A model generated the notes under the pieces. That model had not been told where the DNA came from. It saw only the letters and a list, made by a program, of their open reading frames with translations, and did no database searches. A DNA stretch of 62,383 nucleotides, filler included, from Deltaproteobacteria bacterium (GTDB lineage: Bacteria > JAUYMQ01), in assembly GCA_030698575.1 (NCBI GenBank). It is 10 parts of 10 records of this genome, joined end to end, with 100 filler letters (N's around TTAATTAATTAA, not from the genome) between each part and the next. Parts side by side here need not be neighbours in the genome. Positions count along the whole stretch, not along the records: positions 55,121 to 59,067 come from JAUYMQ010000118.1; 9 more parts are not named here. The stretch is one strand, 5' to 3'. Shown here piece after piece: positions 1 through 62,383 of the stretch. How positions within the stretch are numbered: the stretch's first letter is position 1; each line of letters starts with the position of its first letter. Both the position numbers and the translations under genes were made by a program.

Positions 1-92
1 GCGCAAACGGGCCCAGGGGGTCCGCCGTGCCGGCCAAATCGCGCTTCTTTAATAAAGTCTCGGGCCTCCGGCGTCAAGCGCAGGGCTGCCGG

Positions 93-177
93 GAGATTGC
101 TTCGTCGGGGCTGCGCCCCTCCTCGCAATGACATGCGTGGGGCGCCTCGCAATGACATGCGTGGGGCGCCTCGCAAT
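93..177. repeat. REP-like palindromic element (93-132) followed by a 24-bp tandem repeat (2 full copies + partial)
   Basis: GAGATTGCTTCGTCGGGGCTGCGCCCCTCCTCGCAATGAC has nested inverted repeats. The unit CCTCGCAATGACATGCGTGGGGCG occurs at 121-144 and 145-168, with a partial copy at 169-177. Confidence 0.7.
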
Positions 178-220
178 AACGCGCGCGCGGTGCGCCGCCG
201 GCCCCCGGAACACTCACCTC

Positions 221-1983
<1,763 letters not shown>

Positions 1984-1987
<4 letters not shown>

Positions 1988-3040
1988 TGACTCCTGGCCG
2001 GGGCCTGGGCGTCGCCCATCCCCTTGTACTTCTCGAGTTCCCGCGTCAGCGCCACCTTGCGCTGGAGCATGTCGGCAGGCAGTTCGCCCTGGCGCTCACG
2101 TTCGGCCATCTCCCGCGAGAGCGCCCGAATTTCCCGCTCGAGCCGCATTCTCCCGAGCTCCCAGGCCCCCACGCGGAACAGCTCCAGCGGGGGGCGGTCG
2201 TCCATCGGCGCGTCGAGGCTCGAAAGGCGGCTCACGAGCCCGCCGATCGCGGGATCGTTCACCCGATCGACGAGCAGGGCCGGCACTGCCGTTCCGCTCT
2301 CGAGGATCGCGTTCGCCGCCGCAGCCGTCGCCGGAGAGATGAAATTCACAAGAGCCTCGGCCACGGTTGGCTCGGATAGCAACGCCGGAGAGCGCAGGAC
2401 GAACCCCAGGAGCGCCTCCTCGGCCCGCGCGATGTTGGCGAGCACGGGGTCCTCGTTCAGAGCGGGGCTGCCCGCGGCGCCTGACCCGGGCCTGGCCGCG
2501 GTCGTCACCGCCTTCCCGCCTGCCTTCCCCTCCGTCGCCGCGCCGCGAAGGTGCTCCCGCATGAGCCGCTCCTCGATGTGGAGCCGCTCAGCCGCAAGTT
2601 TCATGTACAGATCAAGCTCGATCGGGTTCTTGATCTTCTGCAGCACCGCGCCGATCACCGCCGCGCGCCGCCCCCGCTCCGCGAAGGACCTGAGCCCCTC
2701 GGCCTGGCGCACGACCCACTCCTCGAGGAGCGGGCGCGCGAGCCGGATGTCCTGGTGGAGCGCGTCGGGGCCGTGCTGGCGGACGTAGTCGTCGGGGTCG
2801 AGCCCTTCCGGCAGAGCGACGCCGAAACCCTGGATCCCCTCCTCGAGAAAAAGGTGCATGGCGCGCTCTGTTGCGCGCCGTCCCGCATCGTCAGAATCGA
2901 AGATCGTGACGATGTCTTCGGCGAACCGCCGCAGCACGCGAACCTGGCCGTCGGTGAGCGCCGTTCCGCAGGGCGCCACCACGTTATCGATGCCGGATTG
3001 CGCCAGCAGGATAGCGTCGAAGTAGCCTTCGACCACCACC
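1984..3040 (-). CDS. dnaG: DNA primase, C-terminal part (5' truncated by contig end)
   Basis: TOPRIM motifs VVEGYFD, GTALT, FDSDDAG, DPDD; synteny with rpoD. Confidence 0.93.
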
Positions 3041-3140
3041 NNNNNNNNNNNNNNNNNNNNNNNNNNNNNNNNNNNNNNNNNNNNTTAATTAATTAANNNN
3101 NNNNNNNNNNNNNNNNNNNNNNNNNNNNNNNNNNNNNNNN
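3041..3140. other. Artificial contig linker (N-run with six-frame stop TTAATTAATTAA)
   Basis: Identical 100-bp linkers also at 10236-10335, 15921-16020, 23926-24025, 30361-30460, 36787-36886, 39663-39762, 55021-55120 and 59068-59167. Confidence 0.99.
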
Positions 3141-4735
3141 AACTCACCCGCCTTCAGCCGCCGCATGTAGCTCTCCAGATCGGCCTTGACCTTCCCGCTG
3201 AGCAGAATCACGCCGAAGATGTTCGGAAACGCCATCCCGAGGGCCATCAGATCGGAAAAATCGATGACGTTCTCAAGGCTCGACACCGTGCCGAACCAGA
3301 CACAGGCCAGGAAGAACCACTTGTAGGGGAGCACCGAGCGCAGGCCGAAAAGCTTCACGCAGGACTGCTCGCCGTAGTAGCTCCAGGAAATCATCGTGCT
3401 GAAGGCGAAGAGCGTGGCGGCCACGGAGAGCAGGATGGGAAACCAGGAAAAAGCGGTGGCGAAGGCCTCGGAGGTCATCACGATGCCCTCGGCGGTGGGG
3501 TGCTGGTAGGCGCCGGTGACGACGAGGACGAGGCCGGTCATCGTGCAGACGATGAGGGTATCGATGAACGGCTCGAGCAGCGAGACGATCCCCTCGCGCA
3601 CGGGCTCGTCGGTGGTTGCGGCGGAGTGCGCGATGGCCGCCGAGCCGATACCGGCCTCGTTGCTGAAGGCCGCTCTCCGGAAACCCTGGACGAGCACGCC
3701 CACGACGCCGCCGTAGCCCGCGGCCGGCGTGAATGCCGAGCGGACGATCGTCAAGAGCCCATCGTACAGGGCGGAAGCATTGGCGAGCAAAATCCATGCG
3801 CCGCAGAGCACGTAGAAGGTGCACATGAAGGGGACGAGGATCGAAGCCGTGGCCCCGATGCGTTTGATCCCCCCGATAATCACGAGGCCGACGAAGAAGG
3901 CGAGGATGACGCCGAACACGCCGGGATGCCCGGCGAACCAGGGAATGACCGTCTCGACCTGCCGGAAGGACTGGTTCGCCTGGAACATATTTCCGGCGCC
4001 CAGGGAGGCGCCGATGCACATGAGGCAGAAGAGCACCGAGAGGCCCTTCCCGGTCCGCCCCAGACCCAGCTGTGCGAGGCCGTCCTCCAGATAGTGCATC
4101 GGACCGCCCGAGACGTGGCCGTCGGAGCGGATGATCTTGTACTTCTGCCCCAGCGTGCATTCGGCGAACTTCGAACTCATTCCCAGAAAACCCGCCACGA
4201 TCATCCAGAACACGGCGCCGGGCCCGCCCAGCCCGACGGCTACTGCCACGCCCGCGATGTTGCCGAGGCCCACCGTCGCGGAAAGGGCGGCGCTGAGGGC
4301 CTGGAAGTGCGAGATTTCCCCCGTCTCACCGGTGCGGGAGAAGACGCCGCGGACGCAATCGAACGAGTGGCGGAAGGCCCGGAAATTGATGAACTGGAAG
4401 CGAAGGGTGAAGAAGGTGGCCCCGAGGATGAGCCAGAAGACAACGATCGGAATGACCCGGTTCTCAGACTCTCCGTTGTCCCAGAAGAGCACGTCCCAGA
4501 AAATGACCGTGGAAAGCGGCGCGACCACGAATCGCCCGAACAGATCCTCCAGACGATCCGTGAAAGCCCGCGCGCGCGGCGCGGCTGCGGCGGCCTCGGC
4601 AGCCGCGGCCGTTTCGGACGGTGCAGCCACTGAGTCCGGGGCGTCAGCCGGGGCAGTCTCTGCGCTGAGCGCCACCGTGCCGGGCGGCCCGAGCAGGAAG
4701 ATGACGATGATCGGAGCCAGCCAGAATCTTCGCAT
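3141..4735 (-). CDS. Alanine/glycine:cation symporter (AGCS family), 3' end truncated
   Basis: Motifs ATVGLGNIAGVA, GGPGAVFWM, GGPMHY, FSNEAGIGSA, PFIDT. ATG at 4735 follows a purine-rich RBS. Confidence 0.92.
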
Positions 4736-4992
4736 TCCTCTTCCCCCCCCACAGACGGTTGCGCTGATCATCCGTCACGCGGCCTCCTCCGGGCGCTGCT
4801 GCGCGCGCGGAGCCACCGCAAGCAAAGCCGACGGGGGGCAACACTTAACACAGACGTCAGTTGCTCTCCAGATCAGAAGCGATCTGCGGCGACAAGTCGA
4901 TGTCCGGCCGTCCGGAGATCTTCTGTCCCGGAAGCCGCTGACGGCGCGCTGCCGGCCCCATCAGACGTTCTTCGGCCCGCCAGGGCGCTTCC

Positions 4993-5021
4993 TTGACTTC
5001 AAGGAGCCTGCGCTTTAGGCT
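4993..5021 (+). promoter_or_regulatory. Putative sigma70 promoter for the acyl-CoA ligase
   Basis: TTGACT-N17-TAGGCT about 75 bp upstream of the ATG at 5097. Confidence 0.5.
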
Positions 5022-5096
5022 GGAAGCTCAATCCGGGCGGGGGCTTAGCGGCTTCTCGCGGCCGCGCCGGGATCCCGATTTCGGGAGGAGGTTTCG

Positions 5097-6917
5097 ATGA
5101 AGAAGGAGTCAACGCTCGTCCACGTCTTCGCAGCGCGCGTCCGGGAACTCGGTGACGCGACAGCTCTCAGCTACAAGGAAGGCGGCGTCTGGCGAAACAT
5201 CTCCTGGCGGGAGTACGGCGACAGCGTGCGGCGGTTCGCCAAGGGACTCATCAAGCTGGGGTTCCAGCTTCCTGAGACCCGGTCGCTGCCCGAATTGCGC
5301 CACTCCCTGGCGCTTCTCGGGTTCAACCGGGCCGAGTGGCTCATCGCCGACCTGGCGGCCATGTGCGCCGGGGGACTTACCGCGCCCATCTACACCACGA
5401 ACACCCCGGAGCAATGCGAGTACATCATCAACCACTCCGAATCGAGTTTCGTGGTGGTCGAGAACGCCCTCCAGCTCGACAAGATCCTGAAGCGGCGCGA
5501 CGTGATGCCGCAGGTCCAGAAAATCATCGTAATGGACAACAGCGCCGAGGGCGCCGGTGACATCGTGATGAACTTCGATCAGGTGTTGAAACTCGGAGAC
5601 GATCCCGCGCTGGACGCTGAACTGGATCGCCGCATCGCTGCCTGCAGCCCTGATCACCTCGCCACACTGGTCTACACCTCGGGAACCACCGGGCCGCCCA
5701 AGGCCGTAATGCTCTCGCATCACAACATCACCTGGACGGCGGACGCGCTGTCCAAGGTAAACGCCGTGGGGACGGACGATGTCGTCCTCTCTTACCTCCC
5801 CCTCTCACACATCGCCGAGCACACCGTGAGCGTGTTCGGCGCGATCATGAACGGCTACGGTGTGGCTTTCGCGGAGAGCATCGAAAAGGTGCCCGACAAC
5901 CTGAAGGAGATCCTCCCAACCTTCTTTTTCGCGGTCCCGCGAATCTGGGAGAAGTTTTACGCGGCGATCGACGGAAAAGCCAAGCAGGGGTCGCCCGGCA
6001 AGCAGAAGATCTTCGGCTGGGCGAAGGAGGTCGGCAGGAAGACCTGGGAGCACAAGCTCGCCGGCAGACCGGTTCCTCTGGGAACGCAGATCCAGTTCAA
6101 CCTGGCGAAAAAGCTCGTCTACTCCAAGCTGCGCGAAGCGCTCGGCCTCGGCCGCGCCAAGTACCTCGTTTCCGGCGCGGCTCCGATCGCCCGGGAGATT
6201 CTGGAGTTTTTCTTTGCGCTCGACATGCCCATCCAGGAGGTCTACGGGCAGTCCGAGGATTGTGGCCCCACCAGCTTCAACGCGCCCGGCGCCATCCGCA
6301 TAGGCTCGGTCGGCCAGGTCATCCCGGGAGTCGAGGTCCGGCTCGCGGACGACGGCGAGATATGCGTGCGGGGCGATAACGTCTTCATGGGGTACCTGAA
6401 GGCGCCGGAGGCCACTGCCGAGATCCTGTCGGACGGCTGGCTCTATTCGGGCGACGTGGGCCGCATGGACGAGGACGGCTTCCTTTTCATCACCGACCGG
6501 AAGAAGGATCTCCTCATTACCGCCGGCGGCAAGAACGTCGGGCCCCAGAACATCGAAAACATGATCAAGACCATCCCCTACGTCAGTCAGGCGTGCGTCA
6601 TCGGCGACAAGCGGAAGTTCCTCTCGGCGCTCATCACGCTCGACGCGCCGGCCATCGAGGCCTGGGCGAAGGAGAACGGGGTGGCCGGCAGCCTCGCTGA
6701 TCTCGCGGCGAGCGAGAAGGTCCAGAAGCTGATCGAGGGGCACGTCGGGGAGAAGAACAGGGACCTGGCGAAGTACGAGCAGATCAAGCGAATCACCCTG
6801 CTTCCGAACGATTTCACGATCGAAACGGGAGAGTTGACGCCGACCATGAAGATGAAACGGAAGATCGTGAACGAGAAATACAAGGATGCCATCGAGGCCA
6901 TGTACGCCGACGCCTGA
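5097..6917 (+). CDS. Long-chain fatty acid--CoA ligase (AMP-binding family)
   Basis: YTSGTTGPPK, YGQSE, SGDVG, DRKKDLLITAGGKNV; strong GGAGGAGG RBS. Confidence 0.93.
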   Translation: MKKESTLVHVFAARVRELGDATALSYKEGGVWRNISWREYGDSVRRFAKGLIKLGFQLPETRSLPELRHSLALLGFNRAEWLIADLAAMCAGGLTAPIYTTNTPEQCEYIINHSESSFVVVENALQLDKILKRRDVMPQVQKIIVMDNSAEGAGDIVMNFDQVLKLGDDPALDAELDRRIAACSPDHLATLVYTSGTTGPPKAVMLSHHNITWTADALSKVNAVGTDDVVLSYLPLSHIAEHTVSVFGAIMNGYGVAFAESIEKVPDNLKEILPTFFFAVPRIWEKFYAAIDGKAKQGSPGKQKIFGWAKEVGRKTWEHKLAGRPVPLGTQIQFNLAKKLVYSKLREALGLGRAKYLVSGAAPIAREILEFFFALDMPIQEVYGQSEDCGPTSFNAPGAIRIGSVGQVIPGVEVRLADDGEICVRGDNVFMGYLKAPEATAEILSDGWLYSGDVGRMDEDGFLFITDRKKDLLITAGGKNVGPQNIENMIKTIPYVSQACVIGDKRKFLSALITLDAPAIEAWAKENGVAGSLADLAASEKVQKLIEGHVGEKNRDLAKYEQIKRITLLPNDFTIETGELTPTMKMKRKIVNEKYKDAIEAMYADA

Positions 6918-6934
6918 ACAACTCACCCGGACAT

Positions 6935-6972
6935 AAAAGAGCCCCGGAGCGACGCTCCGGGGCTCTTGTTTT
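6935..6972. terminator. Bidirectional intrinsic terminator between convergent genes
   Basis: 14-bp perfect stem AAGAGCCCCGGAGC / GCTCCGGGGCTCTT with A-rich and T-rich flanks. Confidence 0.85.
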
Positions 6973-6991
6973 CAAGCACACGCAAGCGCTC

Positions 6992-7930
6992 CTACTCCTT
7001 CGTCGCCTCGACGGTCGTGAGGGGCACAATCGTTCCATCCCGCGCGCTGATGCGGACGATGTCTATCATCCTGCCTCGCTTGAAGAAGGGGACGTTCCAG
7101 TAGGTTCCCTCGCCGCCCTGCCAGGCCGATGCGCCTACCTGCACCTCCCGGAGCGATTGCAGTATCCGAGGCCCGATCTCGTTCATCGGCAAGCGCACAT
7201 TGCCGGCGCACCGCTGTTCGCTTCGCGCGAGCAGCTGGCCTGACTCAGGGTCCATCCGGAGGCCCAGCACGGGCAGGTTGTTGTGGAGAAGCGTCACGTG
7301 CAGTTCCTTGCAGCCGTTCCGGACGCGCAGGAACGCAGGCCCCGGACGCAGACCGCGCAGATAGAGCGCCGCGCGCATCCGCGCTGCCGCCGGGGAAACC
7401 GAGGGGCGCCCGTAGGCCGGTGTCCTCGTTGCGCCGAGAGCCCAGACGACTTGCGATGACGCGCCCGCCCCCGGGAGCACCGCCACGCGGGGCCGCTCGG
7501 GGGTCATGACGCCCGCAGCCGCTTCGAAGACCAGGCGGTTGCCGCTGCGCCCGGCGGAAGTGAGCATGATTCCGGCAACGATGGCGACGAGAAGGTAAAC
7601 CGGCGCCGTTCGCGTCGACAGAACCATTGCAGGCCGGCGGAGCACGAGGCGGCAGGCAAGGAGCACGGCGAAGAGGACGACGGCCAGGAAGGCCATCTGG
7701 CGATGCGAGCCCATCAGGCCCGCGGGAAGTTCGAGGCCCAGAAGGCTTTGCTCGGCCAGGTAGCCGCTGTAGGCTGCAGCGCCGCCGCCGACCACGCCCG
7801 CCAGGAGGTTCCAGAGCCCCACGACATGCAGCGACGGCCGTCGAAGCGCGTACCCGAACGCATCGAAAAGCACGCTCACCAGGAGCAGCGCCAGAGGAAA
7901 ATGGGCGATCGCGGGATGTATTCGTTGCAT
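6992..7930 (-). CDS. DUF2231-like membrane protein with soluble C-terminal extension
   Basis: N-terminal IHPAIAHFPLAL, four hydrophobic segments, conserved-looking His (SHRQ) and G..LV; basic C-terminal region of unknown type. Confidence 0.7.
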   Translation of the reverse strand: MQRIHPAIAHFPLALLLVSVLFDAFGYALRRPSLHVVGLWNLLAGVVGGGAAAYSGYLAEQSLLGLELPAGLMGSHRQMAFLAVVLFAVLLACRLVLRRPAMVLSTRTAPVYLLVAIVAGIMLTSAGRSGNRLVFEAAAGVMTPERPRVAVLPGAGASSQVVWALGATRTPAYGRPSVSPAAARMRAALYLRGLRPGPAFLRVRNGCKELHVTLLHNNLPVLGLRMDPESGQLLARSEQRCAGNVRLPMNEIGPRILQSLREVQVGASAWQGGEGTYWNVPFFKRGRMIDIVRISARDGTIVPLTTVEATKE

Positions 7931-8040
7931 GAGTCGCCGTTAGGTGTTTTGCCAGCCGCAATCCGGGATTTTCCCGGGGCGCTGACACCATCATCTCAGC
8001 CGGGGGCTAAAGCAGGCCTTAGTGCGGTATTAGAAATGCC

Positions 8041-9510
8041 TTAGCTTCCAGCGTTGTCGGGGCCCGGCGCAGGGTCGGGTGGTTCGTTCCCCACGCCGCC
8101 TTTTCGCGGGATGGGGAGGAATACGCGCATTCGCGTTCCGGAGGGGGGCTCCACGCTGGACCCGACCTCGATGCGGCCGCCGAGGTCCTTCACGATCTGC
8201 GCGCAGATTGCCAGGCCGAGGCCCGATCCCGCGAATTCGCTCCCGCGTGCCGTCGAGCCGCGGTAGAAGCGATCGAAGATGCGCGCGCGCTCCTCCTCCT
8301 CGATGCCGATTCCCGTGTCTCCCACTTCGACCCGCACCTCGTCGCCGGCCAGGGCGGCTGTCACCCATGCGCGCCCGCCGGAGCTGGTGTAGCGCACGGC
8401 GTTGTCGACAAGGTTGAGGAAAAGCTGTTTCAGCGCGTCTTCCGACGCCAGCACGACGAGTTCACCCGGCGCCTCCAGGTCGATCGTCACCTTGCGCCCG
8501 GCCGCCGCAATTCGCATCTGATCCACGACTTCGCCCAGCAGCGGCTGAAGCTTAACCTGCCGCCGCTCGGCGGAAACCTCTGCGTCGGCACGGGCAAGTG
8601 TCAGGAGCCCGGCGACGAGGCGGCTCAGACGGTCGACCTCTTCCTGCATGCTGGACATCACTTCGCGATACTCGCCGGGCGGGCGCTCCTTCTTCAGAGC
8701 GATCTCGAGCGATCCCTTCATGATCGAGAGCGGCGTGCGTAGCTCGTGCGACGCATCGGAGGTAAAGCGCATCTGGGCCCTGAAGGCTTCCTCCAGCCGC
8801 CCCAGCATCCGGTTCAGCACGCGAACGAGGTGCGCCAGCTCGTCGGCACCAGCCTCCTCCGGAAGGCGTTGCGACAGGTTACGCTCGCTGATCTCCTGGG
8901 CCGCGCGGGCGATCTCGTCCACGGGCCGCAGCGCCTTCTTCGTCAGGAAGTAGCCGCCCACGCCGATCAGCAGGAGAGCGCTCGCAGCGATCGTCGCGAT
9001 CAGGCGAAAGAGCTCCGCCAGCGACGACTCCAGCGTCTGGAGCGAGAGGCCCACCTGCAGAACCTGGCCCACGCCGACAGAGCTTTCGATCGGCAGGTAG
9101 AGAACCCGGACGCGACCGCCCGGGATCCGGCTCGTCTCGATGAGGACCTTCCCCTCCCGCGCGGCCGCCAGGCCCTCGGGGCTGATGGGGAGAGTGTCGA
9201 GGGAAAGGTTGGGCGGAGGCGAGAGGAGCTGCCCGTCGGGATCGATGAGCTGAACGGAACGTGCGGCGCGATCAGCCCGCCCGTCCCCGTAACCCGTCCC
9301 CGGCGTCATCGGGATGTAGCCGCCGGTGGGATTGAGAAGCGTGGCCGCCTCGGTCTCGGCGATGGCCCACAGTGAGCTGTCGATGTTCCTGAGGAGGTTC
9401 CTTGCCATGCCCGCGTAAAGCAGCACGCCGGCGGCGAGGAGAATGGCTCCCATCACCAGCATGTGCCAGAGCGTCAGTCTGGATCGGAAGGTGCGCAAGG
9501 TCGGCCGCAT
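8041..9510 (-). CDS. HAMP-domain sensor histidine kinase (CusS/heavy-metal-sensor-like)
   Basis: Two TM segments, HAMP, H-box DASHELRTPL, N-box NLVDNAVRY, DTGIGI, GSGLGL. Confidence 0.93.
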   Translation of the reverse strand: MRPTLRTFRSRLTLWHMLVMGAILLAAGVLLYAGMARNLLRNIDSSLWAIAETEAATLLNPTGGYIPMTPGTGYGDGRADRAARSVQLIDPDGQLLSPPPNLSLDTLPISPEGLAAAREGKVLIETSRIPGGRVRVLYLPIESSVGVGQVLQVGLSLQTLESSLAELFRLIATIAASALLLIGVGGYFLTKKALRPVDEIARAAQEISERNLSQRLPEEAGADELAHLVRVLNRMLGRLEEAFRAQMRFTSDASHELRTPLSIMKGSLEIALKKERPPGEYREVMSSMQEEVDRLSRLVAGLLTLARADAEVSAERRQVKLQPLLGEVVDQMRIAAAGRKVTIDLEAPGELVVLASEDALKQLFLNLVDNAVRYTSSGGRAWVTAALAGDEVRVEVGDTGIGIEEEERARIFDRFYRGSTARGSEFAGSGLGLAICAQIVKDLGGRIEVGSSVEPPSGTRMRVFLPIPRKGGVGNEPPDPAPGPDNAGS

Positions 9511-9630
9511 GACGGGAAGGATAGAGGCTTGGCGGGATACCCCGCAACCGGGTCCGGCGGCCCGTTAGGCCACCGCCCGGAGGGCGGGGGAGGCCCCCCG
9601 CCCGCCAGGCGGATTGAAGAGGTGGCGCGC

Positions 9631-9957
9631 TCAGTACCCCGCGGTCACGTCCATGTCGTGCGGCTTCAACGCGTCATGGGTGTAGCTGTCGGTCACCGGG
9701 TTGTAGCCGTCGACCAGCTCCATCTCCGTCATTCCGTAAGTGAACGGCTGCTCGCGAGCCAGCAACCAGATCGGAAGATCCGCGAAGAAGGCGGTCAGCG
9801 AAAGCGGGTAAAGGAGGCTCGAGGTCAGGGGGCTGCGATCCCGCCATTCACTCGCAACCGTATCAGTGTCCTCCGCGAAAGCGGGCGGAGCCGCGGCCAC
9901 CGCCAGGCTGAAGACCATCGCGACGGCAATCAGAGCGCTCATCCATCGTTTCATCAT
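9631..9957 (-). CDS. Small secreted hypothetical protein
   Basis: Sec-type signal peptide (MKRWMSALIAVAMVFSLAVAAAPPAFA); GAGG RBS. Confidence 0.7.
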   Translation of the reverse strand: MMKRWMSALIAVAMVFSLAVAAAPPAFAEDTDTVASEWRDRSPLTSSLLYPLSLTAFFADLPIWLLAREQPFTYGMTEMELVDGYNPVTDSYTHDALKPHDMDVTAGY

Positions 9958-10335
9958 TGGTTCATCCTCGTCTCAAAGGGCCCCCACCCTTGCGGGACCC
10001 TTCGCGGCCCATCGTGCCGCGGGGGGAATCTCCGGCCGGGCAGTACGCGGCCAGGCCGGTTCGCCGGGCGCGTACTGCTTACCTCATCGGCGGCCTCCGC
10101 CGCGGGCTTGAGCGGCCCGAGCCGTGGCCCGTGGAGCGCCGCGGGGGCTGCTTGACAGCCCCACGTCCGCTTCTTCATGATGGGAATAGGTGACGGGGCA
10201 GGTTTTCGCCCCGCGACCGCCACTTCCCGCGCCCGNNNNNNNNNNNNNNNNNNNNNNNNNNNNNNNNNNNNNNNNNNNNTTAATTAATTAANNNNNNNNN
10301 NNNNNNNNNNNNNNNNNNNNNNNNNNNNNNNNNNN

Positions 10336-10642
10336 GCTTCTTGCCCCCCGCCATCGTGAGGAGCTTCCGCAGATACCGGTAGGCGCGCCTGGCCCGTTTC
10401 CGCGCTTCATCGTCACCATTGATCGCCGCCTCGATCTCCGGGCGGAGTGCATCCATGGCCGCCAGGATCTCTCCCGCGCAGGGCAGATAGGCCTCGCGGG
10501 AAAGCCCGTCCTCCGTGTACTCGAGCCCCTCGCAGGCGCTCTTGTACTTGACCTCCCCCCGGCCGCAGGCCGTGAGGGCAAGGAGGGCCATCGCAAGAAG
10601 TAGCCCAGGTATCGCGTACTCGAGATTCGAGAATCTGAACAA
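10336..10642 (-). CDS. Hypothetical lipoprotein, 3' truncated
   Basis: Lipobox LTAC after a hydrophobic stretch. Confidence 0.55.
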
Positions 10643-10944
10643 GTCCCTGCTCCAGCGGCGGCGTTCGGGGGGTGGTGCACAGCCCCCATGCTCCCCCCCC
10701 GGCCCATCTCCGTCAAGCCCCTCGCTGCCGCCCGGCGGGGGAAAATAGCGGGGTGCCGCACCTCTTCAAGGCTCTCCCTTTATTGACTTTCGCCCCGGCC
10801 CCGTGGGATAAAGAGGGCCGGGGAAGTGAGGGGCCTGGGAGACGCGTTCATGCGGACAGCTTCAGGTCCCCTGGGGGCATCGAGCGTCGGGGACGTATAT
10901 GCGTCGGCCGGCGTTTTTGGTTTCTTGAGAAATCGGAGCAGTCC

Positions 10945-12783
10945 ATGAGCGAGCCTCTCAGCCCCCCGCCGTCCATCGACGTCCGGAATTTTCTCCCCAC
11001 TACCGAACTCTTCCGCAACCTCGATCCCGTGGCCGTCGAGGAACTGGCCCGGGGTGTCGAGCGTGTCCACCTCGCGAGCGGGGAAACCCTCATTCATCAG
11101 GGCGAGAGGGGCGACTGCCTCTACGTCCTGGTGAATGGACGATTGAGGGTCGTGGTGGAGCACGCGGACGGATCGGAGACCACCGTGGGCGAGGTGGCCC
11201 GGGGGGAGGTCGTCGGGGAAATGGCGCTGCTCACCGACGAGCCGCGCTCGGCCACCGTCAGGGCCATTCGCGACAGCGAGCTGGTAATGTTCTCGAAGGA
11301 GATGTTCGAGCGCGCGCTCGAGCATCACCCGCAAGCCATGATGCAGATTGCCCGTCAGATCATCGTCCGCCTGCACCGGACCATCAGGGCCGGCGCGGTC
11401 GCCAACACCGTCAATACGCTCACGGTCATACCGGCCGGAACGGGCGGGCCCATCGTGCAGTTCACCCAGCGACTCGCGGAATCCCTCGAGCGATTCGGGA
11501 CGACGATCATACTCGATAGCGACAGGGTGGAAGAGCAACTGGGCAAGGGCGCGGCCGAAACACCGCAGTACGGCCCCGGCAACAACAAGGTGCTCTCCTG
11601 GCTCAATGAACAGGAGGCAAAATATGAGTTCGTGATCTTCCAGGCCGACGCCACCGCCTCGAACTGGACCCGCCGCTGCCTCAGGCAGGCGGATCGCGTT
11701 CTCGCCGTCGCGCAGCCGGGCGGGGAACCGGCGCTCAACCGCATCGAGGAGGAGATCGAGCGCCACGGGCGCAAGCAGGCATTCGCCCGCACCGACCTGG
11801 TGTTTCTCCACGACGCGTCCACTGAACGACCCGCGGGAACGGAACCCTGGGTCGCCAGGCGTCATGCAACCACCGTCCATCATCTTCGCCTCGATCAGAC
11901 CGCCGACTTCCAGAGGCTTGCGCGAATTCTCACGGGCCGGGCCGTCGGCATCGTGCTCGGAGGAGGCGGGGCGCGCGGTCTCTCCCACGTGGGTGTGCTG
12001 AAAGCCATTCTGGAACTCGGGATACCCATCGACGTGATCGGCGGCACCAGCATGGGCGCCATCATCGCCGGCCTTTACGCCATGGACCGCGACATTGAGC
12101 GCGCCTACGAGACCTGCAGGGAGGGTTTCGTGAAGGAAGGCTCGTTGCTCGATTTCACGTTTCCGGCCGTGGCGCTGACCTCGGGAACCAGGATCACAAC
12201 CAAGCTCAAGCGTTTCTTCGGCGACACGCGCATCGAGGATTTGTGGCTGAACTACTATTGTGTCTCGAGCAACCTGACGCGAGCCGAGGTGGCGGTGCAC
12301 CGGAGCGGACCGGCCTGGAAGCGTATCCGTGCAAGCATCTCGCTGCCCGGAGTCATGCCCCCGGTATTCGATGAGGGCAACCTGCTGGTGGACGGCGGCG
12401 TCATGAACAACCTGCCCGTCGATGTCATGCGCAATCTCTGCGACGGGGGAACAGTGATTGCCCTGGATGTCAGCCCCAAGATCGATCTGACCCAGAAAGA
12501 GTCCTTCGGAGAGGGGCTCAGCGGCTGGAGGATCCTGCGCAAGCGCGTCAATCCGTTTGCGCAAACGCTCGATGTCCCGACCATCGCGAGCGTTCTCATG
12601 CGGACCACGTTGCTCGGGAGCGCGAGCTCACAGAACATGATGGCCCGGCAGGCGGATATCTGCCTCTGCCCGCCCGTCGAAAAGTTCGGCCTGCTCGAAT
12701 TCAAGTCATTCGACGAGATCGCCCAGATCGGCTACGAATTCGCAATGAAGGAACTCGAAGGCTGGTACAAAGCCAGATGCTGA
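10945..12783 (+). CDS. cNMP-binding domain + patatin-like phospholipase (NTE/RssA type)
   Basis: cNMP motif GEMALL..PRSATV; patatin GGGGARG, GTSMG, DGG. Start assigned to ATG 10945. Confidence 0.92.
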   Translation: MSEPLSPPPSIDVRNFLPTTELFRNLDPVAVEELARGVERVHLASGETLIHQGERGDCLYVLVNGRLRVVVEHADGSETTVGEVARGEVVGEMALLTDEPRSATVRAIRDSELVMFSKEMFERALEHHPQAMMQIARQIIVRLHRTIRAGAVANTVNTLTVIPAGTGGPIVQFTQRLAESLERFGTTIILDSDRVEEQLGKGAAETPQYGPGNNKVLSWLNEQEAKYEFVIFQADATASNWTRRCLRQADRVLAVAQPGGEPALNRIEEEIERHGRKQAFARTDLVFLHDASTERPAGTEPWVARRHATTVHHLRLDQTADFQRLARILTGRAVGIVLGGGGARGLSHVGVLKAILELGIPIDVIGGTSMGAIIAGLYAMDRDIERAYETCREGFVKEGSLLDFTFPAVALTSGTRITTKLKRFFGDTRIEDLWLNYYCVSSNLTRAEVAVHRSGPAWKRIRASISLPGVMPPVFDEGNLLVDGGVMNNLPVDVMRNLCDGGTVIALDVSPKIDLTQKESFGEGLSGWRILRKRVNPFAQTLDVPTIASVLMRTTLLGSASSQNMMARQADICLCPPVEKFGLLEFKSFDEIAQIGYEFAMKELEGWYKARC

Positions 12784-14168
12784 GTTCAGTCCGGAAATTT
12801 CTCGAACGAATCGTCCGCTTTTTCTATCCCGTCATCGCGGTCTCGGGCGCGCATCGCATCCCCTCCGCGGGCTCGGTGGTCGTCGTGTCGAATCATCCGA
12901 ACGGGCTCATCGACCCCGTGACCATCGGTCTGGGCCTCGCCCGCCCCGTCGCCTTCCTCGCCAAGGGCACGCTTTTCGGCAATCCGGTCTCCCGCCTCCT
13001 GATGGACGCCTTCGGCGCGATTCCCGTTTACCGCGCCGTCGACGGCCAGGGAACCGGACGCAACCAGGAAACTTTCGCCATTTGCCGCAAGCGCCTCCTC
13101 GAAGGAGGATGGATCGCGATCTTTCCGGAGGGAACCACGCACGATGATCCGGCGATGAAGCCCTTCAAGACCGGCGCCGCACGCATCGCGCTGGAGGCGC
13201 AGGCGGACGCCGGCGACGATCAGTCTGTGAAGATCCTTCCGGTCGGACTTCTCTACGAGGACAAGCACATCTTCCGATCGCGCCTGGCCCTGAGCGTGGG
13301 CGAGCCGATCGACGTGCGCGAGCAGGCGAGGGAAGCTCCGGCTGATCCGAAGGCGGCGGCGGAGCATTTCACGGCTGTCATCCACGAGGCGCTTGGCGCC
13401 GTCACCCTGGAGGCCGAGAACCGCGAGCTGTGGCGCGGCTTCATGGCGGTGGCCGCCTGGACGGACCGGGACGCCGACGAGGACCTCGCGCTGCGCGAGA
13501 CACGCGCCCGCAGCCTGGCGCGGGCCTACCGGCAGCTCGTGACCGCCGATCCCTTGAGAGCCGGGGAAGTCGTGGATATCACCCGGCGCTTCGTGCGGAT
13601 GCTCCAGTCAGTGGGAATCGACGATCCGCTACATCTGGAAGGATCGGATCGGCCGACACTCGCGGCGCTCGCGGGCTCTCTCTTTTCCCTCCTCATGATG
13701 GCGCCGGTTGCGCTGGTCGGCGCGGTCCTGAGCTGGATCCCCTACCGGCTCGTGAAGCCGCTGGCCCATCTGGCAGCCGGCGGCAAGGTGGAGCTGATCG
13801 GCACTTTCAAGGTCCTCATCGGGCTGGTCATCATGACGATCACCTACGTAACAGAGGCTGTTCTCTTTGGAAGTTGGTTCGGCTGGCCCGTGGGGCTTGC
13901 AACCCTCGTCATCGCGCCCGCCACGGGTTTCATCGCCCTGCGGTTTCACGAGCGCCTGTCGCTGCGAAGAGAGGCGCTCCGGGCCTACTGGCTGCGATCG
14001 ACGCGCGCGCGCGTCGCGGTGGAGATCCGGAAGCGCCGCCGGGAACTGGCGCGGCTGGTGGAAGTTGCGCTGAAGGAAGTTCTGCCGGAATCCGCCGGGT
14101 CTAGTGTCGAACCTGGCGCTAACGCGCAGACGGAGCCGGGCGGGAACGTCGGCGCCCCCATCCGATAA
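12777..14168 (+). CDS. Glycerolipid acyltransferase (PlsC domain) with C-terminal TM segments
   Basis: NHPNGLID (HxxxxD), FPEG, KTGAAR; overlaps the patatin stop. Confidence 0.88.
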   Translation: MLSSVRKFLERIVRFFYPVIAVSGAHRIPSAGSVVVVSNHPNGLIDPVTIGLGLARPVAFLAKGTLFGNPVSRLLMDAFGAIPVYRAVDGQGTGRNQETFAICRKRLLEGGWIAIFPEGTTHDDPAMKPFKTGAARIALEAQADAGDDQSVKILPVGLLYEDKHIFRSRLALSVGEPIDVREQAREAPADPKAAAEHFTAVIHEALGAVTLEAENRELWRGFMAVAAWTDRDADEDLALRETRARSLARAYRQLVTADPLRAGEVVDITRRFVRMLQSVGIDDPLHLEGSDRPTLAALAGSLFSLLMMAPVALVGAVLSWIPYRLVKPLAHLAAGGKVELIGTFKVLIGLVIMTITYVTEAVLFGSWFGWPVGLATLVIAPATGFIALRFHERLSLRREALRAYWLRSTRARVAVEIRKRRRELARLVEVALKEVLPESAGSSVEPGANAQTEPGGNVGAPIR

Positions 14169-15920
14169 GAAGAAGCATCGAGAGAAAGATGCTGATTCCG
14201 GGGGCGCTGAGGGCGGGAACACCCGTCCCCGGCCCGGCGACGTTCGGATTGGTTCCCGCCGCCACCTCGTCGCCGTCATCGACGCCGTCATCGTCGGTAT
14301 CGGCGCTCGCGGGATCGGTGCCCGTGTCGACCGCGAAGGCGAAGGTCCCGGTGTTGGTCTCGTAGAGATCGGGAACGCCATCGCTGTCCGAGTCGGGTGG
14401 GAGCGAGGCCGAATCGTCTCCGGCAGGGCCCACCGAGAAGTCCACCGTGAAGGTCCCTCCCGTCCCCTCCGAGAAGGCACCCACGTAGGGCTCCAGTTCC
14501 AGCGTATAGGTCCCCGGCACTGTCGGCATGGCGCTCGCGGTTTCCTGGCGGCCCAAAGCGCCGCAGTCCTCGCTGCCGTCGGCGCAGCCGCTGAAAACCA
14601 GTTCGGTGCTGTTCGGATCGAGGAGCCTCGCATCGAGATCCGGCACCCACCCCTCGAGCAGGCAGATGCCAAAGATCTCGACGACGCACACCGCCGCGCC
14701 GTCCAGCGTGATCATCGCCGAGACAGGCGTTCCCATCTGCGCAGCCGTCAGGTTGAAGGGGTGGCTCCAGAGCCCGAGATCGGGAACGCTTCCGCTCACC
14801 CGGAAGTGCGCGGGGAAGTCGGTGGGAAGCGCGGCCAGATCGGCGGCCGCGTGCGAGACCGCGAGGTAGCCGTCGAGCAGCCCCGCGCCCCACTCGTTGT
14901 CCTTGCCCGGATCATCGCGGTCGTGCGCCGTGGCGGCGATGATGTTCCGCAGATGCAGAGGTGTGAGCCCGGGTTCGGCCTCGAGGGCGAGCGCAAGGGT
15001 TCCGGAGACGAAGGGGGTCGCCATCGAGGTGCCGCTGAAGATCACATAGCCGCCAGTCGTTCCCGCCTCGGCGGCCCGGATGCTCACGCCGGGCGCGACG
15101 ACGTCGGGTTTGATCCGCGCATCGAGGGTCGGCCCCCGCCCCGAGAACGCAGCGACATGCACGCCGTTTGAATGCCACGCCGCGCCGGGCGCGGCAGACC
15201 ACTCGGCGGCCGCACCGATCGTGATGGCCTTGTTCGCAACCCCGGGCGAACCGACGGTGCCCGGGGCGCCCCCACCGTTGCCCGCGGCCACAACCACGGC
15301 GAAGCCGGCGTCGAACGCGGCGTCGACCGCCAGGCTCAGCGCATCGCTTCCGTCCGAGGGGATGGAGCTCGAGAGGCTCATGGAGATGATGCGAACGCCC
15401 GCTTGCATCGTGCACCAGTCGATCGCGGCAATCGAGTCGCTCTCGTCACCGAAGCCGGTTGCGTCAAGCGTTTTCGCAGAGTGAACAGACGCACCCGGCG
15501 CCACCCCTCGGAAGGTGGCCGCGTCGGGACCGCCCGTGCCGTCGCCCGTCGCGATGGACGCCACATGCGTGCCGTGGCCGTGATCGTCGTAGGGGGTGGT
15601 CAATCCGTTGACGTAGTCCTGGAACCCGGCGATCTTCCCGCCGTCGAGTTGCTCGTGGGCAGGATCCGCCCCCGTGTCGATGATGCAGATCCCCACGCCG
15701 CTCCCGTCGACGCCGTGATCCACGCGAGCCGCCCCGGTCCCGAAGTCGCGGTTGGCCGCCTCGAGGTTGATGGAAACCTCGAAGTCCTCCTCCACACGGA
15801 ACACTCCCGCGGACCGCGCGAGTCCACGAATTTTGGCCGCTGTCATGCTGGCGGCGAAACCTGGAATGATCCGGAAGTTGCGGCGCGCGTTGAACCGGCC
15901 GGCCGCCGCGCTTGCCGCAG
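14119..15920 (-). CDS. S8 subtilisin-like serine peptidase with DxDxDG repeats and C-terminal sorting signal; 5' truncated
   Basis: Catalytic IIDTG, GHGTHVA, SGTSMATP; DSDSDG/DTDDDG repeats; terminal VPALS + TM + RRR. Confidence 0.92.
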
Positions 15921-16020
15921 NNNNNNNNNNNNNNNNNNNNNNNNNNNNNNNNNNNNNNNNNNNNTTAATTAATTAANNNNNNNNNNNNNNNNNNNNNNNN
16001 NNNNNNNNNNNNNNNNNNNN

Positions 16021-16396
16021 GGACGCCGCGGCGGTCCTGTTCCCGCTGGGCGAGGACGCGAACCCCTTCACGATGGGCGACGACCGCAACCCCGTGAACG
16101 CCTGGTTCTGGAAGGCCGACCGGGAGGAGCCCTTCGACGTGATCGCGCGGGGCTACAGCACGAGCCAGCGGCGGCCGGGCGGCGCGAGCGGCCTGGTCGC
16201 GCGGGCCGAGCACCGGCAGGACGCCTGGGTCGGTGTGTTCCAGCGCCCGCTCCGGCCTGCGCCCGGCGAATTCACGCACTTCGAGCCCGGCGCCACGGCG
16301 CGCATCGCGTTCGCGGTCTGGGAAGGAAGCAACGCCGAGCGGGGCGGCCAGAAGGCGGTGTCCGGCGCCTTCCTCGATCTCGAGTTCGACGGCTAG
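16021..16396 (+). CDS. Heme b (gamma) subunit of type II DMSO-reductase-family enzyme (EbdC/S25DH-like), 5' truncated
   Basis: DAAAVLFP..TMG..PVNAWFWKA and IAFAVWEGSNAERGGQKAVS (Met/Lys heme-ligand motifs). Confidence 0.85.
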
Positions 16397-16440
16397 CAGC
16401 GCGCACCTCAACCCGAAAACAGGAAAAGGAGATTGCGACG

Positions 16441-17475
16441 ATGGGCAGCCCGGGCAGGAAGGAAATTCGCTACTGGAACATTCTCCAGCCGTTGCCGGCG
16501 CCCATCCTGATCGAGCTGGCGAAGCAGGCCGAGGCTCAGGGGATCCACGGAAGCTTCGCGCCCCAGGTCTATGGCCCGCCCTTCCTTCCCCTGGCGGTGG
16601 CAGCCGGGGTCACCGACAGACTGCAGCTTGCGAGCGGCATCGCGATCGCCTCGGCCCGCAGCCCCTTCGAGACCGCGATGGCGGCCATCGACATGGATCG
16701 CATCTCGATGGGGCGCTTCACGCTCGGCATTGGCGCCAGCGTGCTCGCCTGGTCGCGCGGCGTGTTCGGCGCGCCCGAGCACAAGCCCCTCGCGCACCTG
16801 CGCGAGACCGTGGCCGCCGTGCGGCACATCGTAAGCGGCGCGGGAGGGCATCTCGAGCCCTTCGAGGGCACCTACTACAAGGCCGACTTCACCCACTACC
16901 AGCCGCTGGAACCGCCGCTGCGAACCGAGATTCCCATCTGGGTGGCCGCGCTGCGCGCGCCCATGGTGCGCCTTGCCGCCGAGATCGGCGACGGCGTGAT
17001 CGGGCATCCGATGTGGTCGGCCGACTGGGCCGTGAATCACATGCAGCCCGAGCTGGAGGCGGCGCTGGCGAAGGCGGGCCGGAAGCGAGAGGACATCGAG
17101 GTGAACCTCTGGCCCTGGGCTGCGCCCAACCCGGACGAGGCGGAGGCCATCGAGGACTCACGCGCCACGATGGCTTTCTACGGAGGCGTGAAGCAGTACG
17201 AGTCGTTCTTCGAGGCGCACGGCTTCCTCGACGTGGCGCGAAAACTCCAGGAAGGCGTGCAGCGCGGCGACTACCGGAGCGTGGCCCACCTCGTGCCCGA
17301 CGAGATGGTGCGCGCCTTCGTCGCCGTGGGCGAGCCCGAGAAGGTGAAGGAGCAGGTGGGCCGCTACGCGTCCGTGGCCGACAGTCTTTGCATTGTCCCG
17401 CCGGTCTACGCGCTTCCGCCCGAGAAGGTCTTCCAGTACGTGAACGCCATCGCAGCGACGTTCTACGGCGGATAG
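16441..17475 (+). CDS. LLM-class (luciferase-like, possibly F420-dependent) oxidoreductase
   Basis: LASGIAIASARSP, SMGRFTLGIG, IWVAALRAPMVRLAAEIGDG. Confidence 0.85.
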   Translation: MGSPGRKEIRYWNILQPLPAPILIELAKQAEAQGIHGSFAPQVYGPPFLPLAVAAGVTDRLQLASGIAIASARSPFETAMAAIDMDRISMGRFTLGIGASVLAWSRGVFGAPEHKPLAHLRETVAAVRHIVSGAGGHLEPFEGTYYKADFTHYQPLEPPLRTEIPIWVAALRAPMVRLAAEIGDGVIGHPMWSADWAVNHMQPELEAALAKAGRKREDIEVNLWPWAAPNPDEAEAIEDSRATMAFYGGVKQYESFFEAHGFLDVARKLQEGVQRGDYRSVAHLVPDEMVRAFVAVGEPEKVKEQVGRYASVADSLCIVPPVYALPPEKVFQYVNAIAATFYGG

Positions 17476-17484
17476 CCGGCGTTA

Positions 17485-18507
17485 TCAGCTCTCCATATCC
17501 CGCCCGCCGTCCCCCTTCGGTTCCAGCCGGGTGCGGCCGGTGGCCAGGATGATCTCCGGATCGACGCCCGACCGTCGGGCGATTTCCTCCGAATGGCGGA
17601 GTTCCTCCTCGCTCATCAGCCTGGTTCCCTCGAAATCCCAGGTCATCCCCAGCCTCGCGTACTTGTCCGCCGCAAGATTGTTGAAGGCGCAAAGCTCCCA
17701 GCGCGTGACCACGTCGCCCAGGTGCCGGGCGATGAAGGCGCCGAGGCCGGCCAGGTTCTCGTCGCTGAAGGTGGCGCCGGGTATCAGCGGCGTGCGAATC
17801 CATAGCCGGCCGGGAAGCCCGCCTTCCCGTATTCCCCGGGAGAGCGAGATGAGATTGGAAAGGATCCTCTCATTGGAAACCCCCGTATGCCGGGCGTGCC
17901 TCCCGGAATCGATGTCCTTCAGATCGTAGAGGATCAGGTCGGCGTGCCGGGCCACCGAGTCGAGGGACCGGGCCGAGCACATGCCGGAGGTATCGATGGC
18001 CGTGTGGATGCGGAGCGAACGGCAGCGTTCCAGGAAAGGCGCGACGAACCGGGCGCGAAGCGCGGGCTCACCGCCCGAAACGGTCACGCCCCCTTCAGAG
18101 GTCTCGAAGTAGCTCCGGTCCTTCAGGACCTCGCCGACGAGTTCGCGAAGCCCCCAGCGCCTCCCGAGGATTTCCAGGGCGGTCGAGGGGCATTGATCGG
18201 CGCACTCTCCGCAGGCCGTGCAGCGCGCGTGGTCGATCTCGATCTTGTCTTCAATTCGGCGGAGGGCGTCCTCGGGGCAGACCGCATCGCACAGGCGCGT
18301 GTTGAGGCACTTCCACGGGTGCCACACGAGTTGCGGCTTCGACACCAGCGCTTCGGGGTTGTGGCACCACCGGCAGGCAAGGCTGCAGCCCTTCAGGAAG
18401 ACGGTCGTACGCAGGCCCGGGCCGTCCTCGGTGGACATGCGTTGAATGTTGAGGACCGTCGCGTAGGGTCCGGCCCCGGCCCCGTCCTTCTCACGCCCGG
18501 GCTGCAC
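17485..18507 (-). CDS. Glycyl-radical enzyme activating enzyme (radical SAM with ferredoxin-like insert)
   Basis: DGPGLRTTVFLKGCSLACRWCHNPE; insert CLNTRLCDAVCP...CTACGECADQCP; GVTVSGGEP. Confidence 0.95.
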   Translation of the reverse strand: MQPGREKDGAGAGPYATVLNIQRMSTEDGPGLRTTVFLKGCSLACRWCHNPEALVSKPQLVWHPWKCLNTRLCDAVCPEDALRRIEDKIEIDHARCTACGECADQCPSTALEILGRRWGLRELVGEVLKDRSYFETSEGGVTVSGGEPALRARFVAPFLERCRSLRIHTAIDTSGMCSARSLDSVARHADLILYDLKDIDSGRHARHTGVSNERILSNLISLSRGIREGGLPGRLWIRTPLIPGATFSDENLAGLGAFIARHLGDVVTRWELCAFNNLAADKYARLGMTWDFEGTRLMSEEELRHSEEIARRSGVDPEIILATGRTRLEPKGDGGRDMES

Positions 18508-18561
18508 CGTGATCCTCCGCTATAGCCGGCAGCGGCTCTCCCGCGCGAACGGCAGGGGAGG

Positions 18562-19737
18562 TCACCGCTCGGACGACGGGGCTTTCTGATTGAACCGCCT
18601 GCCGAACAGGATGCTGGCCATCGTGATGCGGAGCATCTGGACCGTGCCGCCGGCCACTCTCCAGGCCAGTGCGTCGCGGTGCATCCTCTCCAGGGGGAAT
18701 TCCTTGCTGTAGCCGTAGCCGCCCAGGATCTGCATGGCCCCGTCGGTGACCTCGGCGGCCATCTCGTTTGCGAAGCACTTCCCCATCGAAGATTCGTACA
18801 TCGAGGGGAAGCCCTGCCCGGCGCCGGTGGCGGCGCGGTAGACGAGGAGGCGCGCCGCGTCCAGCTTCATGGCCATGTCGACGATCCGGAACTGGACATC
18901 CTGGAATTCGCAGATGGGCCGGCCGAACGCCTGGCGCTCAAGGGTGTAGGCCCTGGCCTCCTCCAGCGCCCCGCCCGCGATTCCGAGGCACATTGCGGCG
19001 TTGCCGCAGCGCTCGAGATCGAAGGTCGTCATCAGCTCGGCGAACCGCCCCGCTCCCAGGACCACGCTTTCCCCGGGAATCCCCACGTCCTTGAAGATCA
19101 GATCGCAGGAGGGCATGCCCCGGAGGCCCATGAATTCTTCCTGCCTTCCGAACGTGAATCCGGGCGCATCCTTCTGCAAGAGGACGGCGCCGATGCCCTT
19201 GTAACCGGGCACGTCGCCGAAGCGGCAGTAGACCATGTAGTGGCTGGCCTCCCCGCCGCCCGAAATGAACGTCTTGCGCCCGTTGAGGCGGAACCCGTCG
19301 CCGTCCTCCGTCAGCTTCGTTCTGAGCGACACCAGATCCGATCCCGCCTCCGGCTCGGTCATGCCGACCGAGACGCTGGCCTCACCCCTGCAGACCGCGG
19401 GCAGGACGGCGCGCTTCTGCGCGTCGGTGCCGAAGGCGTCGATCACCCTGACCGGACCCAGGTTCGATTCGAAGACCGGCGCGGCGATCATGGGGCTGAA
19501 CTTCGCCAGTTCCTCGATGGCCAGGACGGCGGTGACGCCAGGTTGCCCGCCGCCCCCGTATTCGGGAGACAGCGTCATGCCCAGGAGCCCCAGGTCGGCG
19601 AACTTCTTCATCAGGTGCAGGGGGAACTCGCCGGTCTTCTCGGTCCGGGCCGCCAGCTCCCTGAACTTCTCGCGCTGGCCCATGGTGCGGATCGTCTCCA
19701 CCAGGGCCCGTTCTTCCTCGTTCAGCGCGAAGTCCAT
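18562..19737 (-). CDS. Acyl-CoA dehydrogenase
   Basis: MTEPEAGSD, LNGRKTFIS, RQAFGRPI, QILGGYGY. Confidence 0.93.
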   Translation of the reverse strand: MDFALNEEERALVETIRTMGQREKFRELAARTEKTGEFPLHLMKKFADLGLLGMTLSPEYGGGGQPGVTAVLAIEELAKFSPMIAAPVFESNLGPVRVIDAFGTDAQKRAVLPAVCRGEASVSVGMTEPEAGSDLVSLRTKLTEDGDGFRLNGRKTFISGGGEASHYMVYCRFGDVPGYKGIGAVLLQKDAPGFTFGRQEEFMGLRGMPSCDLIFKDVGIPGESVVLGAGRFAELMTTFDLERCGNAAMCLGIAGGALEEARAYTLERQAFGRPICEFQDVQFRIVDMAMKLDAARLLVYRAATGAGQGFPSMYESSMGKCFANEMAAEVTDGAMQILGGYGYSKEFPLERMHRDALAWRVAGGTVQMLRITMASILFGRRFNQKAPSSER

Positions 19738-19764
19738 TCGGTTCTCCCGGCCGTCAGGAAAGGA

Positions 19765-22146
19765 TCAGCACTCGAACTCGGTGCGGCTGATGATCTCGTT
19801 CTGCGCGATCTCGCTCAGGCCCGTGAACAGCGCCGAGTAGCCGCTGACGCGCACCACCAGATCGCGGTGCTTCTCCGGGTGCGCCTGCGCTTCGCGGAGA
19901 ACGGCGGAGTCGATCATGTTGAATTGCACCTGCACGCCGCCCTTCTTGAAGTAGGTTTTCAACAGGGCCCCTAGTGTTTCCGGGCGCAGCCGGACGGGGT
20001 TGAAGCGCATGTTGAGGTTCACCCCGTTGTGGGCCCTCAGGAGCGGCAGCTTCGTGACCGAGTTCATGATCGCCGTGGGGCCGGTCGTTGCGCTGCCGTT
20101 CGAGGGGGTGATGCCGTTGCCCAGCACGTCGCCGGCGAAGCGCCCGTCCGGGCTCGCGCCCGCGAAGGCCCCCATGGCGATGTGGAAGCCGACGGAGAAC
20201 ACCCCGGGCCAGAAGGTGCCGCCCCGGTAATTCCGGTGCTCGAGCACCCGATCGCAAAAATGATCGAGCACTCTGGCCGCCATGGAATCCGCGCCGTCGT
20301 CGTCGTTGCCGTACTTCGGGATCCGGTTCAGGAAGTAGGCCCGCCGGTCCCCGGCATCGTCCCAGTCATCCAGCAGCATCTCCGACAGCTCCTTCATCGT
20401 GACGACGCCCTCCTCGAAGACCGCCTCTTTCACCGCATACAGGCTGTCCACGACGTTGGAGAAGCCGATGAGCTGCACGCCGGTGGAGTTATAGACCGCT
20501 CCACCTCGCGTCAGATCCATTCCCTTCTCGAACGGCCCGTCGATCATCGCGGATGCGAAGGGGGAAGGAACCCGATCGGCGATAGCCTTGTCGAGGACGG
20601 CCATCCCCCGGGCCATCTGCCCCATGAAGTGCCTCACCTGCGCGTCGTAGGCGTTCCAGACGTCTTCGAAGGAGGAGAACGAACCCGGGTCGCCGGTGCT
20701 GAGACCCGATTGACTGCCGAAAATGCTGTCCATTCCATCGCTCAGGGCGAACTCGAGGCACTTCATTCCGCTGAACTGGACCGCGAACGTCGAGCCGAAA
20801 CTCTTCCCCTGGGCATTGGGCTCCAAACACCCCACGACCCCGTAATCGCGCGCATCCTCGAGTGTGTGGCCGGCGCGCTGAAGCGATTCGACGATCACCT
20901 CGTCATTGAAAAGGTGGAGCGGCACGCCCGCCTTCGCGTACCGTACCGCCCTCAGGAAAAAATCGTCCGGCGTGCCGGGCCCCACGCGCACGCCGAAGTT
21001 GGGCTGAACGGTGCTCAGGGCGGCGAAAGCGTCGAGGCCGATATAACTCAGCTCGTTGGTGACGTCCTCGCCATCGGGTCCCATGCCGCCGACGGTGACG
21101 TTCTGCGTGGTCTTCCCTTCCACCCCTTCTCCCCCGGGGATGAACGCATCCTCGAGAATATTCCAGATCTCGTTCGTCTTCAGGAAGAGCATCGAGAGAA
21201 GCTCGCGGGCCCTGTCCGGCGTGATTGCGCCCGCTTGCCTGTCCGCCTCGTAGTAGGGGAAAAGGTGCTGATCGATGCGCCCCAGCGAGACCGAGTTGCC
21301 GCCCGATTCAATCTGGGCGACCAGGTGGATGAAGTAGACGCACTGAACCGCCTCATGGAAGGTCCGCGCCGGATGCGCGGGGACCCGCCGGCACGTTTCG
21401 GCGATCGCGCGCAGTTCCTCCGCGCGCGCCGGATCGGGCTCCTCGCCGGCCATACGTTCGGCGACATCGGCATGGCGGTTGGCAAAGCGGATCGCCGCCC
21501 TGCAGGAGCGCGCGGCGGCATCGTAGAAGCGGCCCTTCTCTCCCTCCCGATCCTTCGCCGAAAGCGCCGCGTACCGCTGTTCCGCGTCGCTCGCGATTCC
21601 TTCGAGCCCCGTCTTCAGGATTCGGGAATGATCCATCGTGAAATGGCCGATGCCGTAGGTGATCTCCAGGACCATCGTGAAGACGTACTTGTCGATGTCT
21701 CGGGCGACGTCCTCCGGAAGAGCTTCCTCCAGATGGTCCTCGACGGTTCTGCCTCGCCAGAAGGGAAGGATGTCTTCCCGCAGCTCGCGTTGCTGCTCGG
21801 CCGTGATCTTCACATTCTGGAGTTCGCGCTGCCCGAAGCCTTCCATGTCCTTTTCGATCCACCGGCACTTGTTCTCGGGGAAGAACGGCGCGCCTTTGAG
21901 CCTGGAAGTGCGGCACCCCACGATGAGCTCGTCGTCCCGGATGATCACGCTGATCTTCTCGATGACGTGCTCGAGGGCCAGGCTCATTCGCGTGAGCGGA
22001 TGCCTATCCCAGTTCTCCGCCATGGACTGCGTGAAATAGCGCGCCCGCTCGACGCAGGCCTCTCTGGGCGCCTCGATGATGCGGCTCCTCAGGCGCTCCA
22101 CGCGGTCCAACGAGGCGGATCTTACGATCGGTTGCACGGCCGACAT
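19765..22146 (-). CDS. Glycyl radical enzyme (PFL2/eliminase-like), substrate unknown
   Basis: Cys loop VVGCLEP and Gly loop LVVRVSGYSA; 793 aa; no PFL-type CC motif. Confidence 0.93.
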   Translation of the reverse strand: MSAVQPIVRSASLDRVERLRSRIIEAPREACVERARYFTQSMAENWDRHPLTRMSLALEHVIEKISVIIRDDELIVGCRTSRLKGAPFFPENKCRWIEKDMEGFGQRELQNVKITAEQQRELREDILPFWRGRTVEDHLEEALPEDVARDIDKYVFTMVLEITYGIGHFTMDHSRILKTGLEGIASDAEQRYAALSAKDREGEKGRFYDAAARSCRAAIRFANRHADVAERMAGEEPDPARAEELRAIAETCRRVPAHPARTFHEAVQCVYFIHLVAQIESGGNSVSLGRIDQHLFPYYEADRQAGAITPDRARELLSMLFLKTNEIWNILEDAFIPGGEGVEGKTTQNVTVGGMGPDGEDVTNELSYIGLDAFAALSTVQPNFGVRVGPGTPDDFFLRAVRYAKAGVPLHLFNDEVIVESLQRAGHTLEDARDYGVVGCLEPNAQGKSFGSTFAVQFSGMKCLEFALSDGMDSIFGSQSGLSTGDPGSFSSFEDVWNAYDAQVRHFMGQMARGMAVLDKAIADRVPSPFASAMIDGPFEKGMDLTRGGAVYNSTGVQLIGFSNVVDSLYAVKEAVFEEGVVTMKELSEMLLDDWDDAGDRRAYFLNRIPKYGNDDDGADSMAARVLDHFCDRVLEHRNYRGGTFWPGVFSVGFHIAMGAFAGASPDGRFAGDVLGNGITPSNGSATTGPTAIMNSVTKLPLLRAHNGVNLNMRFNPVRLRPETLGALLKTYFKKGGVQVQFNMIDSAVLREAQAHPEKHRDLVVRVSGYSALFTGLSEIAQNEIISRTEFEC

Positions 22147-22231
22147 GGCTGCTTCTCCTGCCGAAGGTTTGATGGTCTCTTGATCTTCCCGGAACCCGCT
22201 TCCGGTTTCGCGCGCCAGGTCCCGGCGCGAA

Positions 22232-23059
22232 CTACACCCGGATGTCCATCTGCCCCAGGAGAATCCGGTCCCTGAGCGCCCTGGGCAGAAATCGATTCAG
22301 CTTGAGGAAGAACCGGCTCTTGAAGTCGATCTGGTTGCAGACAGCCGGGCGTTCGGACTCGATGATCCCGGCGATGACCGCCGCGGCCTGGCGCGGGGTG
22401 GGAGCGGTCCTGATCAGCTCCTTGTCACGCTGGATAAAGCGCCTCACACGCTCCCGGTAGGGTGATCCCTCGGGCGGAAGCACGTGGATCTTGGCGGCGA
22501 AATCTGTCGATACCTGCGCGGGCTGAACCAGCGACACCCTGATCCCGAACGGCTCCACCTCGTAGCGCATCGACAGGGCCAGTCCCTCGACGGCGAATTT
22601 GCTGGCGGAGTAGATCGATTCGAAAGGGAAGGGTATCTCTCCGACCAGCGACGAGACGGCGACCAGCTTCCCACTGCGCCTTTCACGCATCGCGGGAACG
22701 AACGCCTGGAAGATGGCGGCGGTGCCGATCACGTTGATCTCCATGCACCGCAGCGCGCCTTCCAGATCGATCTCCTCAAAGGGGCCGAAGAAGCCGATGC
22801 CGACGTTCGAGAGCACCGCGTCGACATGGCCGAACTTGCCAAGCACCTGATCCCTGAACCGGAGGATGCCCGGGCGGTCGCGGATATCCAGCACCTCCAG
22901 CAGCGATTCCGCGCGCATCTCGTCGAGCTCGGATTTCAGCGATCCGACGGCGCCCGCATCGATGTCGAAACCCGCTACGACGTTTCCGGATGCGGCCAGC
23001 AGCTTAGCCACTTCGCGTCCGATCCCCTGCGCCAGTCCCGTGATTACGACCACCTGCAT
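22232..23059 (-). CDS. Short-chain dehydrogenase/reductase (17beta-HSD-like subgroup)
   Basis: TGLAQGIG, catalytic YSASK, RYEVEPFGIRVSLVQP. Confidence 0.92.
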   Translation of the reverse strand: MQVVVITGLAQGIGREVAKLLAASGNVVAGFDIDAGAVGSLKSELDEMRAESLLEVLDIRDRPGILRFRDQVLGKFGHVDAVLSNVGIGFFGPFEEIDLEGALRCMEINVIGTAAIFQAFVPAMRERRSGKLVAVSSLVGEIPFPFESIYSASKFAVEGLALSMRYEVEPFGIRVSLVQPAQVSTDFAAKIHVLPPEGSPYRERVRRFIQRDKELIRTAPTPRQAAAVIAGIIESERPAVCNQIDFKSRFFLKLNRFLPRALRDRILLGQMDIRV

Positions 23060-23098
23060 GCTTCAAGCCCCTCGTCGATTGTCCATTCCGGTGACGCC

Positions 23099-23539
23099 TC
23101 ACTTCCTGGTGAGGATCAAGTGCTCCAGGTTCATATCGCCCAGGACCACCGGAAACGTCTTGAAGGCGGATCTCACCACCGGCAGGAGCTTCAGCATCGC
23201 GACGATGTTTCCGCCCTGCTTGACCTTGCCCGTCGCCACGGACGTGATCGGATTTTCGTGACCATGCCAGAATCGGTGGGAGTGATCGGCCGACTGCCTG
23301 GACCAGACGTCGGGCTTCAGATCGCACTCACCGAGGTAGAAGGCGCCGTGATAGCCGGGCTTGGAAGGGGGATTCTTGAGATCGATGGTGATCTCGGAAT
23401 CGGGGTCCGTGTAGATGAACTTGATGATGAGATTGGCCCGGGACATCTTGGGGCCAATCTTGTCGTCCTGCAAAATACGGCTCAGGAAAGCATCGTAAAT
23501 GCGGTAAAGCTGGTCCGCGTCCCGGTAGTACTCGCCCAT
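23099..23539 (-). CDS. SCP2 (sterol-carrier-protein-2)-like lipid-binding protein
   Basis: 146 aa with the pattern PDV...SAD..HRFWHG.ENP..SVATGKVKQGGNI..MLKL. Start at ATG 23539. Confidence 0.7.
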   Translation of the reverse strand: MGEYYRDADQLYRIYDAFLSRILQDDKIGPKMSRANLIIKFIYTDPDSEITIDLKNPPSKPGYHGAFYLGECDLKPDVWSRQSADHSHRFWHGHENPITSVATGKVKQGGNIVAMLKLLPVVRSAFKTFPVVLGDMNLEHLILTRK

Positions 23540-23750
23540 TTTGAATCCGTTCTGCCGAACAAACCGCGTATGAACATCATTGACGATCTCCGCCATGCGT
23601 GCCACCCGAAAATCGCGATGTTGGGAGAGGGAGCCGTGCATGCCGAGCGGCGCGGACTTGCCGTGGAACTTTACCCGACTGGATGACTCTGGTTTTATGA
23701 CCCGGCTCGGGCCGTGATCCCTCTCGAAGCGCGTCCGTCATCGCGCAGGT

Positions 23751-23925
23751 CTAGGGGCGGTCCTGATCGGCGTCACCCTTGGTGACGAACCAGTTTGCGC
23801 CGTCGGTGAAGAAGGCGGGATCGAGATCGGGGCGGTTCGGGCGGACGAAGAAGGTCATGGGCGAGTCGCGGACCACGAAGCCGAATTTCCGGAGATGCTC
23901 TTCCGCCGTGGGATTCAGCACCACG
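23751..23925 (-). CDS. C-terminal fragment, possibly GNAT-family protein
   Basis: My translation VVLNPTAEEHLRKFGF...NWFVTKGDADQDRP*; codon usage is gene-like. Confidence 0.45.
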
Positions 23926-24025
23926 NNNNNNNNNNNNNNNNNNNNNNNNNNNNNNNNNNNNNNNNNNNNTTAATTAATTAANNNNNNNNNNNNNNNNNNN
24001 NNNNNNNNNNNNNNNNNNNNNNNNN

Positions 24026-24460
24026 GGCGGAGAGAAGCAGGATCCGAGCTATAAGGAAGTCTCCGCGGGGGGCACGGGCCACGCGGAGGCCGTGCAGGTT
24101 GTCTACGATCCCGCCCGGATCACCTACGAGAAGCTCCTCGATGTCTTCTGGCACAACATCGATCCCGTGGCCGTGGACCGGCAGTTTTGCGACGCGGGGA
24201 CGCAGTACCGCAGCGCTGTCTTCTACCATGACGAGACGCAGCAGCGACTGGCGGAGGTATCGAAGAAGGGGCTGGAAGCGTCGGGGCGGTTTGATCAGCC
24301 GATCGTAACGGAGATCGTGAAAGCCTCGACGTTCTATCCTGCCGAGGACTAACACCAGGACTACTACAAGAAGAATCCCGCCCGCTACAAGCTCTACCGC
24401 TACGGCTGCGGACGCGACCAGCGGCTGGAGGAGATCTGGGGCCAGGACGCGGGGCACTAG
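24026..24460 (+). pseudogene. msrA: Peptide-methionine (S)-S-oxide reductase MsrA, 5' truncated, with internal TAA
   Basis: GTGHAEAV, QFCDAGTQYRS, FYPAED*HQDYY: TAA at 24350-24352 replaces Tyr; the frame continues to TAG at 24460. Confidence 0.85.
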
Positions 24461-24502
24461 CAGGAACTATCTATCTCCCAATCCCGACTGTAACAACTGC
24501 TT

Positions 24503-25135
24503 TCAAGGCGCGGGCCTGCGCCAGACGGTTGCCAGCCAGGGTTGTCGCTCGCGCGGCAGGCCGGTGGGACGGTAGTAGTGGGCCACCTCCTCGAAACCCG
24601 CGGCCGACACGTAGCGGCGCCACGTGTCAGGCGCATGATAGACGCCATAGCGCCCGCCGTTCCACCCTTCCTGGTCGCGCCCGTGCGGGTTCGAGCTGAA
24701 TAGCACCCCGCCCGGTTTCAGGGTCGCGCGCAACTCGAGCAACACCCGCGGCAGCTCCTGGCTGGGCACGTGAAACAGCGCGGCGTTGGCGAACACGCCG
24801 TCGAAATGCTCCTCCGGCAGATCGAGCTCGATAAAATCCTGTTGCCACACTTCACAGCCACTATTGTCTCGCGCCATGAGCGCCATATTTGAGGCACCTT
24901 CCAGACCTACTGCGAGGTGACCGAGTTCGGCAAATACCTTGAGGTCACGACCGGGCCCACAGCCAAAATCGAGTATTGCAAACGGTGATCCACCCTCGAT
25001 GTATCGTAATAGTGAATCGATGTTCTGGCTGACGTCGTGATTGCGCGTCCCCTCCCAGAAGTCCTCCGCGACCTCGTTGTAGGATTCCAGCGTCAGGCGG
25101 GAAAGGCTCTTCGGGTCTTGTGGCTCGATTTGCAT
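24503..25135 (-). CDS. Class I SAM-dependent methyltransferase
   Basis: ILDFGCGPGRD, FDGVFANAALFH, LKPGG. Confidence 0.9.
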   Translation of the reverse strand: MQIEPQDPKSLSRLTLESYNEVAEDFWEGTRNHDVSQNIDSLLRYIEGGSPFAILDFGCGPGRDLKVFAELGHLAVGLEGASNMALMARDNSGCEVWQQDFIELDLPEEHFDGVFANAALFHVPSQELPRVLLELRATLKPGGVLFSSNPHGRDQEGWNGGRYGVYHAPDTWRRYVSAAGFEEVAHYYRPTGLPRERQPWLATVWRRPAP

Positions 25136-25709
25136 TGGCTGTCCCTACCACAAATCCCGTCAGGCTTGCCCGCTCATCACCGGCCCGTCGATGACGTCGA
25201 GGAGGAAGCGGCCTGACCTTCCATCCGGGCGAGCAGATCCGAATAGTAGGTCCTGGCGCGCTGCAATCGTTCATGGACACCCATTCCGACGGCGTCCTCG
25301 GGCGAATTCACGAACTCCAGCCCAACCTGATCGATGATCCGGAGCTGCTTCCGGGCGATGGCCGGTCCCCGTTCAGTGCTCCACGTGGGTCGGAGCCCGT
25401 GGCCACGCCGGTTTCGGAGGTGAAAAGTTTGCGTCAGGAAACAATGCGCGAGGGAACGGATGCAATTCTTGCGATACTTGCCACCCGATGTGTGCGGGCG
25501 TGGGGCTTGCTGCGGCCGGCGAGGGGTTCGCCTAGTCGAGCGCCAGGCGCTGGAACGCGGCTTTTCCGGTCCGCGGACGGCCGGCGCTCCTGCGCATGAA
25601 GCAGGGCACGAGACTTGCATCGGCATCTTGGGATCGTTGCAACCGACGCCGGCGGCCCCTACGCTGCTTCGAGATCGCGGGAGCTACCTTCGAAGAGGAG
25701 GCAGGGGCA

Positions 25710-26204
25710 ATGAAAACGAGAACCGAGCAGTTGATTACAGAGGGCCTGATCAGCGGCGCGATCGGCTACGCGGCTGTCGTGCTCTTTTTTCTCATCTTGA
25801 ACCTTTTCGCGGGGAGGTCGCCCTTCTTCACTGCGGCGCTTCTCGGACAAGCATTTTTCTATGGCTTGAACGACCCGGCCGATGTCGTCGTCTGGGCCGG
25901 ACCGGTGATTGCCTACAACGGCCTCCATCTGATCATCTTCCTCGCGCTCGGCGTGCTCGCCGCCTGGCTCGCCGCACTTGCGGAGCGGGGGCCCGAGTTC
26001 TGGTACATCTCCATCCTCGTTTTCCTCTTCATCATCTTTCACGTCTACGGCGCCCTGCTGCTTCTCACAGAGCCCTTCCGAAGCGTCTTCCCGGTCTGGC
26101 AGTCGTTCGCGGCCGGCACCCTGGCCTCCGTGGGGATGGGTTCGTTTCTGGTCTGGGCTCGTCCAGAGCTGAGGCGCGAGCTCCAGGAGTACCGGGAAGA
26201 GTAG
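25710..26204 (+). CDS. Hypothetical membrane protein (about 4 TM)
   Basis: Hydrophobic segments; GAGGAGG RBS before ATG 25710. Confidence 0.75.
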   Translation: MKTRTEQLITEGLISGAIGYAAVVLFFLILNLFAGRSPFFTAALLGQAFFYGLNDPADVVVWAGPVIAYNGLHLIIFLALGVLAAWLAALAERGPEFWYISILVFLFIIFHVYGALLLLTEPFRSVFPVWQSFAAGTLASVGMGSFLVWARPELRRELQEYREE

Positions 26205-26229
26205 CAGCGGGCTTGGGCTGCGTTACAGG

Positions 26230-27864
26230 TCAATCATTGCTGGATCGACCCCCTGTCTCGGACCAATCGCCCTCGCGGGCCGGCTTGACGTAACTCATGG
26301 CGTGCTCGGTCAGGGCCGTGATCGAGAGACTCGGGTTAACGCCGAGGTTTGCGCCGATCATACTTCCGTCGCAGACGTACATGTTCTTGTAGTTGAAGAC
26401 GCGGTTCCGCGCGTCGATCACCCCTTCCCGCGCGCTGGCGCCCATGGCCGCGCCGCCGAGAATGTGGGCGGTCGTCGGCACGTTGAAGAGGATCTCGGTG
26501 ACGGCTGTCGTCGGCATGCCGTTTATCTGGTCGGCCATCTTCTCGGCGAAGCGGTTGGCCTGGGGGATGTAAGTCGCGATTCCCTTCCCGCCGATCTCGG
26601 TCTGGAGCTTCTTCCGGAACGGGGGGAAGATCGAGCGGGTGAGCCGCAGCCGGATGTGGGTGTCGAGCGTCTGCATCACCAGCAGGATGAGGCTCGAGCG
26701 TGCCCATCCCCGCGGGTTCAGGGCGCCAAGGGACCTTAGGGGGTGCCGCAGAATCAGCCCCAGCCAGGCGAGAATCCGGCCTATGCCGGGCTTGCCGTGC
26801 GTCATGATCGTCGCGCTGAGCGCCATCGCGTCGGAGCCCTTGGGATAGCGTACCGCCTCGATGTGGGTGTGCTCGTCGAGGTAGAAACCCGATCCAATCG
26901 CGATGCCGTCGGACATGTCGAGCTTCTCGTCGCGCGTCCTGACACCGATAATCGATTCCGAGTTGGTCCGGACGAAGTTTCCGACCTGGTCGCTCAGGTT
27001 CGGCAGCGATCCCTTTTCGCGCGCATCCAGGAGGAGCTTGACCGTCCCCAGAACGCCTCCGGCGAAGATTACACCTTGCGCGCGGAAAACCTTTCGCTCC
27101 TTCGACCGGCGCGTCGAGCTGACAGTGTGCACCTCGTACCCCCGGCTGCCGTCGGCCGTGCCGTCCAGCGGCTTCACGTCGACGACGAGGGTTTCCGGAA
27201 CGACCTGAGCGCCGTTCTTCTCGGCGAAGTACAGATAGTTCTTATCCAAGGTGTTCTTCGCGTTGTAGCGGCATCCCACCATGCAACCGCCGCAGAAGTT
27301 ACAGCCCGCGCGATCAGGCCCCTCGCCGCCGAAATAGGGATCGGGCACCGTCTCTCCGCTCTTCCCGAAGAAGACGCCCACCTCCGTCGGATAGAAGGTC
27401 TCGTCGCGTCCCTGCTCCTTGGCGGCAGCCTGAAGAAGCTTGTCGGCGGTGCCGAGATAGGGGTTCGTGGTGACGCCGAGCATTTTCCGGGCCGTCTCGT
27501 AGAAGGCGGGCATGACCCCCTTCCAGTCGTTCAGATGGCGCCACTTGGAATCGGTCCAGACCTTGTCGGGCGGGACGAGCAGTGTGTTGGCGTAGACCAG
27601 CGAGCCGCCGCCCACTCCCACGCCGCTCAGCACCCATATGTGCCGGAAGAGCGTCATGCGGAAAAACCCGTGGTTCCCGAGCGAGGGACCCCAGAAGTAT
27701 TTCTTGCTCTCCCAGTTCGTTTCGGGGAAATCCTCCGTCCGGTAGCGCTTGCCCATCTCCAGCACGCCAACCCGGTAGCCTTTTTCGGTCAGCCGGTGGG
27801 CAGCCACGCTCCCCCCAAAGCCCGAGCCGATGACGATGAAATCGAAGTCGTGTGCCTTCTCCAT
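26230..27864 (-). CDS. GMC-family oxidoreductase, cholesterol oxidase ChoD-like
   Basis: IGSGFGG, GVGGGSLVYANT, CNFCGGCMVGC, AHILGG, GVNPSL; start ATG 27864 after AAGGAGG. Confidence 0.88.
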   Translation of the reverse strand: MEKAHDFDFIVIGSGFGGSVAAHRLTEKGYRVGVLEMGKRYRTEDFPETNWESKKYFWGPSLGNHGFFRMTLFRHIWVLSGVGVGGGSLVYANTLLVPPDKVWTDSKWRHLNDWKGVMPAFYETARKMLGVTTNPYLGTADKLLQAAAKEQGRDETFYPTEVGVFFGKSGETVPDPYFGGEGPDRAGCNFCGGCMVGCRYNAKNTLDKNYLYFAEKNGAQVVPETLVVDVKPLDGTADGSRGYEVHTVSSTRRSKERKVFRAQGVIFAGGVLGTVKLLLDAREKGSLPNLSDQVGNFVRTNSESIIGVRTRDEKLDMSDGIAIGSGFYLDEHTHIEAVRYPKGSDAMALSATIMTHGKPGIGRILAWLGLILRHPLRSLGALNPRGWARSSLILLVMQTLDTHIRLRLTRSIFPPFRKKLQTEIGGKGIATYIPQANRFAEKMADQINGMPTTAVTEILFNVPTTAHILGGAAMGASAREGVIDARNRVFNYKNMYVCDGSMIGANLGVNPSLSITALTEHAMSYVKPAREGDWSETGGRSSND

Positions 27865-28270
27865 GGGCCCCTCCTTTCGGATCCGGCGCCTTTCCGGTCG
27901 GGAAACGGCTTCCCGCCGGCGCTTTCCATCGACCTGAAAGCTCGCCCTGAGCCTAACCCCGCGGCAGCCCGGGCGCACGAAAAATATCGCCCCGGCCCGC
28001 ACACGGTTTCAAGTTTCGCCCAAGCCGAAAGGCTGCATCCGGTTCGAATGGACCAGCGAAGGCCAGCGCCCGGTTGAGGATGTGTTACAAGTCGATTCAG
28101 GAAGCGCAGGCCAAATAATTCGCCATGCACAGGCCTGCCTGTTAGCTTTGATACAAACCGGGGCATTCTCCCGTGGGCCCCGTGGAGGCTCCCCCATCCT
28201 GAAGGAACACCAGGGTGAAGCGTGCCTTTCGCCGGTTTCTGCCGTGAGGAACTACCTGTAGGAGAATCGT

Positions 28271-29047
28271 ATGCTCAAACTCTACGACAATCCCTTCAGC
28301 CCCTTCGCCCGCAAGGTAAGACTGGTCCTGGCTTACAAGGGCCTCCCCTTCGAGCGAATCGACGCGCTGGCCCTCGATCGGCACGATGACTTGGTGCGCG
28401 CCAATCCGCGGGCCGAGGTGCCGGCGCTCGACGATGACGGATTCATCGTCGTGAACTCTTCTCACATCGTCGCTTACCTGGAAGACCGCACCCCTTCTCC
28501 CCCCGTTCTTCCTGGCGATCCGAAGCAGCGCGCCGCGGCCCGGTCCTGGGAAAGAATGGCCGATTCGCTGCTCGACGCCGTCATCCATGACATCTCGATC
28601 TGGGGCTGGCCCACGCATCACCGCGAGGATCGTCCTCCCGAGGGGCTTTACGAGGCGGGTCGAAGCGACCTGCTCGGGTTCATGGGGACCATGGAGTCGG
28701 CGCTGGGGGGGGAGGGCTTTTTCTGTGGCGAGCTTTCTGTGGCCGACTTCGCGATATTCCCCCATGTCACAGCGCTGAAACCGCTCGGCATTCTCTTCGA
28801 CGCTGCTGCGCATCCGAAGCTGGCCGCGTGGTTCCGGCGCATGCGATCGCTCGAGGTAGTTCAAGATGATCTGGAGTACGTGAAGGCGATGGCCCTGGAA
28901 AAGTTCGGCAGCGCCGCGATGCCCTACGAGTCGGAGAAGATCGTCTGGCGGGGAGACCGGATCGAGTGGCTGTTCGCCAGAGGGTTTCACGCGTGGTGGA
29001 TGGTGGAGCTGGAAGCGGGGCGCGCCATCGTGCCATCGTGGCTCTAG
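28271..29047 (+). CDS. Glutathione S-transferase family protein
   Basis: SPFARKV, NPRAEVPAL, SVADFA. Confidence 0.88.
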   Translation: MLKLYDNPFSPFARKVRLVLAYKGLPFERIDALALDRHDDLVRANPRAEVPALDDDGFIVVNSSHIVAYLEDRTPSPPVLPGDPKQRAAARSWERMADSLLDAVIHDISIWGWPTHHREDRPPEGLYEAGRSDLLGFMGTMESALGGEGFFCGELSVADFAIFPHVTALKPLGILFDAAAHPKLAAWFRRMRSLEVVQDDLEYVKAMALEKFGSAAMPYESEKIVWRGDRIEWLFARGFHAWWMVELEAGRAIVPSWL

Positions 29048-29335
29048 GGGGGATGCAACGCTCCGGGGTCGGTTCGCGAATTTGCATGTGCAAATTCAAA
29101 AACTGAGCTGTGCTTGGCGTATTGCCAATTAGGCGGCCATGGGGAGCTCGAATAGTCCCCGCCGAGTCCTTCGTAGCGGGGAAGCCTATGGTAGAACGGC
29201 CTCCGGGGTAACCTCGCCGAATCGCTGATTCTCAGCCACAAATTGGAATTCGCTACCCGCAGGTCATGGTGGTGGAAAACGATCTGGCAGCGAAACGTTC
29301 TTTTTTTCACTCCTTTTTGCGGCGATCGCCGGCCG

Positions 29336-30067
29336 CTAAGCATCGCCCCCGGCGATCAGGATCTTCTGCGTGAGTTCAACGGGCTTCGAGAAATAGGCGG
29401 AGTGGCTGGCCTCGATCGTTAGCACTTGCTTGCACGGCATGGCGGCATACATGCACTTTTGGAGCGGCCAGGAGACCGCCTTGTCCTGAGTGAGTTCGAT
29501 ATAGACGCGCGGGACACGCCCGAAATTCTCGGCGGTCGTTTCCATGGCGGTGTTCGTCGGCGCGCTGGGCTCCGGCATGAGCAGCCTGTTCGCGAGTTCC
29601 ACGTCTTCGTCGGAGCAGTCCGCATACAGTGCCTTCCGGAACACTTCGCGCCGGAGCATGTCCCAGCCCTCCTCGACATTTACGTCGAGGTTGGCCGGGA
29701 TCAGCGAGTCCCTGTCACTCAAGAAGAGCGGGATGATGGTGTCGTTGCTTGGGCACAGGTAGGCCGCGAGATAAACCAGCGTCCGGATCTTTTCAGGGCG
29801 GAGCTCTGCCGTCCGGGAAGCCACGATGCCCCCGCGGCTATGCGCAACAAAGACGACCGGCTCCGGCTCGGCATCAAGGATGCATGTTGTGAGGTCCATG
29901 TAAGCCTGCATCGTCACCTGACCCGGCAGGGTCCAATCACGCCCGTGGCCCGGCAGGTCGGGCACGATCACCCTGTGCCCCGCTGCTTCGAGCCGGGGCG
30001 TGATCTTGTACCAGCACCAAGCGGCGTGCCAGGAACCGTGAATCAATACGTAGGTACTCATTGTCAT
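29336..30067 (-). CDS. Alpha/beta-hydrolase (methylesterase/SABP2-like)
   Basis: IHGSWHAAWCW, DLPGHG, AHSRGG nucleophile, ASHS. Confidence 0.88.
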   Translation of the reverse strand: MTMSTYVLIHGSWHAAWCWYKITPRLEAAGHRVIVPDLPGHGRDWTLPGQVTMQAYMDLTTCILDAEPEPVVFVAHSRGGIVASRTAELRPEKIRTLVYLAAYLCPSNDTIIPLFLSDRDSLIPANLDVNVEEGWDMLRREVFRKALYADCSDEDVELANRLLMPEPSAPTNTAMETTAENFGRVPRVYIELTQDKAVSWPLQKCMYAAMPCKQVLTIEASHSAYFSKPVELTQKILIAGGDA

Positions 30068-30460
30068 CTCTCCCTTCATGTCTCCTTTAGGAGCGAGGTG
30101 CCTGTCCTGAAAGGGAACAACATGCCTGAGAGCATGAATGCGATCTATCCGATTGTTGCGATCACAATCGGAAGCAAGGATGGAACGCAAAAGCTGACGC
30201 CCAGGGTCAGGTGGCCGTCCACCTCAAGAATTTCTGTCCTTCCCGAAAGCTCGTACTCCACGGAATCCCTAGGGTTGCGGCCTTTTTATGAGGAAGCCGA
30301 GTTTGCTTTATTGACTCTTGAGGAGCGCCAATGCCGGGCGCTTTACCCTCCGACGAAATANNNNNNNNNNNNNNNNNNNNNNNNNNNNNNNNNNNNNNNN
30401 NNNNTTAATTAATTAANNNNNNNNNNNNNNNNNNNNNNNNNNNNNNNNNNNNNNNNNNNN

Positions 30461-30742
30461 GGTGGTGAGTTCACCGCCGGCTATTGCTGGGACGGCAAGG
30501 AGATCATGGGGACAACGGACGTGAAGACGACCGTCGCCACCGACGCAACGGGGCGGCGTCAGACCCGCGCCGAGATCTCCTTCGTCGATGAGCATCTGCG
30601 CCGCCACGAGATAACGGCGAAAGTCCTCGACGTGTGCGAGGTCGATCTGGGAAAGACCAACTGCAACGACGGCTTCGCCGAGTTTCACATGGGAGAGCGC
30701 ACGGGCTACGGGATCGTGGAGCTGGGCAGCCAGCACCCCTAG
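30461..30742 (+). CDS. C-terminal fragment of a beta-rich hypothetical protein (AttH/tocopherol-cyclase-like by pattern)
   Basis: ...AGYCWDG...GERTGYGIVE ending; 5' truncated. Confidence 0.5.
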   Translation, partial: GGEFTAGYCWDGKEIMGTTDVKTTVATDATGRRQTRAEISFVDEHLRRHEITAKVLDVCEVDLGKTNCNDGFAEFHMGERTGYGIVELGSQHP

Positions 30743-30753
30743 GGGAACTCCGG

Positions 30754-31254
30754 TCACCATACGATCTCGCCTACTTGCACCCATTCGCGATCCCGATTGA
30801 TCTGCCGGCCGACGTAGCCATGGGCCTCCCGGCGGCAGTGCGCGAGTGCGCTCCCGTCAGGGAGATCGGCGCCGACGATCCGTCCCAGAAGCGACGCGAG
30901 CATCGCCCGCCGCTCGCGGACGGAAGCCCGAAGTTCCTCTATCGCGTCGGGCGCCTCATTGCCCGGCGCGGTCGCCACGGCCGACTCGATCTCCCGCAGG
31001 ATATCCGCTAGGGGCCCCGTCGCCTCACCGGCGGCGCGCGCCGCCGCGATACGCTCGAGCACGCCCGAAAGATCGTCATGCTCCTCCTTCAGGAATCCTC
31101 CCACCCGATCCCAGCGCGCCATGCAGTGCTGAAGCAGGAAGAGCACTGACGTGAGGCGCTCGCGGCCGCGGTCACTCGCCAGATCGGGAAGGATCTCCTC
31201 CATCAGCGTGCGCTGGATGCCGCTCAGGATGTCGCTCACGTCCGGTCGCATCAT
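30754..31254 (-). CDS. Small helical hypothetical protein coupled to the phosphotransferase (LvaB-like position)
   Basis: 4-bp overlap with the upstream kinase; RPDVSDILSGI...EEILPDL. Confidence 0.65.
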   Translation of the reverse strand: MMRPDVSDILSGIQRTLMEEILPDLASDRGRERLTSVLFLLQHCMARWDRVGGFLKEEHDDLSGVLERIAAARAAGEATGPLADILREIESAVATAPGNEAPDAIEELRASVRERRAMLASLLGRIVGADLPDGSALAHCRREAHGYVGRQINRDREWVQVGEIVW

Positions 31255-32276
31255 TTATCTCCCTGGATGCCGATCTGCGCGGCGATGTCCTCGCACAGGC
31301 GGGGAATCATGAACCCGATTAGCGCCAGCACGGGCTCCGCGCCGTCGCCGTCGAGAAAGGCGCGCACCGCGCCCTGCGCAATCACGGCCATCTTCACGTT
31401 CCCGAGGACCTGGTAGAAGAACACGCGCGCCCGGTCGACGGGAACGGCAGCGCGGGCTTCGTAGAGGCGGTAGAACGCCTCTTCCTCCATCAATCCCCCC
31501 ACCAGCCCCCCGCCGCGCCAGAACTTCATGCTGGCCCATCCGACGTCCTCCATCGGATCGCCGAGATGGGTCAGCTCCCAGTCGAGCATCGCGGTGATGT
31601 TTCCCGCTTCGTCATGAAGGTAGTTGCCCGTGCGAAAGTCTCCGTGCACCAGCGTCACCCGATCGCTTTCGGGCGCGTTCTTCTCGAGCCAGCCGAAAGC
31701 GGCATCGATGATCGGCTCGGCTTCCGGCCGCCGGCGGTTGTAGACCTCCCGCCACCTCCCGATCTGGGCCATCGCGGCGCCCCTTCCCGGGCCGGGCGCT
31801 TCGAGAAAGTCCAGGCCGCGCTCCTTCCAGTCGAGGTTGTGAATTTCGGCGAGAATGTCCACGAAGTGAGCCGACAGACGCTCGCGGAACGCGGCGTCGA
31901 TGCCCGGCGCAAAGGCGGGCGGCGAGGCTTCGCCGGCCATCAACTCCATGATCAGCGACGGGCGCTCGAGCCACTTGCCCTCGGCGTCCAGCCAGTACAT
32001 GCGGGGGATCGGGATGGGAAGCCCCTCGAGGGCGCGAAGGGTGCGGAATTCAAAGGAGCGATCCGTGGTCAGGCCGGCCTCGAGGAGGCTGCTGCGCGGA
32101 TCCCGCCGCAGCACGCACGCCCGGTTTCGCTGCTCGCCGTTCTCGGTCCAGGCGGCCTCGAAGGACCAGGTCTCGCGCGAGGCGCCCCCCGACATTTGCA
32201 CGAGGTTCCGCACCTCAGGCTTCGCGCCGGGAATCTGCTGCGCCAGGAAGGCGCAAAGGCTCGCTTCGAGCGACAT
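31251..32276 (-). CDS. APH-family phosphotransferase (ACAD10/LvaA-like)
   Basis: GGASRETW, HGDFRTGN, LDWELTHLGDPMED. Confidence 0.9.
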   Translation of the reverse strand: MSLEASLCAFLAQQIPGAKPEVRNLVQMSGGASRETWSFEAAWTENGEQRNRACVLRRDPRSSLLEAGLTTDRSFEFRTLRALEGLPIPIPRMYWLDAEGKWLERPSLIMELMAGEASPPAFAPGIDAAFRERLSAHFVDILAEIHNLDWKERGLDFLEAPGPGRGAAMAQIGRWREVYNRRRPEAEPIIDAAFGWLEKNAPESDRVTLVHGDFRTGNYLHDEAGNITAMLDWELTHLGDPMEDVGWASMKFWRGGGLVGGLMEEEAFYRLYEARAAVPVDRARVFFYQVLGNVKMAVIAQGAVRAFLDGDGAEPVLALIGFMIPRLCEDIAAQIGIQGDK

Positions 32277-32280
32277 GGCC

Positions 32281-35154
32281 TCAGATCTTCTCGACTTCCA
32301 CGCGTGTGCCGCGGTCGTTCTGTCCCGGCTGCATCGCGATGATCATCGGCTGGAGGTGGAAGTAGCCGCCCGCGAGCTGGATCGGGTTGATCGGGCTCGG
32401 GATGATCGCCTGATCCGAGCGCCGATTGCTGAACTGCTGCGGCTCCCAGGCGTGGTAGACGACCACCTGACCAGGCCTCACGGCCGGGAATATTTTCGCC
32501 TCGACTTCGAAGTCGCCGAGATCGTTCCGCACCCGCACCCGGTCGCCATCGGAGATTCCCCGGGTCCTGGCATCCTCGACGCTCATGCACACAACGGGCC
32601 CGCCCCGCTGCAACCTCAGCATCAACGGGTCGTCGCGCCAGCTCGAGTGAATCGACCAGCGCGTGTGTCCGCCGGTCATCTGGAGCGGATGGTCGCCGCC
32701 GATCGCGGGATTGTCCTTGTGGGTGGGGAGCTGCTCGCCCAGTTCCATGTAGAGATCCTGGTCGATGTAGAACTGCATCCGTCGCGTGAGAGTCGGCCAG
32801 GGAATCTTCTTCTCGGTGTGCCAGGTGTTCGCCGTGATGGTCTCGTCCGGCTTCACGTCCGTGGCGGTCCCGATGTTGACGGCCGACTGCCCGACTGCGG
32901 TGAAGCGTGCGTATCCCTTCTCCTTCAGCTCCTTCCAGGAGGTCCCCTCCAGGTTCTTCGACAGCTTGACCAGCTCGTCGAGCGTCTTCTCGACGTCGCC
33001 TTCCGTGTAGCGCCCGCCGTAGGTGAACTGCTCGTACACTTTATCCAGCCTTCTTTCCTTCCCGCCCCGATCGCGGAAGGTCTTAATTCCCTTCTCCACT
33101 GCCCTTTGCTGGATCTTCTTGGTGAGCAAGCAATAGAACACCCATTCGTTTTTAGATTCGCCGAGCGGATCGATCGCCTTCGTGGTCACATGGGCATAGG
33201 GCATGATCGGCGTGGCCCAGGTGACATCGTCCTTTTCATACCAAGCTGCGCTGGGCAGAACATAGTCGCTGTACATCGCCGTCGCGCTCATGCGCCAGTC
33301 GACCGTCACGAAGAGATCAAGCTTCGGAAGCATCGTCTTGATGATTTCGGGATAGGAACGAACCCGCCTCAGGATGTTTCCGCCAGCTTCGAAAAAGATC
33401 TTCGGTTCTTGCTTGGGCGCGAACTGCCACCCCTTCGCCACCGCCTCGTCCACGTATTCGCTCACGTCGCGCTTGAGGTAAGGATCCCATTCCCGGCTCC
33501 GGCCGCTCACGCCGCGAAGTCCTCCGAAGAAGTAATAGAAGAGGACGGAATTCACGAAGGGACCTTCTTCGAAAATTTTCCGGGTATTTTCGTAGGTCAC
33601 CATCTCGTCGGAGTAGCCCTGAAGCTTCATCTTGGCGACTCCCGGCGCGAACCCGGCCATGACCGCGAGCGAGCCGAGAGCCAGAGGGAGCGACGCGGGC
33701 GCGAGGCTGGCGATCTCCGGGGCGTCGATGCTCATCCACGGGAAGGCGTTGTACCCGCTCCCCTTCTTCCCGTACTGGCCGCAGAGCGCGAGCACGAGGA
33801 TCTGCACCCGCTCCATCTCCAGCCCGTGGTAGAACTTCGAAAAATTGGACTGCGTGATGATCGTGGCGGCCCGCGCCTTCGCGATGTCGTGGGCGAGGCG
33901 CCGGATGACGGCGGCCGGCGTGCCGGTGATCTTCGCCGCGGCCTCGGGCGCGTAGCCGGCGACCTTCTCCCGCAGCAGTGTGAGAACAGGCGTTACGAGA
34001 ACCTTCCCTGAAACCGTTTCCGCCTCGTACTCTCCCGCCAGCGCCGGATCGCGCCCCTCGAGCTTGAGGCTCCGCTTCGGCGCCTCCGCGATCTTTTTTT
34101 CCACGAGATCATGGAAGTAGAAAACGTCGTCCTTCCCCCCCCGCTTCATGTCGCTCTCGCGGAGAAACAGGCCGTTGTCGCGGCGCACGAGAAGCGACAG
34201 ATCGGTTTGCTCCTTGATGAAGGCGTCGTTCTGGAGGTTCTCCTCGAGGATGACGTGAGCAATCGAAAGTCCGAGGGCGGCGTCCGTGCCCACGTTGACC
34301 GGCACCCACAGGTCCGCGTGCACGGCGGAGGGATTGTAGTCGGGCGTGATGGTCACAACGCGAGCGCCGTTGTATCGCGCCTCGTTGAAGAAGTGCGCGT
34401 TGGGAATCTGCGTCGAGACGGGGTTGCCGCCCCAGATGAGGATCAGATCGGAATAGAAGCAGTCGTCGCCCGAGCTGGCGAAGACGATCTTGCCGCAGGT
34501 GGCCGCGGCGCCCGGATGGTGATCGCCGATCTCGGCGTTCATATCGAGGATCGGCGTATCGAGAACGTTTCCCGCGCGCAGCACGCCGAGCGCGGCACAG
34601 CCGTTGGTAAGCCCCTCGCCGAGATCCCAGTAAATTCCGCCCGACCCCTCGGCGGTCATCACCGCGATCATCCGATCGGCGATGTCCGTCAGCGCCTCGT
34701 CCCACGTGACGCGCGTCCACTTGCCGCCGCCCCTGGGCCCCATGCGCTTGAGCGGATAGAGAACGCGCGTGGGGTCGTACATCCGGTGACTGAAGCAGGC
34801 GCCCTTCTGGCAGCCGCGGGGGTTGAAGTCGGGGACGTCGGCGTTGGTTTGCGGATAGTCGGCCGCCTGTTCCTCGCGCAGGACAAGCCCTTCCTTCACG
34901 AAGATGTTCCAGCTGCAGGCGCGCTGGTACCAGCAATTAACGTGGTGGGTTCCCTTTGCGACGCTGTCCCAGGTCCAGGCCTTGCGGTAGATATCCTGGA
35001 ACCCCTCGTAGCGAGGGTGGGGTGGAAGCGCGGCCCCCTCTCCGAGTGAGGTCGCACCAGCGGAGAAGGGGATGCGGAGCTGGCTCAGGCAGAGCGCGAG
35101 GGTGCCGGCGCCGGCGCCCTGAAGGAACTGCCGACGCGTCATTCCGAAGGCCAT
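32281..35154 (-). CDS. Molybdopterin oxidoreductase alpha subunit, type II (EBDH/S25DH-like)
   Basis: Tat signal TRRQFLQ; FS0 motif GTHHVNCWYQRAC...NPRGCQKG; IGD Asp-ligand motif; HTRWSIHS; terminal RGTRVEV. Confidence 0.92.
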   Translation of the reverse strand: MAFGMTRRQFLQGAGAGTLALCLSQLRIPFSAGATSLGEGAALPPHPRYEGFQDIYRKAWTWDSVAKGTHHVNCWYQRACSWNIFVKEGLVLREEQAADYPQTNADVPDFNPRGCQKGACFSHRMYDPTRVLYPLKRMGPRGGGKWTRVTWDEALTDIADRMIAVMTAEGSGGIYWDLGEGLTNGCAALGVLRAGNVLDTPILDMNAEIGDHHPGAAATCGKIVFASSGDDCFYSDLILIWGGNPVSTQIPNAHFFNEARYNGARVVTITPDYNPSAVHADLWVPVNVGTDAALGLSIAHVILEENLQNDAFIKEQTDLSLLVRRDNGLFLRESDMKRGGKDDVFYFHDLVEKKIAEAPKRSLKLEGRDPALAGEYEAETVSGKVLVTPVLTLLREKVAGYAPEAAAKITGTPAAVIRRLAHDIAKARAATIITQSNFSKFYHGLEMERVQILVLALCGQYGKKGSGYNAFPWMSIDAPEIASLAPASLPLALGSLAVMAGFAPGVAKMKLQGYSDEMVTYENTRKIFEEGPFVNSVLFYYFFGGLRGVSGRSREWDPYLKRDVSEYVDEAVAKGWQFAPKQEPKIFFEAGGNILRRVRSYPEIIKTMLPKLDLFVTVDWRMSATAMYSDYVLPSAAWYEKDDVTWATPIMPYAHVTTKAIDPLGESKNEWVFYCLLTKKIQQRAVEKGIKTFRDRGGKERRLDKVYEQFTYGGRYTEGDVEKTLDELVKLSKNLEGTSWKELKEKGYARFTAVGQSAVNIGTATDVKPDETITANTWHTEKKIPWPTLTRRMQFYIDQDLYMELGEQLPTHKDNPAIGGDHPLQMTGGHTRWSIHSSWRDDPLMLRLQRGGPVVCMSVEDARTRGISDGDRVRVRNDLGDFEVEAKIFPAVRPGQVVVYHAWEPQQFSNRRSDQAIIPSPINPIQLAGGYFHLQPMIIAMQPGQNDRGTRVEVEKI

Positions 35155-35196
35155 GGCCCATCCTCACGCCCGCGCCTGGGCAACAAGGAGATTTTA

Positions 35197-35493
35197 TGAA
35201 GCAAAGCTCACATTCATTAGAAATCTACGCCCCGGCGTTCCGGCCTGTCAAGCATGATTTCCCTGACGGACGGCCCGCGCCAGGAGCGCCGCCGAGGTCC
35301 GGGCCACCCCGCCACCCGCGCCCCCTCCGCGTCCGATGAAACCTGCTCACTCGCGTCTTCAGAGCGCAAAATATGCACCCCCCTCTCCCGGGTCCGGCCG
35401 CGCTCCCACCAAGCTGAAGCCTAGGTCACATTCAGCTTGACATCGCCCGGCGGAAAGATTTAACGTTTCAGCAGAAACATGAGCTTCATTTCA
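35197..35493. promoter_or_regulatory. Divergent promoters with three related 20-bp operator-like sites
   Basis: TTGACA-N18-TAGATT (minus, 35251-35222) and TTGACA-N18-TAACGT (plus, 35437-35466). Operator-like sites at 35197-35216, 35415-35434 and 35474-35493 (reverse). Confidence 0.6.
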
Positions 35494-35658
35494 TGTTTCA
35501 TCCGGATGCGGCCGAATAACACACATGAAAGGCAGAGGCCGCCTGTCAGGTTGCACCGCCATTGACCGGGCATTGCCCACCGGAAGGTGCCGCTACCTTC
35601 CCCGCCGGCAAAGCCCGCGTCCCGCAGGCGCCGTTCTTCCCCGCCCGGAGGTTGCGTC

Positions 35659-36786
35659 ATGTCATTCGCGGACATCACTCGCCGGGACTTTCTAAAGGCC
35701 GGCGGATCTCTCGTCCTCGCCCTCAGCGTTCTTGATCTTCGCACCGTCGCCGGCGGGGCGGCGATGGCCGCGCCCGTCGCTCCCGCCTACAAGTCAATGG
35801 AGGATCTCTATCGCGAACGCTGGCGCTGGGATCGCGTGACACGCGGCACCCACTGCGTGGACTGCTACCCGGGCAACTGCGCCTGGAACGTGTACGTGAA
35901 GGACGGCGTTGTCATTCGTGAGGAGCAGGCCGCGGAATACCCGGTCATCGAAGCGGGCGTGCCCGACATGAATCCCCGGGGGTGCCAGAAGGGCGCTTCC
36001 TTCAGCAATGTAATGTACGGCGCCGAGCGCATCCGTTATCCCCTGAAGCGCGTCGGCCCGCGCGGCTCGGGAAAGTGGAAGCGCGTGACGTGGGACGAGG
36101 CGCTCGGCGAGATCGCGGAGGCCATGGTTGATGCTGTGGAGACCACCGGGCCCGAGTCGGTCGTCCTCGAGATGGGTCCCGGCAACCTGGGAATCCTCCA
36201 GGCGTCGGGAGTTTCCCGGTTCTTCGTGAACCTGGGCGCCACGCAGCTCGACGTCGACGGCCTGATCGGCGACTTCAACGCCGGCAACTACATCACCTTC
36301 GGCAAGTTCCACCATGTTTCCAGCGTGGACGACAGGTTCCACGCCGATCTCCTGCTCATCTGGCACATGAACCCCGTCTACACCCGGATCCCCTCCTACC
36401 ACTTCATCTCGGAAGCCCGTTACAAGGGGGCCGAGGTGATCACGATCGCGCCGGACTTCTCCCCCTCGGCCGTTCACGCCGACCTGTATATGCCCGTCCA
36501 GCCGGGCACCGATGCCGCGCTCGCGCTCGGGGCATGCCAGGTTATTCTCGCCGAGGATCTGCTCGACAAGGGCTTCGTCCGGGAGCAAACGGATCTTTCA
36601 TTGCTGGTCCGGAAGGACACGGGGAAGTACCTGCGCGAGAGCGACATGAAGGAAGGCGGCCGCGAGGATCAGCTCTACTGGCTCGACGAGAAGACGGGGA
36701 AGGTGGTGCCCGCGCCGCTCGGCACGCTCGACGCCGGCGCCGTCGTTCCGGCGCTCTCGGGCACGGCCACGGCGACACTCGCCGGC
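35659..36786 (+). CDS. Second type II molybdopterin oxidoreductase alpha subunit, 3' truncated
   Basis: Tat TRRDFLK; GTHCVDCYPGNC...NPRGCQKG; LIGDF. Confidence 0.92.
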
Positions 36787-36999
36787 NNNNNNNNNNNNNN
36801 NNNNNNNNNNNNNNNNNNNNNNNNNNNNNNTTAATTAATTAANNNNNNNNNNNNNNNNNNNNNNNNNNNNNNNNNNNNNNNNNNNNACCTTACTTACGAC
36901 GGCGCTATCGACGGCCCACGGATGATCGCGGAGCGCCTCGCCGAAAAGATCCATCCCCGCGACCCCGAGGCAACCTCGGCGGCGAAGCCCTGAGGCCCG

Positions 37000-38403
37000 A
37001 TGCTCTTCAACAGCTATCCCTTCCTCATCTTCTTTCTCGCCGTGCTGGTCACCTATCGCGCGATCCCGGCGCGCCACCGTGTCTCGCTGGTGCTGGGGGC
37101 GAGTCTCCTCTTCTACTTCCTGTGGATTCCGCAGTACCTGCTGCTGCTGCTGGTCGACATCGGGGTGAACTACGCGCTTCTCCGCGCAATGGTGCGGAGC
37201 TCGCGTCCCCGGCGTTATCTCGCCGCGGTGCTCGTCTTCAACCTGGGCCTGCTCGGCTGGTTTAAGTACGCGGCCTTCATAGTGTCTTCAATCGCGGCGG
37301 CCTGGGGGATCTTCGAGCCCGTCGCGCTGCCCACGCCGAAGATCCTGCTCCCGCTCGGCATCTCCTTCTATACCTTCATGATCATCGCGCTCGCGGTCGA
37401 CACCTATCGCGGCGACATCGAGCCCGTGAAGAGCCTGCGCGACTACGCCGTCTTCATGTGCTTCTTCCCGCATCTCATCGCGGGGCCGATCCTGCGCGGG
37501 AGCGAGTTCCTGCCGCAGCTACGCAAAGTCACCGGTGCCTCACCCGAGCAAGTGCGAAGGGGCGCGTGGCTGATCGCTTCGGGCCTGGTCAAAAAAGTGC
37601 TCCTGGCGGATCTGCTGCTGGCCCCGTTCGTCAACGTGGTGTTCGGCGCTCCGGGCTTCGCGTCGGCCCCGGAGCATCTCGTCGCCGTCTACTCCTTCGC
37701 GTTCCAGATCTACTTCGACTTCTCGGGCTACACGGACATCGCCCGCGGCGCCGCCCTCCTGCTCGGCTTCGAGTTGCCGCTCAACTTCGAGGAGCCCTAT
37801 CTCGCGCGCGATCCTGCGGAGTTCTGGCGCCGCTGGCACATGACCCTCTCGCGCTGGCTGCGCGACTACCTCTACGTGCCGCTGGGAGGCAACCGCAAGG
37901 GACGCGCGCGCACGCTAGTGAACCTGATGCTCACCATGTTGCTGGGAGGCCTCTGGCACGGCGCGGCGTGGAACTTCGTGATCTGGGGTGGCTTCCACGG
38001 CCTGCTACTGGTGGCGCACCGGCTCTTGGCCGCGGGGCGGCGCCGCGCGGAGCGACCGCTGCGCTGGTCCGATGCACTGCGCATCGTCCTGCTCTTCCAC
38101 GCCGTGTGCCTGCTCTGGATCTTCTTCCGAGCGAACACGTTCGCTGACGCAAGCGCGGTGCTGCATAGGCTCTTCACGGGGACTTACACGCAGACGTGGC
38201 CGGTGCTGCAGATTGGGATCGTTGCGCTCTGCGCCGCGCTGCACGTGCTGGAGCGACCCGCGCGCGTGCACCTCGCGGTCGTCCGCGAGCGGCTCTCCGG
38301 GCCCTGGGGCGCCGTGATCGAGGGAGCGGCTATCGGCGCCGTGGCGGGGCTCGTCTACCTCTTCGGCGGCGTGGGGGGCGAGTTCATCTACTTCCAGTTC
38401 TAG
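37000..38403 (+). CDS. MBOAT O-acyltransferase (AlgI/DltB family)
   Basis: MLFNSYPF, LPLGISFYTF, DFSGYTD, FWRRWHMTLS, GLWHGA. Confidence 0.93.
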   Translation: MLFNSYPFLIFFLAVLVTYRAIPARHRVSLVLGASLLFYFLWIPQYLLLLLVDIGVNYALLRAMVRSSRPRRYLAAVLVFNLGLLGWFKYAAFIVSSIAAAWGIFEPVALPTPKILLPLGISFYTFMIIALAVDTYRGDIEPVKSLRDYAVFMCFFPHLIAGPILRGSEFLPQLRKVTGASPEQVRRGAWLIASGLVKKVLLADLLLAPFVNVVFGAPGFASAPEHLVAVYSFAFQIYFDFSGYTDIARGAALLLGFELPLNFEEPYLARDPAEFWRRWHMTLSRWLRDYLYVPLGGNRKGRARTLVNLMLTMLLGGLWHGAAWNFVIWGGFHGLLLVAHRLLAAGRRRAERPLRWSDALRIVLLFHAVCLLWIFFRANTFADASAVLHRLFTGTYTQTWPVLQIGIVALCAALHVLERPARVHLAVVRERLSGPWGAVIEGAAIGAVAGLVYLFGGVGGEFIYFQF

Positions 38404-38557
38404 GGCGGCCGGCGCGCCGTGATGCTTGGCGCCGCCCGGGCTGTTCTGGGCGGGCAGGTTGATTGAGACTTCTTATCAAGCGGGGCAGGATAGACCGGAC
38501 GCCGGCGGCGCCTTCGGCAGCAGGCGTACGACCTGTGGATCAAGATCCATCCACGTC

Positions 38558-39662
38558 TTATTCGGCGGAATCCACAAAATTGCCCGAGACGATCGAGGTC
38601 GTCCAGGCGAGGGCATAAAAGGCAAGTCCGGTGGCGAGAGCGATGCTATACCCGAATCCGATGGCGAGGACGATGGAGCCCACCGAGGCCAGCACGGACG
38701 CCGCGCCGTTCACGCCCCAGGCCCAGGGGGTCAGTTCCGTTGCCCTCCGGTGGAGGATGCGAAGGCCCAGGGGAAAGGGCTGGCCCATGAGAAAGCCGAG
38801 GGGGGCAAGAAGGATCATCGACGCAACCACCTTGATGGGCGTTGGCTCTCCGACGAAGGTGCGGAAGAGCGGAGGAAGAAACACGATGGATGCGAGCAGG
38901 ACGACTACAAGTAGCGGGAACGTCCTGCGGAGAGCCTGGCCTTCCCGGCCTGCCGGGACACGCTGGGTGGAAAGACTACCTAGACCACTGAAGATCAAAA
39001 TCGTAAACAGGATCACGGATAGCGCGTAGAGCGGGTGGCCGAGAAACAGCATAAACCGCTGGATCATGGGAAGCTCAACCAGTATAAACGCGAGCCCCAG
39101 ACAGGAAAAGTAGAACAAGAAAGGCGCGCCTCTCCGCGCGGAGACGGGAAGCCTCCTTCGGAAGAAAAGAGGTCCGATGACAAACGTGGCCGCGAGAACC
39201 GTCACGAGGGCCAGCAGCCGCAGCAGCGCGGAAGTCGCCTTATCCGCGATCGATTCGAATCTTTTGTCGGGATTTCCGAAGAGTATGTCTCTGATCCGCA
39301 CGCGATTGAAGAAGAATGGCGAATCGTCCGTGGTCGGGGAAATGTCGATCGGATAATTTCGCGCGTACTCGTAAGGATCGGCGGCAGAGGCAAATGCTTT
39401 GAACTCCTCGTTCTCTCCGCCCGCTGGCTCGTAGGCAACGCCGAATCCGATATCGGCTGCGATGCGATTCAGGCGGGCGATATCCTGGGCGGTGAAGGCG
39501 CTGCGCTTGACGATGACGTTCGCGAGGGGATAAAGGTTGGGGGGAACCCACGAATGAAGGACCGCGATGTGCTCTTCCGGGTGCTCGACGCCTACCTTGC
39601 TCCAGGCGACCTTGGCGATGCCGAGAAGGCGCAGGGCCTCGTTCGGATAGGCCCGTGTGATG
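38558..39662 (-). CDS. Membrane protein of spermidine-synthase-like/SAM-MTase fusion type, C-terminal part
   Basis: The open frame extends to the contig edge; PTTDDSPFFF, LFLGHP, GQPFPLG, WAWGVNG. Confidence 0.75.
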
Positions 39663-39762
39663 NNNNNNNNNNNNNNNNNNNNNNNNNNNNNNNNNNNNNN
39701 NNNNNNTTAATTAATTAANNNNNNNNNNNNNNNNNNNNNNNNNNNNNNNNNNNNNNNNNNNN

Positions 39763-40950
39763 GACGACGCCAGCGCCGGTGAGATAGATGCCCCGGATAA
39801 TCCGGAGGTAGTGCGCCAACGGGATCAGCTCGACGAGCGTGCGGGCCCAGTCGGGCATCGAGTGGATGGGAAAGACGAGCCCCGAGAGGGAGAGCTGCGG
39901 CACGACGACGAGGACCGTCATCTGCACCGCCTGGTCCGCCGTCGGCGCGGCGGCGGAAATCAGGAGTCCCACGGCAAGGGTGAGAACCAGGTACATCGCG
40001 GTGATCAGGAGGAGCAGCACCACGCTCCCCATCGGCCAGATATCGAACACCGCAACGCCGATGAGCATGAGCAGCACCGTATCGAGCAGGTAGACGGCGC
40101 CCAGGGGCACGATCTTTCCGATGATGATCTCGATGGTGGTGACCGGGGTGACGCGCAGCTGTTCGAAGGTGCCGGCCTGGCGCTCGCGAACGATGGCGAG
40201 GGCGGTGGTCAGAATGCAGAGGAACGTGGTGATGAATCCGATGAGGCCCGGAATCGTGAAGTCCGTGGGCCGCATGCCGGGATTGAAGAGATTCCGCTGC
40301 ACGACACGCACGGCCCCGGCTCCACGGGGACGCGCAAGATCGTCGCCTGCGCTGCCTGCCCTCGAGACGTCTCCGCCGCGCTGCAGCGCCTGGATGTTCC
40401 CTCCCTCCTGATCAGTCTCGCCGGGCGCGAGCCCGAAGGGCGGTGGAACTCCGCCGGCAATGGGTACGACCCTGGGGTTCCGCGCGCGCAACTTGGCCTG
40501 GAAGGCGGCGACCGTTGCTTCGATGATGCCGTCCGCATTCGCCGATATCACCGTTCCGGTGCCGTCAAAAATGGTCTGGATGTGCGCCGTGCTCCCCCGC
40601 GTGAGCTTTCTGGAGAAGTCGGGAGGCACCACGATCGCCGCGGCCAGTCCGCTGGAGGCCATCTTGCTGCGCAGCGCCGCGAGACTTTCTAGCGGGACCA
40701 TTCTGAAGTAACCGGTGGCCTCGAGGGTGCCGATCAGGCGGCGGCTCTCCTCGCTTTGGTCAGCGTCGAATACCCCGAGCGGCAGGTTACGCACCTCGAT
40801 CGTCAGCGCATAGGAAAGCATCGCGATCATGAGAAGCGGAAAGAGCGTGAGGATGAGAAGGGTAAATGGGTCGCGCGCGAGTTCCACGAATTCGCGCCAC
40901 ATGAGCGTGCGGAGGCGTCCGATGGCGCGGTAGCTGCGGAGGCGCTTCAC
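39763..40950 (-). CDS. ABC-2 transporter permease (YbhR/S-like), 3' truncated
   Basis: IVRERQAGTFEQLRVTP, SGLVFPIHSMP. Confidence 0.9.
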
Positions 40951-41885
40951 GGCGTGACCTGCCCCTCTCGCTCGCGGGCCCGAAGCATCTCGAGAAAGAC
41001 TTCTTCGAGAGTGGGAAGCGCGATGCGAATGTTCAGTGAAGGATCATGGCTCCGGGCGCGCCGCCGGGCCCCGGCGACGGTGGCAGGCTCGAGATCGAGG
41101 AGCAGCATCGGCTCCAGCGTTGCGCTCGGGAGTCCCGCCGGTCCGATGATCTCGACGCGATAGCCGCCGGCCTGGTTCGCCTTGAGCTTCTCCGGCGAGT
41201 CGAGCGCAATCATCTGGCCCCCGTCGATGAAACCGATGACGTCTGCGAATTCCATCTCATCGAGGTAGTGGCTCGTGACGAAGACGGTAATTCCCCCGGC
41301 GGCCATCTCCCGGATGATCTCCCAGAACACGGCTCGGTTTTCAAGGTCGACGCCGGCGGTCGGCTCGTCGAGGAACACGACCTCCGGATCATGAAGGATC
41401 GAGCAGCAGAGAGCGGTGCGCTGCTTGATGCCCACGGAGAGCGCCGACACCCGGAGTTTCTCATAGGGGCCGAGATCGAGGCGGTCGCGCAGGGTCCGCC
41501 ACCGCGACTCGCGCCGCGCGGCGTCGATGCTGTAGATCCCGGCGGCGAAGCGGACGTTCTCGAGAATGCTGAGCGCGGGGTAGAGCGAGAGCTTCTGGCT
41601 CATGTAGCCGATGCGGTGGAGCACGCTGCGTTCGTCGCCTGGAACGCGAAATCCAGCCACGCGCGCGGAGCCTTCCGTCGGCTCCAGGAGCCCGCAGAGC
41701 ATCCGGATGGTGGTGGATTTTCCGGAGCCGTTGCTCCCCACGAAGCCGAAGATCGATCCGCGGGCAATGCTGAAGCTTACGCGATCGACGGCCTTGAAGT
41801 CGCCGAAGGTCTTGCAAAGGCCCTCGGCTTCAATGGCGGCGCCGGAGGAGGCTTCACCCGGGGGGCGGGAAGCCGGTTCACTCAT
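40947..41885 (-). CDS. ABC transporter ATP-binding protein
   Basis: GSNGSGKST, LSVG, FLDEPTAGVD. Confidence 0.93.
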   Translation of the reverse strand: MSEPASRPPGEASSGAAIEAEGLCKTFGDFKAVDRVSFSIARGSIFGFVGSNGSGKSTTIRMLCGLLEPTEGSARVAGFRVPGDERSVLHRIGYMSQKLSLYPALSILENVRFAAGIYSIDAARRESRWRTLRDRLDLGPYEKLRVSALSVGIKQRTALCCSILHDPEVVFLDEPTAGVDLENRAVFWEIIREMAAGGITVFVTSHYLDEMEFADVIGFIDGGQMIALDSPEKLKANQAGGYRVEIIGPAGLPSATLEPMLLLDLEPATVAGARRRARSHDPSLNIRIALPTLEEVFLEMLRAREREGQVTP

Positions 41886-42837
41886 GATTGAGCGCCTCCC
41901 GGGTCAGGGCGCGAATCGCGCTGGACATATCCGGCCGGCGCGGCTCCACCAGGATCACGCGGCTGCCGCCATGGGGATGGGCCCTCACGCGCCGCTCTAT
42001 TTCGTCGATCGGCATGTTCCCGCCGGTTTCGATCTCCACCGCGTTGCCGAGAAACTGCGCCGAGACGAGCCAGGACTCAGAGGCGAGCGCCGCTGCGAGC
42101 GGCGCGAGGTTCTGCCCGTGCAGCCGGTACTGATGGATCTCGGCGGCGTGATCCTGCAGGATGGCGTCGGGAGTTCCGCGAGCCACCACACGGCCCTGAA
42201 TGAGGTATATCAGCTCGTCGCACATGGCCGCTTCCTCAACGTAGTTCGTCGAGATGATCACACTGTGTTCGGCGTCACGCGAGATGAGATCCCAGATCTC
42301 GTGCCGCGCAGACACGTCGACGCCGTTGTTGGGCTCGTCGAGGATGAGCAGGCGGGGACGGTGCAGCAGCGTGCAGGAGATTGCGAGCTTCTGCTTCATG
42401 CCCCCCGAGAGCTGCCCCGCCAGGCGGTCCTCGAACAGGGTGAGGTCGGTGGCCTTGAGCAGCACGCGCTTTCTTTCGTTGAACTCGTTCTCAGGGATCC
42501 GGCGGATCGCCGCGAAAAACTGGAGATTTTCCTTCACGCTCAAGTCGGGATAGAGGCCCCAGATCTGGGGCACGTACCCCACTTCGGCCTTCAGCGCCTG
42601 GGCATCCCGGGGAAGGACGTGGCCGAGAACCGCGAGGCGCTCCGCCCGGAACTCGAGGATACCGACGAGCGCGCGCAGAAGCGTCGTCTTCCCTGCGCCG
42701 TCCGGGCCGACGATGCCGAAGATTCCGGGACGGTTGATCTCGAGTGTGATGTCTTGGAGTGCGCGGGTGCCGTTGGGGAAGGTCTTTTCGAGCCCCCGGA
42801 CGTCGACGAGCGGCGCGTCCGATCGCGCCTCGGTCAC
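41878..42837 (-). CDS. ABC transporter ATP-binding protein
   Basis: GPDGAGKTT, LSGGMKQK, ILDEP. Confidence 0.93.
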   Translation of the reverse strand: MTEARSDAPLVDVRGLEKTFPNGTRALQDITLEINRPGIFGIVGPDGAGKTTLLRALVGILEFRAERLAVLGHVLPRDAQALKAEVGYVPQIWGLYPDLSVKENLQFFAAIRRIPENEFNERKRVLLKATDLTLFEDRLAGQLSGGMKQKLAISCTLLHRPRLLILDEPNNGVDVSARHEIWDLISRDAEHSVIISTNYVEEAAMCDELIYLIQGRVVARGTPDAILQDHAAEIHQYRLHGQNLAPLAAALASESWLVSAQFLGNAVEIETGGNMPIDEIERRVRAHPHGGSRVILVEPRRPDMSSAIRALTREALNHE

Positions 42838-43898
42838 GGAGCGGCCCCGTCCTGCCGGGCCTCGGCGACCGGCGGCGAGCCACCCGCGCGTTCCGCCCTG
42901 ACGTAGACGTTGCCCTGGGCGCCGGGCTTGAAGTGGTCGAGGCCCTCGAGGATCGTTGCTTTGGCCTCGTAGACCTGGGTCAGGCGATCGTCCCTGGTTT
43001 CGATGTTCTTGGGCGTGAACTCGGCTTCATTGGAGATGAAGCTGATGCGGCCGGCGTAGATCTTGCCGGGCTCGGAGTCGAGTTCGATATCGACCAGCGA
43101 GTCCACACGAAGTTTTGCAAGTTCGGGGACCGGCACGTAGACGCGCACGTAGCGGTCGTCTGGCGAGAGTATGCCGACGAGCGGGCTGCCGGGTGTGGCC
43201 AGTTCGCCTTCGTATATGTACTTGGTCTCTACGACGCCGTCGAAGGGGGCGGTAACGCGGTAGTTGCTTCGCTGGATCTCCGTCTGATGGACGACCTCTT
43301 CCTGGCTGACCACCTGCTGCTTGAGCGACTCGACATTCTGCCGCGCAGCCTCGATGAGCCGGCTGTTTCCCTCGGCCATGGTGAGCTCGGCGCGGCTCGC
43401 CTCGAGATTGGCCACCGCCTGACGGTGGTTGCGCTGCGCCAGATCGAGAAACTGGGAGCTGACCACGCGCTCGTCATTCAGGCGCTTGTTGCGGCCGAGA
43501 TCGAGGCGCGCGTACTCCTCACTGGCCTCCATCTGCCGGACCTGCGCCTGGGCCGACACGACCCTTCCCTCCACGTCGCTGATGACCCGCGCCAGGTTGG
43601 CCTGGGCCTCGGCGAGTCGGCCCCGCACCGCCTGCGTATCGGAGTTCACCTGGGCCAGCCGCGCCTCAATTTCACGATCGTCGATTCGGACGAGAAGGGC
43701 GTCCTTCGTGACCCGGGCGCCCTCGGGGATGGAGGCTTCCTCGACGCGGCCGGTCACCTTGCTGCGAATGATGCGCTCCTCTCCCTCGACGAATCCGGTC
43801 AGGACGAGGTCGCTGTCGGGAGAGAAGAGCTTGTAGAGGAGGAAGCCGCCGCCGAAGACCAGAAGGAGCGCCAGGGGAACGACGAGACGTCTGTCCAC
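42834..43898 (-). CDS. HlyD-family membrane fusion protein (YbhG-like)
   Basis: N-terminal TM, coiled coil, APFDGVV, AEFTPKNIET; GTG start after GGGAGG. Confidence 0.9.
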   Translation of the reverse strand: MDRRLVVPLALLLVFGGGFLLYKLFSPDSDLVLTGFVEGEERIIRSKVTGRVEEASIPEGARVTKDALLVRIDDREIEARLAQVNSDTQAVRGRLAEAQANLARVISDVEGRVVSAQAQVRQMEASEEYARLDLGRNKRLNDERVVSSQFLDLAQRNHRQAVANLEASRAELTMAEGNSRLIEAARQNVESLKQQVVSQEEVVHQTEIQRSNYRVTAPFDGVVETKYIYEGELATPGSPLVGILSPDDRYVRVYVPVPELAKLRVDSLVDIELDSEPGKIYAGRISFISNEAEFTPKNIETRDDRLTQVYEAKATILEGLDHFKPGAQGNVYVRAERAGGSPPVAEARQDGAAP

Positions 43899-44065
43899 GC
43901 GCGGGTGCCTCCCAAAATTCACTTGTGGCAAGGATCTTTCTTCGAGTCGAATTACCCCCAAATGCTGGAAAATGCAAGGGAAGACTGATAGGTTCGTGGC
44001 CGCGGCGGTGATCTTTGCACCGTCCTCGAGAATCCGAGGCCGCACAGGGCCTCCGTGAGGAGACA

Positions 44066-44944
44066 ATGAGGCGAATCGAGATCAAGGCGAACGGGCTTAC
44101 CTTTCGTGCCCTCGCCGAAGGGGAGGGGCCACTCGTTCTGCTGCTCCACGGTTTTCCCGACACGCCGTACACTTTCCGCGAACTGATCCCCGTGCTTGCG
44201 CGTGCGGGCTATCGCGCGGTCGCGCCATGGATGCGCGGATACGCGCCGACCGAGATCCCGGTCGACGGGAACTACCAGGCGGTTTCGCTGGGACAGGATG
44301 CGGTGGCGCTCATCGACGCTATCGGTGGCGATGATGGGGAGCGTGCTGCTGTGATTGGCCACGACTGGGGCGCGTCGGCCGCGTTCCTGGCGTCGCTTCT
44401 GGCGCCGGAGAAGATCAGCCGCTTCTCGATGCTGGCGCTTCCTCATCCGGCCCAGTTCCTTATGGCCCTCTCGGGTAGCTACCTGCAGTCGAAGCGATCC
44501 TGGTACATGTACTTCTTCCAGCTCCCCTTCGCTGTCGATGCGGTGCGGAGCGAGGACTTCAGGTTCCTGGGAAAGCTCTGGCGCGACTGGTCTCCCGGCT
44601 TCGAGCCGCCGCCCGGCCTTCTGGAGGAAATGCGCGACTCGCTCAAGGAGCCGGAGAACACCGAAGCGGCGCTGGGCGTTTACCGGGCGCTCTTTGATCC
44701 GGCGCGCCAGGATCCGGAGCGCACCAAGCTCCAGGACGAGCTCGCCGCGCGCACGCCCGAGTGTTCCGCGCTGGCGATCGTCGGCGCGAAAGACGGCTGC
44801 ATCGGCGTGGAGGTTTCGGAAGGCATGGAGGCCTTCTTCCCCGCCGGGCTCGAGCGGCATGTAATCGCGTCGGCGGGACACTTCCTGCACCTGGAAGCTC
44901 CCGGAGAAGTCTCCCGGCTGCTGCTCGAATTCCTCAACAGGTAG
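44066..44944 (+). CDS. Alpha/beta-hydrolase (epoxide-hydrolase-like)
   Basis: HGFPD, GHDWGA, GHFLH. Confidence 0.9.
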   Translation: MRRIEIKANGLTFRALAEGEGPLVLLLHGFPDTPYTFRELIPVLARAGYRAVAPWMRGYAPTEIPVDGNYQAVSLGQDAVALIDAIGGDDGERAAVIGHDWGASAAFLASLLAPEKISRFSMLALPHPAQFLMALSGSYLQSKRSWYMYFFQLPFAVDAVRSEDFRFLGKLWRDWSPGFEPPPGLLEEMRDSLKEPENTEAALGVYRALFDPARQDPERTKLQDELAARTPECSALAIVGAKDGCIGVEVSEGMEAFFPAGLERHVIASAGHFLHLEAPGEVSRLLLEFLNR

Positions 44945-44975
44945 ATCCGGCGCCGGCGCCCGGGAGGGCGGCGGT

Positions 44976-47705
44976 TCAGACCGTCTTGGCGAACCAACCC
45001 CGCCTCACCATCCACTTCCCCGCCTCCAGCACCGGGGTGATCGTCGCGGACGTGAGAACGACGATCGCCCAGTCCTTGAACGACAGGCTGAAGGTGCCCA
45101 GGGCATGCTGCAGGAAGGGGAGGTAGATGATCAGGGCCAGCAGCGTGATCTCCCAGAGGATCGCCAGGTTCAACCACTTGTTCGCGAAGGGTCGTTCCAC
45201 GATCGAGTGGCGCTCGGAGCGGAAGTTGTAAGCCTTGAAGAACTGGATCAGAACGAGAGAGACGAAGGTCATCGTCATGGCTTCGCGAAGGCTGCGCCCG
45301 GATCCGAGAACCCAGGTGAAAAGTCCCAGGTTTGCCAGGGTGGACCAGAGTCCGCCGATCACCATGAGCGTCACGATCGGCCGGGTGAAGATGCCGTCAC
45401 GCGCCTTACGAGGGTTCCGCGACATCAGATCGACTTCCGGTGGATCAACGGCGAGCGCCAGCGCCGGAAGGCCGTCGGTGGCGAGATTGACGTAGAGAAT
45501 CTGGACAGCGGTCAGCGGGAGCGGCATGCCCGCGAGGGAAGCCCCGGCCATGAGCCCGGCCTCCCCGATGTTGGATGAAAGGAGATACATCAGGTACTTC
45601 TTGATATTGCCGAAGATGGCGCGTCCTTCCTCCACCGCCGCCACGATGGATGCGAAGTTGTCGTCGGTGAGCATCATGGCGGCCGCCTCCTTCGCGACGT
45701 CGGTGCCTGTGATCCCCATGGCGATGCCGATGTCGGCCTTCTTCAGTGCCGGGGCGTCGTTCACCCCGTCGCCCGTCATGGCGACCACGTGCCCTTTCTT
45801 CTGCAGGGTGGTGACCACGCGAAGCTTGTCCTCGGGCGACACCCGGGCGTACACCACGATGTCTTCCACCGACCGCTCGAACTCCTCGTCGGTCATCGCC
45901 TCGAGTTCGGCGCCGGTGATGATCCGCCCCTTCCCGAGCAGTCCCAGCTCGCGGGCCACCGCCGTCGCCGTGAGCGGATGATCGCCCGTGATCACCACCG
46001 GCTTGATCCCCGCCCGCTCGCAGGTCTCGATGGCCGCCCTGGCCTCGGGGCGGGGAGGGTCGCTCATCCCCACGAGTCCCAGGAAGGTCATCTCGTTCTC
46101 CGCATCATCCAGTCTGGCGTTCGCCTTCGATGCGACAGCAAGAACGCGCAGCCCCTCGCTCGCCATCTGAAGCGCCGCCTCCTGGATCGCCTCCCGGCCA
46201 GAGGAGTCGAGATCGCTCACGCCGCCGGTGTCGCGCTGCCTCGAGCAGGACGCGAGAATGATCTCGGCTGCCCCCTTCGAGTGCGCCACGTGGCCTTCCC
46301 CGGTCTCGTGAAGGGTCGTCATGCGCTTTCTCTCGGAGGTGAACGGTATTTCGTTCACGCGCGGAAAACTTTCGTCGAGGCCGGCCTTGGCAAGGCCGGC
46401 CTTGGCCGCCGCGACCACCATCGCTCCTTCTGTGGGATCGCCCCGGACGTGCCAGCGGTCGTCCGACTCCCTCTGTACAACGTGGGCGTCGGAGGCCAGC
46501 GCGGCGGCGGAGAGGAGTTCCCTGAGCGGGGCGTTGGGCTCGAACGCGACGCTCCCGCGCGTGAACCCGCCACGGGGCTCGTAACCGGCCCCTGAAACCT
46601 CCAGCACTTCACCGGCGACGAAGATCTGCCGCGCCGTCATCTCGTCCTTCGTCAACGTCCCTGTCTTGTCGGCGCAGATGAACGAGGTATTGCCGAGCGT
46701 TTCGACGGCCACCAGGCGGCGCATGAGCGCATGCCGCTTCACCATCCGTTTCACGCCGATCGCGAGGGAGATGGTCACCACGGCGGGCAGGGCCTCCGGC
46801 ACCACGGCGACGGCCAGAGCAATTCCGAAGAACAGCATCTCGAGGAAGGGCTGGCCGCGGTAGAGGCCCAGCGCGACGATGGCGGCGACGATCGCCAGGG
46901 CGCCCTTCGCCAGCGCCGTGCCGACCCTGTCGAGGTTCTCTTGCAAAGGGGTCTTGCCGATTTCGACGGTCTGCAGCATACGGGCGATTCTGCCGAACTC
47001 GGTTTCCATCCCCGTTGCCACGACGACTGACCGGCCACGGCCGTAGGTCGCCGCCGTGCCGGCGTAGGCCATGCTCCTGCGATCGCCAAGCCCCAGCTCC
47101 TCGTCGGCGAGGGGCGCCGCGTCCTTCTCCACGGACACCGATTCGCCCGTGAGCGCCGCCTCGTTCACCTGCAGGTTCACGGCTTCGATCAGCCTCACGT
47201 CGGCGGGAACCCTGTCGCCCGCCTTGAGATAAACCACGTCGCCAGGCACGAGCTCGCGCGCCGGGATCTCGGCCTCCTCCCCGTCGCGGACCACATTCGC
47301 GGAGAGAGCGGCCATCCGGCGCAGGGCCTCAATGGCGCGTTCCGCGCGATACTCCTGCACGTAGCCGAGGACGATGGCGAAGAGAACGATGACGGCGATC
47401 GCTATGGCCTCGACCTCCTCCCCGAGGAAGAGGGAGAGCGCCGTCGCGATGAGAAGGATGACAATCAAGACATTTCTGAACTGGTTCACGAGGATTGACC
47501 AGGCGGAAGCGCCCCGGGCGGATTCCAGCTCGTTCGGGCCATGCTCCGCGAGGCGCTGCTCGGCTTCAGCCTGGGGAAGTCCGGCGGAAGAGGTCCCGAG
47601 CTTGGCGAGGACCTGGTCGATCGGCAGGGTGTGCCAGGGCTGCCTGGCAGGCTCTGGGCGGTTTTCCTGACCGTTCTGCCGGCGAGATTTGGCGAATGAG
47701 GTCAC
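44976..47705 (-). CDS. Cation-transporting P-type ATPase (P2, Ca2+-type)
   Basis: TGES, PEALP, DKTGT, GDGVND, SSNIGE, NLATDG. Confidence 0.95.
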   Translation of the reverse strand: MTSFAKSRRQNGQENRPEPARQPWHTLPIDQVLAKLGTSSAGLPQAEAEQRLAEHGPNELESARGASAWSILVNQFRNVLIVILLIATALSLFLGEEVEAIAIAVIVLFAIVLGYVQEYRAERAIEALRRMAALSANVVRDGEEAEIPARELVPGDVVYLKAGDRVPADVRLIEAVNLQVNEAALTGESVSVEKDAAPLADEELGLGDRRSMAYAGTAATYGRGRSVVVATGMETEFGRIARMLQTVEIGKTPLQENLDRVGTALAKGALAIVAAIVALGLYRGQPFLEMLFFGIALAVAVVPEALPAVVTISLAIGVKRMVKRHALMRRLVAVETLGNTSFICADKTGTLTKDEMTARQIFVAGEVLEVSGAGYEPRGGFTRGSVAFEPNAPLRELLSAAALASDAHVVQRESDDRWHVRGDPTEGAMVVAAAKAGLAKAGLDESFPRVNEIPFTSERKRMTTLHETGEGHVAHSKGAAEIILASCSRQRDTGGVSDLDSSGREAIQEAALQMASEGLRVLAVASKANARLDDAENEMTFLGLVGMSDPPRPEARAAIETCERAGIKPVVITGDHPLTATAVARELGLLGKGRIITGAELEAMTDEEFERSVEDIVVYARVSPEDKLRVVTTLQKKGHVVAMTGDGVNDAPALKKADIGIAMGITGTDVAKEAAAMMLTDDNFASIVAAVEEGRAIFGNIKKYLMYLLSSNIGEAGLMAGASLAGMPLPLTAVQILYVNLATDGLPALALAVDPPEVDLMSRNPRKARDGIFTRPIVTLMVIGGLWSTLANLGLFTWVLGSGRSLREAMTMTFVSLVLIQFFKAYNFRSERHSIVERPFANKWLNLAILWEITLLALIIYLPFLQHALGTFSLSFKDWAIVVLTSATITPVLEAGKWMVRRGWFAKTV

Positions 47706-47882
47706 GGTAGCCTTTCAAGTCGAGAACGAGCGCTCGCTCCTGGCGCTCGGGTGAGGCCCGGTGGAAGGCCAACCCTGCTTTTAGCGCAACACTGAAACCG
47801 GACGCAACGCCGCGCAGCGCGACGGCCACCTTGCGGAAGAACGACTTCCCCCCGGGCCGCCGCCTGCACTATGCTTCGGCCC

Positions 47883-49085
47883 ATGACGTTCGAGGCGCGA
47901 CTCAAAGACGCTCTCGGTGCCGTTCCCGCGGGCCGCACCCGCAGCATCTCCGAGCTTGCGTCGACAGCTGGTCGTCCCTGGGCGGCCCGCGAGGCGGGGC
48001 GCCTCATTGCCGGGTGGGCGCGCAACCGTTGCACGGCGCTGCCGCTGCACCGCGCCGTCCGATCGGGCAGCGGATTGCCATTCGGCGATCGGCAGCAGCG
48101 GAAACTCGTGGCGGAAGGCGCGCGGCCGCGGCGGAGCGAGGCTATCGACGATTGGCTCGCGCGCGCCGGCGCCGACCTGGTCGGCCTCCTTGCCTCGCGC
48201 AGCTACTGCCGCCCGGAGTGCGCCCTCGCCGTGCGCGCGCGATCGGAAGCCGTCGAGCCGCTCACGGACGCGCGCGAGGCGGCCCGGCGTGGCTTCCGCC
48301 CATGCGCGCGATGCGCGCCACCTGTCCGGCGCGTTCGCATGCCTGATCCGTTGCGCCCGCCCGGCCGCCGGCCACACTGCGCCAGCGCCGATCTCCCACT
48401 CGAAACGCAGCTCGACCGATGCGGCCACGCGATCATCCCGCGCATCCTCGATGCGCGGGAGTGCGCCTACTTCGAGCGGGCGGCTGCGCGGCCCTCCAGC
48501 CATCGCCGCCGTGTCACTCTCGAGCGCCACGCATTCGGGCGGGGCGAGTACGGTTACGTCGGCGCGGGCGAGGTTCATCGGCGGATCGAAACGCTTCGCC
48601 GCCGGCTCTACTCCGCGCTCTTGCCGGACGCGCGCGCCTGGCTTGCGCGCCTCGGACGCGCAGACGATCTTCCCGACACCCTTCGATCCTTTGACGCGCG
48701 ATCGGCGGCGGCCGGGCAGCGTCTCGCCGCATCGACGCTCCTTCAATACGGAGCCGGCGGCTGGAACGCGCCTCACCGCGATCTGTACGGCCCGGTTATC
48801 TTCCCCTTCCAGGTGGTGATCGTTGTCTCGCGCGCCCCCTACCAGGGCGGCTCCTTCGCCGTCATCGAGGCGCGGGCCGACGGTAAGGATCTCTGGCACC
48901 TCGTCCGCCCCCGGCCTGGCGACGCCGTGATCTTTCCCTCCGAGGCCCGACCTGTTCCCAGAGATGCCGGGGCCGGGCGCACCACGCAGCGCTTCAAGCC
49001 GGCCCCGGTTCGCCATGCGCTGCTGCCCATCCGCGCCGGCCGGAGGACGGCCCTGGGCCTGGTTCTGCACGCGGCGCGGAAATGA
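47883..49085 (+). CDS. Fusion: alkyltransferase-like DNA-binding + Ada Zn-finger + 2OG-Fe(II) oxygenase
   Basis: AAREAG...PLHRAV; YCRPEC...GFRPCARC; HRDLYG..FPFQV...RH...R..LGL..H. Confidence 0.75.
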   Translation: MTFEARLKDALGAVPAGRTRSISELASTAGRPWAAREAGRLIAGWARNRCTALPLHRAVRSGSGLPFGDRQQRKLVAEGARPRRSEAIDDWLARAGADLVGLLASRSYCRPECALAVRARSEAVEPLTDAREAARRGFRPCARCAPPVRRVRMPDPLRPPGRRPHCASADLPLETQLDRCGHAIIPRILDARECAYFERAAARPSSHRRRVTLERHAFGRGEYGYVGAGEVHRRIETLRRRLYSALLPDARAWLARLGRADDLPDTLRSFDARSAAAGQRLAASTLLQYGAGGWNAPHRDLYGPVIFPFQVVIVVSRAPYQGGSFAVIEARADGKDLWHLVRPRPGDAVIFPSEARPVPRDAGAGRTTQRFKPAPVRHALLPIRAGRRTALGLVLHAARK

Positions 49086-49245
49086 CCGCCCGCGGGGAGA
49101 CGGGCATTTTGGAGACAGGACTTGCCAGTGGGGGCGGAGTTCTCTAAAATCCGACTACTTCAATCGGGTAATACGATCCGCCCAGAGGGGCCGCCGAGAC
49201 GGGCGGGCTTCGGGCGGCAGTATCCTGCAAGAGAGGCTCTCACCG

Positions 49246-49491
49246 ATGGATCCGGGCGCCATCAAGCAGATCATCGAGGAAGCTATCCCGGAAAGTCAAG
49301 CCACCGTGGTCGACACCGGCGGCGGAAACCATTTTGAAGCGGTGATCATCTCAAAGCAGTTCGAGGGAAAGTCCATGATTGCCCAGCACCGCATGGTCTA
49401 TGACGCGCTCGGCAAGTCCATCGCCGACGAGACGATTCATGCCATCGCCCTCAAGACCATGACCCCGGCACAGTCGGGGAGCGGCGGCTGA
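49246..49491 (+). CDS. bolA: BolA/IbaG family protein
   Basis: HFEAVIISKQFEGKSMIAQHRMVY...IHAIALKT; adjacent to monothiol glutaredoxin. Confidence 0.9.
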   Translation: MDPGAIKQIIEEAIPESQATVVDTGGGNHFEAVIISKQFEGKSMIAQHRMVYDALGKSIADETIHAIALKTMTPAQSGSGG

Positions 49492-49555
49492 TTGAAACCG
49501 ATTCCTGTATCACGGCGGGCGGGCCCCATGCCCGGCGCCGGGAGGGAGAGAGCTG

Positions 49556-49894
49556 ATGTCAGAAGAAGTTCTTCAGGCGATCAAGAAGGCCGTCGCCGAG
49601 CACGACGTGGTGCTGTTCATGAAGGGCACGCCTGATTTCCCCCAGTGCGGTTTCTCGGCCGCCACTGTCCAGATTCTTCGAGAGACGGGGAACCCCTTCA
49701 CCTCCATGGACGTCTACTCACATCCCGAGTTCAGGCCCACGCTGAAGGGGTTCTCGAACTGGCCGACCTTCCCGCAGCTCTACGTGCGCGGTGAGCTGGT
49801 CGGCGGCGCGGACATCGTGAAGGAGATGCACGCGCGCGGCGAACTGAAGCCCCTGATCGAAGGGAAGATTGAAGGGAAGACGGAGGCCGGGTGA
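49556..49894 (+). CDS. grxD: Monothiol glutaredoxin (Grx4)
   Basis: KGTPDFPQCGFS, WPTFPQL. Confidence 0.95.
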   Translation: MSEEVLQAIKKAVAEHDVVLFMKGTPDFPQCGFSAATVQILRETGNPFTSMDVYSHPEFRPTLKGFSNWPTFPQLYVRGELVGGADIVKEMHARGELKPLIEGKIEGKTEAG

Positions 49895-49920
49895 GGGTTC
49901 CCGGTTCGCTTGTGAAATGA

Positions 49921-49956
49921 AAGGCCCCGGCGCCCAGGCACCGGGGTTCTTCTTTT
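49921..49956 (+). terminator. Probable intrinsic terminator after grxD
   Basis: CCCCGGCGCC-CA-GGCACCGGGG stem followed by TTCTTCTTTT. Confidence 0.65.
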
Positions 49957-50056
49957 CAGGAGACGGAGCGCGCCTTGCCGCCGCGCCCCGGGAAGTTGTA
50001 GGGTGCTCAGGAGGGGCCCGCGCGTTCTCGCGCGAGGCGCAGAGAGGGAGGTTCCG

Positions 50057-50893
50057 GTGGACTACCAGCAGATCGTGTACGAGGTGAGCGAGGGGATCGC
50101 CACCATCACGCTCAACCGGCCCGGGAAGCTCAACGCATGGACGATGCGCATGGAGGGGGAGTACCGCCACGCGATGGCCGAGGCGGAGAAAGATCCCGAC
50201 GTGCGCGTGATCATCGTGACCGGCGCAGGCCGCGGCTTCTGCGCGGGAGCCGACATGGACATGCTCTCCGGGCTGTCGAAGGGCGAGACGCTCGGGCGCG
50301 GGGGTGAGGCGGAGGATCTCCCGAAGGCGACGCCCGGCGCGCGCCCGGATGTTCGCGACGACTTCCGGATGCTCTACACCTATCCGCCCGCTATCCAGAA
50401 GCCGATCATCGGCGCCGTGAACGGCGCCGCCGCCGGCCTCGGCTTCGTGCACACGCTCTACTGCGACGTGCGCTTCGCCTCGGAGCGGGCGCGCTTCGGA
50501 ACCGTCTTCGCCCGCCGGGGCCTGATCGCCGAGCACGGCATCTCCTGGATGCTTCCCCGGCTCGTGGGCGTACAGAACGCCCTGGATTTGCTCTACTCCG
50601 GCCGCATGATCGACGCGCAGGAGGCGCTCGCGATGGGGCTCGTGAGCAAGGTGGTGCCTCACGACGATCTCATCCCGACGGTGAGGAGCTATGCGACCGA
50701 TCTCGCGACCCTTAGTTCCCCGCGATCGATCGCCATCATGAAGCGGCAGGTATACGACGCGCTCTTCCAGGATCTCGCGACGGCGAACACGATTGCGAAC
50801 GACGAGATGGTGAAGAGCTTCGAGACGCACGATTTCAAGGAGGGCGTGGCAAGCTTCGTTGAACGCCGTCCCCCCAAGTTCACGGGCAAGTGA
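50057..50893 (+). CDS. Enoyl-CoA hydratase/isomerase family protein
   Basis: LNRPGKLNA, FCAGAD, KPIIGAVNGAAAGLG; GTG start after GGGAGG. Confidence 0.92.
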   Translation: MDYQQIVYEVSEGIATITLNRPGKLNAWTMRMEGEYRHAMAEAEKDPDVRVIIVTGAGRGFCAGADMDMLSGLSKGETLGRGGEAEDLPKATPGARPDVRDDFRMLYTYPPAIQKPIIGAVNGAAAGLGFVHTLYCDVRFASERARFGTVFARRGLIAEHGISWMLPRLVGVQNALDLLYSGRMIDAQEALAMGLVSKVVPHDDLIPTVRSYATDLATLSSPRSIAIMKRQVYDALFQDLATANTIANDEMVKSFETHDFKEGVASFVERRPPKFTGK

Positions 50894-50962
50894 GCACCCT
50901 TCGCTGGCCATCACTTTCAGACGAGGCGGGCCGACGGCCCGCCTTTCACTGGGGAGCACGCC

Positions 50963-51877
50963 ATGCCGGAGATCATTCTCCACCAGTACAAGGCCTCACC
51001 CTTCTCTGAAAAGATCCGCCGCATCCTGGCCTTCAAGAAAATGCCCTGGCGCTCCGTGGAAGCCGCCATGATGAATCCCAAGCCGATGCTCACGCCCCTG
51101 ACAGGCGGCTACCGGCGAATTCCCGTCATGCAGATCGGCGCCGACATCTACTGCGACAGCTCGCTCATCGCGCGCTCTCTCGAGCGACTCCAGCCCGAGC
51201 CGACGATCTTTCCGGACGGGCGCGAGGGGGAGATCACCCTCTTTTCGCTCTGGGCCGACCGGCATCTCTTTTTCTCGGCGGTTCCCGTGGCCATGATCGC
51301 GGCGGCGGACTTCCTTCCGGCGGAGTTCAAGGCCGACCGCGAGGCAATGAGTTCGCAGATGAACTTCGAGAAGCTCCGGAAAGCGCTCCCCGGCGCCCGT
51401 GATCAACTTCGCGGCTTCTACGACCTGTTCGCGCGCCAGCTCGAGGGGCGTCCCTTCCTGATGGGCGAGTCCTTCAGCCTGGCCGACGCGGCGGTTTACA
51501 CGACGGTATGGTTCCTCCGGAGCATTCCTGAGGCGAAGGCGCTCATCGAGTCGCAGCCGCGGCTCGGGGAGTGGTTCGAGCGGTGCAAGGGCTTCGGCCG
51601 GGGCGAGAAGACCGGGATGGAGGAGGGCGAGGCTCTTGCGATCGCCAGGGAAGCCGCGCCGGCGACCGCCGCGCAGGCGGACCCGCAGGACCCGAACGGG
51701 CTCCGGCCCGGAGACGCCGTCGCCATCATACCCGACGACTACGCCTTCGATCCGGTGAAGGGAGAGATCGTTTCGCTCTCCATCCACGAAGTTGCCATCC
51801 GGCGCGACGATCCCCAGGTGGGCGAGGTAGTGGTGCACTTCCCGCGCATCGGCTTCCGCATCTCACGGGACGCCTGA
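50963..51877 (+). CDS. Glutathione S-transferase family protein with C-terminal extension
   Basis: SPFSEKIR, GGYRRIPVMQIGADIYCDS, VHFPRIGF. Confidence 0.9.
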   Translation: MPEIILHQYKASPFSEKIRRILAFKKMPWRSVEAAMMNPKPMLTPLTGGYRRIPVMQIGADIYCDSSLIARSLERLQPEPTIFPDGREGEITLFSLWADRHLFFSAVPVAMIAAADFLPAEFKADREAMSSQMNFEKLRKALPGARDQLRGFYDLFARQLEGRPFLMGESFSLADAAVYTTVWFLRSIPEAKALIESQPRLGEWFERCKGFGRGEKTGMEEGEALAIAREAAPATAAQADPQDPNGLRPGDAVAIIPDDYAFDPVKGEIVSLSIHEVAIRRDDPQVGEVVVHFPRIGFRISRDA

Positions 51878-51889
51878 GCGAGGAGATCG

Positions 51890-52708
51890 ATGATCGAGGG
51901 CTGGAGCGTTCATCCGAGCATTCCCCTCGGGCTGGGGCTCATCGCCCTGCTCTACGGGATCGGGGTGGGGCCGCTCAGGCGCCGACTCGACCCGGCTGCC
52001 CGGATCGAGCCGCTTCAGATCGTGACCTTTGCGGCCGGCCTGCTGGTCTTCTTCCTCGCGCTCACCGGGCCCATTCACGATCTGTCCGACAGCTACCTCT
52101 TCAGCGCCCACATGGTGCAGCACCTCATCATCACCCTTGTGGCGCCGCCCTTGCTGCTCGCGGCCACCCCGGAGTGGCTCGCTCGCGGTCTTCTCCGCCC
52201 CCCGGCCGTTTACGGGATGGTTCGCTTTCTCACCCGCGCCCCGGTGGCCTATCTCATCTACAATTTTGTTCTTGCCCTGTGGCACCTGCCCAGGCTCTAC
52301 AACTCGACGCTCGTCCTGCTCGAGGTTCACATCCTCGAGCACGTGCTTTTCATCGGCACTGCGTTTCTCATGTGGATGCCTGTGCTCTCCCCGCTCCCGG
52401 AACTGCGGCTTCGGCCGATTGTGCAGGTGCTCTATCTCATCCTTCTGACCTTTCCCATGAAGGGGATCGGGGCGCTCCTCACGATGTCGGACAGCATCCT
52501 CTATCCGGCCTACGCGCTTGCACCTCGCGCCTTCGGTCTGGACGCATTCTCCGATCAGCGAATCGGCGGGCTCCTCATGTGGCTGCCGGCGGGGCTGATC
52601 CTCTGGGGCGGCGCGGCGATCGTATTTCTCAGCTGGTGGGCCCGAGAGCACCGGAGCGACGAGATCGCGCGGAACAGGGCAGGCGCCACCCCGGCGGAGC
52701 CGGTATGA
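51890..52708 (+). CDS. ctaG: Cytochrome c oxidase assembly factor CtaG (caa3-type)
   Basis: FSAHMVQH, WHLP..Y, EH, DQRIGGLLMW. Confidence 0.88.
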   Translation: MIEGWSVHPSIPLGLGLIALLYGIGVGPLRRRLDPAARIEPLQIVTFAAGLLVFFLALTGPIHDLSDSYLFSAHMVQHLIITLVAPPLLLAATPEWLARGLLRPPAVYGMVRFLTRAPVAYLIYNFVLALWHLPRLYNSTLVLLEVHILEHVLFIGTAFLMWMPVLSPLPELRLRPIVQVLYLILLTFPMKGIGALLTMSDSILYPAYALAPRAFGLDAFSDQRIGGLLMWLPAGLILWGGAAIVFLSWWAREHRSDEIARNRAGATPAEPV

Positions 52709-53544
52709 GATCGATCGGAGCAGCAGTCCTGACGCTGGTGGCCTTCATGCTCGCGGCTTGTGGCCAGGGGAGCGATCATTACGAGACCGCCGGCAAGGTC
52801 GTCTCGGTGAACGAGGCGGACCGCGTGATCAAGGTGGCGCACGAGGACATCCCGGGTTTCATGCCCGCCATGACCATGAACTTCGACGTGGCCCCTGGCC
52901 TGCCGATTGCGGGCGTTCATCCGGGCGACGAGATTCGTTTCACGATCGAGCGGACTTCAAGGAGCCTGCGCGTGACCCGGCTCCAGCGTGTGCGCGCCGG
53001 CGCCGCCTTCACCGTTGCAGAAGAGGCGGGGCGCAGCGGCTCGGAGGACTCGCCGCTCGATCCGCGCCCGGCGCCGGAGATCCGGCTCGTCGATCAGGCG
53101 GGGCAGCCCTTTTCACTCGAGACCCTTCGCGGCCGCGCTGTGCTCCTGGATTTCATCTTCACCAGCTGCACCGGCCCATGCCCCATTCTGACGGGGGCCC
53201 ATGCCCGGCTTCAGCAGCGCCTTCCGGCGGATCTTCGCGCGCGCGTTCATCTGCTTTCCGTCACCGTCGATCCGGCAAACGACACGCCGGAAAAGCTCAC
53301 GGAGTACGCGCGCTCCCAGGGAGCGGATCTCACCAACTGGACCTTCCTCACCGGCGAAACCGATGCGGTGCAGGAGGTCCTTTCGAGCTACCACGTCGGA
53401 AGCGTTCGACTGGAGGATGGCAGCCTGAACCACACGGTCGTCACCTACCTGATCGGACCCGACGGAAACATTCGGCGTTACTACCTCGGGCTCGAGCACG
53501 CTCAGGAAGAGGTGATGACCGATCTGCTCGAGGTGCTCTCATGA
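52705..53544 (+). CDS. Lipoprotein: CusF-like copper-binding domain fused to SCO1/SenC
   Basis: Lipobox LAAC; HEDIPGFMPAMTMNF; FTSCTGPCP (CxxxC) and a distal His. Confidence 0.88.
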   Translation: MRSIGAAVLTLVAFMLAACGQGSDHYETAGKVVSVNEADRVIKVAHEDIPGFMPAMTMNFDVAPGLPIAGVHPGDEIRFTIERTSRSLRVTRLQRVRAGAAFTVAEEAGRSGSEDSPLDPRPAPEIRLVDQAGQPFSLETLRGRAVLLDFIFTSCTGPCPILTGAHARLQQRLPADLRARVHLLSVTVDPANDTPEKLTEYARSQGADLTNWTFLTGETDAVQEVLSSYHVGSVRLEDGSLNHTVVTYLIGPDGNIRRYYLGLEHAQEEVMTDLLEVLS

Positions 53545-53957
53545 GGCGTGCCGTTGCGCTCGGAGGTCTCCTTGCGCTCTTCATCCTTCCGGCCTGCGGC
53601 GGCGAATCGATCCGGACCACCGACATCGAGGCGCGTGTCGTCGCCCTGGAGCGGCGGCTCGCGGAAACGTGCGCCTGTCACCCGCGGAAGATCGAAGGCC
53701 TTCCGGTTCAGCAGCGGATACGCGCGGACATCCGGGGGTGGTTGGCGGAGGGGAAGGACGACAGAGAGATCCTCTGGCTGGGCTTCACCCGCTACGGGAG
53801 TGAGCTACTCGCGGCCGGAATAGAGGACCTGGAGGGTCGGGTTTGGCTTGCCCTATGGATCGTTACCTTCATCGCCCTCCTGGCTTTCATGCTCCTCGTC
53901 GCCAATATGCGTCGCCGCGACCCTCCGCCTGCGGGCCCTCCGGGGATCGACGGCTGA
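53541..53957 (+). CDS. CcmH-like lipoprotein with atypical Cys motif
   Basis: LPAC lipobox; LAETCACH...IRADIRGWLAEGKDDREI...RYG..L; C-terminal TM. Confidence 0.6.
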   Translation: MRRAVALGGLLALFILPACGGESIRTTDIEARVVALERRLAETCACHPRKIEGLPVQQRIRADIRGWLAEGKDDREILWLGFTRYGSELLAAGIEDLEGRVWLALWIVTFIALLAFMLLVANMRRRDPPPAGPPGIDG

Positions 53958-54067
53958 GCGTTGATGCACCCCGCCGGAGCCGTCGTCGCGGCGGCTTGAT
54001 CTGCCACTCCCGGTCGGCTAACTTCTGCGTATTCTCAATAACCATGTAAAGAGAGAGGAGTCCGCCC

Positions 54068-55020
54068 ATGGCAAAGGTGCGCAAGACCGTGCGGAAAGGC
54101 ACCGGAAGCAGGCCCGTGAAGTCGGCCGGACGATCACTTCGTACGGGGAAGGGCGCGTCGCCCGCTTCGAGACCGATCGTGGGTGCTGCGGCGGAGTCGC
54201 AGGGGGCAACGGGAAAGGACACGCTGACGGTCACCGACAACAGAAACGGCCGCACCTACGAGCTTCCTATTCTGAAGGGGCAGGAAGGCGAGGCCATCCG
54301 CGCCCAGGATCTGCGGCAGATCAAGGTGTCGCCGGACGATTTTGGTTTGCTGAGCTACGATCCGGCCTTCACGAACACGGCCTCCTGCAAGAGCGCGATT
54401 ACCTGGATCGACGGTGACAAGGGCATTCTCGAGTACCGCGGCTACCCGATCGAGGTGCTTGCGGAAAAGTCGACCTACCTCGAGGTCGCCTACCTACTGG
54501 TGCACGGCGAACTTCCCACGCGACCCAAGCTCCAGGAGTGGCGACGAAGCATCACGCTCCACACCTTCACCCACGAGAACATCAAGAAGTTCATCAACGG
54601 GTTCCTCTACGACGCCCATCCGATGGGAATTCTCGTGACGGCCGTGGCCGCGCTCTCGACCTTCTACCCCGCCGCGCGGAACATCTTCGACTCCGACAAC
54701 CGGCGGCTCCAGATCTACAGGCTCATCGGCAAGATGCCCACGCTCGCGGCCGCCGCTTACCGCCACAGTCTCGGGATGCCCTACGTTTACCCCGACAACG
54801 AGCTGTCATACACCGGCAATCTGCTGAGCATGCTCTTCAAGGTCGCGGAGCCGAGGTACAGCCCGGATCCGGTTCTCGAAAGGGCGCTCGACGTGCTCTT
54901 CATTCTTCACGCGGATCACGAGCAGAACTGCAGCACGAACGCGATGCGATCCGTAGGTTCGAGCAACGTCGACGCCTACTCGTCTGTCGCGGCCGCCACG
55001 GCGGCTCTCTACGGTCCGCT
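54068..55020 (+). CDS. gltA: Citrate synthase, 3' truncated
   Basis: YDPAFTNTASC, IDGDKGILEYRGY, AHPMG, LHADHEQNCST. Confidence 0.95.
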
Positions 55021-55120
55021 NNNNNNNNNNNNNNNNNNNNNNNNNNNNNNNNNNNNNNNNNNNNTTAATTAATTAANNNNNNNNNNNNNNNNNNNNNNNN
55101 NNNNNNNNNNNNNNNNNNNN

Positions 55121-55460
55121 CGCGGAATCCGATTTCTGGTCTGGGTTGCTGCTGGGTGACGAGCTGGAAGTATTTCAAGACGCTGCCCCGTCTCTGAAAG
55201 AACAGGGCTTGGTCCACGTAGCTTTCTTTCGTGTATTGCGCGGCACCGCCGATCACTGCACCAACCATCTGCTGCTTCAGCTCGCCGTCTGGGATCCGAA
55301 ATTCTGCAGTGTCGAACCCTACACGCTCCAAGTGGTCAAGGGCGCCGTGGTACTCCTGGACTAAGCCTTCCGGCACTCCGTGAAGCGAGTTCAGATTCGC
55401 CAGTGTTTCCTTCAGCGCTGCCAGGCGCGCATAAGCGCGCGTCACTCGGTCGTCGGCCAT
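55121..55460 (-). CDS. Hypothetical protein (element cargo), stop not captured
   Basis: GAAGGAG RBS, ATG 55460; ends ...RPEIGFR at the contig edge. Confidence 0.7.
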
Positions 55461-55544
55461 TTTGAGGTCTCCTTCGTTTTGATGGTTGACGTAGGCTACT
55501 ATGCGTAGGTCCCCTTCGGCAACTTGTACCCAGGTAGGGGCCGC

Positions 55545-56102
55545 ATGAGCAACGACCACAGGATTCGAAACAGCGTCATCGCCGGCCTGATCGTGGCCGC
55601 CGCCGTTGCGATCGCGAAACTCTTCTCAGGGGTCTTCCCTGTCATCATCGCCGCGATCGGCTCCGCCTTGGCCGGGATCTTCAGGCACCTCACCTCATCG
55701 GTGGATGTTCCCCGAGGGATCGTCTACATCGCTTCGCTGGCTGGAGGCGTTTGGGCCATTCGTCGCATGAGACGTGCGCACAAGGCGGCGGCAGCCGTGG
55801 CGAAACCGGCCCAACCGGATTGGCCCGAATACACGCAGGACCGTTTCCTTGGTGTGGTCTGGAGGTGGCAGTACGACCGGGATGGCCTCCCCGTGTATCT
55901 CGCTGCGTTCTGCCCCTTCTGTGACATGCAGCTCAGATCAAGTGAGTATCCTGGGTTCAGGTTTCCGGCGGACCTCTGCTGCGATCGATGCGACAAGCGC
56001 TGGAGCGGCAAGAAGAGTTGGGAGGCAACGCAGATCTACGTGACCCTTGAGGTGCAGCGCAATCTCCGCTCCCTGGCCTGGCGTCACCGACTCACACCCT
56101 AG
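55545..56102 (+). CDS. Hypothetical membrane protein with C4 zinc ribbon (element cargo)
   Basis: N-terminal hydrophobic segments; CPFC...CDRC. Confidence 0.7.
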   Translation: MSNDHRIRNSVIAGLIVAAAVAIAKLFSGVFPVIIAAIGSALAGIFRHLTSSVDVPRGIVYIASLAGGVWAIRRMRRAHKAAAAVAKPAQPDWPEYTQDRFLGVVWRWQYDRDGLPVYLAAFCPFCDMQLRSSEYPGFRFPADLCCDRCDKRWSGKKSWEATQIYVTLEVQRNLRSLAWRHRLTP

Positions 56103-56585
56103 TCCGGGCTTCGCGGCCGCGAGCGCATCGACCAGCACCCCGATCCCGAGCAGCTTTCCGGCCCGCCTTAGCCGCTTCATGATCGCCTCGTCCTCGGGGG
56201 ACGGGCCTGTGTCGCCCGTCATGTGGAGCACCGCATAACGCCGGGGGGGGTGGTTGTGGCCGCACATGATCGCGGCCGAGTTCGCGAGGATAGCCGCCTG
56301 ACGACCTCACGGGGATGGCCGATCGCGGCGTTCAGGCTGTCGATCGAGATCGTCTCCGCCGCCCGGACACGGCTGCGCGTATCCAGATGCAGCACTACGA
56401 AATGCTCCCGGTCCGTGTTCCCGATCAGACGGGCCAGAAGGCTGCCGGCATCCTCCGGGCGGGAGATTCTCACTCCAGGCTCCGCGACCTGTGCGGTGAG
56501 TTCGGTGGCCAGAAGCGGACCTGACGTGCCCGCCCGCCGGATTGCGAGCATAGGTCTTTGGAGCGTGCCGCCGTCTCTTCGACAC
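56099..56585 (-). pseudogene. radC: RadC/JAB-domain pseudogene
   Basis: DREHFVVLHLD...HPREV, frameshift near 56299, then AAIMCGHNHP-[PRRYAVLHM]-TGDTGPSPED...AGKLLGI; the LDH motif has degenerated. Confidence 0.8.
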
Positions 56586-56847
56586 TAGGGCCTCCCCGCT
56601 GTCGCCGTTCCGGATGCGGAACGCGCGAAGGGAAGCCTGAGCTGAGCGTCATCGGGAGGGGGTTGGTCCTGCACGGCTGGCCACGTCTGTCTTGCGGGGA
56701 ATCCGCCAACTAGAAAATCGTCAGGACCGGAGATCCGAGCAGCCGCGTCCTGCCGTGGAGCGGGGGCGCCCGGGCTTGGGGCCGCGTACTCAAAGTCGCG
56801 GGACCGGCCTTCTGAGAGCCTGCGTTTTGGGCTGACCGATCGGACGA

Positions 56848-59010
56848 TCAATCGAGTAGGTCCCGAACCGCGCCTGGCGGTGCAGGCGCCCCTCCCTCCC
56901 ACTCCGAGACGTCCTGCTGCCGAACCCCAATTATCCGCGCCAGATCCTTCTGCCGTAGTCCGTGCCGCTCGCGATAGGCCCGGATCCGGTCGCCCAAACT
57001 TCGGAGGTTCATCTTATCCCCGACCGTCCCGGTGCCCGTGAGCTCCCGGATTAGGCCCCGGTACCGAATCCCGGGCCGGCTCCGGCTGTGCTCCCACTTC
57101 CAGATTGTCGTCGGGTCCACCGACCACTTTCTGGCCAGCTCTTCGATGGAGATCCCGGCGGCGGTGCGTGCGCGCCTGAGCTCGTCTCCGAGCGTCGTGA
57201 CTCCGACCACGTCGCGAGGGTCATAGCCGAGGAAGTCGAGCACCCCAGGCAGGAGTCGGAGCGCCGGTGCCGTGGTTCCTCCCTCCCAATTGGATATGGT
57301 GGGCGGCCGGACACGGAGGCGCTTCGCCAGCTGCCGCTGGGTGAGTCCCTGCTCCAACCGCTTCCGGCGCAGGTGGTCGCCCACATGCCGAAGATCCGTA
57401 GACCATGTAGTGCCAGTGCGTTGCGACGATCGGAGGGTCAGATCACAAAATGGCAACGCAGGGGTGAAGTTGCGTTGCCATTTTGTGACGTCTTCAGGAG
57501 CGGAAGGAGGGAGATAGCTGAGATGGAGCTCGACGTTATTGTCCCCGATGACGATCCGGTCGACGATGGTTTCGACGATCTCGCGCCGCTCGTCCGGGGT
57601 GAGGGATGGCCAGCGGGAGTAGAGGTCGCGGGCCTCGGTCAGGATCTCGTCGCGGTTCAGATACTGGATCTTTCGGAAGTCGACCTCGCTCTGGAGCACG
57701 GGAAGTTCATTCTCGATCTGCTGGAGGCGCTCTTCCAGGGGACGGTACTGCCGGCCGAAGCCCTGGACCGATATCTCGTCGTTGACGTAGGCATGGTACA
57801 CGCGGTCCATTTCCCGGGCGACGCGGGCGCGCTCGGTCGTGAGCGACTGGAGCGCGGCTTCCTTCGCTCCGATCTCCTCGTCGGCCTGCGTCAGATGGCG
57901 GGCGATCTCCTCGGGGGAGAAGACAAAGCCCTTGAGCTGCTCACCGAAGACTGCGTCGAGATCCGTGATCGCGATCTTGTTGTGGCATGTCTTACAGCCG
58001 TACTTCGTCGTCTTCGACAGCACGTACATGGTCTGGCCGCAGGTGCAGGTGACGAGGCCGGCGAAGAGGTGGACCGCTTTCTTCGCCGGGCGCTGGCCAT
58101 TCTGTCGGCGCTCGCCCAAGAGCGCGTTGGCGGTGGTCCAGATCTCCTCTGAGACGATGGCTTCGACCGGGGTGAGCACCCAATCACTCGGGGGCTTGAG
58201 CGTCCAGTGCTTCTTCTCGCCGAGCGAGCGGGTGTAGTTGGCCCGTCGGACGCCTTTCGCGGTGGGGTCACGGAGGAGGCGGTCCACGGTGGTGTCGGTG
58301 AACTTGGAGCCGTTCCGGGTGCGATAGCCCTTCTCGTTGAGCAGCCGCGCGACGGCTTTCTTCCGCTTGTGCTCCAAGAAGAGCTCGTACATGAGCCGCC
58401 GGACCGGGGCTTCTTGGGGGTCGGGGACGAGCTCGCGGTTCTCCCAGCGGTACCCGAAGGGGGCCGCACCCCCGAGCGGCTTGCCGAGCTTGGCACGGAT
58501 CGGGACCGAGGCGGCGACCCGCTCGGCGATCTCCTCCCGCTCCCACTGGGCCATGGCGGCGACGACCGTGAAGAAGAGGCGTCCTGCCGGGGTGGACGTG
58601 TCGATCGCCTCGGAGAGGGAGATCAGGTCGGCGTCATGTTCCCGGAAGATGTCGGCGAACTCGAGGAGCTCCCGCGTGTTGCGGGCCAGCCGAGCGAGCT
58701 TCGAGAAGATGAGTCCGGAGATGTGTCCGAGCCGGACATGTTCGAGCATCCGGTCGGTCTCGGGATTGCCCATGACGGTTTTTCCGGACACTGCTTCGAG
58801 GTGGTAGACCTCGCGGACCCGCCAGCCCTTAGCTTCGGCGTACATGTGGGCCCGCTTCTCGTGGTGCTCCGGGCTTTCGCCCTTGGCCTGGTCCTCGGTG
58901 GAGACGCGAATCCAGATGCCGACCTGCTTGGCGGCGGGGTCGATGTGACCGTTGTTTTTTGGCACGGCGGCAACCCTCTTCACGGCCTCGGAGTGAGAAG
59001 ATGAGCGCAC
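56848..59010 (-). CDS. Large serine recombinase fused to three XRE-family HTH domains
   Basis: RVSTEDQ catalytic Ser, LARLARN, PFGY, recombinase domain, CTCG...CKTC zinc ribbon and coiled coil. Then three repeats of GD.LR..R...G..Q..LA...V...I..WE. Confidence 0.9.
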   Translation of the reverse strand: MRSSSHSEAVKRVAAVPKNNGHIDPAAKQVGIWIRVSTEDQAKGESPEHHEKRAHMYAEAKGWRVREVYHLEAVSGKTVMGNPETDRMLEHVRLGHISGLIFSKLARLARNTRELLEFADIFREHDADLISLSEAIDTSTPAGRLFFTVVAAMAQWEREEIAERVAASVPIRAKLGKPLGGAAPFGYRWENRELVPDPQEAPVRRLMYELFLEHKRKKAVARLLNEKGYRTRNGSKFTDTTVDRLLRDPTAKGVRRANYTRSLGEKKHWTLKPPSDWVLTPVEAIVSEEIWTTANALLGERRQNGQRPAKKAVHLFAGLVTCTCGQTMYVLSKTTKYGCKTCHNKIAITDLDAVFGEQLKGFVFSPEEIARHLTQADEEIGAKEAALQSLTTERARVAREMDRVYHAYVNDEISVQGFGRQYRPLEERLQQIENELPVLQSEVDFRKIQYLNRDEILTEARDLYSRWPSLTPDERREIVETIVDRIVIGDNNVELHLSYLPPSAPEDVTKWQRNFTPALPFCDLTLRSSQRTGTTWSTDLRHVGDHLRRKRLEQGLTQRQLAKRLRVRPPTISNWEGGTTAPALRLLPGVLDFLGYDPRDVVGVTTLGDELRRARTAAGISIEELARKWSVDPTTIWKWEHSRSRPGIRYRGLIRELTGTGTVGDKMNLRSLGDRIRAYRERHGLRQKDLARIIGVRQQDVSEWEGGAPAPPGAVRDLLD
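57443..57488. repeat. Perfect 18-bp inverted repeat with 10-bp spacer (attP-like site) inside the recombinase ORF
   Basis: TCACAAAATGGCAACGCA-GGGGTGAAGT-TGCGTTGCCATTTTGTGA. Confidence 0.85.
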
Positions 59011-59167
59011 TCTATCCGGTGCGCGGTCATGGTTCCAGGGAAAGAGGCTGGAAGCGAACCGTATTACNNNNNNNNNNNNNNNNNNNNNNNNNNNNNNNNN
59101 NNNNNNNNNNNTTAATTAATTAANNNNNNNNNNNNNNNNNNNNNNNNNNNNNNNNNNNNNNNNNNNN

Positions 59168-59619
59168 GCCACGTCGCCGAGGGTGAACTGCTCGCCGGCC
59201 AGCCAACTCTTCGCGTCAATCTCCCGGTCGAGTGTCTGAAGCAGCTGTTGATACTCCTCCAGCGCCTCCACCCGCTTCTCTTCCGGACCCATCACGGCCC
59301 GCCAGCCGGCGCGCATGAGGTGGTTGTTCGCGAAATCAGTCCAGATCCGCACGTAGGCGCGACCCGCCGCGGTTGGGGGCATGAGCGCGGGTTCGGGATA
59401 CTTCTCGTCGAGGTATTCATTGATGATCGCCGACTCGTAAATCCGCGCGTCGCCGTCGATGAGCACCGGCACCTTCCCGTAGGGACTTATCTCCTTGAAG
59501 TTCGCCGGCTTGTTCTTGAGATCGATCTCGATGTGCTCGTGCGGGAGCTTCTTCTCCTCGAGCACGATGCGCGTCCTGAGCGCGTAGGGGCAGTAGAAGG
59601 TCGAGTAGAGCTTCATCAT
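59168..59619 (-). CDS. Glutathione S-transferase (SspA/omega-like), 3' truncated
   Basis: CPYALR, SPYGKVPVL, ESAIINEYLDE. Confidence 0.9.
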
Positions 59620-59856
59620 GGCGGAGCCTCCGTTTCAGCCCCCGAACCGCGCCGCGAGGAAGTACGGTTCGGCAAGCATTTTCCCATCTGGATCCCATCA
59701 GGGTATGAAGCCGGCCTGCCAGCGTCAAGCCTGCGCCCGGCGCCGACAGAGGCCAACGATTGATCGAGCGTGAGGCCGGGTTGATGGGACGGTGATGTTG
59801 GGGCATAGTAGCGGTTGCCTTCAACCACAGCCATGAGCCTCGAGTCCGTATAACCG

Positions 59857-60678
59857 ATGAGCATTCCCGCCAAAAAATCCCTTCAAGGGCTCCTTCTCGC
59901 AGCGCTGCTCCTGCTACCGATTCATCCTTCAGCTGCGCCGCAGGCCGCTGCAGAAGTGACCGCCGGATCCTCTCCTAGAAGTGCGATCGATCCGCGGGCG
60001 CTCGACGCGCTCCGGGTGGCCATGAAGACCCTGAGCGAGGCGCGGAGCTTCACCTTTCGAGCGGATTCCACCTACGACATCCTGCAGCCCTCGGGTTGGA
60101 TGCTCCAGTTCACGGTGACGCACGAATTTTCGGTGCGCCGTCCCGACCGCGCCCACGCATTGGTTTTGCAAGACGACGGAACGAAGCGCGAGGTCTGGTA
60201 CAACGGGCGCTACCTGGCGATGCACGACGCAGCCGAGAACGTCTACGGCACGCTCGACGTCCCGCACTCACTCGATGAGACGCTCGACTATCTCGAGGAG
60301 CGCCAGATCGTGCGCCTTCCCGTCTCGGATCTCCTTTATAGCGATCTCACTTTCCTCGAGACCCGGGCCAGCGATGGCATCTACGTCGGCGAGAGCCGGA
60401 TCGGCGGAGCGCGGTGCGATCATCTGGCTTTCGGAAACGACGAGGTCGAGTGGCAGGTCTGGATCGACCGGGGCACGAAGCCGCTTTTCCGGAAGTTCCT
60501 CATCACCTACAAGCAGCAGCCCGGAAAGCCTCAATTCGCGACCCTGCTCTCGCGATGGAATCTGTCCGCCCGCCTGCCGGATACATTGTTCCTCTTCACG
60601 CCTCCGGCTTCGGCAGAGCGTATCGAATTCCTGTCGTTGCCCGCGCCGACCGGTCGGAAGACGGAGGGCGCCAAATGA
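59857..60678 (+). CDS. Secreted DUF2092-like protein
   Basis: Signal peptide; RRPDR, YNG, P.SDLL, CDHLAF...WQVWI. Confidence 0.8.
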   Translation: MSIPAKKSLQGLLLAALLLLPIHPSAAPQAAAEVTAGSSPRSAIDPRALDALRVAMKTLSEARSFTFRADSTYDILQPSGWMLQFTVTHEFSVRRPDRAHALVLQDDGTKREVWYNGRYLAMHDAAENVYGTLDVPHSLDETLDYLEERQIVRLPVSDLLYSDLTFLETRASDGIYVGESRIGGARCDHLAFGNDEVEWQVWIDRGTKPLFRKFLITYKQQPGKPQFATLLSRWNLSARLPDTLFLFTPPASAERIEFLSLPAPTGRKTEGAK

Positions 60679-61445
60679 TGAACGCCTCTCGAAGCAGGCT
60701 GATCGTCGCGATCGCGATCGCGGTTCTCTTTCTGGCAGCGGAGATGGCGGCCGCTCGTGGTGGTGGGGGACGTGGCGGCGGAGGAGGCGGCGGCGGCGGG
60801 CGCGGAGGGGGCTCCCACGGCGGCGGGGGAATCTCCCGCAGTGGGGGCATGTCTCAACACTCCGTCCGCAACAGCGGAGGGCGGCCCTCCGGGGGCAATC
60901 GCAGCTACAGCAGTGCAAACTCCCGTTTTGAGACGCATCAATTCGATAGCCGCGACAGCCGCTACAACCGCCCCAGCGAGATCGGACAGGCCAGGCCAAG
61001 TGCCGGGCAACTCCCTGCGCAGCGCCCGGCCTACGGAAACCGCCCAGGGGACAGGCCCAACCCACCCGGAGACAGGCCGGGCTATGGAAACCGCCCTGAA
61101 GACAGGCCCGGCAGCGAGGATCGCGAGAAGAATCGGGAAGATCGCCAGAAGGATCGGGAGAACTACTGGAAGGATCAGAACAAGGGCCGGGATAACTACG
61201 ACGATCACCGCGACGAGGCTTACGGGCGGGCGGTCGAGTGGCGCGAGGACCGCCAGGATTTCATCGAGGACAACCTCTACTACCGCGGCCGTTACCTGCA
61301 CGGCGTGTCGATCTTTTACAGTGTCCCCTGCACCTACACCGTCGAGTTCGTGAACGAGTACCGCTACTACCGCTGCGGGAACACCTGGTACGACCAGGTT
61401 TACTACGAGGGAGCGGTCCGTTACATCGTGATCACCGAGCCCTAG
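60675..61445 (+). CDS. Secreted Gly/Arg-rich low-complexity protein with small Cys/Tyr-rich C-terminal domain
   Basis: Signal peptide, poly-Gly, GNRP repeats, YYRCGNTWY; ATGA overlap with the upstream gene. Confidence 0.75.
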   Translation: MMNASRSRLIVAIAIAVLFLAAEMAAARGGGGRGGGGGGGGGRGGGSHGGGGISRSGGMSQHSVRNSGGRPSGGNRSYSSANSRFETHQFDSRDSRYNRPSEIGQARPSAGQLPAQRPAYGNRPGDRPNPPGDRPGYGNRPEDRPGSEDREKNREDRQKDRENYWKDQNKGRDNYDDHRDEAYGRAVEWREDRQDFIEDNLYYRGRYLHGVSIFYSVPCTYTVEFVNEYRYYRCGNTWYDQVYYEGAVRYIVITEP

Positions 61446-61628
61446 CTCGCCCTCGCATGTACTTTCCCGATCCCGCTCGCTTTACCTCAGGGAACTCTCG
61501 AAGTTCAGGATAGTCCGGTACTTCAGCGCCCAGTCATCCACCCCGCTCTCGTCGGGCTAAGATCGCTGCTGGAAAAACACTTGGGGGCCGGTCATCGGTA
61601 GGGTAGTTCAGCTTGCCGGGGTGGTTTG

Positions 61629-61865
61629 CTATGGCAGGTGGACACGCACTTGTCGGCCACGTCGCTTGACAGAAATGGCAATGGCGTCGGGTGAGTTCAC
61701 CATATGGAGGTGCTGCTCGCCGAAATAGACGTTGTTCAACGGGTTGGGCTTGCCGGAGGGGCCTCCCGGCTCACCAGCCGATTCCGCCAACGCTTCGTTG
61801 TTGTTCACCGCGAGCATCCCCAGCGAAATTCCCACCAGAAGGAAACTCAAAAAAAGACGGTTCAT
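61629..61865 (-). pseudogene. N-terminal remnant of a DUF3604-like secreted protein
   Basis: Signal peptide then NPLNNVYFGEQHLH..NSPDA, then an early stop. Confidence 0.6.
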
Positions 61866-61875
61866 GGTTTGCTCC

Positions 61876-62383
61876 TCATGAACTAAGTGTGAATGCGGAA
61901 ACGACACGCTGAATGGTCCAGAACGTGGCGAGACCGCCGATTGTGTAGGGCATCAATCGCCAGGAACCCTGCGGCATCGAAACAGGAACGCGCCGCAGAG
62001 CGGCAAGGACACCCACAACCGCACCCAGGAAAAGCACCTGCCCCGCTTCGACGCCCACGTTGAACATCAGGAGCGCGAGCGGCACCTCGTGTGCCGGCAC
62101 CCCCACCTGCGAGAGCGCCCCGGCGAATCCGAGGCCGTGAAACAGCCCGAAGGCGAACGCCACCAGCCACGGACGACGCTGGGTGAGCGTCACTTCGCCC
62201 GCGTGCATGCGAACGATCTCGAGCGCCAGAAAGAGGATGCTGAGCGAGATGACCGCCTCGGTCGGAGCCGGCGGAACATGTACGAAGCCCAGGGTGGCCA
62301 GCCCAAGGGTAAGGCTGTGCGCCACCGTGAAGGCCGTGATGGTTTTCAGAAGTTTCCTGAAGCCGGAGACGATGAGCAGAAGC
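61876..62383 (-). CDS. HupE/UreJ family membrane protein, 5' truncated
   Basis: AFTVAHSLTL, FGLFHGLGFA, FNVGVEAGQ. Confidence 0.88.
   Translation of the reverse strand, partial: LLLIVSGFRKLLKTITAFTVAHSLTLGLATLGFVHVPPAPTEAVISLSILFLALEIVRMHAGEVTLTQRRPWLVAFAFGLFHGLGFAGALSQVGVPAHEVPLALLMFNVGVEAGQVLFLGAVVGVLAALRRVPVSMPQGSWRLMPYTIGGLATFWTIQRVVSAFTLSS

Follow-up and report, generated by a model that had tools for sequence, protein, structure and literature searches.

A widespread glycyl radical enzyme operon with an SCP2-fold partner probably marks an undescribed oxygen-free breakdown route for a greasy or branched hydroxylated compound

The glycyl radical enzyme (GRE) eliminases characterised so far act on small polar substrates and come mostly from gut bacteria, and according to the accessible part of a June 2026 GRE review entire clades lack experimental validation. 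That part of the review also reports that the C-x-E motif on the Cys loop is kept by every characterised GRE eliminase and isomerase, assigns catalytic roles in glycerol dehydratase (GD) to E435 and to H164 as general acid, and states that the beta subunits of MASS and BSS are thought to gate hydrophobic substrate entry. It mentions neither an SCP2 partner nor any enzyme of the GRE family described here, and we found no paper on this family.

The operon lies in a window of 62,383 nt, the whole stretch of DNA that was analysed, which is a chain of short contigs with N-linkers between them. The sequence-only reading of this DNA had described five co-oriented, closely spaced genes on one contig, and the ORFs bear this out: all five are on the minus strand of a single 7.9 kb contig (16021-23925) with 27-85 bp between neighbours. 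An SCP2-fold protein (146 aa, 23099-23539) is followed after 39 bp by a classical SDR (275 aa, 22232-23059), after 85 bp by the GRE (793 aa, 19765-22146), after 27 bp by an acyl-CoA dehydrogenase (ACAD; 391 aa, 18562-19737), and after 54 bp by a GRE-activating radical SAM enzyme (340 aa, 17485-18507); Shine-Dalgarno-like motifs precede four of the five starts. The only other ORFs on the contig are a convergent luciferase-like monooxygenase and the 3’ end of a co-oriented upstream ORF (23751-23924, minus strand), broken off by the contig end as a 57-aa open frame into the N-linker, which belongs to no Pfam family and is unmatched among 58 related loci.

The SDR (adh_short, 153 bits) has visible TGxxxGIG and YxxxK motifs, and its best solved relatives are 17beta-HSD1 structures at about 105 bits. 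The activase scores 292 bits against TIGR02494 (cut-off 174.35), has Radical_SAM and Fer4 domains with a CxxxCxxC motif and two ferredoxin-like Cys motifs, and starts at a GTG with GGAGG 7 nt before it; three complete Chloroflexota-type genomes have one activase each, to which it is 47-50% identical.

The GRE consists of a PFL-like barrel domain (PF02901, 643.7 bits) and a Gly_radical domain (PF01228, 91.4 bits), and together with its radical glycine (G769, within R-V-S-G-Y) and cognate activase this makes it a member of the GRE superfamily. Its Cys loop, G-C440-L-E442-P, has a single Cys with Glu at +2 and aligns with C433 and E435 of GD; this is the C-x-E of the 1,2-eliminases and isomerases, from which cleavage of a C-O, C-N or C-S bond beside a carbinol carbon is predicted. 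The equivalents of the GD general acid His164 (H168, in 98 of 98 distinct family members) and of GD Ser282 (S285) are kept. The closest PDB structure is GD (1r8w, 548 bits), and the pocket departs from it, with H281 replaced by N, Y339 by T, W445-H446-D447 by S-T-F, Y640 by F and S642 by V, all invariant in the family. The GD pocket residues besides C433, E435 and H164 are ones which we take to be substrate contacts. At four of the five pocket positions compared outside the catalytic core (N284, T347, F454, and F650) the residue is unlike those of both GD and propanediol dehydratase (PD), the fifth (V652) being the PD residue, and the features common to GD and both PDs (G-H-S, W-H-D, an aromatic at 339, and Tyr 640) are missing. 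The full signature, H168 N284 S285 T347 C440 E442 S452 T453 F454 F650 V652 G769, does not vary among the 98 distinct members (98 of 98; G769 in 97, with one gap). The family is highly conserved (63-86% identity), the GRE having a mean column identity of 79%. The GRE scores 691.9 against TIGR01774 (cut-off 678.2) and reaches no NCBIfam equivalog cut-off (HpfG 545.8 vs 1000, HpsG 476.9 vs 1000, HypD 534 vs 1100, CutC 458.5 vs 1050, and PflD 514.3 vs 1109). That the enzyme belongs to no characterised family, as had been suggested from the sequence, is supported by these missed cut-offs and by best solved relatives that are diol dehydratases with a different pocket; a characterised family with matching active-site residues, which would have spoken against the suggestion, did not emerge.

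The neighbourhood is strongly conserved across 136 related loci in at least eight phyla, with hosts among Dehalococcoidia, Desulfobacterota, Syntrophales, Binatia, Actinomycetota, Leptospirales, Spirochaetales, and Chitinophagales; these are uncultured anaerobes from metagenomes or MAGs, and fens, peat (SPRUCE), or marine sites, for instance, are named in the record titles. The SDR is found in 101 of the 136 loci, nearly always immediately upstream of the GRE, and the SCP2-fold protein in 70. The association of SDR, ACAD and SCP2 genes, whose conservation the sequence-only reading had made a check on its proposal, does recur. The usual operon is larger than that in the window and encodes PadR, an extended SDR, an SDR, the GRE, a GctAB-like CoA-transferase, a PrpD-like protein, the ACAD, and the SCP2-fold protein, with two SDRs ahead of the GRE in most loci. 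The top matches of the extended SDR (HpnA, thioester reductase, SdmB, and OleD) are all sub-threshold. For the CoA-transferase the nearest match is glutaconate CoA-transferase GctA (192 bits), and for the PrpD-like protein the nearest are iminodisuccinate epimerase and cis-aconitate decarboxylase; 14 loci have four LivJ-type periplasmic binding proteins on the flanks of the cluster. In a variant operon the CoA-transferase and PrpD are swapped for an aldehyde oxidoreductase (AOR) of the tungsten type, or an aldehyde dehydrogenase (ALDH), and an acyl-CoA ligase whose best match is the long-chain fatty-acid CoA ligase subfamily, the order in four loci (L042, L051, L097, and L142) being Epim-SDR-GRE-SCP2-AOR (or ALDH)-AMP ligase-ACAD; elsewhere Fe-ADH and ALDH directly precede the GRE (L022) or ALDH follows SCP2 (L027). 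The compact layout of the window with its adjacent activase recurs in none of the 136 loci, and the window has no CoA-transferase, PrpD, extended SDR, or aldehyde-oxidising gene. We note that the extended SDR, the GctAB-like and PrpD-like proteins, PadR, and the LivJ-type proteins of some loci had been missed from the sequence of the window. Small subunits, shell genes, ALDH, P5C reductase, and a sulfonate transporter had been listed as absent and are indeed absent from the 7.9-kb contig, but this carries little weight because the contig is so short and ends 385 bp upstream of the SCP2 gene, and as a trait of the operon the lack of ALDH does not survive comparison with relatives, whose clusters include ALDH or AOR.

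The ACAD (PF02771, PF02770, and PF00441) is 70-78% identical to the ACADs of the common operon type and is without the canonical J-K-loop Glu (MCAD Glu376), having Gly363 in V-A-G-G-T where relatives show Y-E-G-T. E242 (in D-L-E-R-C), 121 residues upstream of Gly363, fits by spacing the helix-G base position of LCAD and IVD, and its equivalence to IVD Glu254 and MCAD Thr255 is derived from this spacing and from alignment to other ACADs rather than to IVD directly. All cluster ACADs (75 of 75) have both the Gly replacement and the upstream Glu. LCAD and IVD are the only other enzymes known to combine a helix-G Glu with Gly at the J-K-loop position, and LCAD accepts branched and sterol-like substrates.

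The 146-aa protein, whose start we place at the ATG at 23539 where homologues start (a longer 180-aa ORF call begins at 23641), matches Pfam SCP2 (PF02036) below threshold, with 15.1 bits against a gathering value of 21.3 and an E-value of 0.031. The family assignment is confirmed by a predicted fold: Foldseek places its AF2 model (pLDDT 85.9) closest to SCP2 proteins, the SCP-2L domain of human MFE-2 included, at E 1e-7 and a target TM of 0.77-0.79, and the top ones among 41 PDB matches at E ≤ 0.001 are SCP2/SCP-2L, alkylsulfatase SCP2 domains, or UbiJ-SCP2. Among its Atlas neighbours 20-40% of members carry PF02036. The protein is about as conserved as the GRE (mean column identity 73%), and a polar block around D85, S87, H88, W91, H92, and N96 is invariant. 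Conservation of a polar block to such a degree is unusual for SCP2 carriers. A co-fold of the GRE with this protein, which had been proposed from the sequence, scores 0.44 against 0.00 for the best control, with runs agreeing in at least 77% of contacts and a partner pLDDT of 84. The tool's mark is passed by 58 of 80 solved complexes and by two of 110 mismatched pairs, and passes at or below 0.60 comprise just seven of the solved complexes and both passing mismatches. The model lends weak support to the pairing.

We propose that the operon encodes a self-contained system built on a new family of GRE 1,2-eliminases, whose hydroxylated substrate would be hydrophobic or branched and whose product would enter acyl-CoA oxidation. 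This is a specific proposal in which our confidence is evenly balanced. The activase would put the glycyl radical on G769, and a C440 thiyl radical would then take hydrogen from the hydroxyl-bearing carbon of the substrate, with E442 removing the hydroxyl proton and H168 as general acid aiding exit of the neighbouring C-O leaving group; a vicinal diol would release water at this point, a beta-hydroxy ether an alkoxide. The aldehyde or ketone product could be interconverted with the alcohol by the SDR and oxidised to the acid, in relatives by ALDH or AOR, neither of which is on this contig, before conversion to a CoA ester (in relatives via a CoA-transferase or AMP-ligase). The ACAD would dehydrogenate this ester, with its base in the place known from LCAD and IVD, which are the two ACADs that serve branched and bulky acyl chains. 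The SCP2-fold protein may be a dedicated partner that binds and passes on a poorly soluble substrate or product. The occurrence of ALDH or tungsten-type AOR in the clusters of relatives strengthens this logic of diol to aldehyde to acid to acyl-CoA. We favour a hydrophobic or branched substrate because the partner has an SCP2 fold, the changes in the pocket are apolar, and the ACAD is of the LCAD/IVD type; the best matches of the extended SDR and of the ligase are further hints in this direction. A long-chain diol, an ether lipid, or a steroid side chain would be candidates.

These features partly support the radical pathway for a hydrophobic substrate put forward in the sequence-only reading, whereas its ‘lipid’ element is weakened because the CoA-transferase, PrpD, and LivJ-type neighbours suggest a smaller, soluble, or carboxylated substrate, as does the overall similarity of the ACAD to short- and medium-chain enzymes. 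It is conceivable, if rather unlikely, that the same eliminase chemistry acts on a small soluble compound, either a hydroxy- or dihydroxy-carboxylate or a C3-C6 diol (a glycerol-like route via 3-substituted propionyl-CoA would be one example), with the SCP2-fold protein as a structural or regulatory GRE subunit and no lipid carrier. The CoA-transferase beta subunit keeps its catalytic Glu in Q-E-S-G (80 of 80), known PrpD-family relatives act on small polycarboxylates, the LivJ-type proteins are present as described, and the top NCBIfam matches of the ACAD, both below cut-off, are 3-sulfinopropanoyl-CoA desulfinase and acryloyl-CoA reductase; the unusual conservation of the SCP2-like protein with its invariant Asp/His/Trp block is also more what one would expect of a subunit than of a passive carrier. 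However, the polar GD/PD pocket residues are exchanged for smaller or apolar ones, the ACAD base arrangement is that of enzymes for branched or bulky substrates, the CoA-transferase and PrpD are dispensable, as neither the window nor the AOR/ligase variant has them, and the GRE small subunits in the accessible part of the review are all HiPIP- or rubredoxin-like, with none of SCP2 fold. Another extension of the eliminase proposal, which we regard as doubtful, is an anaerobic glycerol-ether lyase in which alkoxide would be expelled from an alkylglycerol or isoprenoid (archaeol-type) glycerol ether delivered by the SCP2-fold partner; the alcohol would pass through the SDR and ALDH/AOR to a CoA ester and on to an ACAD that, like IVD and LCAD, would be made for 3-methyl-branched or bulky chains, while the GctAB-like and PrpD-like proteins might handle the beta-methyl branch via glutaconate- or HMG-like intermediates. 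Glycerol dehydratase, in contrast, expels the C2 hydroxyl.

Readings in which the GRE is not an eliminase fare less well. A decarboxylase, an X-succinate synthase, or a keto-acid formate-lyase would share the superfamily fold and activase, which are common to all GRE classes, and the CoA-transferase, ACAD, and SDR genes resemble the downstream genes of benzylsuccinate degradation. We nonetheless consider such an activity highly improbable: MASS (264 bits), BSS (256), HPAD (176), and PFL (123) score far below the 548 bits of glycerol dehydratase, the loop has its single Cys with Glu at +2, and the 27-85 bp gaps on this contig have no space for a small Fe-S subunit of the X-succinate synthase or HPAD type, nor is there a Cys-rich small ORF upstream of the operon on the contig, the only small upstream ORF (54 aa) being without Cys. 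An isomerase of the YbiW/PflD/HplG kind also seems improbable to us; it would open a cyclic ether or a hydroxylated ring with no net elimination, and the SDRs and ACAD would process the ring-opened product. Such isomerases share the CxE and cut C-O (ether) or C-N bonds beside a hydroxyl-bearing carbon (GRE review, accessible part), the PflD and YbiW structures at 442-449 bits are little below the dehydratases, and the paired SDRs before the GRE would suit it, but the PflD model is far from its cut-off, the conserved neighbours in the 136 loci include no aldolase, kinase, or sugar-phosphate gene, and the variant with ALDH/AOR and ligase better suits an aldehyde product.

The family is widespread yet unstudied, and an SCP2-type partner is unreported for any GRE in the literature accessible to us. 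Discovery of the substrate would extend radical C-O cleavage by a new reaction and could explain anaerobic turnover of abundant, recalcitrant hydroxylated, branched, or ether-linked compounds; the ether-lyase reading, if true, would provide the first enzymatic route for oxygen-free ether lipid breakdown in sediments. The window operon is compact and, as is rare for this family, includes the activase gene, so it is a convenient construct for heterologous reconstitution.

Among known systems, the best solved relatives of the GRE are the B12-independent glycerol dehydratase of C. butyricum (1r8w/1r9d) and the propanediol dehydratases (5i2a, and Raoultella GRM3 PDH 9rco), at 548, 501, and 514 bits respectively. 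They are alike in length class, C-x-E, the His164 and Ser282 equivalents, and the radical Gly, and the mechanism is probably the same, with H-abstraction at the carbinol carbon and then beta C-O cleavage. They differ at H281 (here N), Y339/F344 (T), W-H-D(447) (S-T-F), and Y640 (F), and in context, the GRE here being without a microcompartment or 1,3-propanediol dehydrogenase and having instead the SCP2-fold protein, SDRs, and an ACAD as partners. YbiW/PflD, which opens the ring of 1,5-anhydrohexitol-6-phosphate, shares the CxE and in the available part of the review is a precedent for ether C-O cleavage by a GRE beside a hydroxyl-bearing carbon, although its equivalog score (514 vs 1109) and sugar-phosphate context are not matched here. 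The accessory subunits of HPAD, BSS, and MASS are likewise small, GRE-adjacent, and co-conserved, but the same source describes them as Fe-S or Fe proteins resembling HiPIP or rubredoxin, whereas the partner here has the SCP2 fold and one nearly invariant Cys. The ACAD resembles LCAD and IVD in having Gly where the canonical J-K-loop base would be and its predicted catalytic Glu on helix G, but is an orthologue of neither, its overall sequence being nearer to bacterial short-/medium-chain ACADs (3pfd at 265 bits vs IVD at 186-212 bits). The SCP-2L domain of MFE-2 accompanies an SDR-type hydroxyacyl-CoA dehydrogenase. This domain (1ikt) and other SCP2 proteins share their fold with the 146-aa protein at 21-22% identity, and the latter differs from them in standing alone, in its sub-threshold match to Pfam SCP2, and in its invariant polar block.

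The five genes on the contig spanning 16021-23925 form a genuine and complete operon belonging to an uncharacterised glycyl radical enzyme (GRE) family. On the minus strand it encodes a 146-residue SCP2-fold protein (23099-23539), assigned from its predicted fold, a classical SDR (22232-23059; adh_short, 153 bits), the 793-residue GRE (19765-22146; PFL-like, 643.7 bits, and Gly_radical, 91.4 bits), an acyl-CoA dehydrogenase with three ACAD domains (18562-19737), and a GRE activase (17485-18507; TIGR02494, 292 bits against a cut-off of 174). The genes are separated by 39, 85, 27, and 54 bp, and all but one of the five starts have a Shine-Dalgarno-like motif ahead of them. The sequence-only reading had described five co-oriented, closely spaced genes, and the ORFs, domain scores, and short gaps on one contig confirm this; homologues likewise show that the SCP2 gene begins at 23539, as proposed, and not at the start of the longer ORF. 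The absences it had listed (small bss/ass or hpd-type subunits, microcompartment shell genes, aldehyde dehydrogenase, P5C reductase, and sulfonate transporter) hold within the contig, a scope limited to 7.9 kb. Upstream of the operon is a 57-aa ORF fragment that runs into the contig end, and a gene of the luciferase-like (flavin or F420-dependent) monooxygenase family (16441-17475, plus strand) converges on the activase with a gap of 9 bp; searches with that gene in 58 genome-derived and 80 metagenome-derived loci found no counterpart. In the one estuary metatranscriptome library concerned, 7% of sampled words matched, and contigs of 151-245 nt map to the activase, ACAD, and GRE genes, those cited differing at 1-4 letters and one bridging the ACAD-activase junction (18491-18649). 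We count these matches as neither transcription nor independent support, because DNA carry-over or an origin shared with the window is possible, and stretches that lack matching contigs are uninformative.

The window is made of at least 10 short contigs, each join being a TTAATTAATTAA stop-linker with 44 N on either side (at 3041-3140, 10236-10335, 15921-16020, 23926-24025, and five further places), and gene neighbourhood across these joins is therefore meaningless. CoA-transferase, PrpD, and extended SDR genes are absent from the window's other contigs. One of these carries, at 10672-14168, lipid-remodelling genes, namely a 703-aa protein combining a cyclic-nucleotide-binding domain, an NTE-type P-loop domain, and a patatin phospholipase, followed by a PlsC-type acyltransferase; lying on a separate contig, they cannot be tied to the operon. 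Elsewhere there are a 957-aa molybdopterin oxidoreductase (32281-35154, minus strand), a 657-aa CusF plus SCO1/SenC fusion protein (51571-53544, plus strand), and a large serine recombinase of 720 aa that has several HTH domains and, at its C terminus, a weak YdaS-like match (56848-59010, minus strand), the last a sign of a mobile element.

The family is widespread. The 120 clusters listed by a protein search with the GRE are 68-100% identical to it and carry generic names only, the closest relatives being 78-86% identical, and a metagenome scan for GRE loci found none above 76%. Species-representative genomes supplied 58 loci at 60-75% identity, from Dehalococcoidia and other Chloroflexota, Desulfobacterota, Syntrophales, Binatia, Actinomycetota, Leptospirales, Spirochaetales, and Chitinophagales, and metagenomes a further 78. 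Neighbours were counted over these 136 loci at 35% identity or more and 60% coverage or more, and the figures are minima over rows that are not independent, since several metagenome loci repeat genome loci and many contigs are truncated: GRE 125, SDR 101, CoA-transferase (CoAT) alpha 86, extended SDR ('epimerase' family) 80, ACAD 78, CoAT beta 75, PrpD-like 71, SCP2-like 70, PadR 47, aldehyde dehydrogenase (ALDH) 13, AMP-ligase 7, activase 7, and aldehyde oxidoreductase (AOR) 6. No further ORF of at least 100 aa is widely shared among the 136. The majority layout (A) is [SCP2][PadR]-extended SDR-SDR-GRE-CoAT alpha-CoAT beta-PrpD-ACAD[-SCP2]; layout B is extended SDR-SDR-GRE-SCP2-(AOR or ALDH)-AMP ligase-ACAD; and layout C is extended SDR-SDR-SCP2-GRE with a divergent ACAD upstream. 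At one layout-C cluster, a group II intron reverse transcriptase/maturase lies directly upstream (L013:4638-6230, minus strand). The window order, SCP2-SDR-GRE-ACAD-activase, occurs in none of the 136 loci, which are at most 76% identical to the window GRE. Despite this layout the window genes are of type A (ACAD 70-78% identical), and the SDR, GRE, SCP2, and ACAD genes common to all layouts are exactly those in the window.

An activase within the cluster is the exception in this family, and the window operon is for this reason a convenient one with which to begin reconstitution. Each of three complete genomes of relatives encodes three GREs and one activase, to which the window activase is 47-50% identical, and this single activase may serve all three GREs. 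In two of the three genomes it adjoins another, more divergent GRE, and in the third it lies about 15 kb from the family's GRE. The two sites where the sole activase sits beside a divergent GRE are G001:C1:2412526-2416241 (locus L061) and G003:C1:1868645-1871740 (locus L063), and of the PFL-like model this GRE covers no more than positions ~121-157 to 641-645.

Although the SCP2-fold protein scores below the Pfam SCP2 threshold (15.1 vs 21.3 bits), its AlphaFold2 model (34-sequence alignment; pLDDT 85.9) has as top Foldseek matches the human MFE-2 SCP-2L domain, other sterol carrier proteins, alkylsulfatase SCP2 domains, and UbiJ. There are 41 matches with E ≤ 0.001, the best with an E of 1.4e-7, and with target TM of 0.77-0.79 and 21-22% identity; ESM Atlas neighbours agree with the fold. 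By sequence the protein is conserved to an unusual degree, with a mean column identity of 73% vs 79% for the GRE. Residues 82-97 form an invariant polar block, Q-x-A-D-x-S-H-x-F-W-H-G-x-x-N-P, with two His and one Asp, which a passive carrier would not need and which resembles a putative protein interface, catalytic site, or metal site more than the lining of a lipid tunnel. Co-folding of the GRE with this protein, on purpose-made alignments, scored 0.44, 0.41, and 0.52 (median 0.44), whereas three controls scored 0.00; runs share at least 77% of their contacts, and the partner pLDDT is 84. Of 80 solved complexes 58 attain the tool's mark, as do 2 of 110 mismatched pairs, and scores of 0.60 or less include only 7 of the 80 solved complexes but both mismatches that passed, such that the models lend weak support to the predicted binding and raise its odds only slightly.

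The neighbouring genes suggest a route for the product. In layout B an aldehyde-oxidising enzyme and an acyl-CoA ligase sit between the GRE/SCP2 pair and the ACAD, at locus L022 an Fe-alcohol dehydrogenase and an ALDH lie immediately ahead of the GRE, and at locus L027 an ALDH lies behind SCP2. From these gene contents, the eliminase product would be either an aldehyde directly or an alcohol that is then oxidised to an aldehyde, and would proceed to the acid, the CoA ester, and alpha,beta-dehydrogenation. In the ACAD, the J-K loop has V-A-G-G-T in place of the Y-E-G-T of other ACADs, which holds the catalytic Glu, and there is a Glu 121 residues upstream, within D-L-E-R-C (E242); each of the 75 cluster ACADs from layouts A and B has both features. 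Passages of PMC10925408 describe the J-K-loop base as shared by every known ACAD but LCAD and IVD, in which the base comes from helix G, and report that LCAD accepts branched and sterol-like substrates. By spacing and by alignment to other ACADs, E242 falls at a position fitting that helix-G base. Weaker hints that would point the same way come from best matches: HpnA, thioester reductase, SdmB, and OleD for the extended SDR and a long-chain fatty-acid ligase subfamily for the layout B ligase, all sub-cut-off, and 17beta-HSD1 among solved relatives of the window SDR.

Other clues argue against a lipid. The CoA-transferase is nearest to glutaconate CoA-transferase (192 bits) and retains in 80 of 80 the Q-E-S-G Glu, which we take to occupy the place of catalytic Glu54 of GctB; the PrpD-like protein is nearest to iminodisuccinate epimerase and cis-aconitate decarboxylase; and, taken as a whole, the ACAD most resembles short- and medium-chain enzymes. 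In 14 loci, all with the layout of L004, the operon has four paralogous LivJ-type (Peripla_BP_6) binding proteins on its flanks; L004 is a Chloroflexota chromosome locus where they lie at 5279-8043 and 16833-19924, and the conserved neighbours include no permease or ATPase gene. A small soluble substrate is a serious though less likely rival, and a small acid is less favoured given the SCP2 fold, the AOR/ligase layout, and where the ACAD base sits. We give a hydrophobic or branched substrate about an even chance, which makes it the likelier of the two. Both sets of clues would fit a substrate that is medium-sized, branched, and amphipathic, and would equally fit a lipid whose released chain has beta-methyl branches needing glutaconate- or HMG-like chemistry. 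Most likely, the GRE performs a predicted 1,2-elimination (dehydration or ether cleavage) that feeds acyl-CoA oxidation. The sequence-only reading had proposed a new radical pathway for a hydrophobic substrate; the uncharacterised family (sub-cut-off equivalog scores, no matching paper) and the preference for a hydrophobic or branched substrate stand, and the lipid itself is weakened by the GctAB-, PrpD-, and LivJ-type neighbours.

The available text of a June 2026 review lists as characterised the C-O eliminases glycerol dehydratase (GD), propanediol dehydratase (PD), HpfG, HypD, HpyG, and HpzG, the C-N eliminase CutC, the C-S eliminases IslA, IseG, and HpsG, and the isomerases HplG, YbiW, and PflD, and gives small subunits, all HiPIP- or rubredoxin-like, only for HPAD, BSS, and MASS. 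The main texts of papers outside subscription journals yielded no paper on a GRE with SCP2, PrpD, CoA-transferase, or ACAD neighbours, and passages of the Hxd3 review make no mention of a window-type GRE. A limonene paper was rejected as a match, its subject being a fumarate-adding enzyme. Placed by family cut-offs and pairwise PDB alignments, the GRE passes only the broad subfamily model TIGR01774 (691.9 vs 678.2) and lies far under each equivalog cut-off (HpfG 546/1000, HypD 534/1100, PflD 514/1109, HpsG 477/1000, CutC 459/1050). Its nearest solved structures are GD (1r8w, 548 bits) and then the PDs 9rco, from Raoultella GRM3 according to passages of PMC12756279, and 5i2a. According to the June 2026 review, GD uses E435 to take the proton from the C1 hydroxyl and His164 to protonate the hydroxyl that leaves. 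Alignments to all three structures show that the Cys-x-Glu loop and the His164 and Ser282 equivalents are retained in the GRE. Five further pocket positions, which we take from structural papers to line the substrate in GD and PD, were compared: the His at GD position 281 (also in both PDs) is N284 in the GRE, position 339 is Tyr in GD, Phe in both PDs, and T347 in the GRE, the W-H-D at 445-447 of GD and both PDs is S452-T453-F454, the Tyr at 640 in all three is F650, and position 642 is Ser in GD, Val in both PDs, and V652 in the GRE. The compared GRE residues are all invariant in an alignment of the window GRE with 97 distinct full-length relatives. The GRE has in common with GD and PD the C-x-E loop and the two equivalents, and differs from them at H281, position 339, W-H-D, and Y640.

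Follow-up and report, generated by a model that had tools for sequence, protein, structure and literature searches.

The palindrome at positions 57443–57488 of the window (the whole stretch of DNA analysed, 62,383 bases) is read here, with a probability of about 0.85, as the attP belonging to an integrative element with a large serine recombinase (LSR) directed at comM (yifB, a Mg-chelatase-like ATPase), with integration splitting an LSR-HTH reading frame and the state-dependent protein possibly tuning direction or expression. The split arises because attP forms an in-frame part of the linker within the ORF. The arms were shown to be the P and P' half-sites, and exchange takes place at the central TG/CA, whose TG belongs to the Cys codon of the comM motif ..AAMNP/C.CG.. 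(slash at the exchange). A literature search found no paper on an attP inside an LSR-HTH ORF, in agreement with the preliminary description, to which no such case was known for serine integrases.

The recombinase-HTH protein and its palindrome

The window consists of separate contigs joined end to end, and the palindrome lies on one of 3,947 bases (55121–59067). No terminal overlap was found when this contig was checked, and circularity is not shown. Neither phage structural genes nor a comM elsewhere were seen in the window.

The minus strand carries a 720-aa ORF (56848–59010, stop codon at 56848–56850) in which an LSR and three XRE-type HTH domains are in frame. Pfam profiles matched the protein at residues 32–174 (Resolvase, PF00239, 3.1e-31) and 198–301 (Recombinase, PF07508, 1.6e-20) and, past the palindrome-encoded peptide, at three HTH_3 stretches (1.7e-26); PF13408 was below threshold in the window protein and is recorded for some relatives. 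The recombinase part (residues 1–505, 57496–59010, minus strand) comprises the catalytic domain, the recombinase domain, a four-Cys zinc ribbon and a long coiled coil. The HTH module (residues 523–720, 56851–57444, minus strand) has its three XRE-type domains at about 543–594, 607–658 and 672–719, on the basis of Pfam and an AlphaFold model. Residues S37, C322, C324, C339 and C342 were invariant in recombinase alignments of 24 and 41 rows, and the RVSTEDQ motif containing S37 was invariant in the former and at least 90% conserved in the latter.

The AlphaFold model has strands at 320–347 and helices at 348–469, the latter being the coiled coil. Its only long low-confidence internal stretch, 501–518, overlaps the palindrome-encoded peptide, for which pLDDT was below 50. 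Foldseek matched the model to the full-length SPbeta, PhiC31 and Bxb1 integrases (E-values down to 8e-18, 514–612 alignment columns), and the catalytic domain of TP901-1 integrase (3bvp) was matched by the window protein at 1.8e-18. The domain criteria for an LSR are met: an N-terminal resolvase-type catalytic domain with its serine, a recombinase domain, a zinc ribbon and an inserted coiled coil. Enzymes of this class catalyse attP x attB recombination without host factors, an activity that is only presumed for the window protein. A complex prediction of the zinc-ribbon/coiled-coil part (305–500) with the HTH module (523–720) scored 0.00, which is evidence neither way.

Positions 57443–57488 (46 bp, no strand assigned) read TCACAAAATGGCAACGCAGGGGTGAAGTTGCGTTGCCATTTTGTGA. 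The two 18-nt arms are 100% complementary and 10 nt apart, exactly the perfect inverted repeat given in the preliminary description. With up to 3 mismatches allowed, the 62,383-base window has no further occurrence of the 18-mer beyond these two, and 2 matches were obtained in 0 of 100 shuffles. The palindrome is also the longest perfect short-loop inverted repeat of the window, the artificial N/TTAATTAATTAA spacers between contigs being excluded. Its GC content is 48% against 65% for the ORF, and it is indeed AT-richer than the surrounding coding DNA, as had been stated. Its minus strand encodes VTKWQRNFTPALPFCD, residues 508–523 of the 720-aa ORF; Pfam domains lie on either side, and the claimed in-frame position between the recombinase and the first HTH is correct.

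The P arm (57471–57488, minus strand), on the recombinase side, encodes TKWQR and remains with the recombinase gene in attR. The P' arm (57443–57460, minus strand), on the HTH side, encodes ALPFC and contains a TTG codon at 57454–57456. Between them, the crossover dinucleotide TG (57465–57466, no strand assigned) is CA in the recombinase sense and provides bases 1–2 of the comM Cys codon. The attP sites of LSRs are about 40–50 bp long, with dyad symmetry and a non-palindromic 2-base core common to attB; the present site satisfies this criterion, with 46 bp and a TG/CA that is also in comM. A second copy of a 9-mer of the P' core at 56024–56032 is otherwise unlike the 46-bp site and was set aside as probably due to chance.

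Downstream of the HTH module, a RadC-like JAB gene (55938–56551, minus strand) consists of two overlapping ORFs (56219–56551 and 55938–56267), which matched positions 1–59 (4.7e-10) and 73–103 (1.3e-4) of the Pfam RadC profile. This gene is probably cargo of the element.

Junctions with comM in the source study and in relatives

Contigs of run X1, the probable but not certain source run of the window, depart from the window sequence on both sides at the central TG (57465/57466). Record 6 covers 57465–59067 and then continues into letters reading ..RFALAAAMNP (comM), and record 4 covers 55785–57466 and then continues into (C)PCGFLGHPV (comM); the two overlap in TG and jointly restore one comM motif. 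Both junctions and the attB target for which the preliminary description had proposed a search were found in these contigs, the target being comM. The criterion for comM targeting, namely two comM halves that flank the element and rejoin in frame, is met for the window element by the X1 contigs and for relatives as well. In run X2, of the same study, attP is intact, and runs X3 and X4 gave only small, diverged pieces. The junction evidence consists of contigs at a depth of about 5, not of raw reads.

The recombinase end was examined in 80 related genome loci, whose comM neighbours were classed by tblastn; their hosts are a diverse set of environmental MAGs. In 39 of the 80 the recombinase ends at the same codon, just past ..QRN, in an antisense-comM tail, and the 5' part of comM, ending ..MNP, adjoins it in antisense orientation. 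Recombinases that stop near WQRN with a target-derived tail, a form anticipated before any relative had been compared, are present at these 39 loci, and 5 further loci have the 3' part of comM after the recombinase, in sense. The recombinase part of the window protein is 82% identical to the comM-integrated recombinases P0003–P0005. In the attR of 38 genome loci the crossover comes after the P-arm core GGCAACGCA. The junction dinucleotide was CA in 37 of 38 attR and in 40 of 40 distinct attL, which, with the break in the X1 contigs, bears out the earlier view of the site as an attP with its crossover at the central TG/CA.

The opposite end was retrieved by a metagenome scan with a 4-row alignment. 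In 41 of 80 HTH-module loci a stand-alone module lies no more than 12 nt from the 3' half of comM, and the same attL was found in 9 of 10 further genomes checked. The stand-alone HTH genes begin ..PALPFC, carry one palindrome arm and stand at the other end of integrated islands, as had been predicted for genes starting near LPFC. In attL loci the P' core TGCGTTGCC comes directly after the 3' half of comM, and in locus L081 the module adjoining that half is homologous to the one of the window. Genome G001 has both ends: the 5' half of comM (Pfam ChlI, and Mg_chelatase 1–158 of 207) adjoins the recombinase, and at a distance of about 35 kb the 3' half (PF13335) adjoins an HTH module starting ..PALPFCH. 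A TTG is present at codon +2 in 38 of the 41 attL loci, and in 21 of the 41 no other start candidate is listed near the module start. Restart of the HTH protein at the TTG of the P' arm after integration is plausible, in the absence of expression data.

Fused and split forms and alternative explanations

Fused and comM-tailed recombinases can be very close relatives: over 475 aa the fused P0002 (663 aa) shares 98.5% identity with P0027 (538 aa), which has a comM tail. A tree of 121 recombinases requires at least 13 changes of state, 8 of these being forced by strongly supported branches, and the window protein falls in a 98%-supported group of 4 in which the other three are comM-tailed. The labels cluster on the tree (13 changes vs a shuffled mean of 33), and one group of 49 rows holds 36 fused and just 5 comM-tailed forms. 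Lineage, too, matters for the fused or split state, and the sample leans towards fused forms, the query itself having been fused.

The fused state was found in 7 of the 80 genome loci, five of them in large contigs (L012, 682 kb; L041, 840 kb; L017, 185 kb; L032, 77 kb; L004, 75 kb). An apparently intact comM was present elsewhere in 3 of these five genomes and not found in 2; in L004 a terminator-like hairpin and genes for ribosomal proteins come after the fused gene. The proposal that the fused gene marks the excised or unintegrated state is supported by the split at integration in relatives, but it does not account for the fused copies on chromosomal contigs of 75–840 kb, which remain unexplained.

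In 10 fused attP sites the arms matched at 18, 15, 17, 14, 15, 12, 15, 11, 8 and 14 of 18 positions, where about 4.5 are expected by chance. The outer-arm letters vary by lineage, yet symmetrically on both arms; this covariation supports the suggestion of selection at the DNA level. Among 59 long forms chosen by a motif filter, the site is read in the frame ..ALPF.. in 48 and in another frame of the same DNA (..RVAFLP..) in 6; the latter was confirmed on the DNA of L004, with 17 of 18 arm matches. The ORF is open across the site in 54 of the 59, at 52–73% identity and in both frames. The peptide past the site (..LK..KP..YP..L.TLGDH.RK.RLDL) is conserved, and no stop and no obvious separate start between recombinase and HTH were seen in the fused loci inspected. 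Judged from these comparisons alone, selection seems to act on the site as DNA and also on the open frame.

The open frame is the evidence that weighs on the strongest alternative, in which the site is an attP and the HTH gene is simply the first one past it, the in-frame fusion being a tolerated by-product of read-through without regulatory meaning. Functional data are lacking, the lineages of the 49-row group may not switch, and the fused gene is stable in large contigs, all of which leaves room for this explanation. Continuity of the ORF in two frames of the same DNA, the conserved peptide and the lack of a stop or obvious separate start speak against it, and we consider it unlikely, although it cannot be put aside.

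Much less can be said for the palindrome as an operator for the HTH domains, or as a hairpin attenuating transcription or translation, in place of a recombination site. XRE-type HTH proteins bind palindromes, and the dyad symmetry and AT-richness of the site would suit such a role; nevertheless, in the source study as in dozens of relatives, the sequence on each side gives way to a comM half precisely at the dyad centre, and no T-run comes after the hairpin. This explanation is very improbable. An additional operator role of the palindrome is not excluded.

A chimeric assembly of attL and attR ends, aided by the inverted repeat, would also produce a fused contig, and the depth of about 5 and the X1 records (none crosses attP without differences; record 5 covers 57446–57479 with 2) could be taken in its favour. 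However, the two ends have only the 2-base core in common, so that an assembler would have had no overlap to join; record 13 of X2 spans 57413–57626 with 0 differences, and many independent assemblies contain fused ORFs that carry the palindrome. An artefact of this kind is scarcely credible. Least tenable is a site for DNA inversion or a dispersed repeat (REP/MITE-like) inserted between two genes, which has nothing beyond the palindromic shape to recommend it, given that the window holds no other copy, that no second palindrome was seen within about 2–4 kb in four fused relatives (L003, L004, L017 and L041; 3.0–4.2 kb scanned) and that integrated relatives show direct geometry, with both parts on the same strand, one at each island end.

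Proposed mechanism and known systems

With the palindrome taken as attP, integration leaves the catalytic, recombinase, zinc-ribbon and coiled-coil parts with the recombinase gene and adds about 8–10 antisense-comM codons and a stop (attR). The three-HTH module passes to the opposite end of the island, at a distance of about 35 kb in the only relative for which this was measured, and there faces inward behind the other half of comM (attL), where it would be silent or restarted at the TTG within the P' arm. As deduced from the sequences, the unintegrated element encodes Rec-3xHTH and the integrated element a short Rec. Since a free or newly arrived element could express only the long Rec-3xHTH, the long form would be the integrating enzyme, its activity being, like its role, inferred from gene anatomy. 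By the same inference only the short recombinase could be expressed from an integrated element, and this would be the form available for excision.

Our best guess, which is untested and rests on analogy with integration-dependent phage immunity, where attP also lies in a gene, is that direction or expression is tuned by the difference between the proteins of the two states. A stricter version, in which the long form can perform only attP x attB and attL x attR falls to the short form, either alone or together with the TTG-restarted HTH protein, so that the rewriting itself is the directionality control, is put forward only tentatively. If it were true, a separate directionality factor would be superfluous in this recombinase family, which spans many bacterial phyla and some archaeal MAGs. 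Serine integrases are valued as one-way tools, and how their direction is set is a central question. An attachment site inside the integrase frame means that the encoded enzyme differs with the state of the element, and a long/short isoform pair with defined sites (attP here, attB in comM) is directly testable. The split also explains why gene callers report family members of two kinds, odd-tailed recombinases of about 507 aa and recombinase-HTH proteins of 640–720 aa.

A comparable design is that of engineered integrase-RDF fusions such as PhiC31 Int-gp3 (PMC6511857; related PDB titles 9dxd and 9teh), in which a small partner on the LSR C-terminus alters the site pair recombined; the partner is C-terminal in the window protein too. 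Those fusions are man-made and their partner is a known directionality factor, whereas the fusion described here is natural, is made and broken by the reaction, and has a partner of unknown role.

In mycobacteriophages of the BPs type, attP lies inside the gene of an HTH-type protein and the free and integrated proteins differ (Broussard 2013, in PMC8092301). Their integrases are tyrosine integrases and the repressor alone is split, losing a degradation tag (PMC8092301); the window encodes a serine integrase, and what the split separates from it is an HTH module. Membership of this type is not met, the likeness being one of logic only. The 'suicidal' tyrosine integrases of the SSV type, from archaeal viruses and plasmids, have the site in their own gene and are fragmented on integration (PMC8371274). 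Assignment to this type was likewise rejected, as the window enzyme is a serine recombinase whose core survives the split whole, only the appended module being removed.

LSRs that target comM are already known (Durrant 2022, PMC10083194; phage WO, 10.1101/2021.11.04.467296). In phage WO of Wolbachia the sr1WO LSR integrates into the magnesium chelatase gene, and the prophage has the recombinase at one end and HTH_XRE and DUF2466/RadC genes at the other (bioRxiv 10.1101/2021.11.04.467296). The window resembles it in having recombinase, HTH and RadC-like gene in a row across attP, but the accessible text describes no fused recombinase-HTH ORF for sr1WO. The element does not belong to phage WO: none of the phage-collection records reached 30% identity to the window protein, just 3 of 79 loci in IMG/VR exceeded 50% identity, and the hosts are diverse environmental MAGs. 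The LSRs of the plasmid collection were likewise distant, with less than 30% identity.

The gene comM is needed for natural transformation, and the present data extend the picture of it as a favoured landing site of mobile elements across very distant hosts. According to Durrant et al. 2022 (PMC10083194), comM/yifB, the Mg-chelatase/ATP-dependent-protease gene, is the target of 12.4% of predicted site-specific LSRs. The elements of that study are like the window in that the LSR integrates into comM/yifB; the portions of it at hand mention neither an attP within the recombinase ORF nor a C-terminal HTH module, both of which the window element has.

attP within a recombinase-HTH open reading frame

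The palindrome at 57443-57488 is the attP site of the element and comM (yifB, a Mg-chelatase-like ATPase gene) holds the attB, with the crossover at TG/CA. Upon integration the ORF is cut in two: a complete large serine recombinase (LSR) that ends in a short target-derived tail, and a module of three HTH domains that is parted from it. The structural model put forward in the preliminary description was thus correct, crossover included.

The site consists of two fully complementary 18-nt arms with a 10-nt gap, in frame inside an ORF of 720 aa (56848..59010, minus strand), on a contig of 3,947 bases (55121-59067). Its GC content was 48%, versus 65% for the ORF around it. The inverted repeat, the spacer, the in-frame position between recombinase and HTH domains and the lower GC had all been noted from the sequence, and this observation is confirmed in every detail. 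No further copy of the 18-mer arm was found in the window at up to 3 mismatches, and two matches occurred in none of 100 shuffles. Among the perfect short-loop inverted repeats of the window it was the longest, setting aside the artificial spacers; these (44 N, TTAATTAATTAA and 44 N) separate the ten contigs at nine places (3041-59167), so that genes on either side of a spacer are not adjacent in the genome.

Pfam placed Resolvase and Recombinase domains before the palindrome and three HTH_3 stretches after it. The AlphaFold model of the 720-aa protein, built on 41 fused relatives (mean pLDDT 80), comprised three HTH domains besides the catalytic domain, the recombinase domain, a zinc ribbon with four Cys and a coiled coil (348-469). 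Inside the protein, pLDDT stayed below 50 over one long stretch only, 501-518; the peptide encoded by the palindrome is residues 508-523. Foldseek matched the model with full-length SPbeta, PhiC31 and Bxb1 integrases (E down to 8e-18).

In ten fused sites the arms matched at 18, 15, 17, 14, 15, 12, 15, 11, 8 and 14 of 18 positions. The outer arm letters vary by lineage, yet they alter on both arms together (e.g. in loci L012, L041 and L017, and at the inner base in L004). In 59 long proteins, chosen by a motif filter, the site was read as ..ALPF.. in 48 and one frame over, as ..RVAFLP.., in six; the remaining five fit neither pattern, two of them being probably false picks. The second frame was also seen in the DNA of L004, whose arms match at 17 of 18 positions. 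Since one DNA site is read in two frames, it is conserved independently of the peptide, and the ORF is kept open in both.

Long and short relatives and their junctions with comM

A protein-collection search listed 120 relatives of the protein (53-82% identity), of two lengths: about half have 630-710 aa and the rest around 500-525 aa. Long relatives read ..QRN..PALPFCH..LK..KP..YP..L.TLGDH.RK.RLDL.. and continue into HTH domains, while short ones stop a few residues past ..QRN (their tails include RGSWRRPA and TDSSRPPA). Both forms part within the 10-nt spacer of the palindrome. A fused protein (P0002) versus one with a comM tail (P0027) showed 98.5% identity across 475 aa. A FastTree tree of 121 recombinases, inferred from their first 490 residues only, required at least 13 changes between the fused and comM-tailed states, and strongly supported branches force eight of these (shuffled-label mean 33). 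State labels were clustered, with one group of 49 rows mostly fused, and the protein of the window fell in a 98%-supported group with three comM-tailed proteins. Because the query was fused, the sample is biased to fused forms.

DNA 3' of the recombinase was examined at related loci in genomes of many bacterial phyla and in two archaeal MAGs, 80 loci in all. At 39 of them the 5' part of comM, ending exactly at ..AMNP, followed the recombinase gene directly in antisense (the attR junction), in line with the predicted target-derived tail. The tail of the short form is an antisense reading of comM. Five loci (L043, L073, L023, L063 and L075) carried the 3' part of comM in sense, which indicates an element in reverse orientation within the gene; seven were fused. 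Two recombinases (L028, L058) run into an antisense motif instead of comM, which, judged by the motif alone, is tRNA-like (T-arm), suggesting a different target. At L080 the comM 5' fragment stops at another residue, and at the remaining 26 loci the contig end was too near or other flanks were present.

The recombinase ORFs of L043 and L073 continue in frame into the C-terminal part of ComM (..CRCGHLGD..SGP.LDRID..). The recombinases of L009 and L011, 66-67% identical to that of the window, come from MAGs labelled Thermoplasmatales and Thermococci, which reflects either a very wide host spread or a binning error; L009 carries the comM-antisense junction.

The other island end was searched for in metagenomes with the HTH module as query (80 loci). 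The 3' part of comM, antisense from its first residue, ended within 12 nt of the module at 41 loci (attL). Five more showed the comM junction motif alone, three were fused, two started at a contig end and one had no usable match; non-comM sequence lay upstream at 28 (22 distinct), of which L210 and L241 look fused by eye. Likewise, the comM 3' half adjoined the module in 9 of 10 further genomes with a comM-integrated recombinase, so the anticipated separate HTH module at the opposite end was recovered. The junction dinucleotide was CA in 37 of 38 attR and 40 of 40 distinct attL. The TTG of the HTH-side arm was present in 38 of the 41 attL loci and was the sole start candidate listed near the beginning of the module in 21.

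Both ends of one island were traced in genome G001. The comM 5' half (ChlI and Mg_chelatase, profile 1-158 of 207) adjoins the recombinase, and the 3' half (PF13335), about 35 kb away, directly adjoins an HTH module beginning ..PALPFCH, with the core of the HTH-side arm ahead of it. Joining the comM flanks restored an unbroken ..GAMNPCFCG.. motif and joining the element ends gave a window-like palindrome, in part by by-eye reading.

At four metagenome loci (L218, L227, L234 and L248) the module was preceded by a recurring sequence with the sense reading ..RFMLIATGDSH, which may represent another AAA-type target gene.

For the element of the window itself, junctions were sought in assembled contigs, not raw reads, of four runs, at a depth of only about 5. 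In run X1, record 6 matches the window over 57465-59067 and then runs into letters read as ..RFALAAAMNP, and record 4 covers 55785-57466 and continues as (C)PCGFLGHPV; they share only the TG at 57465-57466 and are attR and attL in comM, respectively. The crossover had been placed at precisely this position (57465/57466). X1 may be the source of the window and is therefore not independent. In run X2, from the same study, record 13 spans 57413-57626 with zero differences, indicating an intact attP; both states are thus present in the populations studied.

Proposed roles of the two forms and known systems

A newly arrived or excised element could make only the long protein, so this form would have to carry out integration; an integrated element could make only the short form, which would then be the enzyme on hand for excision. 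Both steps are inferred. Any effect of the module on direction, any binding to DNA near the sites, any repression of element genes and any use of the TTG as a start are hypothetical.

LSRs targeting the Mg-chelatase gene are already known and common: the Mg-chelatase/ATP-dependent-protease gene is the target of 12.4% of predicted site-specific LSRs (Durrant et al. 2022, PMC10083194), and phage WO sr1WO inserts itself into the Mg chelatase gene, its recombinase lying at one end and its HTH_XRE and RadC/DUF2466 genes at the opposite one (bioRxiv 10.1101/2021.11.04.467296). In the window, genes of these three kinds (recombinase, HTH and RadC-like) follow one another in a row. Its element is a variant of comM-targeting serine-integrase elements. 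Att sites within genes are described for tyrosine systems, namely SSV-type integrases (PMC8371274) and integration-dependent immunity (PMC8092301). A full-text literature search, supplements excluded, found no description of an attP inside an LSR-HTH ORF.

The RadC-like JAB gene of the window (55938-56551) is divided between two same-strand ORFs that overlap; the cause is a frameshift or, at a depth of about 5, a sequencing error.

Fused copies in large contigs and additional HTH modules

Fused genes with conserved palindromes also lie inside large contigs (L012, 682 kb; L041, 840 kb; L017, 185 kb; L032, 77 kb; L004, 75 kb). These copies do not fit the simple picture and count against it. In these five genomes comM was apparently intact elsewhere in three and not found in two. 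Behind the fused gene of L004 come a terminator-like hairpin and genes for ribosomal proteins. L012 holds an ORF of 843 aa (L012:9986-12517) composed of recombinase, palindrome, partial HTH and a BpsA_C (polyamine synthase C-terminal) domain. Its neighbours include methylases, an AAA_13 ATPase and two further serine recombinase genes.

The 35-kb island of G001 contains a further HTH module (L007:329-841), whose HTH-side arm is diverged; it is not beside comM, and Mrr-type nuclease and transposase genes are nearby. Additionally, 4 of the 10 genomes with a comM-integrated recombinase contain two units of comM 3' half, attL and HTH module: L249/L254 (G008), L257/L262 (G016), L258/L263 (G014) and L261/L265 (G015). 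The paired units lie 6.6-61 kb from each other and share 82-94% identity, over a region that starts about 30 nt outside the comM open frame and stops with the HTH module. They look like stacked islands, the outer one without a recombinase of the window's family within 1.5 kb.
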